From the NCBI GenBank assembly GCA_035687825.1, contig DASRUS010000237.1:1-36259 (forward strand): a stretch of 36,259 nt of DNA, given 5' to 3'. A program made the translations under genes and the position numbers. The notes under the pieces were generated by a model. That model did not search any database, was not told the DNA's origin, and saw nothing but the letters and a program-made list of their open reading frames with translations. Origin of the DNA: Myxococcota bacterium. GTDB lineage: Bacteria; Myxococcota_A; UBA9160; DASRUS01. Numbering within the stretch: the first letter of the stretch is position 1; every line of letters starts with the position of its first letter. Shown piece by piece: positions 1 through 36,259 of the stretch.

Positions 1-3000
1 CGTCGAAGTCGTCGATCTCCTGGTCGTCGAGGCTGTTGCACTTGCCGCTGCCGTTGCCCTGGAACGGGTTGTCCGGCTGGTTCTGGCACGCGCCCGTGAG
101 GGGGTTGACACCGGTGGGCGCGAAGAAGCGACCCTGTCCGAAGGCCGAAGTGTTCCACAGGACGGCCCGGCGCGGTCCGACCGAGCGCGCTTTGAAGCCG
201 CGCAGCTGGTACGTGCCGAGGCCACCCAGGAAGTAGCGCTCGGTCAGCGGCAGATCGAGGTCGTCGTCGATCTGATCGAGCGTGCAAGTCTCGGGGTTGA
301 AGGGGCAGCCCGAAGCCCCCTCCCCCAGGTCCCAATCCCCGATCTCGTTGAAGGGCAGCGCCCAGCCCGTGCGCGCCGAGAAGCTGAAGCTGGAGCTGTC
401 CTTGAGCGGCACGAAGTCCGGCAGCCACTCCGGCATGGGCGTGTACCAGGACGCGCGCCCCTCCAGGCGCGCGAACTGGCTGAAGCCGCCGAGCCCCGCC
501 CAGTCGACGCCGCCGAAGAGCTGATAGCCGCGCTTCGGGAGCACGCGGTCGTCGCGCGTGTCGCGGCGGAAGCCGAGGCCGATGAGGCTCGTCGTCTCCT
601 CGCCCTGCTCGAGCTCGCGCTGGATGAGCGAGGCCGCGTTCACCCCCTCGATGGTGCCGACGCCGGGAACGACGATGGCGTAGCCGCTTTCGTCGATCTT
701 CCGGGCGGCGTACCCGTAGCGCACGAAGCCCCGCGTGCGGCCCTCCTCGTCGAGGGCGCGACCCAGGGAGAGATCCACGCCCGAGTTCTCGCTCTGGAAG
801 TCCTCGTACTCGATGTCGGTGCTGAACGCCGTGGCGCCCGCGGACCACGGCGACCCGAGGAAGTAGGGGTCGTTCAGCGAGAGGAAGAAGCGGTCCGTAT
901 TGCCGCCGATGTCGGCGCTGAGCTGCGCGGAGTAGCCGCGCCCGAACAGGTTCGCCTGGGAGAGGCTTCCGGAGACGATGAAGCCCTCCTGGGACGAGAG
1001 GCCCGCGCCGAAGGAGATCGAGCCCGTGGGCTTCTCCACCACCTTCACGCCGAGGTCGAGCTCTTCCGGGCGGTCCGTGCTCTTGGGCTCGAAGTTGACC
1101 TCTTCGAAGAAGCCGAGGCCCTTCAAGCGGTTCTCGGAGAGCCGCAGGCGCCGGGCGGAGTAGAGCTCGCCCTCCACGATCTGCATCTCCCGGCGGATCA
1201 CGGGGTCCAGCGTCGTGGTGTTGCCCGCGATGTCGATCTCGCGCACGAAGTAGAGCGGCCCCTTCGCCACCTCGAAGGTGACGTCCACGATGCGCGTCTC
1301 GGAGTCCACGCGCGTGCGCGGCTCGACGCCCGCCTGGAAGAAGCCCCGGTCGCGGTAGCGGTCGGCGAGGGTCTCCACGTCGGTGGTGAGCGCGGAGCGG
1401 TCGAACCACTCGCCGGGCACGAGGGTGAGATCCTCGCGCAGCGTCGGCAGGTCGAGCGTCTCGTCGCCCGCCACGTCGAGCTTGCCGACCTTGTAGCGCT
1501 CCCCCTCGTGCAGCCGCACCACGACGAAGAGCCCGTCCTGCTGCGGGTTCACCTCGGGCTCCTCGAGCTCCACCTGGATGAAGCCCGCGTCCTGGTACTT
1601 CTTCACCACGCTGTCGAGGTCCTGCTGGAAGACCGGCTCGGCGTAGGTGCCGGACTTGTCGAGGAAGCGCGTCGCGTAGGAGTAGAAGCGCCAGGGCTTG
1701 GTCTTGAAGCCGCGCCGCAGCTCGTCGTCGCTGAAGTGCTGGTTGCCCTCGAACTCGATGGCGCGCAGCCGGAGCTTCCGGCCCTCGTCCACGTTGAAGT
1801 GCACCGCCACCGCGCCGCCCTCCAGGGGCTCCACCTCGTGCTCCACGCTCGCGAGGTAGAAGCCCTCGGCGCGGTAGAGCGCCTCGATGCGCTGCTGGTT
1901 CTCCACGAGGAGCGGAAGGTCCAGCGTGGCCCCCGTGGTGAGGGTGAGGATGTCGCGGATGCGGTCCTCGCCGAGGGACTCGTTGCCCGAGAGCGTGACC
2001 TGGCGGACGACGGGGTTCTCCTCCACCTCGAAGACGACGACCCGGCCCTCGGGCGAGTCCTCGGTCTCCACGCGCACGTCGCGGAAGAAGCCGAGGGCGA
2101 ACACCTCACGCACGTCTCGCGCGATCTGCGCGCGGTTCCACGGCTCGCCCGGGCGCGTGCCGATGCGCGCCTTGATCGCGTTCGTCTCGATGCGGCGGTT
2201 GCCGCGCACCTCGACCTGCGCCACGCGCTCGCCGCCCGCGCGGGCCGCCGCGGTCGCGGCGGGCAGCGCGAGGGCGGGCGCGGTCGCCGGCGCCTCCGCG
2301 CCCGGCAGCGGGGCGCCAGGGGCCTCCAACGTCTCCTGCACGAGGCGGTAGATCACGACGACACCGTCCGCCCGGGGCTCCGTCTCCACCGTCGCCGACG
2401 CGATGCCGGGGAGCGCGCCGAGCTGCTCCGCGTCGGCGCTCGCGAGCGCGGGGTCGAAGACGGCGCCCGCGCGCAGCTGCAGACCGGACATCGCGTCGAG
2501 CTCGAGCGACTCGGCGCCCACCACGCGCACCTCGCGGATCATCGGGCGATCCGACCCGCCGTCCAGGACCTCGAGGATGCGGTCCGCGAGCTCGTTCGTG
2601 CGCTCGAGGAGCTCGTCCTCGCCCGCGGCGCTCGCGGCGAGGCTGCGCAGCGACTCCCCCTCGCGCACGGGCGTCACCCGGACGTCCAGGCTGAAGCGGC
2701 CCGCGAGCTCGGTGAGGCTCCCCGCCACCACCCAGTCGGCGCCGAGCTCCGAGGCGAGCCGCCGCAGCGACGCCTCGGTGAGCTCACCGGCGGTGAAGCC
2801 GAGCAGCGCCTCGCGCACCACCACGGACTCGAGCACCTGGACGCGGCCGCTCGCCTCGAGTCGCGCGCTCAGGAGCTCCGCGAGCGACTTTTCCAGGTAG
2901 CCGAGGGGCTCCGCGCTGTGGATGCGGAAGGGGAGCACCGCCACCAGCACCTTCACCCGCTCGGCGCCGGTCTGCGGACTCGTCTGGGCCCGCGCCGGCC

Positions 3001-3094
3001 CGGCACCCCCGAGGAGCAGGGCGACCCCGAGCGCTGCGGAGCCCGCGAGCGAGCCGCGGCGGAGTCGATGTGCGCAGGGCGCGCGGGCTCTCAA
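1..3094 (-). CDS. bamA: Outer membrane protein assembly factor BamA (Omp85 family). The 3' end runs off the window, giving >1031 aa, and the protein has an N-terminal extension.
   Basis: Manual minus-strand translation gives a TTG start at 3094 preceded by GGGAG, then a signal peptide (MRARAPCAHRLRRGSLAGSAALGVALLLGGAGPARA). POTRA-like repeats follow (VEVRGNRRIETNAIKARIGTRPGEPW; RQVTLSGNESL; IEFEGNQHFSDDELR; REIDIAGNTTTLDPVIRREM). The barrel carries TERYFLGGLGTYQLRGF. The frame stays open to position 2. The ORF is absent from the track only because it has no stop inside the window. Confidence 0.9.
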   Translation of the reverse strand, partial: MRARAPCAHRLRRGSLAGSAALGVALLLGGAGPARAQTSPQTGAERVKVLVAVLPFRIHSAEPLGYLEKSLAELLSARLEASGRVQVLESVVVREALLGFTAGELTEASLRRLASELGADWVVAGSLTELAGRFSLDVRVTPVREGESLRSLAASAAGEDELLERTNELADRILEVLDGGSDRPMIREVRVVGAESLELDAMSGLQLRAGAVFDPALASADAEQLGALPGIASATVETEPRADGVVVIYRLVQETLEAPGAPLPGAEAPATAPALALPAATAAARAGGERVAQVEVRGNRRIETNAIKARIGTRPGEPWNRAQIARDVREVFALGFFRDVRVETEDSPEGRVVVFEVEENPVVRQVTLSGNESLGEDRIRDILTLTTGATLDLPLLVENQQRIEALYRAEGFYLASVEHEVEPLEGGAVAVHFNVDEGRKLRLRAIEFEGNQHFSDDELRRGFKTKPWRFYSYATRFLDKSGTYAEPVFQQDLDSVVKKYQDAGFIQVELEEPEVNPQQDGLFVVVRLHEGERYKVGKLDVAGDETLDLPTLREDLTLVPGEWFDRSALTTDVETLADRYRDRGFFQAGVEPRTRVDSETRIVDVTFEVAKGPLYFVREIDIAGNTTTLDPVIRREMQIVEGELYSARRLRLSENRLKGLGFFEEVNFEPKSTDRPEELDLGVKVVEKPTGSISFGAGLSSQEGFIVSGSLSQANLFGRGYSAQLSADIGGNTDRFFLSLNDPYFLGSPWSAGATAFSTDIEYEDFQSENSGVDLSLGRALDEEGRTRGFVRYGYAARKIDESGYAIVVPGVGTIEGVNAASLIQRELEQGEETTSLIGLGFRRDTRDDRVLPKRGYQLFGGVDWAGLGGFSQFARLEGRASWYTPMPEWLPDFVPLKDSSSFSFSARTGWALPFNEIGDWDLGEGASGCPFNPETCTLDQIDDDLDLPLTERYFLGGLGTYQLRGFKARSVGPRRAVLWNTSAFGQGRFFAPTGVNPLTGACQNQPDNPFQGNGSGKCNSLDDQEIDDFD

Positions 3095-3296
3095 TTCGGC
3101 TCCCGACGACCGATCGGGTGGCGACCTCTCCCGTCACCCCGACCGACACCCCGACGAGCGTGGGGACCGGCACCCAGGGCGGGCTCGAACGCGGCGGATT
3201 CTACTTGCGCCCCGCGGGCGGGGCAAGCCCGCGCTCGGCCGGATTGTCGAGGGATTCCGCGAGGATCCCGGGGCAGCTCGCGCGCGGACGCGCGCC

Positions 3297-3992
3297 TCAC
3301 GAGGCCCGCGGAGAAAGCGTCTCCACCAGGCGCCCGTCCACGAGGGTCGCGATGCGTCCGAGGCGGCGCGCCAGCGATTCGTTGTGCGTCACGACCACGA
3401 GCGCCGTGCCGCGGGTCTCGTTCATGCGCAGCAGCAGGTCGCTCACGCGATCCCCCGTCGCGGGGTCGAGGTTGCCCGTGGGCTCGTCCGCGAGCACGAG
3501 CGGCGGATCGAGGACGAGCGCGCGCGCCACGGCCACGCGCTGGCGCTCGCCGCCGGAGAGCTTTCCGATGGGATGGTGGAGGCGCTCCGCGAGGCCCACC
3601 TCGTCGAGCATGGCGGCGGCGCGCTCGCGCATGCGGGCGGGCTCCGCTCCGCGCAGCAGGCCCGGCATCATCACGTTCTCGAGCGCGCTGAACTCGGGGA
3701 GCAGGTGATGGAACTGGAACACGAAGCCGAGGCTCGTGTTGCGGAAGCGCGCCAGCTCGTCGGAGGGCTTCGCGAAGACGTCCTCGCCGCGGAAGCGCAC
3801 GCTGCCGGAGCTCGGATGGTCGATGGCGCCCAGGATGTGGAGCAGCGTGGACTTTCCCACGCCGGACTGCCCCACGATGGCGACGCGTTCGCCCTCGCGC
3901 ACGCACAGCTCCGCGCCGCGCAGCACCTCGATCGTGCCCTCGCCGGTGCGGAACGACTTGCTCACTCCCTCGACGCGGAGCAGATCACTCAT
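3297..3992 (-). CDS. lolD: Lipoprotein-releasing ABC transporter ATP-binding protein LolD
   Basis: I use the internal ATG of ORF 3297..4052 (MSDLLRVEGVSKSF...). It has Walker A GQSGVGKST, signature LSGGERQR, Walker B LVLADEPTGNLD, and the LolD-typical LLPEFSALENVMMP. The ATG overlaps the stop of the upstream permease gene (ATGAGTGA). Confidence 0.9.
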   Translation of the reverse strand: MSDLLRVEGVSKSFRTGEGTIEVLRGAELCVREGERVAIVGQSGVGKSTLLHILGAIDHPSSGSVRFRGEDVFAKPSDELARFRNTSLGFVFQFHHLLPEFSALENVMMPGLLRGAEPARMRERAAAMLDEVGLAERLHHPIGKLSGGERQRVAVARALVLDPPLVLADEPTGNLDPATGDRVSDLLLRMNETRGTALVVVTHNESLARRLGRIATLVDGRLVETLSPRAS

Positions 3993-5766
3993 AGCGGAGC
4001 GCCTCCGCTGGATCGAGGCGCGAGCCCTGCCGGCTCGGCAGCCAGGTGGCACCGAGGGAGAGCACCATCGCGATGGTGGCCACGCCCGCGATCTGGAGCA
4101 GGTCGAACTCGAAGGGGAAATGCGAGAACTGGTAGACGCTCGCCGGGAGGGTGTCGATCCCGGTGAGCGCCTCGACCTGGTCCTGGATGAAGTCGAGCCG
4201 CGTGGTCACCGCGACGCCCGCCACGATGCCGAGCACGGTGCCCAGAAGACCGATCAGCGTGCCCTCGATGGCGAAGATGCGCTCCACCGCGGCGTCCGAG
4301 GCGCCCATCGCCTTCAGGATCGCGATGTCGCTCGACTTCTCCATGATCATCATGACGAGGGTCGCCACGATCACGAAGGCCGCCACCACCATGATCATGG
4401 TGAGCAGCACGAACATCATGACGCGCTCGGTCTTGAGCGCCTGGAAGAAGGCGGGGAAGACCTCCTTCCAGTCGCGGGTGAAGTACGGGAAGCCGAGCGT
4501 CTCCTCGACGCTCGTCGCCACGCGCGCCGAGCGGTAGAGATCCTCGGCGCGCACCTCGATCCCCTCCACCACGTCGTCCATGCGGCGGAACGACTGCGCG
4601 GCGGGGAGGCTCACGAACGTGAAGATCTCGTCGTACTGGAAGAAGCTCGATTGGAAGATCCCCGCCACGCGGAAGCGCGCGAGGCGCGGGCCCGGGCCGA
4701 GCGGGGTCGGCGGGCCGCCGAAGGGCGAGATCAGCAGCAGCGCGTCCTCCACCTCGAGGCCCAGCGCCGCGGCCAGGTGGCTCCCCACGACGATGCCGGG
4801 ATCCTGGCCGTTCGCTTCCGCGCCGAGGTCGGCGAGCGAGCCCGCCACGAGGTCCTGGCGCAGGTCGGTCACGTCGCCCACGCGCGTCGGATCGACGCCC
4901 CGGATCCGCACCCCCACGATCTCGCCGCCCGCGCCGCGCACCATGCCTTCGGCGTCGAGGAAGGGGGAGGCGCCCACCACGCCCGGGGTCCGGGACACGC
5001 GGTCCAGCACGTCGCGCCAGTCGCTGAAGGGCCCGAGGCCGCTGTGCACGGTGAAGTGCGCGCGGTTGCCGATGATCTCCTCGCGCCACACGCGCTCGAA
5101 GCCGTTCATCACCGAGAGCACGGTGATGATGAGCCAGACGCCCGCGGCCACCCCCCCGACGCAGATGAGCGTGATGATCGAGATGAAGGTCTGCCGCCGC
5201 TTGGCGACGAGGTAGCGCGCGGCGATGAACCACTCGGCGCTGCCGCGCAGGCCGAGGAAGCCCGCGGCGCCGAGCGGCACGAGGCCGAGCAGCACGGGCT
5301 CCGCCGGGCGCGGCAGCCCCGCGAAGGAGAAGCCGTGGCCGAGACCGACGGCGACCGCGGCGTACACCGCCCCCAGCCCGAGGAAGCCCGCCACGAAGAG
5401 GGCGCGGGAGCGGAGCACGGCGAGGAGGCCGCGCGCGATCGCGACCCACACGAAGGCGTGCAGGGCGACGGAGCCGAAGAGCCTCGCCCACGCGGCGACG
5501 GTCCCGCTCCAAGCGAGGATCGCCACCTCGGGCTGCACCTCCTCGAGCGCCACCGCCGCGAGCAGCGCGGCGCAGCCCAGGCAGAGTGCGGCGACGGGCA
5601 CGACGCCGCGCGCGGCGCGCGCGAAGCGCTCCAGCACCACCACCGCGGATCCGAGGAAGAAGAGCGTGAGCGCGGCGAGGCCGACGGCCAGCGCCACGAT
5701 GAAGGTGAGCGCGACGCTCCCGCCCGCCGCGGCGAGCGCCTGCCACAGGTTCGCGGCGGCGCTCAC
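3985..5766 (-). CDS. LolC/LolE-family lipoprotein-release permease (FtsX/MacB type) with a roughly 170-aa hydrophobic N-terminal extension
   Basis: This is the C-terminal 593 codons of ORF 3985..7155. The canonical core starts at AEWFIAARYLVAKRRQTFISIITLICVGG and continues with the periplasmic domain and C-terminal FtsX helices (ILKAMGASDAAVERIFAIEG). The proposed GTG at 5766 overlaps the lysS stop (GTGA). The core is secure; the start codon is uncertain. Confidence 0.8.
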   Translation of the reverse strand: MSAAANLWQALAAAGGSVALTFIVALAVGLAALTLFFLGSAVVVLERFARAARGVVPVAALCLGCAALLAAVALEEVQPEVAILAWSGTVAAWARLFGSVALHAFVWVAIARGLLAVLRSRALFVAGFLGLGAVYAAVAVGLGHGFSFAGLPRPAEPVLLGLVPLGAAGFLGLRGSAEWFIAARYLVAKRRQTFISIITLICVGGVAAGVWLIITVLSVMNGFERVWREEIIGNRAHFTVHSGLGPFSDWRDVLDRVSRTPGVVGASPFLDAEGMVRGAGGEIVGVRIRGVDPTRVGDVTDLRQDLVAGSLADLGAEANGQDPGIVVGSHLAAALGLEVEDALLLISPFGGPPTPLGPGPRLARFRVAGIFQSSFFQYDEIFTFVSLPAAQSFRRMDDVVEGIEVRAEDLYRSARVATSVEETLGFPYFTRDWKEVFPAFFQALKTERVMMFVLLTMIMVVAAFVIVATLVMMIMEKSSDIAILKAMGASDAAVERIFAIEGTLIGLLGTVLGIVAGVAVTTRLDFIQDQVEALTGIDTLPASVYQFSHFPFEFDLLQIAGVATIAMVLSLGATWLPSRQGSRLDPAEALRYE

Positions 5767-7244
5767 GTCCGCTCCGGTCTCATGTACGGGAAGAGCAGCA
5801 CCTCGCGCAGGTGCGCCGCGTCGGCGAGCAGCATCACCAGCCGGTCGATCCCCACGCCGAGCCCGCCCGTGGGCGGCATGCCGTGCTCCAGGGCCTCGAG
5901 GAAGTCTTCGTCCAGCGGGTGCGCCTCTTCGTCCCCCGCCGTGCGCGCCTGGCGCTGCTCCTCGAAGCGCGCGCGCTGGTCGTCGGGGTCGTTGAGCTCG
6001 CTGAAGGCGTTCGCGAGCTCCATGCCGGCCGCGAAGAGCTCGAAACGCTCCACGAGGCGCGGATCGTCGGACGAGCGCTTCGCGAGCGGCGAGAGCTCGA
6101 CGGGGTAGTCCACGAGGAAGGTCGGCTGCAGGAGCTTCGGCTCCACGTGCTCGCTCTGCAGATGATCCACGAGCCGGCCCCAGGTGGGCGCGTCGCCGGC
6201 GTCGAGACCGGCGTGGCTCACCGCCGCGCGCAGGGACGTCAGGTCGTGGCAGGCGAGCACGTCGATTCCCGTCTCGTCGCGAATCGCGTCGGCGAGTCGC
6301 CTGCGCGGCCACGCCCCCCCGAACTCGAGCGTCTCGCCACGGTAGGAGACTTGCGTCTTCCCCTGCTGCGTCTCGCGCACCACGTGCTGCAGCATGGCCT
6401 GCACCAGCTCCATCATGTCGTGGTAGTCGGCGTAGGCCTGGTAGCACTCCAGCATGGTGAACTCGGGGTTGCGCTTGCGCGAGACCCCCTCGTTGCGGAA
6501 GGAGTGGCCGATCTCGTAGACGCGGTCGAGACCGCCGATCACGAGGCGCTTCAGATACAGCTCGTCCGCGATGCGCAGGTACACGTCCTGGTCGTAGACG
6601 TTGTAGTGGGTGACGAACGGGCGCGCGCTCCCGCCCCCGTAGAGCGGCTGGAGGATGGGCGTCTCCACCTCGAGGAAGCCGCGGCCGTCGAGGAAGCTCC
6701 GCACGGCGCGGATCGCCCGGGCGCGCATCCGCACCATCTCCCGAACCGTCGGGTTCGTGAGCAGGTCGAGATAGCGCTGGCGGTAGCGCGCCTCCACGTC
6801 CTGGAGGCCGTGCCACTTCTCGGGCAGCGGGCGCAGCGCTTTGGCGAGCAGCGTGAAGGCGTCCGCCGCCACCGTGAGCTCGCCCGCCTTGGTCCGCCAC
6901 ACGCGGCCCTCCACGCGCACGAAGTCGCCCACGTCGAGGCAGGCGGCGAGGGCGAAGGCCTCGGGGCCGAGCTCGCCCTTGCGCGCGCTCACCTGGAGCT
7001 TCCCGCCGCCCTCGAGGAGATCGAGGAAGAGGAGCTTGCCGAACGAGCGGCGCGCCAGGATGCGTCCCACCACCGCGACGCGGTTCTGCTCGGCGTCGAG
7101 GAGCTCCGCGCTCTTCTCGCAGTGCGCGCGCGCGACGTCCGCGAGCGGGGTCCACGCCGGGACGCGCGCCGGGTACGGATCCACCCCGCTCTGGCGCAGC
7201 GCCGCCAGCCGCTCGCGGCGCGCCGCGCGCTCCTGCTCGCTCAC
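5763..7244 (-). CDS. lysS: Lysyl-tRNA synthetase, class II
   Basis: The 493-aa product begins VSEQERAARRERLAALRQSG. It has an OB-fold region and class II motifs (FLEVETPILQ; YLRIADELYLKRL; EIGHSFRNEG; GGLGVGIDRLVML). The GTG at 7244 overlaps the prfB stop (GTGA). The part of ORF 5763..7541 upstream of that is Arg/Pro-rich junk. Confidence 0.95.
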   Translation of the reverse strand: MSEQERAARRERLAALRQSGVDPYPARVPAWTPLADVARAHCEKSAELLDAEQNRVAVVGRILARRSFGKLLFLDLLEGGGKLQVSARKGELGPEAFALAACLDVGDFVRVEGRVWRTKAGELTVAADAFTLLAKALRPLPEKWHGLQDVEARYRQRYLDLLTNPTVREMVRMRARAIRAVRSFLDGRGFLEVETPILQPLYGGGSARPFVTHYNVYDQDVYLRIADELYLKRLVIGGLDRVYEIGHSFRNEGVSRKRNPEFTMLECYQAYADYHDMMELVQAMLQHVVRETQQGKTQVSYRGETLEFGGAWPRRRLADAIRDETGIDVLACHDLTSLRAAVSHAGLDAGDAPTWGRLVDHLQSEHVEPKLLQPTFLVDYPVELSPLAKRSSDDPRLVERFELFAAGMELANAFSELNDPDDQRARFEEQRQARTAGDEEAHPLDEDFLEALEHGMPPTGGLGVGIDRLVMLLADAAHLREVLLFPYMRPERT

Positions 7245-8384
7245 GAGGCGCTCCGCGCCTGGGCGCGCTGGAGCAGCGTCGCGCGGATGAAGCGGTCCAC
7301 GTCGCCCTCGAGCACCCCGTCGGCGTTGCCGACCTCGAGGCCCGTGCGGTGGTCCTTCACGCGCTGGCTCGGGTGCAGGGTGTACGAGCGGATTTGGCTC
7401 CCGAAGCCGATCTCGCGCTGCTCGCCGCGCAGCGCGGCGAGCTTCGCCTCCTGCTCCTCCCGCGCGCGCTCGTAGAGGCGGGCGCGCAGCACCTTCATGG
7501 CCTGGGCGCGGTTCTTGTGCTGGGAGCGCTCGTTCTGGCACTGCACCACGATGCCCGTGGGGAGATGCGTGAGGCGCACCGCGGAGTCGGTCTTGTTCAC
7601 GTGCTGACCGCCGGCCCCTCCCGCCCGGTAGGTGTCCACGCGCAGGTCCTTCTCGTCGATCTCCACCTCCACCGTGTCGTCGATCTCGGGGAAGACCGAG
7701 ACGCTCGCGAACGCGGTGTGGCGGCGGTGCTGCGCGTCGAAGGGCGAGATGCGCACGAGGCGGTGCACGCCCTCCTCGGCCTTCAGGTAGCCGAACGCGT
7801 TCTCGCCGGAGATCGTGGCCGTCGCGCTGCGGATGCCCGCCTCCTCGCCGGGCTGGAGGTCGAGCATCTCGGTCGCGAAGCCGCGCCGCTCCGCCCAGCG
7901 CAGGTACATGCGCAGCAGCATCTCCGCCCAGTCGCAGGCGTCGGTGCCCCCGGCGCCGGCGTTGATGGAGACGATGGCGGGGAGCGCGTCGTGCTCGCCG
8001 CCCAGGAGCCGGCGCAGCTCCAGCTCCTCGAGCTGCGCCTCGGCCTCGGCCAGCCTTTGGGCGGATTCGGCGAGGCTCTCGTCGTCGCCCGCCTCGCGGG
8101 CGAGCTCGAGCAGCACCTCGGCGTCCTCCACGCCGCGCTCGAGCGCCCGCAGCGCCTCGAGCTCGCGCTCCACCGAGCGGCGCTCGCGCAGCAGCCGCTC
8201 GGCGCGCTCGCGGTCCTGCCAGAGGTCGGGGCGCGCGGCCTCGGCCTCGAGCGCGTCCCGCCGGCGGGTCAGCGTCGCGACGTCAAAGACGCCCCCGGAG
8301 CTCGTCGAAGCGGTCGCGCAGCCCCCGCGCGCGCTCGGCGAGCTCGGTGACGTCGAGGCTCGGCCTCGCCTGGCTCTCGCTCAT
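7241..8384 (-). CDS. prfB: Peptide chain release factor 2, made from two frames by programmed +1 frameshift: join(8384..8286, 8284..7241)
   Basis: Frame 0 reads [33 protein letters not shown] and stops at TGA 8285..8283. The +1 frame continues DVATLTRRRDALEAEAARPDLWQDRERAE... into ORF 7241..8173. That part carries the RF2 SPF motif (RISPFD) and GGQ (GAGGQHVNKTDSAVR). Confidence 0.95.
8282..8298 (-). promoter_or_regulatory. RF2 autoregulatory +1 frameshift site: internal SD-like GGGGG, 3-nt spacer, CTT TGA C
   Basis: The minus strand reads CC GGGGG CGT CTT TGA C. This has the same architecture as the E. coli prfB site AGGGGG TAT CTT TGA C. Confidence 0.9.
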
Positions 8385-10009
8385 GATCCCCCCGCGGCCC
8401 GCGACGCCCGTCGCCGCGCGACGACCGCCGCCCCGACGACCGCCGCCCAGCAGCTCCAGGCGAACACGTCGCCGTGTCGCACGTAGTACGTTCGCCCCGC
8501 CTCCGGCGATCGCAAGGGCACGTCCGCCACGAGGAGTCCGGCCTCGAAGATCGGCGTCTGCTCGCGCACGCGGCCCCGCTCGTCGATGAAGGCCGAGACG
8601 CCCGTGTTCGCCGCCCTCGCCGTCCAGACCCCGGTCTCCGCGGAGCGGAGCGCCGTGATCGCGAGGAACTGGTAGGGCGCCCCGGTCCGCCCGTACCACG
8701 CGTCGTTCGTGATGGCGAAGAGGACCTGGGCTCCCCCCGCGACGAAACGGCGCACGAGGTCCGGGAAGAGCAGTTCATAGCAGATGGGGATCCCGGCGGA
8801 GAGGGCCCCGCCGCCCGGCGGCTCGAGGGGGATCGCCCGGGGCGCCTCCCCCGGGCTCACGTCGCCCGAGGTCATGCCCGACGCCACCGTGGAGAGGAAG
8901 GCGCCGAGGAGCGCGCGGAGCGGAACGTACTCGCCGTAGGGGACGAGGTGGGTCTTGTCGTAGCGGTCGAGCACGCGGCCCTGGGCGTCGATCACGAAGG
9001 CGCTGTCGTAGTAGTGGACGGGCATGCCCTTCCCCGCCCCGGGGTCTTGCGGCTCGATCCCCACGGATCCCACCACGAGGAGGGCGCCCGTCTCCCGGGC
9101 GAGCGCGCTCACGCGCTCGGCGAGATCGAGGTGGATCGAGAGCGAGCCCGGCACCGCCGTCTCGGGCCAGACCACGACGCGGGCACCCTGCGCCGCGGCC
9201 CGGCGCGTGAGATCCTCGTAGCCGGCGAGGGTGCGCTCCGCGAAGGCGGGGCTCCACTTGACGCCCTGGTCGATGTTGCCTTGCAGGATCGCGACGCGGA
9301 GCGCCGGCTGCGCGGGGATCGGATCCGGCGCGGCGAGGGGGCCGAGGGCGTGGAGCAGCACGACTCCGGCGAGCGCCGCGAGACCCGCGGGCAGCGCGCG
9401 ACGCTCCGCGAGCCTCGCCAGCCCCGCGCCGCCGAGGGCGGTGGCGAACGAGAGGCCGTAGACGCCGGTCCAGGCCGCGAGGCCGAGGAGCAGGGGACTC
9501 TGGTGCTGCGCGTAGCCGAGCGTGGCCCACGGGAAGCCGGTGAGCGCGAAGGAACGCAGATGATCCAGGGCGGTCCACAGGGCGGCCGCGACGAAGGGCG
9601 AGGTCACCCCGCGCCGCGCGAGCCACGACCCGCCGGCAGCGAAGGCGGACGTGAAGGCGGCGATGTAGCTCGCCAGGGCGAGCGGGGCGATCACACCCAC
9701 CACCGGCGGCGCGTTCCCGTAGCGCACCGTGACCACGTAGATCCAGTGCAGCACCGCGCAGTGGGCCGCGAGGCCGGCCAGGAAGCCGAGCCGCGCCGCA
9801 GGCCCCGGCGCGAGGCCACGCACCGCGAGGAGGAGGCACGCGGGCGCGAGCCAGGAGGCGGCGAGGCCGAGATCGACGACCCGGCCCGCGACCACCTGGG
9901 GGAACGCCCAGAACGTCGCGACCGCGAAGGCCGCGCCCCACGCGAGGCGCGCGGCGCGGCGCGGATCCGTGCCCGCGCGACCCCCGTTCACCGCGCGACG
10001 CTCCGCCAC
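8381..10009 (-). CDS. lnt: Apolipoprotein N-acyltransferase Lnt
   Basis: The 542-aa ORF has a polytopic N-terminal half and a C-terminal nitrilase/CN-hydrolase domain (VVWPETAV..., [30 protein letters not shown]). Its stop overlaps the prfB ATG (ATGA). An alternative GTG start at 9991 would give a GTGA overlap with the ybeY stop. Confidence 0.9.
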
Positions 10010-10434
10010 AGACGCCGCTCCTGCACGCGCATCAACCGGGCCTCCGCCTCGCGCTCGTGGTCGTAGCCGAGCAGGTGCAGCACGCCGTGGATCAGTAACC
10101 GCGCCACCTCGTCGTCGAAGCAGCGGCCCGCCCGGCGCGCCTGCCGCGCCGCGACCTCGACTCCGATCACGACGTCGCCGAGCAGTCCGCCGCGATGCTC
10201 GCGGCCCTCCCCTTCGAGGAGCGAGAAGGAGAGCACGTCGGTGGGCCCCGTGCGCCCGCGGAAGCGCGCGTTCAGCTCCGCCATCTCGGGGTCGGCGGCG
10301 AGCACCAGGGACAGCTCGGCCTCGCGCTCCCCGAGCTCGGCGAGCACGCGCCGCGCGCGCCGCACGAGCGAGCGCCGCTCGGGCAGCCTCACGCGCCGGC
10401 TGCGCGGGGGGGCCGAGACCCGGATGCGGCTCAT
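9988..10434 (-). CDS. ybeY: Endoribonuclease YbeY (rRNA maturation metalloprotease)
   Basis: This is the 148-aa tail of ORF 9988..13011, [10 protein letters not shown]...[12 protein letters not shown], with the H-x-x-x-H-x-x-x-x-x-H zinc motif. The ATG at 10434 overlaps the phoH stop (ATGA). Confidence 0.93.
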
Positions 10435-11435
10435 CCCCCGGCGCGGGGCTCCGAGGTGGGGCGGCGGCGCTCCTCCTCGCGGTCGTAGGCGCGGATGATC
10501 GACTGGACCAGGGGATGGCGCACCACGTCGGCCTCGCTGAAGCGCATGAGGCCGATCCCCTCGGTGCCCTCCAGGATGCGCACCGCCTCCACGAGCCCGC
10601 TCGGCTTGTCCGGGGGCAGGTCGATCTGCGTCACGTCTCCGGTCACCACCGCCTTCGAACCGAAGCCGAGGCGCGTGAGGAACATCTTCATCTGCTCGTT
10701 CGTCGTGTTCTGCGCCTCGTCGAGGATCACGAAGGAGTCGTTCAGCGTGCGGCCGCGCATGAAGGCGAGCGGCGCCACCTCGATCACGCCGCGCTCCATG
10801 AGCCGCGCGGCCTTGTCGATGGTCATCATGTCGTGCAACGCGTCGTAGAGCGGGCGCAGGTACGGATCCACCTTCTCCGCCATCGTGCCCGGCAGGAAGC
10901 CGAGCTTCTCCCCGGCCTCCACCGCGGGCCGCGCCAGCAGGATGCGCGTCACCTCGTGGCGGTTCAACGCCGCCACGGCCACCGCCATGGCGAGGTAGGT
11001 CTTGCCGGTGCCCGCGGGACCCACCGTGAACACGAGGTCGCACTCCTGCATCAGCTCCACGTAGCGGCGCTGGTTCAGGTTCTTCGCCGCGATGCGGCGG
11101 CGGCTGCCCACCGAGGCGAGCACGTCTTCGTAGACGCCGGCGAGGTCGACGTCGGGCTGGCGCGTCAGCATGCGCACCGCCTCGCGGACGTCGCGCGCGC
11201 TCACCGAGTTCCCGGAACGCACTTGTGCGTAGAGCTCTTCGAGCACCTTGCGCGCCACGCCCACCTGGGCCTCGGGCCCCACCAGGCGTACCTCGTTGCC
11301 GCGAGCGTGGGCTTGGACGCCGAGCTCCTGCTCCAGGATGCGGAGGCTCCGCTCCCCTTCGCCGTAGAGCTCGGAGGCCGCGTGGTTGTCGTCGAAGACG
11401 AGAGTCTGGCGGGTCGCGGCTTCGTGGGCGGCCAG
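10431..11435 (-). CDS. ybeZ: PhoH-like ATPase (YbeZ family); 5' end placed at an in-frame CTG
   Basis: ORF 10431..11282 has Walker [23 protein letters not shown] and GDVTQIDLP. The same frame upstream of 11282 still encodes PhoH-like N-terminal sequence ([44 protein letters not shown]). No ATG, GTG or TTG lies between that sequence and the TAA at 11496. A CTG at 11435 is preceded by GGAG with a 6-nt spacer. Confidence 0.85.
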
Positions 11436-11495
11436 TCGGTTCTCCTGCCCTTTCTCCCCGGTCGGATCCCCGGCCGGGGCTGCGCTTTCGTGCTG

Positions 11496-12611
11496 TTACG
11501 GCTCGGGCGCGAGGAGCAGGTAGCCGTCGCCGCGTTGCGCGTAATAGTAGGGACGCCCCTCCGGTCCGGTCAACGCGGAGGGCGCCACGAAGCCGCCCTC
11601 GACGAGCTCGAGGAGGCCCGCCGGGTAGCGGCCCGTGGCCCAGCGGTGCGCATCGATGGCGGCGCGCAGCCGGCGGGCGCCGAAGCTGAGGCGGGCCTCG
11701 CGCACCGGATCGCGGGAGACGGCGAGCTCCGAGGGGCCCGGCGTCGGCACCACGAGCGCGCGCGGCAGGAACGCCAGGGCGCCGAGGCAGAGCAGCGGGA
11801 TCGCGGTGCCGAGGCCGGCGCGCAGCCAGCCCGCGGCCCGCGGCGCCTTCGGCGCGCGCGGCCGGCGCTGCACCTTCTCCGGGGCGAGCGGCTCGATCAG
11901 ACCGAGGTCGCGCAGCTCCGCCAGGAGGCGGGTCGTTTCGAAGGTCCCGAGGCGCGAGAGGTCGACGATGCGGCGCGCCGGGAGCCGGCCGTCCACGAGG
12001 AGCCAGAGGCGCTCGGCGCGCTGCAGCCGCTCGGAGCCCTCCTCGAAGCGGTGGCGCTCCGCGTCGAAGCGCCCGGAGCGCTGGAAGACGACCTCCGGCG
12101 TGGGCACGCGGTCGGCGAAGGTCTGCCACTCGTCGAGCATGCGCAGGCCGTCCATCAGGACCTGCTCCGCACCGAGCCGGCGCGCGGGATCGCGGTCGTC
12201 GGCGACGGCGCGCGCGGAGAAGTGGAACGATCCCTCGCGCCAGCCCAGAACCTGGAAGATCGTCTCGCGCGTGAGGAGCTCCTCCACCTCGTCGAGCTGC
12301 CCGGCGGAGAGCTCGCTCGTGGCGACGAGGAGCCGTCGCAGCGCCTGGAGCGAGTGCTCGCGCTCGCGTTCGAGCTCGGCGAGCCGTTCGCGCGTGAGGA
12401 GGCCGGTCCGCACGAGGAGGTCGCCGAGCGCCGCGTCGGGGTGGGGGCCCACGGGCGCGGCCACCACGATCGCGCCGCTGTCGAAGTGGAGCTCCACGCG
12501 TTCGCCGGGGCCCGCGATCTCGAGCACGCCCGTCTTGCGCTGCTGGCCAATCAGCTGGAAGACCTCGCTGATGCCGAAATCGCGCAGGTTGCCGTGCAGG
12601 GCCACCGACAC
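11496..12611 (-). CDS. DUF4388 (PatA-N-like) domain protein with one predicted TM helix and a C-terminal extracytoplasmic region
   Basis: The 371-aa ORF has the N-terminal signature [27 protein letters not shown], a hydrophobic segment [16 protein letters not shown], and natural-looking composition. The GTG start lies 3 nt after the upstream stop. Confidence 0.7.
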
Positions 12612-12614
12612 GCG

Positions 12615-14564
12615 TCAGTCCTCCGCGCCGCGGGGCAAGGCCGCGGCCAGGAGCGCCCCGTACACGCCGGCGAGCGACGCGGCGAGAGCGAGGAGCAGGA
12701 GCGCGCCGGCACCCCCCACGGCGAAGGGGTCGGGCAGGACCTCGAAGCACGCGGCGACGCTCGCCCCCGCGCCGCACACGAGAAGCGTCGCGACGAGGGC
12801 CAGCCCCGGCCGGCCCGAGAGCAGGCCCGCACTCCCGGGCACGACGAGCGCCAGGGCGAGATGCAGGCGCGCCTCGCGGCGTCCCCACGCGCGCAGCGCC
12901 GCGAGCCTCTCGAAGCGAAGCTGGGGGTCCGTGGTCTCGGGTCGGTGATGGAGCCGCGTGCACGCCTCGCACAGGCCGTGCGCTCCGCCCCGGCGGTCGC
13001 AGCGCGGGCACAGCCGGGCGCCGCAGCGGCCACAGGCGCGCGACGGCCGGAACAAGCCCGAGAGGGCGAGAGCCACCACCGCGAGGAGCCCGAGCGCGCC
13101 GACGCTGCGCAGCGGATCGCCGCCGAGGAGCCCGGGCGCGAGCGCTGCACGCACGGGCGCCAGCGTGCTCGCCTCGCTCGCGCGCTGGTGGAGACGCCGC
13201 CGCAGCGCCTCGGGCGGGACGGGCCGGTCCGCCACGAGCGGCCCCCGCGCGTCCTGGATCGCGATCAGGCGGTTCACGGCGGCGGCGTCGAGGTCCTGGG
13301 CCCGGGTCAGCGCCGCCTCGTGCTCCGAGAAGCGGATCGAGCGTGCGTAGGCCTGGGACAGGTTGAAGAGCAGGACGGGTGACTCCTCGATCTCCACCGC
13401 GCGCTCGTAGAGCTCGATGGCGGGCTCGAGCTCACCCACGAGCAGTCGCGCGTTGGCGGCGTTGCCGAGCAGGCGCGGATCCTTCGTCGCGACGGCGAGC
13501 GCGCGGAACGCGGCGTCCGCCTCCACGAGTCGCCCGTCGCGCTTCGCGCGCAGGGCGAGCGCCTCCGCGGCGAGGGGATCCGTGTCTGCGGCCCGCTCGA
13601 GGCGGACGAGGTCGAGGGGCGAGGGCACGTCGCGCTGCGCGGCGTCGAGCGCGGGCACGAGCGGATCGGCGCCGATCGCGGCGAAGGCGTGGCGCGCCCG
13701 GTCCTCGGCGGGGTGCAGAGCGGCGACCACGAGGAGCGCCGCCGCGACCGCCGCGGCACGCGCGACGGCGTCGCCGTAGAGGAAGACCACGCTGAAGAGC
13801 GCGAGCACGAAGCCGAAGGGACCCTCGCCGAGGATCGCGGGGAGCAGGAGGACCGTCGCCAGCAGCGCGCCGCGCGCGAAGCCCGGCGCGCTCGGGCCGG
13901 AGCCGCGGAGCGCGAAATCGCCGAGGTCGTGGGCGGCGCGCGTCACGACGAGGGAGGCGGCCACGAGGAGGTAGAGGGCGCCCCCGGCGAGCAGCGTCAC
14001 GACCGCGACCTGGAGCAGCATCGCCTCGATCCAGAGTCTTGCCTCGAGATGGCGGGGCAGCGCGGCCACCGCGCCGAGGGCCTCTGCGCCAGCGCCGAGG
14101 AGATCGCCTCGCGCGAGCAGCGCCGAGGCGAGGGCCGTGCGTGCGACCGGGAGATCGGGCGCGAGCTCCACCGCGGCGCGGGTGCGCTCGACGGCATCGC
14201 CGCTCTCGCGTCCGGCGAGGAGAGCGCGCGCGGCGGGCTCGAGGCTCGGGAGGCCGAGCTGCACCATCTGCTGCTTCGTTCGCGCGACCCGCTCGGCGAG
14301 GGGCGCCTCGCTCGCGTTCCAGGTGCGCTCGAGGAGATCCACGTAGGACGGGAGCCGGACGGGAGCGGGCGGATCGGCCTCTCCGACGGCGGGCAGGAGC
14401 GCGGCGTCGGCGGCAGCGGCGGCCTCTCCGCCCGGCGGGACGGACGACGGCTCCGCGGGGGTGGCGCTCGCCGGCGCCGCGGCCTCGACCGCCCGGGCTG
14501 CGGCGGCGACGGATGCGACCAGCCCTGCGATGAGGAGCGCTGCGGCGAGCCGTCCTCGAGACAA
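12615..14564 (-). CDS. Polytopic membrane protein with a signal peptide, TPR-like helical repeats and an internal Cys-rich zinc-ribbon; function unknown
   Basis: This is the C-terminal 649 codons of ORF 12615..15053. The TTG at 14564 follows GAGAGGGGGGGG and leads into [25 protein letters not shown]. An alternative GTG lies at 14612. Several hydrophobic helices are present, plus TPR-like [30 protein letters not shown] and [25 protein letters not shown]. The ORF part upstream of about 14612 overlaps rpsT and is junk. Confidence 0.6.
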
Positions 14565-14675
14565 AGCCCCCCCCTCTCGATGGATCCGAGGCGCTCTGCG
14601 TATCGACCGAACGGATGGCTTCGTGAAGCCCCGCGGGGCCTCTCCCGGGCGAGCGATCCGGACGCGCGCGGCCCA

Positions 14676-14704
14676 TCGACACGGGAAGGCCCGGTTCGTA
14701 TCCT
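14676..14704 (+). promoter_or_regulatory. Candidate sigma-70-type promoter for rpsT (TCGACA-17 nt-TATCCT)
   Basis: The -35 element TCGACA is at 14676..14681, followed by a 17-nt spacer and the -10 element TATCCT at 14699..14704. The SD GGGAGGG sits at 14717..14723 and the TTG start at 14730. This is pattern matching only. Confidence 0.3.
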
Positions 14705-14729
14705 CGGCCCCCGCTCGGGAGGGAATCTC

Positions 14730-15008
14730 TTGGCCACCCACAAGTCCGCGGAGAAGCGTGCGCGTCAGGCGGAGAAGCGCCGGGTCCGCAACCGCGCGGT
14801 GCGCAGCCACGTGAAGTCCCGCGTGGCGCGCGTCCGCAGCGCCCTCGCGGAGGGCAACGCCGCGGGCGCCACGCAGCAGCTCCGCGAAGCGGAGCGCGCG
14901 CTCCGCAAGGCCGCGAGCAAGGGCGTGATCCCGAAGCAGCGCGCCAGCCGCACCGTGGCCCGCCTCGCCCGCGCCGTGGCGCGCGGCGGAGCCACGACGG
15001 CGAAGTAA
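14730..15008 (+). CDS. rpsT: 30S ribosomal protein S20
   Basis: This is the tail of ORF 13689..15008, (L/M)ATHKSAEKRARQAEKRRVRNRAVRSHVKSRV...KGVIPKQRASRTVARLA, 92 aa. It starts at TTG with a GGGAGGG SD. It is the only credible plus-strand gene. Confidence 0.9.
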   Translation: MATHKSAEKRARQAEKRRVRNRAVRSHVKSRVARVRSALAEGNAAGATQQLREAERALRKAASKGVIPKQRASRTVARLARAVARGGATTAK

Positions 15009-15172
15009 CGCAGCTACGGGGCTCGGCGAAGCCGGGTCGGCATAGGCCGGCAAGGCCGTGCTGGTCGGAGGTGGGCCCGGCCACTGAGGTCTTCCCGAGA
15101 CCGCATCCCCTCACCCGCACGTCGGAGCCTCGAGCGCGGCCGCGCAGCGAGGCGCAGCCGAGCGGAGTGAAA

Positions 15173-16156
15173 CTAACTGGAGAGTCCCAGCACGAGGCGC
15201 TCGAGCGTGAGCTCCGCTGGGAGCGCGCCCCGGCCCTTCAAGCGCTCGTCCGCTTCGTGCAGCGCGCGCAGGCACGCGGTGAAACGCGCGGGACCGTAGC
15301 GGCGCGCCTGGCTCTGGAGCTTGCGCTGCACGAAGGGCGGCGCCTGGACGCGGCCCCCGCCGCCCACGCGCACGAGGCGGCGGAAGTGGCTCGCCAGGGA
15401 GCCGAGCACGACCATGGGCGGCGCTCCCGCGCCGAGGAGCTTGTGCAGCACGGCGAGCGCGTCGGCGCTGCGTCCCTCGCCGATGGCGTCGGTGAGATCC
15501 CAGATCGGCTCCTCGGCGACGTCGCTCGCGAGCGCCGCGACGTGCGCGCGCGTCACCGGCTCGTCCGGCCCGGCAAACAGGGCGGCCTTGGCGAGCTCCT
15601 GACGGAGCCACAGGAGCTGCGGACCCACGCGCTCCGCGAGGAGCTCCGCGGCACCGGGCGCGAGCGTGATCCCCTGGCGCTTCGCCTCCGCACGCACGAA
15701 GCCGACCAGATCCTGGGCCCGCGTGGGCGCCTCGCACTCGACCCGCGCCGCGGGCTCGCGAAAGGCCTTCACCCACGCCGAGCGACCATCCGGCGACCCG
15801 GCACACACGACCAGCACCGTGGAGCCCACCCCGGGTCCCTCGCCGAGCTCGTGCACGAGCCCGGGCAGCGCCTCCACGAGCGCCGCGCTGGACTTGCGGG
15901 CCTCGGGCTCGCGCAGGATCACGAGGCGGCGCTCGGCCAGGACCGGGAGCGTGCGCACCGCGTCGAGCAGCTCCCCCGCGCTCGCCGTCTCGCCGTCGAG
16001 GCGGTCGCAGTTGAACTCGCGGGGAGCCCCGGAGAGCACCGCCTCCGTGAGCGCGGCGAGCGCGTCGTCGCGCACGAGCGCCTCGCCGCCCGCGAGGAGG
16101 TACGCGCCGCGGATCCGGCCGGCGCGAAGCTCTTCGCGCAGGTCGTCGAGGGTCAC
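15173..16156 (-). CDS. holA: DNA polymerase III delta subunit HolA
   Basis: The 327-aa tail of ORF 15173..16822 starts VTLDDLREELRAGRIRGAYLLAGGEALV. The delta-subunit-like layout and the conserved lptE-holA synteny support the call. The GTG at 16156 overlaps the lptE stop (GTGA). Confidence 0.8.
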   Translation of the reverse strand: MTLDDLREELRAGRIRGAYLLAGGEALVRDDALAALTEAVLSGAPREFNCDRLDGETASAGELLDAVRTLPVLAERRLVILREPEARKSSAALVEALPGLVHELGEGPGVGSTVLVVCAGSPDGRSAWVKAFREPAARVECEAPTRAQDLVGFVRAEAKRQGITLAPGAAELLAERVGPQLLWLRQELAKAALFAGPDEPVTRAHVAALASDVAEEPIWDLTDAIGEGRSADALAVLHKLLGAGAPPMVVLGSLASHFRRLVRVGGGGRVQAPPFVQRKLQSQARRYGPARFTACLRALHEADERLKGRGALPAELTLERLVLGLSS

Positions 16157-16671
16157 GGCGTGGCGGTCTCCACGAGCACGTCGTGCACGCGCACGGCCAG
16201 CGCCGCGGCGACGCGGCGCAGCGCCTCCTCGCGGTTCTTGCGCGTCACCTCGACGTCCGGGCTCGCCAGGTAGAGCTCGGACTCGGCGAGCGCGGTGGCG
16301 TCGAGGGGGATCTTCTCGCCGTCGGAACGCGCCACCTCGAGACGCAGGCGCAGCGTGACCTCGTACTCGATCGCGAAGTTCACCGACGAGAACGAGCGGC
16401 TCGACCACACCACGGGGAGAACCGCGCCGCCGATCACGAGGTCGGCGCCGCCCGGGTCTTCCACGATGCGGAGCGCGCCGCGCCGCAGGAACTCGCGGCG
16501 CAGGGCGTCGTTCATCACCGAGTCGATCCCGGGCTCGAAGGAGTCGTTGCGGAGCGCGCGGATCGCGACGCTCTGGTGGGCGCCGCCGGGCTCGGCCCCG
16601 TAGCGGACGAAGCGGTAGCCGCAGCCCGACACCGCGAGCGCGACCCATCCCATCACGAGCCAGCGACGCAC
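16153..16671 (-). CDS. lptE: LPS-assembly lipoprotein LptE-like
   Basis: The 172-aa ORF has the lipobox LAVSGC. Its size and its position immediately upstream of holA match the lptE-holA arrangement known from E. coli. Sequence-level similarity was not verifiable by eye. Confidence 0.65.
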   Translation of the reverse strand: MRRWLVMGWVALAVSGCGYRFVRYGAEPGGAHQSVAIRALRNDSFEPGIDSVMNDALRREFLRRGALRIVEDPGGADLVIGGAVLPVVWSSRSFSSVNFAIEYEVTLRLRLEVARSDGEKIPLDATALAESELYLASPDVEVTRKNREEALRRVAAALAVRVHDVLVETATP

Positions 16672-16719
16672 GGCCCTCTAGATAACACAGCCGCGGCGGA
16701 GCCGTCGCCCGCGCGCGGA

Positions 16720-16778
16720 GCCCCGCTCCTGCTCCCCGCCCGCTCCCCGGATCCGCTCCACCCCCTCGCGCACCCCCT
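16720..16778 (-). repeat. Intergenic 59-bp copy (57/59 identical) of an internal segment of the MCP gene; an mcp-derived relic
   Basis: gccccgctcctgctccccgcccgcTCcccggatccgctccaccccctcgcgcaccccct at 16720..16778 matches the same string with GG at 23588..23646. On the minus strand it would encode GVREGVERIRGAGGEQERG. Stops flank it, so it is not part of a gene. Confidence 0.9.
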
Positions 16779-16818
16779 TGCGCTCCGTTCGTCACCTCGC
16801 CCCCTCCCCGAGACGGGG

Positions 16819-17199
16819 TCATGACACGATCTTGAGCAGGCCCTTCGCCACCGCGAGGACGCGGTTCGCCTGGATCGGCTTGGTGAGGTACTCGTCGGCG
16901 CCGAGGGCGAGGGCGCGCTCGCGGTCCTCGGTGGCGCCCTCCGTCGTGATCACGACGATGGGCATCTCCTTGAGCGAGTCCTCGCTGCGGATCAGGCTGA
17001 TGAGCTTGAGCCCGTCCATCACGGGCATGTTGATGTCCACCAGGGCCAGGTCGAAGTGGTCGCTCGTCACCTTGCGCAGCCCGTCCATGCCGTCCGAGGC
17101 CTCGACGATCTCGGCGTCCTTGAGCCGCTTCAGCGCGAACACGAGGAGCTGGCGCATCGTCGGGCTGTCCTCGACGATCAAGATGCGGCGACGCGACAT
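16819..17199 (-). CDS. cheY: CheY-like single-domain response regulator, distal copy
   Basis: The 126-aa product is MSRRRILIVEDSPTMRQLL...LALVDINMPVMDG...VVITTEG...GADEYLTKP. All receiver signature residues are present. The SD GGAGGAGGG lies upstream of the ATG at 17199. Confidence 0.9.
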   Translation of the reverse strand: MSRRRILIVEDSPTMRQLLVFALKRLKDAEIVEASDGMDGLRKVTSDHFDLALVDINMPVMDGLKLISLIRSEDSLKEMPIVVITTEGATEDRERALALGADEYLTKPIQANRVLAVAKGLLKIVS

Positions 17200-17222
17200 C
17201 GCGGGTCCCTCCTCCGCCCCGT

Positions 17223-18041
17223 CTACTTGGTGAGCAGGTCGATGAAGCCCTGGATCGTGTTCAGCTTGCGCTCGGAGAGCGAGTGCAGCCGCGCCGCGAA
17301 GATCGCCGTGGCGGCGTGTCCCGCCAGCAGCGTGAAGAGCTCGTGGTCGAGGGGGGAGAAGCCTTCCTTCTGGGCGAGCAGGCGGTAGATCGCGATGGCG
17401 CCGAGCGGTCGCTCCTGCACGCGCAGCGGGATGCACACGATGGGCCTCGAGAGATCCTGCGACGCGTGCACCCGCTCGCAGACGGTCTTGCCCGACTCCA
17501 CGCAGGCGCCGAGCACGCCGCGACCCAGCCGGAAGCTCGGAAAGGCCGCGAGCGCCTCGCCCTCCGCGGCCACCGCCTCGAGCTGCTGCGTCTTCTCGTC
17601 GAGCACGTAGACGGCGAAGGTCTCGGCGCCGATCAGGTTGATCACGATCTCGAGGACGATCTTCAGCACCTCGGAGAGGTCGAGGGTCGAATGCAGCTGG
17701 TAGCTCGCGACGTACAGGTTCGCGAGGTTGTTGTTCTCGTCCTCCACCTCGAGGTAGCGCGACGCGAAGTGGCGGTTCTCCTCCTCGATCTGCCGCAGGC
17801 GGTCGAGCACGCTCTGCCGCTCCGCCTCGAGGTGATCGATGCGCCGCAGCATCTCCCCGCGGAGCTTCTGCCACTCGTGCGGATCGCGCGCCGCCTGGGT
17901 GTGGTCCTCCTCCAGCGAGAGGAGCTGGCGCCGCAGGCGCTCGTTCTCCTGGACGAGCTCTTTCGCGAACTCCGCACCGCGCCGAAAGATGGTGGCGAAC
18001 TCGTCCGCCCGTTCGAAGATCCCCCGGCGATCGTCGCTCAT
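17223..18041 (-). CDS. Coiled-coil plus GAF-domain protein
   Basis: The 272-aa product has a heptad-rich N-terminal region of about 110 aa (ENERLRRQLLSLEEDH...LEAERQSVLDRLRQIEEENRHF). A GAF-like fold follows (LDLSEVLKIVLEIVINLIGAETFAVYVLDE...IVCIPLRVQERPLGAIAIYRLL). The ATG at 18041 overlaps the cheB stop (ATGA). Confidence 0.7.
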   Translation of the reverse strand: MSDDRRGIFERADEFATIFRRGAEFAKELVQENERLRRQLLSLEEDHTQAARDPHEWQKLRGEMLRRIDHLEAERQSVLDRLRQIEEENRHFASRYLEVEDENNNLANLYVASYQLHSTLDLSEVLKIVLEIVINLIGAETFAVYVLDEKTQQLEAVAAEGEALAAFPSFRLGRGVLGACVESGKTVCERVHASQDLSRPIVCIPLRVQERPLGAIAIYRLLAQKEGFSPLDHELFTLLAGHAATAIFAARLHSLSERKLNTIQGFIDLLTK

Positions 18042-19147
18042 GCGTCCCCTCGCTCCGGCGTGCGCCGCCGGCGGCCCCCGCGCGGTCGCGCCGCGGCGCC
18101 CGCGAGGCCGGCGTCGATGGCCCCGGCGATGCGTGCGAGGGGCAGCACCGCGTCCACCGCGCCCGTGCGGATCGCCTGCTGGGGCATGCCGAACACCACC
18201 GCCGACTCCTCCGACTCCGTAACGACCGTCCCCCCGGCTTCCTTGACGGCGCGCACGCCCTGGGCGCCGTCGTCGCCCATGCCCGTCAGCACGACGGCCA
18301 TGAGGTCGGCGCCGAAGTGCTTGGCCGCGGACACGAACATCCGGTCCACGGACGGGGTGTACTTGTCCCCCGGGGATCGCGGAACCAGCCGGACCCTCGG
18401 CTCGCCATCGTAGGTCCCAAATTCGATGTGGCACCCCCCGGGGGAAACAAGGACCCGACCCGGCTCGAGCCGATCCCCCTCCCGCGCCTCCCGGGCGGAG
18501 AAGGCGGTGAAGCGGTCGATGCGCTCGGCGAAGCTCGCGGTGAAGCCCCCCGGCATGTGCTGCGACACCACCACGGCGAAGGGCGGAGGCTCGGTGAAGG
18601 CGCCGAGCACCTGGGTCACCGCCGCCGGCCCGCCGGTGGACGCGCCGATCGCCACCACCCGCCGCGCCGCCGGGCTCGCGGGGGCCGGGCGTCGGGGCAG
18701 CAGGTCGGGCGCCGACGCGAGGCGCTCGCGCAGCTTGTCCATGCGGAGCTGGCGCAGCGCGTGGACCTTGCGCAGCAGCTCCTCCTGGATCGACTCGAGC
18801 TCCGGGGCCGCCCGGGGCGTGGGCTTCGCGATGAAGTCCACCGCGCCGAGGTCGAGCGCCTTGAAGACGTCCTGGGAGTGCGCCCGCCCGCTGATCACGA
18901 GCACCGGCGTCGGCCGCCGCGCGAGCAGCAGGCGCAGGAACGTGAAGCCGTCCATGCGCGGCATCTCGAGGTCGAGGGTCACGAGGTCGGGCTCCTGCTC
19001 CAGGGTCTTGCGCAGCGCCTCCTCGCCGTCGTGCGCCCAGTCGATCACGCGCACCAGCGGCGACGCCTCGAGCATGCGCGTGATCGTGCGCCGGCTGAAG
19101 GCCGAGTCGTCGATCACGAGCACGCGGATCGGACCCAGCGAGCTCAC
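18038..19147 (-). CDS. cheB: Chemotaxis response regulator protein-glutamate methylesterase CheB
   Basis: The 369-aa product has an N-terminal receiver (IRVLVIDDSAF...LVTLDLEMPRMDG) and a C-terminal esterase (IGASTGGP, SQHMPGGFT, LTGMGDDG). The GTG at 19147 overlaps the cheR stop (GTGA). Confidence 0.95.
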   Translation of the reverse strand: MSSLGPIRVLVIDDSAFSRRTITRMLEASPLVRVIDWAHDGEEALRKTLEQEPDLVTLDLEMPRMDGFTFLRLLLARRPTPVLVISGRAHSQDVFKALDLGAVDFIAKPTPRAAPELESIQEELLRKVHALRQLRMDKLRERLASAPDLLPRRPAPASPAARRVVAIGASTGGPAAVTQVLGAFTEPPPFAVVVSQHMPGGFTASFAERIDRFTAFSAREAREGDRLEPGRVLVSPGGCHIEFGTYDGEPRVRLVPRSPGDKYTPSVDRMFVSAAKHFGADLMAVVLTGMGDDGAQGVRAVKEAGGTVVTESEESAVVFGMPQQAIRTGAVDAVLPLARIAGAIDAGLAGAAARPRGGRRRRTPERGDA

Positions 19148-20073
19148 GCCGCGTCCTCCTCGGGTCCGAACGACGAGGCCGCCTCGCGCGCCAGCGCGTG
19201 CCACGCGTCCCGGGGCTCGTCGAGGCCGGGCTTGCGATACACCAGGTCGCTGCGCAGATGGCGGAGCTGGAAGGCGCTCGAGAGCTGGATCAGCGACTCG
19301 GAGTGCCCGAGCAGCAGGTAGCCCCCCGGACGGAGCTTCTCGGCGAAGGTCCCGATCACGCGGCGCTTCGACTCGAGGTCGAAGTAGATGATGACGTTCC
19401 GACACAGGATCACGTCGAGCGGGCCGAGCAGCCCCGCGCGCGACGGCTTGAGCAGGTTCATGTGCGCGAAGCAGACGTGGCGCTTCACCTCGTCGGAGAT
19501 GCGCCAGGCCCCGTCCTTCTCCACGAAGTACTGCGCCTGGAGGCGCCGCTCCATCTCGCGGAACGAGGCGGCGCGGTACACGCCCGCGCGCGCGCGCCGC
19601 AGCACCGTGCGGTCGATGTCCGAGGCGTAGAGCCGGAAGTCGCGGCCCGGGTGCAGCCCCGCTTCCAGGGCGAGGAGCACGATGGAGTACGGCTCCTCGC
19701 CGGTCGAGCAGCCCGCGCACCAGATCTGGAGCGGACCCGGCGTGCGCCGCCGCGCCGCCAGCTCGGGCAGGATCTCGTGGAGCAGCGCGCTGAGCTGGTT
19801 GCGCTCGCGCAGGAAATAGGTCTCGTTGGTGGTGACCTCGTCCACGAGCTGCGCCAGCTCCTCGTCGCCCGTGGCGGCGTGGCGCAGCTGGTAGTGGTAG
19901 GCCGCGAAGCTCCCGACCCCGAGCTGCCGGACGCGCGAGGCCACGCGCTTCTCGAGCAGGTAGCGGAGGTCGGGGCTGAACCACAGGCCGCAGTGGTCGC
20001 GGAGCAGGTCGGAGAACATCCGGAACTCCGCGTCCGACATGTGGAGCCGGGCTTCCGGTCGCTCGCCGGCCAC
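19144..20073 (-). CDS. cheR: Chemotaxis protein methyltransferase CheR
   Basis: The 309-aa ORF has ETYFLRE, the SAM-binding WCAGCSTGEEPYS, and CRNVIIYFD. The start is GTG 20073, or alternatively ATG 20040. Confidence 0.93.
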   Translation of the reverse strand: MAGERPEARLHMSDAEFRMFSDLLRDHCGLWFSPDLRYLLEKRVASRVRQLGVGSFAAYHYQLRHAATGDEELAQLVDEVTTNETYFLRERNQLSALLHEILPELAARRRTPGPLQIWCAGCSTGEEPYSIVLLALEAGLHPGRDFRLYASDIDRTVLRRARAGVYRAASFREMERRLQAQYFVEKDGAWRISDEVKRHVCFAHMNLLKPSRAGLLGPLDVILCRNVIIYFDLESKRRVIGTFAEKLRPGGYLLLGHSESLIQLSSAFQLRHLRSDLVYRKPGLDEPRDAWHALAREAASSFGPEEDAA

Positions 20074-20079
20074 GGCGCT

Positions 20080-22167
20080 CTAGCCCTCCAGCCGCGCGAG
20101 CGCGCGCAGGATCACGCTGCGCACGAAGTCGTCCTGCTCGGTCTCGAGACGCCGCAGGATCGACGGGATCGCCCTCGCGACGCCGCGCTCGGCGAGGACC
20201 TGCGTCGCCTCGGCGCGCACGCTCCACTCGCGGTGCGAGACGAGCGGCAGGATCCGCTCCAGGCACTCGGCGTCGCCGTGCGATCCGATGCAACGCAGCG
20301 CGGCGCGCAGGATCTCGGCATCGCCGCGCTCGAGCGCGACGAGCGTCCGCCGCGCCGACTCGCCGCCGCCCAGGCCGGAGAGTCCCTCGACGGCGGCGAG
20401 CGCGACCACGCCTTCGTCCTCGAGGGCGGCCCCGACCAGCGCGAAGCAGCGCTCGCGCGCCGCCCCTCCGGCCAGGTCGGCGGCGCGCGCCGCCACGGCG
20501 CGCACGGCAGCGGCGCGAACGCGCGCATCCTCGTCGCGCGCGAGGCAGGCGAGGTCGTCCAGCACCGCCGGCGCGTCGGAGCGCGCGAGCACCCCCGCCG
20601 CGGCGATCCGCACCAGCGCCGACTCGTCCGCCAGCGCGATGCGCAGCGACTCCGGGGCGCCCGCGGGTGCGGGCTCCCGGGCGAGAGCCTCGACCGCGGT
20701 GCGGCGCACCGCCGGCGACGGATCGGCGAGGAGAAGGTCCATGGAGATGCGGGCCTCGGGCGCCTCGAGGCGCGCCAGCACGCGGGCGATCTGCACGCGC
20801 TCCTCCTCCCCCGCCGAGGGCAGGCGCGCGACGAGGAGATCGGAGAGGGCCGCCGTGGCGCTCGCGCCGCGCGCGCCGCTCGCGATGGCCAGGAGCGTCG
20901 AGCCGATCGCCTCGAGCTCCCCGTCGGCGTCCCACTCCGGATCGCCGCCCGCGGCCGCGAGCCGGCGCACGAGGGCGGGCAGCGCCTCGGCCGATCCCAC
21001 GCCGGCGAGCGCGCGCACGGCCGCGACGCGGCACTCGGGGTCCGGGTCGTCGAGCGCCTGGAGCAGCCGGCGGTGCGCGCGCGGCCCCCGGCTCGCCGCG
21101 AGCACGCGGCAGGCGAGGGCGCGCGCCGCGACGGGGAGCCCGGGCCACGCCTCGTCGAGCGTCTCCTCCGCCGCGCCGCCCATCGCTTCGAGAGCGCCGG
21201 CCGCCACCTCGGCCAGGGCCTCGTCGCGGCCCGCGAGGAGGATCGGCACCACGAGCTCGCGGCGTCCGAGGAGGCCAAGGAACTGGATCAGCACGAGCTG
21301 GAGCGAGAGCTCTCCCTCGGCGAGGCGCTCGAGGGCGTCCTGCTCCACGCGCGAGCCCGCCGCCACGAGCTCGCGCACGCGCTCCACGAGGCGCTCCGCG
21401 CCGGACGGCTCGGCGCGCGCGAGGCTACGGAGCAGCGCCTCGATGGCCGCCTCCCGGGCGGAGCGCGAGGCGCCCCCGAGCCCCTTCAGCAGCACCTCCG
21501 CCGCCGCGGCGTCCTCGGAGCGGCCGAGCAGCGCGAAGGCCGCCGGGCGGAGCAGCGGATCGCCGCAGGCCGAGTCGAGCGCGGCGGCGTCCAGCACCGC
21601 GTCGAGCTGGACGAGGGCGCGCAGGGCGGAGAGGCGCACGAGGGGCTGCTCCGCGTCGCGCGTCGCGAGCGCGGCGAGCGCGGGCACGGAAGCCACGTGG
21701 CCCGTCGTGCCGAGCGCGTCGGCCGCCGCGCCGCGCACGTTGGGATCGGGGTCGCCGAGCATCTCCAGGAGCCGCGCCACGGCGCGCACGTCGCGGATCC
21801 CGGCCAGCGCGTCCACGGCGAGCTTGCGCACGTCCACGTCGCCGCTCTTGCTCGCCTCGAGGAGCCTCGGCACCACCGTCGCGCCGCAGCCCACGAGCGC
21901 TTCCACCGCCGCGTTGCGCCGACCGGGGTCGTCGCCGTCGGAGAGCGCCGCCACCAGCACCTCGGCCACGAGCTCGCTGCGCGGCGACGCGACCAGGCGC
22001 GCCACGGCCGCCTTGCGCACGCGCCAGCTCGAGTCCCCGAGGCGCGCCACCAGGAGCTCGAGCGCTTCGGAGTCGAGCGCCGCGAGGCGCTCGACGGCGA
22101 GGCGCCTCACCTCCTCGTCGGGGCTCCGCAGATCCTCTCGAATGACGTCTCGCTCGCGCAGATCCAT
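20080..22167 (-). CDS. HEAT-repeat (PBS-lyase-like) protein, 695 aa
   Basis: The ORF contains many repeats of the D..(V/W)RVR..A(A/V).AL(G/A) type: SSWRVRKAAVARL, DPDPNVRGAAADALG, DPDPECRVAAVRALAG, DPSPAVRRTAVEALA, DEDARVRAAAVRAV, REWSVRAEATQVLA. The ATG lies 7 nt after the upstream stop. Confidence 0.8.
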   Translation of the reverse strand: MDLRERDVIREDLRSPDEEVRRLAVERLAALDSEALELLVARLGDSSWRVRKAAVARLVASPRSELVAEVLVAALSDGDDPGRRNAAVEALVGCGATVVPRLLEASKSGDVDVRKLAVDALAGIRDVRAVARLLEMLGDPDPNVRGAAADALGTTGHVASVPALAALATRDAEQPLVRLSALRALVQLDAVLDAAALDSACGDPLLRPAAFALLGRSEDAAAAEVLLKGLGGASRSAREAAIEALLRSLARAEPSGAERLVERVRELVAAGSRVEQDALERLAEGELSLQLVLIQFLGLLGRRELVVPILLAGRDEALAEVAAGALEAMGGAAEETLDEAWPGLPVAARALACRVLAASRGPRAHRRLLQALDDPDPECRVAAVRALAGVGSAEALPALVRRLAAAGGDPEWDADGELEAIGSTLLAIASGARGASATAALSDLLVARLPSAGEEERVQIARVLARLEAPEARISMDLLLADPSPAVRRTAVEALAREPAPAGAPESLRIALADESALVRIAAAGVLARSDAPAVLDDLACLARDEDARVRAAAVRAVAARAADLAGGAARERCFALVGAALEDEGVVALAAVEGLSGLGGGESARRTLVALERGDAEILRAALRCIGSHGDAECLERILPLVSHREWSVRAEATQVLAERGVARAIPSILRRLETEQDDFVRSVILRALARLEG

Positions 22168-22174
22168 CTTCCCC

Positions 22175-23209
22175 TCACTTCATGCCGCGCGCCTTCGCTA
22201 CGCGCAGCAGCTCGTCGCGCAGGAAGTCGCGGTGTTCGCGCACGCGCGCCTCGACGCGCTCGCGGAGAAGGCCCTGCCCCTCGTCGAGGTCCGCGGCGAA
22301 GGCCGCGAGCACGTTGCCGGCGCGCACCGCCTCGGCGAAGCGATCCTGGTTGTAGAGCACGATGTCGGACACGACGATCCGGGCCAGGCGCTCGGCCTTC
22401 GCCACCGCGTCGGCGAGCGCGGGGTCCGCGAGCGGCGGCGTCTCGGGCGGAGCCGGCGCCGTCCGCGCCGCGGCGACGGGCGCTCGCGGCGCGGCGCTCG
22501 GGGCCTTCGGCGCGGGCGCGACGGGCGCCTCCCGGCGCACGCCGGGGGGCGGAGCCGCGGGCTCGGCGGGCGCGCTCGGCGGACGCGGCCTGGCCGCCTC
22601 CCGCTCGCTCGGAACGGGGAGGCCCATGCGCCGCAGCGTCTCGAGCGCGGCGTCGGGCAGGGTCGCGTCCTCGAGGTACGCGTCGGCGCCGTAGAGCTCG
22701 CTCGGCGGCCGGCGGTAGCGCTCGGGATGGTGATGGCTGCCCACCAGGAGCACGCGGATGGAGCGCAGGCTCTCGTTGCGCTTCATGAGCTCGCACACCT
22801 GGAAGCCGAACATCTTGGGCAGCGCGGCGTCGAGCACGACCGCCCGCGGCATCGCGCGCTGGATCGCGAGGATCGCCTCGACGCCGTCGTGGGCGAGCAC
22901 CGTCTCGAGGCCGACCCGGGAGAGCGCCGCCGCGGTGCGCTTGGCGCGCTCGGGATCGGGATCGGCGACCACGACCAGGCGCGAGCGATCCCGCGCCGGC
23001 GGCGCGGGCGCCGGGGCTCGCGCCTCCGCCGCGCTCGCCACGCCGCGGGGCTCCGATCCCACCGCGCCGACGGACGCGCTCGCCGCGGCCGGCGGGCGGA
23101 CGCGGAACACCGCCTCGCAGCGCGAGCAGCGCAGGCGCACGCCCTCCGGCCGGATGCGATGCCGCTCGATGCGGTAGCGCGCTCCACACTTGGGACAAGC
23201 CGCGATCAT
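22175..23209 (-). CDS. MJ0042-type zinc-ribbon plus atypical receiver domain plus conserved C-terminal helical module
   Basis: The 344-aa product starts with CPKCGARYRI...LRCSRCEAVFRV. The receiver-like core is LVVVADPDPE...VVLDAALPKMFG...VLLVGS...GADAYLEDA, with Glu where the conserved Lys normally sits. A Pro/Ala linker follows, then the C-terminal AERLARIVVSDIVLYNQDRF. Confidence 0.7.
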   Translation of the reverse strand: MIAACPKCGARYRIERHRIRPEGVRLRCSRCEAVFRVRPPAAASASVGAVGSEPRGVASAAEARAPAPAPPARDRSRLVVVADPDPERAKRTAAALSRVGLETVLAHDGVEAILAIQRAMPRAVVLDAALPKMFGFQVCELMKRNESLRSIRVLLVGSHHHPERYRRPPSELYGADAYLEDATLPDAALETLRRMGLPVPSEREAARPRPPSAPAEPAAPPPGVRREAPVAPAPKAPSAAPRAPVAAARTAPAPPETPPLADPALADAVAKAERLARIVVSDIVLYNQDRFAEAVRAGNVLAAFAADLDEGQGLLRERVEARVREHRDFLRDELLRVAKARGMK

Positions 23210-23272
23210 CGCCGTCCTTCGCCTCGCTTCCTTCTCGGCCCCTGGGCCCGTCTCGACCTACACGCAGAAGAG

Positions 23273-25828
23273 TCAGGTTCTGAACCGCTCCACGTCGGTG
23301 CGCAGCGACGCGGCGCGTTCGCGCAGGCTGCGGGTGGCCTCGGCCATGCGGCGCACGGAGTCTTCGTGGGTCTGGGTGCGTCCGGCCACGCGTCCGAGCC
23401 CGGCCGCCGCCTGCGCGCACGCCTCGCTCTGCTCGCGCAGCCGCCGGTGGATCGCCTCGGTCGCCTCGCGCACCCCCTCGACGCTCTCGCCGATGCGCGC
23501 CGCCCCCCGCGCCTGCTCCTCGGTCGTGCGGTGCACCGAGCTCGCCACCTCCCGCATCGCCCCGACCGCCGCTCCCACCACCGCGTGGCCCCGCTCCTGC
23601 TCCCCGCCCGCGGCCCGGATCCGCTCCACCCCCTCGCGCACCCCCTCCATCAATCCCACCACGTGGCCCGCCGCCCGGCTCTGCTCCCGCACCGCCCCCG
23701 CGATCCCCCGCACCCGCTCCCCGCTCGAGCGCGCCGAGGCCGTGATCGCCTCGAGCGCCTCCCCGGCCTGCGCCGACAGATCCACCCCCGAGAGCACCGA
23801 GCGCGCTCCCCCCTCGATCGCCGCCTGCGCCTGCGTGCTCTCCTCCTGCACCGCTTTGATCAGACCCGCGATCTCCTTCGTCGAGGCCATCACCCGGTCC
23901 GCCAGCTCCTTGATCTCGTCGGCCACCACCGAAAACGCCCGGCCCGACTCCCCCGACTGCGCCGCGATGATGGCGGCGTTGAGCGCGAGCAGGTTCGTCT
24001 CGTCCGCCACCTCGTCGATCACGTCCACGATCGCCCCGATCTCCCGCGCCCGAAGCAAGAGCCCCCGCATCACCCCCTCCGCCACCTCCACCGCCTCCCG
24101 GATCGCCTCCATCCCCTCGATCGTCTGGCGCACCCGCTCGCGGCCCACCTCCGCCTGCTCCACCACGCCCCCCGAAAGCCTCCCCATCTCCCCCGCCGCC
24201 GCGTCCACCTCCTTGAGCGAGCTCGCCATCTCCTCCATCGACGACGACGTCTCCCCCGCCGCCCGACCGAGCGCCTCCGCCTCCCCGGCCACCTCCCGCA
24301 CGCTCGCCGCCGCCTCCACCAACGCCCCCGTCACCTCCTCCACCCGCTCCGATAAACCCTGCGCCGTGCGGTTCAGCTCCTCCCCCGTCGCCCGAAGCTC
24401 CATCCCCGTGCTCGACGACTCCTCCACCGACTCCCCGAGCGACGCCGCCTGCGACGCGATCCCTGCCACCCCCTCCCGCAGCTCTTCCACCGAGCGCCGC
24501 GCCGACGCCAATCCCCCCACCTGGTCCACCGTCGCCTCCTCCACCTCCACCCCGACCCGCTCCAGCTCCCGCGCCGTCACCTCCACTCCCTCCGCCGCCT
24601 CCGCCACCCGACCCACCGTCTCCCGCAACCACCCCACCATCCGCTCGAACGACCGCGCCAGCTCCCCCAGCTCGTCCTCCGACTCCAACACGAACCCCCG
24701 ACGCAAATCCCCCGACGCCACACGGTCCGCCTGGGCGGCCAGCGCCGCCGTGGCGCCGCTCACGTCCGCGGCCAGCAGGCGCGCGAGGATCCCCGCGGCG
24801 AGGCACGCCGCGCCGAGCAGCACGCCGAAGGTGAGCCATAGCCGGTGCAGGTGCGGGGCCAGCGCGTCCGGGGCCAGCGCGGCGACCGCCACGCGCGAGG
24901 CGTCCAGGCGCGTCCAGGCAAAAACGTGTCGGGCGTCGAAATCGCGGCTGTCCCCCGCGCGGCCGCCGGCGCTGCGCACCGCCTGCCATTCGGACGGCGC
25001 CAGCGGACCGCCCCCGGCCGAGTCCGCGTCGAGGATCTCGACGTGCTGCGCGATGCCGAGCGCAGAGGCCTCTTCCCGGAGCGCGGCGAGCGCCGCCTCG
25101 CCCCCGACCGCCAGCCGGGCGTGCGCGCGCTCGAGGAAGCGCCGCTGGAGCTCTGCGGCGCGGGTCTCGAGCGGCGCGCGCGCGTGCACCTCGGCCAGGA
25201 AGAACGCGAAGAGCACGCTGGAGAGCGCGAGACCCCCGAGCGACACGACGAGCTTCGCGCCGATCGGGACACGAGGCGCGAGCGCGCCGCGCTCGCGCGG
25301 ATCGGGGAGCGCCCGGGCGAGCTCCCCGCGCAGGGCTGCGAGGCGCCTCTTCACCCCCAGGAAGAAGAGCGCGTTCATCGCGAAGCCGCCCGTCGCGGTG
25401 GCGGCGAGGATCACGAGGACCGGGCCCGGGCCGAGATCGCGGAAGCACAGCTTCATCCCCGCGGCGAGGAAGACGCCCCCCGCCACGTAGCCGGTGAGAC
25501 CGAGCAGGAACGCGCGGCGCGGAAAGTCCATCACCGCGCGGAAGGCGGCGCGCGTCGCCTCCGGCGGGGCCGCCGACCCGGCGCGCAGGTCGAGCCAACG
25601 CACGATCGGGGCGCGGATGCCGTGGGTGATCCGCTCGGAGAGCAAGGCGAAGACCGCCGCGTACCCCGCCAGGAGCCACCCGAAGGTGTGCCACTGCGGG
25701 GGCGTCAGGCGCAGCAGCGCCACCAGGTAGCCCACCACCACCGACGCCGCGCCGAAGCCCACCCCGGACTGGAGCACGAGGAGCTGGCGCCGGAACACGG
25801 CGCCCGTCGGCAGCGATCGCGTGCTCAC
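23273..25828 (-). CDS. mcp: Methyl-accepting chemotaxis protein with six predicted TM helices and a HAMP domain
   Basis: The 851-aa tail of ORF 23273..26263 has a GTG at 25828 overlapping the cheW stop (GTGA). HAMP reads ADRVASGDLRRGFVLESEDELGELARSFERMV. The signalling hairpin reads EIGAIVDVIDEVADETNLLALNAAIIAAQSGESGRAFSVVADEIKELA. Confidence 0.93.
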   Translation of the reverse strand: MSTRSLPTGAVFRRQLLVLQSGVGFGAASVVVGYLVALLRLTPPQWHTFGWLLAGYAAVFALLSERITHGIRAPIVRWLDLRAGSAAPPEATRAAFRAVMDFPRRAFLLGLTGYVAGGVFLAAGMKLCFRDLGPGPVLVILAATATGGFAMNALFFLGVKRRLAALRGELARALPDPRERGALAPRVPIGAKLVVSLGGLALSSVLFAFFLAEVHARAPLETRAAELQRRFLERAHARLAVGGEAALAALREEASALGIAQHVEILDADSAGGGPLAPSEWQAVRSAGGRAGDSRDFDARHVFAWTRLDASRVAVAALAPDALAPHLHRLWLTFGVLLGAACLAAGILARLLAADVSGATAALAAQADRVASGDLRRGFVLESEDELGELARSFERMVGWLRETVGRVAEAAEGVEVTARELERVGVEVEEATVDQVGGLASARRSVEELREGVAGIASQAASLGESVEESSSTGMELRATGEELNRTAQGLSERVEEVTGALVEAAASVREVAGEAEALGRAAGETSSSMEEMASSLKEVDAAAGEMGRLSGGVVEQAEVGRERVRQTIEGMEAIREAVEVAEGVMRGLLLRAREIGAIVDVIDEVADETNLLALNAAIIAAQSGESGRAFSVVADEIKELADRVMASTKEIAGLIKAVQEESTQAQAAIEGGARSVLSGVDLSAQAGEALEAITASARSSGERVRGIAGAVREQSRAAGHVVGLMEGVREGVERIRAAGGEQERGHAVVGAAVGAMREVASSVHRTTEEQARGAARIGESVEGVREATEAIHRRLREQSEACAQAAAGLGRVAGRTQTHEDSVRRMAEATRSLRERAASLRTDVERFRT
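23588..23646 (-). repeat. Coding-region partner of the 59-bp repeat at 16720..16778
   Basis: The segment lies inside mcp and encodes GVREGVERIRAAGGEQERG. It is 57/59 identical to the intergenic copy and in the same orientation. Confidence 0.9.
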
Positions 25829-26319
25829 GGTCGCGACTCCTCGACGCCCGAGCGCTCGATGCTCGCGAGCAGATGCTCGAGTGAGAGGATCAAGACGGGC
25901 GGTCCCCCCTCGCGGCGCACGATGCCGGTCACCGCGCCGTAGCCCGCTTGCGCGGCGAGGGCCGGGGTCGGCTCCACCTGCGAGGCGTCCAACGAGAGGA
26001 CGTCCAGCGCGGCTTCGGCGCGCAGCCCGAAGCGGACCCCCTCCACCTCCACGAGCGCGACGCGCTGGCCTCGCGCGGGCGCGAGGGGCTCGCCGTCGAG
26101 GGCGCGGCCCAGGTCGACCACCGGGACGACGCCGCTGCGCAGCTCCATCACGCCTTCGATGAGGCGCGGCGCGAAGGGCAGCGGGACCAGCGCTTCGGCG
26201 CGCACGATCTCGCGCACGTGCGCGAGCTCGATCGCCACCACGCGGCCGCGCAGCTCGAGGCACGCGAGCTCGACGCGACCTCCGCTCGCGGCGGGCGCGC
26301 GTTCAGCCGGCATCGCCAA
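25825..26319 (-). CDS. cheW: CheW-like coupling protein, second of a tandem pair
   Basis: The 164-aa ORF is a single CheW-like domain (ELRGRVVAIELAHVREIV...VMELRSGVVPVVDLGRAL...VALVEVEG). The start is TTG 26319 or ATG 26313, and it overlaps the upstream cheW by 11-17 nt. Confidence 0.85.
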   Translation of the reverse strand: MAMPAERAPAASGGRVELACLELRGRVVAIELAHVREIVRAEALVPLPFAPRLIEGVMELRSGVVPVVDLGRALDGEPLAPARGQRVALVEVEGVRFGLRAEAALDVLSLDASQVEPTPALAAQAGYGAVTGIVRREGGPPVLILSLEHLLASIERSGVEESRP

Positions 26320-26818
26320 GCTCGAGCACCCGATCTACGTCGAGGACGGACACGAACCGGCCCTGCCACGTGCAGAGCTCCGCCACCGCTCCCGCCTCGC
26401 CCGCCGGCGCGGGTTCGAGCTCGGAGTCCGGGACGCGCAGGACGTCGCTCGCGGCGTCCACGCGCAGCCCCGCCGCCTCTCCGTCCGCGGCGTGGAGCAC
26501 CACGATGCGCTGGCTGCGCCCCGGCTCCGCGTCCGCGAGGCCGAGGCGCCGCCGCAGGTCCACCACCTCGATCATCTCGCCGCGCAGCGCCACCACGCCG
26601 AGGATCGCGTGGGGCGCCCGGGGGATCGGGGTGATCGGGCGCAGGCGCACGATCTCGCGCACGCGCTCCACGGGCACCGCGTATGCGTCGCCTGCGGCGC
26701 GCAGCAACAGGAACTCGCGCAGGAGCGCGCTCTCCTCGGCGCGCGCCGTGGCCCGCGCGAGCTCGCGGAAGCCCGCCGCGCCCGGGGCGCGCGCGCCGCT
26801 CGTCGGGCCCGCGCTCAC
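26303..26818 (-). CDS. cheW: CheW-like coupling protein, first of a tandem pair
   Basis: The 171-aa tail of ORF 26303..28825 reads FLLLRAAGDAYAVPVERVREIVRLRPITPIPRAPHAILGVVALRGEMIEVVDLRRRLG. The GTG at 26818 overlaps the cheA stop (GTGA). Confidence 0.85.
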   Translation of the reverse strand: MSAGPTSGARAPGAAGFRELARATARAEESALLREFLLLRAAGDAYAVPVERVREIVRLRPITPIPRAPHAILGVVALRGEMIEVVDLRRRLGLADAEPGRSQRIVVLHAADGEAAGLRVDAASDVLRVPDSELEPAPAGEAGAVAELCTWQGRFVSVLDVDRVLELGDAG

Positions 26819-28878
26819 GCGGCCTCCCGCCGGCGCAGCCCTTCGTCCACGAGCGCCGCCACGTCGAGCACGAGCACCGCCTGCTGGTCGCCGAGCTCCG
26901 TGGCTCCCGCGATGCCCTGCACCGCGGCGAGGGGACCCTGCAGCGGCTTCAGCAGCGCGTCCTGCTGGCCGTCGAGGCGGTCCACGAGCAGGCCCGCGCG
27001 CGACTCGCCGAGGCCGACGACGACCGCGAACTGTCGCGCACCCGGCTCCGGCGCGGCGAGGCCGAACACGTCCGCGAGGCGGCGCAGCACGAGCGGCTCG
27101 CCGCGCAGGGAGAGCAGCTCGCGGCCCTCGCTGCGCTGGATCGCGCCCGGCTCCACCACGAGCGTCTCCTGCACCGCGCCGAGGGGGATCGCGAAGCGCT
27201 GGCCCCCGGCGGCCACGACGAGCGCCTGGATGATGGCGAGGGTGATGGGCAGCGTGAGCGAGACGCGCGTGCCGCGGCCCGGCTCGGAGTCGAGCTCCAC
27301 CGCGCCGCCGAGCGCGGTCACGTTCGCGCGCACCACGTCCAGGCCGACGCCGCGCCCGCTCGTCTCGGTCACGCCGTCGCGCGTGGAGAAGCCCGGCGCG
27401 AAGACGAGCGCCAGGGTCTCGGAGCGGGAGAGCGCGTCCTCCGCCCGCACCAGACCGCTCCCCTCGGCGCGCTCGCGCACCCGGGCGGGGTCGATGCCGC
27501 GGCCGTCGTCGGTCACGGCGATCACCACGTGGTTGCCGCGCTGGCTCGCCTCGATGCGGATCTCTCCCAGGGCGGGCTTGCTGGCGGCGCGTCGCTCGTC
27601 CGCGGGCTCGATCGCGTGGTCGAAGGCGTTGCGCACGAGGTGCATGAGCGGATCGACGAGCTCCTCCACGATGAGCTTGTCGAGCTCGGTGTCGGCGCCG
27701 CGGATCTCGAGGCGCACGTCCTTGTCGAGGTCGCGGCGCAGCCGCCGCGCCACGCGCGAGAGGCGCTCGAACACCTGGCGCAGCGGCACCATGCGCACGT
27801 CGAGGACGCCGGCCTGGAGGTCCTGGAGCTTGCGGTCGAGGGAGCGGTGCACCTTGTGGAGCTCGACGGCGACGCGCGCGGTGGCGGGCTCCTGGGCCAG
27901 ACGCTGCGCGATCGACTCGAGGGCGCCGCGCTGGAGCACGAGCTCGCCGACCAGGTTCATGAGCTCGTCGAGCTTGCGGATGTCCACGCGCACCGTGTCG
28001 CTCTGCGAACGGAGCGACTCGCCCTCGCCCGGGAGCGCGGCCTCGAGCCCGGTCTCCGACGCGGCGGCAGGCGCCGGGCTCGCGTCGGAGGAAGCTTCCG
28101 CCGCCGGGGACTCGGCGCTCGCGGCCGCCACGAGCTCGCGCACCGCGTCCTCCGCGAGCTCGAGGCGCGCGGCGAGCTCGCGCGCCACGAGATCGCTCCC
28201 CACCAGCAGCGAGAAGCGGATCTGCGGCTGCACCGCGTCGCCGGGCGAGGGCAGGGTCGAGATCAGCTCGCCCACCTCGGCGATGGCGGCGTTCGCCTCG
28301 CGCAGACCTTCCTCGAACGACGCGAGGTCGAAGCCGAGCTCGACGCAGAGCAGCCGGCGCCCCCGGCGCAGGTTCTCGCGCAGGCGGTGCTCCTCGTACT
28401 CCGTGAGGGCGCGCAGGAGCGCGGGATCGATGGGCAGCGCCTCGAGCGCCGGCTCGGGCGCCCCGCCACACGCGCGCTCGATGCGCGCCACGAGGTCCCG
28501 GACCGAGCCCTCCAGGGCCTGCGCGCCGTCGGCCGAGGGCAGCTCCCCGAGCGCGCGCGCGAAGAGCGCCACCGCCTCGTCGAGGAGCGGAAGCGCCGGT
28601 GAATCGAGCCTCACGCGCGAGAGGCGCAGGCCGTCGAGGAGGTCCTCGGCCCGGTGCGCGAGCTCGCCGAGCGCGTCGAAGCCGAACATGCCGGAGAGGC
28701 CCTTCAGCGAGTGCGCCGAGCGGAACAGTCGGTTCACGAGTGCGGGATCCGCGCCCTCGCCGCGCGCCCGCGCCTCGCCGAGGTCCGCGAGGTCCGCGCG
28801 CATGCGCTCCAGGATCTCCTCGCACTCGGAGACGAACTCGCGATGCGCCTTGCTGCGGCGGGGTCCGCGTCTCGCCAT
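26815..28878 (-). CDS. cheA: Chemotaxis histidine kinase CheA
   Basis: The 687-aa ORF has an HPt domain with RSAHSLKGLSGMFG, a dimerisation region (VRVDIRKLDELMNLVGELV), an HATPase domain (HLVRNAFDHAIE, DDGRGID, GRGVGLDVV) and a C-terminal CheW-like P5 domain. There is no fused receiver. Confidence 0.95.
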   Translation of the reverse strand: MARRGPRRSKAHREFVSECEEILERMRADLADLGEARARGEGADPALVNRLFRSAHSLKGLSGMFGFDALGELAHRAEDLLDGLRLSRVRLDSPALPLLDEAVALFARALGELPSADGAQALEGSVRDLVARIERACGGAPEPALEALPIDPALLRALTEYEEHRLRENLRRGRRLLCVELGFDLASFEEGLREANAAIAEVGELISTLPSPGDAVQPQIRFSLLVGSDLVARELAARLELAEDAVRELVAAASAESPAAEASSDASPAPAAASETGLEAALPGEGESLRSQSDTVRVDIRKLDELMNLVGELVLQRGALESIAQRLAQEPATARVAVELHKVHRSLDRKLQDLQAGVLDVRMVPLRQVFERLSRVARRLRRDLDKDVRLEIRGADTELDKLIVEELVDPLMHLVRNAFDHAIEPADERRAASKPALGEIRIEASQRGNHVVIAVTDDGRGIDPARVRERAEGSGLVRAEDALSRSETLALVFAPGFSTRDGVTETSGRGVGLDVVRANVTALGGAVELDSEPGRGTRVSLTLPITLAIIQALVVAAGGQRFAIPLGAVQETLVVEPGAIQRSEGRELLSLRGEPLVLRRLADVFGLAAPEPGARQFAVVVGLGESRAGLLVDRLDGQQDALLKPLQGPLAAVQGIAGATELGDQQAVLVLDVAALVDEGLRRREAA

Positions 28879-28881
28879 GCG

Positions 28882-29268
28882 CTATCCCCCCGCGCGCGAG
28901 CCGTCGAGCAGCGTCTGCGCGAGGCGACGCAGCTCGGCGGGATCGAACGGCTTCACCAGGTACGCGTCGGCTCCGAGCTCGAGGCCCTTCTCGCGATCGC
29001 GTTCGGAGCCCTCGGTGGAGATGATCACGAGGGGGATCTGCCGATACGCTTCGTTGCGCTTGATGAACGAGACGAGCTCGAGCCCGTTGATGTCGGGCAT
29101 GTTGATGTCGGTGAGGATCAGGTCGTAGCGCGCGCGGGGGAGCTGGCGCAGCGCCTCGAAGCCGCTCTCGGCCTCCGTCACCTTCACCGGCGCGTCGAGG
29201 TCTTCGAGGGCCGAGACGAGGAGCGACCGCATGGTCGCCGAGTCCTCCACGACGAGAACGCGATGCAC
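28882..29268 (-). CDS. cheY: CheY-like single-domain response regulator, first gene of the che cluster
   Basis: The 128-aa product is VHRVLVVEDSATMRSLL...LILTDINMPDINGL...VIISTEG...GADAYLVKPF. The GTG at 29268 follows AGGGGGG. The stop lies 3 nt before the cheA ATG. Confidence 0.88.
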   Translation of the reverse strand: MHRVLVVEDSATMRSLLVSALEDLDAPVKVTEAESGFEALRQLPRARYDLILTDINMPDINGLELVSFIKRNEAYRQIPLVIISTEGSERDREKGLELGADAYLVKPFDPAELRRLAQTLLDGSRAGG

Positions 29269-29664
29269 GGGACCCCCCTGCGCCCCAGCCGCGGGGCGGC
29301 TCGGGTCGTATCGGTGTCCCGGTGGCTTTCTTGAGGCGGCGGGCGGACTTCCGACTTGTTCACTCCGCTCGCCTACGGCTCGCTGCGCGCCCGGGCTGGA
29401 GACTCCGAAGGACGTTCTTGCATTCTCGTGAGGCGGAGTACCCAGCGCCCGGGACCCACTCCCACCAGCCCGGGCTTGCCGGCGGCTCGCACACGGTCCG
29501 CGAGTATCCGAATCGGCGTCCGCAAGGAACGCGCCGGAGGCGGGCAAGTCCGTGCTGGTTGCACCCGGCCGGGGCGGGAAGGCCTCAGACGCGCGGGACC
29601 AGCGAACCCCCGGGCGAAGCCTCGAGCACGGACGCGCAGCGAGCCGCAGGCGAGCGGAGCAAGG
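29269..29664 (-). other. 396-nt non-coding spacer upstream of the che cluster, a presumed promoter or 5' leader
   Basis: This is the largest gap in the window. All ORFs in it have junk composition. It contains the least GC-rich patch of the region (gagaatgcaagaacg on the minus strand, about 29411..29426). I could not identify a convincing promoter. Confidence 0.4.
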
Positions 29665-31335
29665 TCATCGGTTGCGCAGGGCGCGATCGAGGGCCTCGCC
29701 CGCGGCGCGGAGCAGCGACTCGAGCGCGGTGCACTCCGGGAGGGGTCCATCGCCCGGGAGGGTGTCGGCGTAGAGCAGCGCCACCACGGCGCTCTCGGTG
29801 GCGAGGGGCGCCACGAAGGCCTGCGACGCCGGCGCGCCGCCGAGCAGCGCCGCGAGACGCAGGTCGCCCTCGTCCGACGGCGGCCCCCCGGCGGGCGCGC
29901 GCGTCTCCAGCACGCGGCGGAACCACGCCGGCTCGTCCGCGCGCAGGGCCACCCGCCGGATTCCCGAATCGTCGGGTCCCCCCGCGCTCGGGAGCCCCAC
30001 CTGCGCCATGCCGAGCGCGGCGCCGTCGCGCACCATGAAGACCGCGACGCGCGAGAACGTCTCGGCCGCGAGACGCAGCACCAGGGGCAGCACCTCGCCG
30101 CGGAAGCTGGGGTCGCGCAGGCGCGCCGCCGCGGCGCCGATCCGCTCGGCCAGCGTGGGCGGCGGCGCTGCGGCGCCGCCGTTCGCGGGCACCACGAGTG
30201 CCGGCAGCGGCTCCAATTCCGGCTGCGGCGCCGCCGCCCGCTCCGCGCCCGCGCCGAGCGACGCGACGCACGCGCGCAGCGCGGCCTCGAGCTCGCGCTC
30301 GCCCCCCGGCTCCGGCCGCGGCAGCACGCCGTCGAGAGCCTCGGGCGCGCGCTCCGGCCGGCTGCCTCCCTCCTCGAGGAGGAAGACCGGCATGCGCGGC
30401 GCCTGGGTCTTCAAGCGCGCGAGGATCTCGCGCCAGTCGCGCGCGCCGCTCAGCGGATCGGGGGGAGTGCGCGACGAGAGGATCACGACCGGCGTCTCGC
30501 CGCGCGCGAGGTAGTGGCGGATGCGCGCGATGCCGAGGTCCGAGCGCTGGAAGACGTGGATGCGCGCGGCCGCGTCGGCGAGGCCGCGCTTGATGCGCTC
30601 CAGATCCGGAAGCTCGGGCTCGATCACCACGACCGGGGGGAGCTCGCCGGGCGCGCTCCCGCGTCGGCCGCGGGCGGCCGCGCGCGGCGGGGCGGAGGTC
30701 GCCTCCCGCGCAACTTCGAGCGGCGCCCGCTCGGCCGCGCGCGACGTCTCCTCCGGCTCGGGCTCGGGCGTCCAGATCTCGTCGCCGTCGCTCGGGTCTT
30801 CCTCCGACGCCGCCCGCGCGCCGGGCTCGGGCTCCCCGCGCGCGCGGCGCTCGTCCTGGAGGCGCGTGCCCTCGAGCGCGAGGAACTGGGGATTCATTCC
30901 CGTGGCGAGGACGAGGTCGGCGTCGCGGTCGTGCTCGCCCGCGAGCCCCATCTCGAAGCTGAACTCGCCGGCCGCCCAGTGGAACATGCGCAGCACCGTC
31001 GCCTCGACGTGCTCGAGGCGCAGCGCCGCGATCCGCGCCGCGCTGGCGACGCCCTCCCGGGCGAGGACCTCGGCGAGCGAGGCTCCGCTCTCGTGCGCCG
31101 CCCGGGCGAGCTGCTCGGCCGCCTCGGGCCCGAGCGCCCCGCGCGCGACCAGCAGCTCGCGCAGGTCGGTCGGCCCGCCCTCGAGCTCGGCGGCGCGGAT
31201 CTCGCCGTCGCGGAACAGGATCCAGCCCTTGCCGTCCTCGCAGCGCAGGCAAAGTTGCCCCGACTTCCGCGACAGGCTGATGATCTGGAGGATCTCGCCC
31301 AGGCCGAGATCCTCGAGACTTCCCACCAGGCTCAT
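29665..31335 (-). CDS. DUF4388 (PatA-N-like) plus pseudo-receiver plus GAF-like domain protein
   Basis: The 556-aa tail of ORF 29665..31863 starts MSLVGSLEDLGLGEILQIISLSRKSGQLCLRCEDGKGWILF. After an acidic/Pro linker comes a receiver-like segment lacking the acidic pocket (VVVIEPELP...VVILSSRTPP). The C-terminal region is GAF-like (VLPLVLRLAAETFSRVAVFMVRDG...VVALLYADTL). Confidence 0.65.
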   Translation of the reverse strand: MSLVGSLEDLGLGEILQIISLSRKSGQLCLRCEDGKGWILFRDGEIRAAELEGGPTDLRELLVARGALGPEAAEQLARAAHESGASLAEVLAREGVASAARIAALRLEHVEATVLRMFHWAAGEFSFEMGLAGEHDRDADLVLATGMNPQFLALEGTRLQDERRARGEPEPGARAASEEDPSDGDEIWTPEPEPEETSRAAERAPLEVAREATSAPPRAAARGRRGSAPGELPPVVVIEPELPDLERIKRGLADAAARIHVFQRSDLGIARIRHYLARGETPVVILSSRTPPDPLSGARDWREILARLKTQAPRMPVFLLEEGGSRPERAPEALDGVLPRPEPGGERELEAALRACVASLGAGAERAAAPQPELEPLPALVVPANGGAAAPPPTLAERIGAAAARLRDPSFRGEVLPLVLRLAAETFSRVAVFMVRDGAALGMAQVGLPSAGGPDDSGIRRVALRADEPAWFRRVLETRAPAGGPPSDEGDLRLAALLGGAPASQAFVAPLATESAVVALLYADTLPGDGPLPECTALESLLRAAGEALDRALRNR

Positions 31336-31427
31336 CTGGAGCGCCCACCGGACGAGTACACACGTCCCCCCGGCCCGCACGAGGGCCGCCGGATCCGCCC
31401 GGAGCATCGGGTCAGCGCGGAGCGGAC

Positions 31428-31982
31428 TTAAACCGACGGCGGAGCCGGGCGGAGCAGGACTTCCAGATCGCGCCGGCCCAGGCGCTGGGCGAGGACGCGC
31501 GCGAGCGACTCGATGCCCGGCTCCGTGCCCGCGGGCACGAGCAGGCCGAGCTGCTCGAGGGGCGGCCCCGCCGCGAGCGAAGCCTCGACGAACGCCGCGG
31601 CGCTCGCATCGAGCGGCAGCTCGGCGGGTCGCCCGCAAAGCGGCAGCGCGACGGTGACCCTCGGGAAGCCGAGGCCTGCGGCGCGCGCGAGGGCGTCCTC
31701 CGCCACACGCTGCAGGCCCGAGCGTTCGAGGTACACGGCGGGGCCGAGGCCGAGGAGCAGGAGGCGCGGGCAGGCGAGCGCGCTCCCGGTGCCGACCAGG
31801 GCGGCCTCCCCCGCCCCGCCCCGCAGCCGGCCCGACTCCAGCAGGCGCGACATGCTCCCGCACAGGCGCCAGTCGGCGCGGCCCGCGCCGCCGCGCAACG
31901 GGCGATCGTCCTCGAAGAACGCGACCACGGCCACGTCGGCGACCGCCTTCTCGATGGGCGCCGCCTCGATCGCGAGCTTCAC
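31428..31982 (-). CDS. Stand-alone peptidase-M17 (leucyl aminopeptidase) N-terminal-like domain protein with no catalytic domain
   Basis: The 184-aa product starts at GTG 31982: VKLAIEAAPIEKAVADVAVVAFFEDDRPLRGGAGRADWRLCGSMSRLLESGRLRGGAGEAALV...RLLLLGLG. This mirrors the PepA N-domain pattern (xxVVGVFE...L....G.L..LL..G...GK.G..L.....R.LL.G.G). The assignment is by eye only. Confidence 0.5.
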   Translation of the reverse strand: MKLAIEAAPIEKAVADVAVVAFFEDDRPLRGGAGRADWRLCGSMSRLLESGRLRGGAGEAALVGTGSALACPRLLLLGLGPAVYLERSGLQRVAEDALARAAGLGFPRVTVALPLCGRPAELPLDASAAAFVEASLAAGPPLEQLGLLVPAGTEPGIESLARVLAQRLGRRDLEVLLRPAPPSV

Positions 31983-32019
31983 GAGCTTCCCGTCTCGCCG
32001 GTCCGGTCGAGGCCGGACA

Positions 32020-32460
32020 CTAGCCCGCCCCGCGCACCGAACGGGCCAGTGCGTCCAGCACACCGTTCACGAAGGCCGGCGAGCGCTCGCCGCCGAAGCG
32101 CCGCGCGAGCTCGACGGCCTCGTCGATCACCACCGGGGTGGGGGTGTCCGAATGCAGGAGCTCGTAGGCCGCGAGGCGGAGCACGTTGCGATCCACCACG
32201 GCCATGCGCTCGACGCGCCAGTGCTCGGCGTGCTGGGCGAGCTGCGCGTCGAGCGCGGCTCGGCTCGCCACGACCCCGCACAGGAGCTCCTTCGCGAACG
32301 CGCGCGCCCCTTCGGGCAGCTCGAAGTGGGCCGCCACGCCGTCGAGGGTCTCCTCGGGAGCGGGGCTCGCTCCGGCGCCCCGCTCCGCGATGTCGATGGC
32401 GTAGAGCACCTGCAGCGCCACCTCGCGGGAGCGGTGCCGGGACGTGCCGCCGCGGCTCAC
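32020..32460 (-). CDS. nusB: Transcription antitermination factor NusB
   Basis: The 146-aa product reads SREVALQVLYAIDI...WRVERMAVVDRNVLRLAAYELL...PVVIDEAVELAR.F....PAFVNGVLD. The GTG at 32460 overlaps the ribH stop (GTGA). Confidence 0.93.
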   Translation of the reverse strand: MSRGGTSRHRSREVALQVLYAIDIAERGAGASPAPEETLDGVAAHFELPEGARAFAKELLCGVVASRAALDAQLAQHAEHWRVERMAVVDRNVLRLAAYELLHSDTPTPVVIDEAVELARRFGGERSPAFVNGVLDALARSVRGAG

Positions 32461-32942
32461 GCGCCGCCCTCCGGCGGCTTCGCGAGGCTCGCGCGCAGGC
32501 GCGCCATCTCGATGGCGGTGAGCGCCGCCTCGGCGCCCTTGTTCCCCTCCTCGCCGCCCGCCCGCGCCAGGGCCTGGTCCAGGTCCTCGGTGGTCAGCAC
32601 CCCGAAGGCGATGGGCACGTCGGTCTCACGCATGCTCTCGCGCACTCCGTCGGTGACGGCCCGGCAGACGTATTCGAAGTGCGGCGTCTCGCCGCGGATC
32701 ACGACGCCCAGGGCCACGAGGGCATCATAGCGGCCGCTCGCCGCGAGCGTGCGCGCCGCGAACGGGATCTCGAACGCCCCCGGCACCCAGGCCACGTGGA
32801 TGTCCTCGCCCCCGGCTCCGCGCGCGCGGAGCTCGCGCGCGCAGCCCTCGAGGAGCCTCGCCGAGACGAGGTGGTTGAAGCGCGAGACCACGATGGCGAA
32901 GCGGAGCCCCGTGGCGTCGCGCGGTGCGGACCAGATCCTCAT
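32457..32942 (-). CDS. ribH: 6,7-dimethyl-8-ribityllumazine synthase
   Basis: The 161-aa product starts at ATG 32942: RFAIVVSRFNHLVSARLLEG...VAWVPGAFEIPFAA...ALGVVIRGETPHFEYVC...IAFGVLTTE...NKGAEAA. Confidence 0.95.
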   Translation of the reverse strand: MRIWSAPRDATGLRFAIVVSRFNHLVSARLLEGCARELRARGAGGEDIHVAWVPGAFEIPFAARTLAASGRYDALVALGVVIRGETPHFEYVCRAVTDGVRESMRETDVPIAFGVLTTEDLDQALARAGGEEGNKGAEAALTAIEMARLRASLAKPPEGGA

Positions 32943-32961
32943 ACGTGGAGCTTCGCCGGGT

Positions 32962-34098
32962 TCATGCGCGAAGCTTCGCCGAGTCGAGCCGCGCGTGCAC
33001 GTGCAGATCCGGGCCCACGCGCGCCACCGCGACCCGTCCGAGCTCGACGGCCTCGGCGAGGCGCGCCACGGCGAGGGGCCCGAGCGCGGGCCGGCCTTCG
33101 CAGCCGAGGAGCCTGGGCGAGACGAACCAGTGGATCTCGTCCACCAGCCCCTGGCGCAGGAGCGCCGCCGCGAGGCCCGCGCCGCCCTCGCAGAGCGCCG
33201 TGGTGATGCCCTCGCGCGCCAGCGCCGCGAGCGCCGCACGCAGGTCGAGCTTCGCGCCGCGCCGCGCCACGGGCACGACCCGCGCGCCGTGCGCCTCGAG
33301 CGCCGCGCGCCGGCGCGGGGCCGGGCGCGGCGCGCAGAGCAACCAGGTCGGGGCGACGCGCGCCTCGCGCACGAGCCGGGCGGCGGTGGGCACGCGCAGC
33401 CCGGAGTCCACCACGACGCGCACCGGCCGGTGCACGACGCGGCCGCGGCTCCGCGCCGCGAGCTCGGGGTCGTCGGCGCGGACCGTCCCCGAGCCCACCA
33501 GGATCGCGTCCGTGCTCGAGCGCCAGCGCTGCACGAGGGCGCGCGCGGGGGGCGACGAGATCCAACGCGACTCGCCCCGCGCGGTCGCGATGCGTCCGTC
33601 GAGGGTCGCGGCGAGCTTGAGCGTCAGGAAGGGTCGCCCGCGCTCGTGCACCGAGAGGAAGCCGCGGTGGTGCTCGCGACACGCGTCCTCCAGCACGCCC
33701 GTCGCGACGCGCGCGCCGCCGGAGCGGAGCTTCGCCAGCCCGCGGCCGCGCACGCGGGGGTGCGGATCGCGCGCCCCCACCCACACGCGGCGGATCCCGG
33801 CGCGCAGGATCGCGTCGGTGCACGGGCCGGTGCGTCCCGTGAAGCAACACGGCTCGAGCGTGACGGCCAGCTCGGCGCCGCGCAGCCGGCGCTCGCCGAA
33901 GCGGCGCCGGGCCGACTCGAGGGCCACGATCTCGGCGTGCGGCCCGCCGGGCGGGCGCGTCGAGCCGCGCCCGAGCACGCGTCCCTCGCGAAACACGACC
34001 GCTCCCACCGCGGGGTTCGGAAACGTGCGGCCGGCCGCGCGGCGTGCCTCGCGCAGGGCCAGCCGCATGGCGTCCTCCGGCTCCAGCCGCGGGCTCAC
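32962..34098 (-). CDS. ribD: Bifunctional riboflavin biosynthesis protein RibD (deaminase/reductase)
   Basis: The product carries the deaminase motif PNPAVGAVV...HAEIVAL...TLEPCCFTGRTGPC and a reductase half (LKLAATLDGRIA...WISS). The GTG at 34098 overlaps the nrdR stop (GTGA). An alternative ATG lies at 34068. Confidence 0.93.
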   Translation of the reverse strand: MSPRLEPEDAMRLALREARRAAGRTFPNPAVGAVVFREGRVLGRGSTRPPGGPHAEIVALESARRRFGERRLRGAELAVTLEPCCFTGRTGPCTDAILRAGIRRVWVGARDPHPRVRGRGLAKLRSGGARVATGVLEDACREHHRGFLSVHERGRPFLTLKLAATLDGRIATARGESRWISSPPARALVQRWRSSTDAILVGSGTVRADDPELAARSRGRVVHRPVRVVVDSGLRVPTAARLVREARVAPTWLLCAPRPAPRRRAALEAHGARVVPVARRGAKLDLRAALAALAREGITTALCEGGAGLAAALLRQGLVDEIHWFVSPRLLGCEGRPALGPLAVARLAEAVELGRVAVARVGPDLHVHARLDSAKLRA

Positions 34099-34562
34099 CC
34101 CTCGCGCGCCAGGGGCTTGGCGAGCGAAGCGAAGAACTTCGCGTAGTCCTCGGCGTTCTCGAAGGTGTGGAACACCGAGGCGAAGCGCGCCGCCGCCATG
34201 GCGTCGAGCGGGGTGAGCTCTTCCATCACCCACTCGCCCAGCGTGCGGCTCGACACCTCGGGAGCGCCGAGCTCCTGGAGGCGGCGCTCGATGCGGTCCG
34301 TGAGCCGCTCCAGCGCCTCGGCGCTCACCGGCCGCTTCGCGCAGGCCTTCTCCAGGCTCGCGGCGAGCTTGCGCCGGTCCCACTCCTCCCGGCGCTCGTT
34401 GCGCTTCACGACCTTGGGCAGCACCTCCTCCACGCGCTCGCGCGTGGTGAAGCGGCGCTCGCACTCGAGGCACTCGCGGCGCCGGCGGATCTCCTCGCCG
34501 TCGCGCCCGAGCCGGGAGTCGATGACCTTGTTGTCGGCGTGGCCGCAGAACGGACAGCGCAC
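34095..34562 (-). CDS. nrdR: Transcriptional repressor NrdR
   Basis: The 155-aa product is (V/M)RCPFCGHADNKVIDSR...RRRRECLECERRFTTRERVE, a zinc ribbon, followed by an ATP-cone. The GTG lies 1 nt after the glyA stop. Confidence 0.95.
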   Translation of the reverse strand: MRCPFCGHADNKVIDSRLGRDGEEIRRRRECLECERRFTTRERVEEVLPKVVKRNERREEWDRRKLAASLEKACAKRPVSAEALERLTDRIERRLQELGAPEVSSRTLGEWVMEELTPLDAMAAARFASVFHTFENAEDYAKFFASLAKPLAREG

Positions 34563-34563
34563 G

Positions 34564-36259
34564 TCAATCCTGCTCGTCGAAGCGACCCGGGTAGAGCGGG
34601 AAGCGCCGGCACAGCGCCTCGACCTCGGCGCGGATCGCGTCGAGCGACTCGAGGTCCCCCGGGCGCTCCAGCCCGCGCGCCACGAGCTCCGCGATCCCCC
34701 GCATCTCCGTCTCGCGCATGCCGCGCGTGGTGACCGCGGGCGTGCCGAGGCGCAGGCCCGACGTGACCGCGGGCTTGCGCGGGTCGAAGGGCACCATGTT
34801 CTTGTTCGTGGTGATGCCCGCGCGCTCCAGCGCGATCTGCGCGGCCTTGCCGGTCGTGTCGCGGTCCGCGAGCGAGAGCAGGAACAGGTGCGTGTCCGTC
34901 CCGCCCGACACCACCTTGAAGCCACGTCCGGAGAGCGCCGCGGCGAGCGCGCGCGCGTTCGCGAGGACCTGGGCGCAGTAGTCGCGGAACGAGGGCTCGA
35001 GGGCCTCGCGGAAGGCCACGGCCTTGGCGGCGATCACGTGCATGAGGGGGCCGCCCTGCCCGCCCGGGAAGACCGCGCTGTCCACCCGCTTGGCCCAGTC
35101 CGCGTCGCACAGGATCATGCCGCCGCGCGGGCCGCGCAGCGTCTTGTGCGTCGTGGTCGAGATGAGCTGGGCGCGGCCCACCGGCGTCGGGTGCAGCCCC
35201 GTCGCCACCAGGCCCGCGACGTGCGCGATGTCGGCAAAAAGCACCGCGCCCACCTCGTCGGCGATCGCGCGGAAGCGGTCGAAGTCCAGCACGCGCGAGT
35301 ACGCGGTGGTCCCGCACTGGATGAGCTTCGGGCGGTGCTCGCGCGCGAGGGCGTCGAGCTCGTCGTAGTCGATGGTCTCGGTGTCGCGCCGCACCCCGTA
35401 CGGGATCACGCGGTAGAGCTGGCCCGAGAAGTTCACGGGGCTGCCGTGCGTCAGATGCCCGCCGTGGTCGAGGTTCATCGCGAGGATCGTGTCGCCGACG
35501 TCCAGCGCCGCGCGGTACACGCACTCGTTCGCCTGGGACCCGGAGTGCGGCTGCACGTTCACGTGGTCGGCGCCGAAGAGCTGCTTGGCCCGGGCGATGG
35601 CGAGGTTCTCCACCTCGTCCACCACCTCGCAGCCGCCGTAGTAGCGCCGGCCGGGATAGCCCTCGGCGTACTTGTTGGTGAGCACCGAGCCCGTGGCCTC
35701 GAGCACCGCCTCGGAGACGAAGTTCTCCGACGCGATGAGCTCGAGGCCGTACGCCTGACGGCGCGCCTCGGCGCGCAGCCGGCGGGCGATCTCGGGATCG
35801 GCCTGCGCCAGGGCGGAGCCCCCGAGCTCGGCGCGCCAGGCGTCGCGCGCCGCCGCGTCGATCTTCGCCACGCGCGGGGCGTGACGTCCGCCCTCGAAGG
35901 GCGTCGTGAGCCACGCCTCCACGATCTTCCACGCCGTCTCGGGATCCAGGCGATCGCCGGAGAGCGCGAGCACGTTCGCGTCGTTGTGCTTGCGCGAGAG
36001 CACCGCGGCCTCGACGTCCTGCACGGCGGCCGCGCGCACCCGCGGGAAGCGGTTCGCGGCGTAGGCGACGCCGAGGCCCGAGCCGCAGATCACGATGGCG
36101 CGCGCGGCGCGCCCCGAGGAGACCGCCTCGGCCGCGGGCGCGACGAAGTCGGGATAGTCCACCGCCTCCGTCGAGAAGGGCCCGTGGTCGTGCACGTCGA
36201 AGCCGGCCTTCGCGAGCCGCTCGGCGAGGGTCTGCTTCAGGGCGAAGCCGCGGTGGTCG
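34564..36259 (-). CDS. glyA: Single open frame encoding ribose-5-phosphate isomerase B (RpiB/LacAB) fused to serine hydroxymethyltransferase; the 5' end is outside the window
   Basis: The frame is open from the window edge ([27 protein letters not shown]...). It runs through the RpiB motifs ([36 protein letters not shown]) directly into SHMT ([49 protein letters not shown]). No stop codon separates them. Confidence 0.9.

Follow-up and report, generated by a model that had tools for sequence, protein, structure and literature searches.

The window, a 36,259-nucleotide stretch of Myxococcota DNA, contains eleven consecutive minus-strand genes between coordinates 16819 and 29268, as identified by GC3 frame analysis and ORF calls. 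From the first cheY to the last cheY the junctions measure +3, -4, -11, -4, +63, +7, +6, -4, -4, and +23 nt; because these values run from -11 to +63 nt, all ten are 63 nt or shorter, as had been stated in a preliminary description of the sequence. Four are 4-nt NTGA overlaps, not five as reported there, and a single 11-nt overlap joins cheW1 and cheW2. The operon-like coupling of the eleven genes is real, and the passengers are as tightly coupled with the che genes as had been proposed. The preliminary description listed eleven genes and three passengers, both correctly, but these lists contradict its own title of twelve genes and four passengers. The domains it assigned were all confirmed by Pfam.

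The cluster begins with CheY_a (28882-29268; 128 aa; Response_reg, E 2e-29) and ends with CheY_b (16819-17199; 126 aa; Response_reg, E 9e-29), both canonical single-domain receivers that keep their catalytic residues; the CheY_a sequence has the acidic pair, the phospho-Asp, the Thr, and the Lys. CheY_a is 62-63% identical to the first CheY of a Desulfuromonadales cluster described below, and CheY_b, the most conserved protein of the cluster with a median identity of 83% across Myxococcota loci, is 65-69% identical to the CheY that closes the Geobacter/Desulfuromonadales cluster. CheA (26815-28878; 687 aa) has Hpt, dimerisation, HATPase, and CheW-like domains by Pfam, without a fused receiver, and matches the Desulfuromonadales CheA at 47-48% identity along 98% of its length and Geobacter CheA at 43-45%. 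The start of cheW1 (26303-26818; 171 aa; Pfam CheW, E 6e-36) overlaps the cheA stop by 4 nt, an arrangement conserved in 54 of 57 loci, and is followed by cheW2 (25825-26313; 162 aa; Pfam CheW, E 1e-26). The CheR methyltransferase (19144-20073; Pfam CheR_N and CheR) is 309 aa long, or 291 aa if started from the ATG at 20019, and shares 47-49% identity with Desulfuromonadales CheR. CheB (18038-19147; 369 aa) combines receiver and methylesterase domains by Pfam and scores 360 bits against NCBIfam NF001965, over that model's cutoff; the 4-nt cheB/cheR overlap is the same in 59 of 65 loci.

The in-cluster MCP (23273-25828; 851 aa; Pfam HAMP and MCPsignal) is a polytopic membrane protein with about five hydrophobic segments by hydropathy, a HAMP domain, and a long methyl-accepting hairpin of 40H type, its tip falling around residues 609-645. 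It aligns without gaps to Geobacter GSU2372 (38% identity over 382 aa), including two 14-residue insertions relative to Tar. The position of the mcp gene differs from locus to locus, and Geobacter beta-group clusters are without one (PMC2577667).

Two of the passengers are a HEAT/PBS-type alpha-solenoid protein (20080-22167; 695 aa; HEAT_2, E 2e-61, six stretches) and a protein of 272 aa (17223-18041) with a GAF domain (GAF_2, E 4e-17) preceded by weak coiled-coil-type matches. The closest solved sequences to the former are the alphaRep PBS-HEAT designs, and it is 30-34% identical, with 91-100% coverage, to the products of HEAT genes that occupy its place in Geobacter and Desulfuromonadales. 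In 55 of 75 loci the HEAT gene begins with a 4-nt overlap with the end of the Zn-ribbon gene. The GAF protein resembles its positional Desulfuromonadales counterpart over 97-99% of its length (E 5e-87), is conserved on a par with CheA, CheR, and CheB among the Myxococcota loci, and has a 4-nt gene overlap with cheB that is kept in 47 of 56 loci.

The remaining passenger (22175-23209; 344 aa; Pfam Zn_ribbon_4 and Response_reg) had been described as a Zn ribbon with an atypical receiver, which misses its third and most informative domain, a RomX-like segment that follows a Pro-rich linker. This architecture is shared by more than 1000 homologues, relatives of the protein occur in 296 GTDB species, and a Desulfuromonadales orthologue lies at the same cluster position (27-32% identity, 94-97% coverage). 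The N-terminus is an MJ0042-type Zn ribbon (residues 1-37; 23099-23209; TIGR02098, E 1e-10), whose CPxC...CxxC cysteines are invariant in the family alignment, and residues 4-63 match the GltJ N-terminus weakly (NF033761, E 2e-6). Residues ~77-190 (22640-22981) adopt a receiver fold in the structure model (pLDDT > 90), and the Foldseek matches are receiver domains, but the active site is non-canonical: an Ala (Ala82) invariably takes the first acidic position, the Thr position is Gly157 or Ser, and the Lys position is Glu180. Asp127 is present in 26 of 31 sequences, with Ser or Asn in the others, and an RYRRxP motif is invariant.

No Pfam model matches the C-terminal helical domain (residues ~263-344; 22178-22423). 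However, a profile search against the PDB identifies RomX (8zna, E 8.9e-16), pairwise alignment with RomX gives 33% identity over 60 aa (E 3e-12), and RomX is the only fold match (TM 0.70/0.66) to a model with a pLDDT of 93.6. Residues R274, R277, and D282, invariant in 31 family members and found also in the Desulfuromonadales homologues, correspond to RomX R11, R14, and D19, which are required for MglA-GTP binding and exchange activity. The RomR-binding residues of RomX (L75, R76, and W87) fall outside the aligned region, and the window protein stops before the Trp equivalent. By profile and model, this domain is a RomX homologue. The RomX preprint independently notes proteins with a Zn ribbon, receiver, and RomX fold in Desulfuromonas, and reports binding of MglB by the Zn ribbon of GltJ. 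It is disputed whether RomR/RomX acts as a GEF for MglA or as its effector (PMC13408092).

Upstream of the first cheY is a 396-nt intergenic region (29269-29664), the sole large gap on that side, which we presume to be the promoter region; the corresponding gap in related loci has a median of 164 nt. Neither a sigma-70 consensus nor an Rfam family was found in it. Beyond it, also on the minus strand, lies a gene for a PATAN (DUF4388) protein (29665-31335; Pfam DUF4388, E 5e-23) with a degenerate receiver-like middle, in which the DD, D, and K positions have become EP, S, and R, and a conserved C-terminal domain. This gene is outside the region first delimited; were it counted, twelve genes and four passengers would be right. 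A PATAN gene lies upstream of cheY in 54 of the recovered Myxococcota MAG loci, and the window protein is 28% identical over 95% of its length to a Desulfuromonadales PatA_N+Response_reg gene product; in Geobacter argillaceus the PatA_N+Response_reg gene overlaps cheY by 4 nt. The window gene is the orthologue of the PATAN-REC gene heading the Geobacter/Desulfuromonadales cluster. The placing of housekeeping genes on both sides of the cluster was only partly right: the direct upstream neighbour belongs to the conserved module.

A neighbourhood comparison supports the proposal that the passengers are genuine che partners. Chance falls far short of explaining the clustering: of the 80 independent species-level Myxococcota MAG loci recovered, about 70 have this gene order, passengers included, and in Desulfuromonadales, a second phylum, the passengers are again syntenic. 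The eleven tightly coupled genes and the upstream PATAN gene form one conserved module, of which the three passengers and the PATAN protein are integral components, occupying the same positions in two phyla. Some loci suggest decay, with nearly all che genes lost in four (L016, L036, L042, and L048) and cheA, mcp, or cheB truncated in three more (L055, L060, and L061), but it is highly improbable that the window cluster is itself a decaying remnant that no longer works as a unit: its eleven ORFs are intact with GC3 of at least 0.9 throughout and no frameshifts or stops seen, both CheYs keep their catalytic residues, the overlaps are preserved, and a second, near-identical copy is present in an independent contig.

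The Desulfuromonadales-type loci L086 and L087 read Der, then PATAN-REC, CheY, CheA, AAA, CheW, CheY, CheW, Zn ribbon+REC, HEAT, CheR, CheB, GAF, and CheY, then IF-1 and LeuS; in Geobacter argillaceus and a Geobacter sp. this frame recurs minus the Zn ribbon-REC and GAF genes. For each window protein the top match sits at the equivalent cluster position, with identities of 47-48% for CheA, 51-52% for CheB and for GAF, 65-68% for CheY_b, and 32-34% for HEAT. In G. sulfurreducens the annotated genes are cheY40H-1 to -4 (GSU2223, 2219, 2217, and 2212), cheW40H (2220 and 2218), and cheA40H (2222), with leuS, lptE, and holA at GSU2209-2207, a published numbering (GSU2212-2223, beside leuS-lptE-holA) that fits the Desulfuromonadales layout. 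This cluster 5, GSU2212-GSU2223, is partly characterised, with EsnB being the CheW GSU2220 and EsnC the CheA GSU2222 (PMC5585712). Tran et al. 2008 found the beta group conserved in Geobacter, Anaeromyxobacter, Stigmatella, Plesiocystis, and M. xanthus (PMC2577667), and Thomas et al. found che8 conserved in Anaeromyxobacter and G. sulfurreducens (PMC2330069); the equation of the beta group with M. xanthus Che8, as made in the literature, goes back to these two papers and to the gene numbering. The window cluster, judged by sequence similarity and gene order, is the Myxococcota-MAG orthologue of this deltaproteobacterial beta-group cluster (GSU2212-2223, EsnB/EsnC).

The accessory set had been thought perhaps undescribed, with M. 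xanthus Che7 and its HEAT protein Cpc7 as the comparator. Che7 includes a desaturase, and CheY reportedly signals to Cpc7 there (work attributed to Darnell et al. 2014). It is quite unlikely that the window represents an undescribed, Che7-related 'alternative cellular function' architecture, with HEAT as the CheY partner and the Zn-ribbon/REC and GAF proteins as lineage-specific additions. There are likenesses: MXAN_6961 lies between mcp7 and cheR7 as the window HEAT gene lies between mcp and cheR, CheA at 687 aa is near the 683 aa of CheA7, Che7 and Che8 share one phylogenetic group, and both systems are of non-motility type; a HEAT protein has been associated with Che7 (PMC9040617). But this reading is largely refuted by the Geobacter and Desulfuromonadales loci: in Desulfuromonadales the same accessory set occupies the same positions, and the cluster type was described in 2008 (PMC2577667); the claim of a new architecture largely falls because the orthology to that beta-group cluster is near gene-for-gene. 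Che7 was also the wrong comparator, and we rejected it: two CheYs, two CheWs, and two non-che genes ahead of cheR are the Che8 pattern, whereas in Che7 there is a single CheW and a single CheY, Mcp7 is soluble (the window MCP is polytopic), and the Zn ribbon-REC-RomX, GAF, and second CheY genes are absent. That the accessory set differs from Che7 was correct; no desaturase is found by Pfam among the window genes.

The RomX profile match, the sole fold match, and the invariant MglA-binding residues suggest output through an MglA-type GTPase or polarity module as a candidate role for the RomX-like domain. A non-flagellar system of 'alternative function' type, as first proposed, is supported; the accompanying statement that motility genes are absent overlooks the RomX-like and GltJ-type Zn-ribbon domains within one passenger. 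Neither mglA nor mglB is present in the window or in the 20-kb loci, the RomX-like domain may be a purely intramolecular partner of the adjacent receiver, and the Arg/Arg/Asp residues might be invariant for structural reasons. In four related loci the Zn ribbon-REC-RomX gene persists and the kinase is lost, and there is therefore no strict dependence on this CheA.

A possible but distinctly less favoured account retains the beta-group/Che8 identity and has output without a small GTPase: control of biofilm/matrix or stress genes would pass through the two CheYs, or through orphan regulators phosphorylated in cross-talk (for example a diguanylate cyclase or a receiver that modulates transcription), the passengers would be array scaffolds or adaptation modulators, and the RomX-like bundle would only pack on its own receiver. 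GAF domains commonly bind cyclic nucleotides, as is generally known, and this would suit such an output. RomX binds the RomR receiver domain through helix 3, but the MglA-GTP residues are on helix 1 rather than the receiver-binding helix, and it is these that are invariant in the family. Mutants of G. sulfurreducens in esnB or esnC fail on electrodes, as do those of EsnA, an orphan GAF-MCP, and of EsnD, a diguanylate cyclase and the known downstream player there (PMC5585712); preliminary data tie the beta cluster to extracellular matrix (PMC2577667); and phosphorylation of MXAN_4468, an orphan receiver that controls groEL, has been linked to CheA8 (PMC9040617). The EsnD and MXAN_4468/groEL links do not involve MglA and count against a GTPase output, but the GltJ-type Zn ribbon and PATAN protein that accompany the RomX-like domain are both linked elsewhere to motility and polarity machinery.

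We regard as the best explanation, and as probable, the combination of beta-group/Che8 orthology with signalling via the HEAT and Zn ribbon-REC-RomX proteins to an MglA-type GTPase. The 40H-type membrane MCP, two CheWs, and CheA would form an array with methylation adaptation by CheR and CheB, and CheA would phosphorylate both canonical CheYs and CheB. The signal would exit by protein-protein contacts, without flagella or a regulator that binds DNA. The HEAT solenoid may be a docking platform for phospho-CheY, by analogy with the Che7 HEAT protein and with the HEAT_PBS protein of Halobacterium, which acts between CheY and the motor with the CheY-binding CheF. The Zn ribbon/REC/RomX protein, its gene presumably translationally coupled to the adjoining HEAT gene, would link the module to the GTP form of an MglA-type Ras-like GTPase through its conserved Arg/Arg/Asp face, with a possible link to MglB through the GltJ-like Zn ribbon. 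The PATAN protein may tie the module to a type IV pilus motor, as PATAN-REC regulators bind that of Synechocystis (10.1101/2021.06.11.447907). For the GAF protein, coupled to CheB, small-molecule input or modulation of adaptation is a candidate role. Cell polarity or surface behaviour is the likely read-out.

The cluster type is thus already catalogued in Geobacter and Myxococcus, and the new lead is the RomX-like domain. With the beta group (GSU2212-2223) the window shares the order PATAN-REC, CheY, CheA, CheW, CheW, Zn ribbon-REC, HEAT, CheR, CheB, GAF, CheY, a positional homologue for every protein, 40H-type receptors, the absence of flagellar context, and a nearby leuS/lptE/holA block, although only lptE-holA adjoin the window cluster and leuS is not adjacent. 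It differs in its in-cluster 40H-type MCP (the beta group is defined as without an MCP gene), in the degenerate PATAN receiver, in its uncultured Myxococcota lineage, and, relative to the Geobacter/Desulfuromonadales form, in being without the AAA ATPase (GSU2221 type) and middle CheY (GSU2219 type). M. xanthus Che8 (MXAN_4751-4759), compared by gene order and numbering, likewise has two end CheYs, two CheWs, a CheA without a fused receiver, CheR, and CheB, and its two unnamed genes between cheW8a and cheR8 are exactly at the Zn ribbon-REC and HEAT positions; however, its gene numbers leave no room between cheB8 and cheY8a for a GAF protein, it is without an MCP, and CheA8 is 862 aa rather than 687 aa. 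The cyanobacterial Tax1/Pix system (PixG PATAN-REC, PixH CheY, and PixI/J/L) also has a PATAN regulator and then a single-domain CheY heading a che operon, but its sensory input is different, it is without HEAT, GAF, and RomX genes, and the window PATAN protein has lost the phospho-acceptor residues. Compared with RomR/RomX of M. xanthus, the window protein is without the Glu-rich C-terminal region of RomR and the canonical receiver Thr and Lys, and has an N-terminal Zn ribbon, its parts fused into one polypeptide, and its gene within a che operon; in common are the receiver, the Pro-rich linker, the RomX three-helix bundle, and the conserved Arg/Arg/Asp residues through which MglA binding is predicted.

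Artefacts are abundant in mechanical ORF lists for the window because its G+C content is approximately 75%. Third-position GC and stop-to-stop analysis show that the minus strand codes almost all of it, and eleven genes, each with a GC3 of at least 0.9, lie between 16819 and 29268. In order along the minus strand these are CheY_a, the first cheY (29268-28882, 128 aa); CheA (28878-26815), which has Hpt, dimerisation, HATPase and CheW-like domains and is without a fused receiver; CheW1 (26818-26303, 171 aa); CheW2 (26313-25825, 162 aa); an MCP (25828-23273, 851 aa) with HAMP and MCPsignal domains; a Zn-ribbon plus receiver protein, ZnR/REC (23209-22175, 344 aa); a HEAT protein (22167-20080, 695 aa); CheR (20073-19144, 309 aa); CheB (19147-18038, 369 aa); a coiled-coil GAF protein (18041-17223, 272 aa); and CheY_b, the last cheY (17199-16819, 126 aa). 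Every domain assigned in the preliminary description is matched by Pfam and NCBIfam. Its title announced twelve genes with four passengers; its own list holds eleven and three, respectively. The junctions measure, in gene order, +3, -4, -11, -4, +63, +7, +6, -4, -4 and +23 nt; the stated ceiling of 63 nt is thus exact, but the 4-nt overlaps number four, not five. A second copy, 99% identical and with the same gene calls, is present on an independent metagenome contig. PDB sequence searches returned generic receivers only with CheY_b, a single weak GAF match with the GAF protein, and designed alphaRep proteins only with the HEAT protein.

Upstream of the cluster lie rpiB-glyA (apparently fused), nrdR, ribD, ribH, nusB, a gene for a stand-alone Peptidase_M17_N protein and one for a DUF4388/PATAN protein, which ends 396 nt from cheY_a. 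Downstream are lptE, holA, a gene for an 812-aa membrane/TPR protein, a second PATAN gene, phoH, ybeY, lnt, prfB, lysS, lolE/lolD-like genes and bamA. An Rfam scan of the window matched no family, and a promoter/terminator scan of it found terminators not above chance expectation.

Several of these flanking genes have features of their own. A single stop-free frame at 34564-36258 (minus strand), extending beyond the window end, codes for an RpiB/LacAB domain (residues 2-112) and a full serine hydroxymethyltransferase (residues 129-504), and looks like an rpiB-glyA fusion; the hydroxymethyltransferase query is covered to 99% in some related loci and to 76% in others, and the fusion may vary between lineages. 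The gene at 31428-32063 (minus) codes for the N-terminal domain alone of M17 leucyl aminopeptidase and is conserved at this place, with nusB on one side and PATAN on the other, in 48 loci; if the PATAN start at MSLVG (31335) is correct, this gene and PATAN are free of overlap. The interval from holA to the second PATAN gene holds a conserved ORF of about 800 aa with an uncertain start codon (12615-15053, minus). Its product has weak TPR matches, several hydrophobic stretches and, around residue 674, a Cys-rich segment of the form CxxC...CxxC...CxxC; it matches no Pfam family, and 43 related loci have it, with an identity of about 36%. The second DUF4388/PATAN protein (11496-12611, minus, 371 aa) adjoins phoH-ybeY and is kept in 40 loci, and with this gene conserved downstream the che cluster is therefore flanked by two PATAN genes.

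Over 1000 homologues share the architecture of the ZnR/REC protein, relatives of which occur in 296 GTDB species, and the best 80 loci are all from uncultured Myxococcota-type MAGs. Comparison of 27 window proteins with these 80 loci by tblastn recovers a conserved block, ribD-ribH-nusB-M17N-PATAN / cheY-cheA-cheW-cheW-mcp-ZnR/REC-HEAT-cheR-cheB-GAF-cheY / lptE-holA-unk812-PATAN-phoH, in which unk812 is the 812-aa protein. Median identities across the Myxococcota loci are highest for CheY_b (83%) and CheY_a (72%), followed by CheB (64%), GAF and CheR (61% each), CheA (59%), HEAT (49%) and ZnR/REC (48%). Overlaps of 4 nt recur at the cheA/cheW1 (54/57 loci), cheW2/mcp (49/51), ZnR-REC/HEAT (55/75), cheR/cheB (59/65) and cheB/GAF (47/56) junctions. 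The synteny check proposed at the outset thus finds the passengers together with che genes in related Myxococcota loci, and the block synteny and conserved overlaps therefore make them integral, translationally coupled parts of the cluster. The GAF gene was undetected in a few loci.

Reductive variants also occur. Four loci (L016, L036, L042 and L048) have independently lost cheA, cheW, mcp, HEAT, cheR, cheB, GAF and cheY_b; between PATAN and lptE they retain a ZnR/REC gene that is intact, in some cases with cheY_a as well. This retention is partly an ascertainment effect, since the loci were found with a ZnR/REC query. Loci L055, L060 and L061 contain truncations, or apparent cheA/mcp fusions through deletion.

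A 'beta group' of che clusters was defined by Tran et al. 2008 (PMC2577667), and che8 of M. xanthus has conserved counterparts in both Anaeromyxobacter and G. sulfurreducens (Thomas et al. 2008, PMC2330069). Tn-seq supplementary tables for G. sulfurreducens (PMC5585712) list cheY40H-1 to -4 (GSU2223, 2219, 2217 and 2212), cheW40H (GSU2220 and 2218), cheA40H (GSU2222) and an ATPase (GSU2221), together with leuS (GSU2209), lptE (GSU2208) and holA (GSU2207), and this numbering puts the Geobacter cluster next to the lptE-holA block that also adjoins the cluster in the window. MXAN_4751-4759 and GSU2212-2223 themselves were compared through such literature gene tables; named Geobacter and Desulfuromonadales CheAs and their loci were reached from a CheA representative. 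An 859-aa CheA representative, P0230, was wrongly taken as CheA8-like, its relatives being Nitrospinae- and Firmicutes-type CheAs.

In Geobacter argillaceus and Geobacter sp. the order is Der / PATAN-REC, CheY, CheA, AAA ATPase, CheW, CheY, CheW, HEAT, CheR, CheB, CheY / cytochrome, LeuS, and in G. argillaceus HEAT is the sole gene present of ZnR-REC, HEAT and GAF. Two Desulfuromonadales-type loci, L086 and L087, carry the full set in the order CheW, Zn_ribbon+REC, HEAT, CheR, CheB, GAF, CheY / IF-1, LeuS, with products of 330 and 295 aa (Zn_ribbon+REC), 663 and 670 aa (HEAT) and 274 and 278 aa (GAF), respectively. In tblastn against L086 and L087 the window proteins match at 62-63% (CheY_a), 47-48% (CheA), 32-38% (CheW), 27-32% with 94-97% coverage and E ~1e-34 (ZnR/REC), 32-34% with 97% coverage (HEAT), 47-49% (CheR), 51-52% (CheB), 51-52% with E 5e-87 (GAF) and 65-68% (CheY_b); PATAN matches L086 at 28% identity and 95% coverage and gives shorter split matches in L087. 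This order and these matches thus identify the window cluster as the form that the beta-group / Che8 / G. sulfurreducens che5 (Esn) cluster takes in Myxococcota MAGs, and its membership of the beta group is very probable. A reading of the passengers as hitch-hikers is rejected, given their synteny in two phyla and the conserved overlaps. The PATAN gene is likewise part of the module; its overlap with cheY is 4 nt in Geobacter, and the receiver of the window PATAN protein is degenerate.

Other departures were seen among these relatives. A minimal one in MAG JADJOY010000021.1 (L084, 10001-16332) has CheA-CheW-CheW only, followed by leuS-lptE, with the rest of the module absent; the chromosomal position is the same, and four genes without a Pfam match lie upstream. 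At 8256-9911 in L087 the C-terminal end of the PATAN gene call continues into a sequence resembling CheY, which reflects a PATAN/CheY fusion or else an artefact of frameshift or assembly. In L082 (19106-21229) and L085 (19352-21490), from G. argillaceus and Geobacter sp., the last cheY is separated from leuS by a gene for a multihaem cytochrome of about 710 aa; as the esn genes of G. sulfurreducens have an electrode phenotype, this location is suggestive.

The position of mcp differs among the Myxococcota loci, where the gene stands ahead of ZnR-REC, behind the last cheY (L010, L014, L015, L024, L032 and L057), or at both places; L005, L006, L020 and L025 are among the loci with two MCP matches. 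This variation suggests that the beta-type frame originally had no mcp and that the in-cluster mcp is a mobile gene added secondarily. Over 382 aa the window MCP can be aligned to Geobacter GSU2372 with no gaps and at 38% identity. It runs colinear with 40H-block sequences from Geobacter and shows the two 14-residue insertions relative to Tar, and is thus probably of the 40H type; its total arm length of approximately 228 + 223 residues suggests the long (40+24H-like) form. A 40H-type receptor would fit the '40H' label of the Geobacter cluster.

The ZnR/REC protein has four parts in the family alignment: an MJ0042-type Zn ribbon, a receiver-fold domain, a Pro-rich linker and a strongly conserved C-terminal domain of about 75 residues, with both folded domains modelled at high confidence by AlphaFold. 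The second part has the receiver fold, but its set of canonical phospho-acceptor residues is incomplete: the first acidic position is an invariant Ala82, Asp127 is kept in 26/31 sequences, Gly157 or Ser occupies the Thr position and Glu180 the Lys position. A PDB sequence search gave generic matches for this receiver and no specific similarity to solved RomR-type receivers. The C-terminal domain matches no Pfam model, and in a whole-protein fold search it was hidden by the dominant receiver matches; the similarity to RomX emerged only once the domain was profiled and modelled by itself. The profile has a single match in the PDB, M. xanthus RomX (8zna, E 8.9e-16, 61 bits), and pairwise the two share 33% identity (E 3e-12). 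The domain model (pLDDT 93.6) is a predicted three-helix bundle of RomX fold, for which 8zna is the only match with a probability of 1.00 (TM 0.70/0.66, rmsd 2.3 A); all other structural matches have E >4.

RomX requires the helix-1 residues R11, R14 and D19 for MglA-GTP binding and exchange activity, and uses helix 3, with residues L75, R76 and W87, to bind the RomR receiver (10.1101/2024.02.20.581209). The equivalents of the first three, R274, R277 and D282, are invariant in 31/31 aligned family members and are also present in the Desulfuromonadales homologues. The alignment stops at RomX residue 72, after which there is a conserved basic residue (LRVARxRG) and no Trp equivalent. RomX, of about 95 residues, stands alone as a protein and has RomR as a separate partner, whereas the window domain forms the C-terminal part of a polypeptide that also contains a Zn ribbon, a receiver and a Pro-rich linker. 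Uncharacterised Zn-finger, receiver and RomX-fold proteins, one of them from Desulfuromonas, were seen by Foldseek in the RomX preprint, which also recalls that the GltJ Zn ribbon binds MglB (10.1101/2024.02.20.581209); che clusters go unmentioned there ('chemotaxis' occurs 0 times), and in the literature searched we found no description of a RomX domain within this operon type. The window Zn ribbon has a weak NCBIfam match to the GltJ N-terminus.

The cluster and its relatives show one conserved module, in which canonical CheA, CheW, MCP, CheR and CheB and two canonical CheYs are combined with four conserved accessory proteins. In operation, the MCP-CheW-CheA array would phosphorylate CheY_a, CheY_b and CheB, and the HEAT solenoid could be a docking platform for a phospho-CheY, a role suggested by the precedents of a HEAT protein associated with M. 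xanthus Che7 (PMC9040617) and of a HEAT_PBS protein required downstream of CheY in Halobacterium. The ZnR/REC/RomX protein, translationally coupled to its HEAT neighbour, may couple it to an MglA-type GTPase, and perhaps also to MglB; this MglA link is a tentative proposal, conceivable rather than probable. The PATAN protein may tie the module to the type IV pilus motor, on which PATAN regulators act in Synechocystis (10.1101/2021.06.11.447907), and the GAF protein, coupled to cheB, may bring small-molecule input. In Geobacter, esnB and esnC mutants have electrode-colonisation defects, together with the diguanylate cyclase EsnD (PMC5585712), and CheA8 is linked to an orphan groEL regulator (PMC9040617); these phenotypes fit control of surface behaviour, and a route through c-di-GMP and the matrix fits them equally well. 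The complete scheme, of a Che8/beta-group module wired to an MglA-type Ras-like GTPase through ZnR/REC/RomX, with HEAT as a phospho-CheY platform and PATAN as a pilus-motor link, is speculative and we consider it rather unlikely to hold in full.

If true, the MglA wiring would be a second chemosensory route to control of cell polarity besides Frz, conserved across Myxococcota and Desulfuromonadota, and would explain the electrode-colonisation defect of the Geobacter esn mutants. Phenotypes in Geobacter are limited to two genes, those for CheA and one CheW, and testable hypotheses on the output of the family come from the core passengers shared by two phyla, the RomX domain with intact MglA-binding residues, its HEAT neighbour and the PATAN regulator ahead. 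The presence of a RomX domain inside this operon makes the long-standing question of output testable, and family genes are present in tractable organisms (GSU2213, GSU2216, GSU2217, MXAN_4754 and MXAN_4755).

The architecture itself, which the preliminary description held to be perhaps undescribed, is not news, the window cluster being a further member of a family catalogued since 2007-2008. Che7 of M. xanthus, its chosen comparator, was the wrong one. The Che7 cluster includes a fatty-acid desaturase, Des7, and a desaturase domain is absent from all of the window genes examined. Che7 further has a single CheW, a single CheY, an Mcp7 that is soluble and, between Mcp7 and CheR7, the unnamed gene MXAN_6961 (PMC3945109). 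The window cluster resembles it in having a HEAT gene between mcp and cheR, but unlike Che7 has two CheWs, two CheYs and a polytopic MCP, and on this gene content the reading as a Che7 orthologue is rejected. The frame that does match is that of Che8 (MXAN_4751-4759), in which a CheY stands at either end, there are two CheWs but no MCP, and cheW8a is separated from cheR8 by two unnamed genes (PMC3945109).

Beta-group clusters are described as having no mcp of their own (Tran et al. 2008, PMC2577667), whereas the window has an in-cluster MCP (23273-25828). The window also lacks the AAA ATPase after cheA and the third CheY between the cheW genes, both of which are present in L082 and L085-L087; in the window these junctions are overlaps of 4 nt (cheA/cheW1) and 11 nt (cheW1/cheW2). 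In other respects the two correspond: the core is CheY-CheA-CheW-CheW...CheR-CheB...CheY, with a CheA without a fused receiver; ZnR-REC and HEAT precede cheR and GAF lies between cheB and the last cheY, as in L086 and L087, where these accessory proteins match by tblastn at 27-52% identity with 94-99% coverage; and a PATAN-domain regulator is directly upstream of the first cheY. The chromosomal position is shared as well, since beta-group clusters sit beside leuS-lptE-holA (L082, L085, L086 and L087 end in LeuS) and the window cluster, in the order CheY_b-LptE-HolA with leuS not adjacent, likewise lies by lptE-holA.
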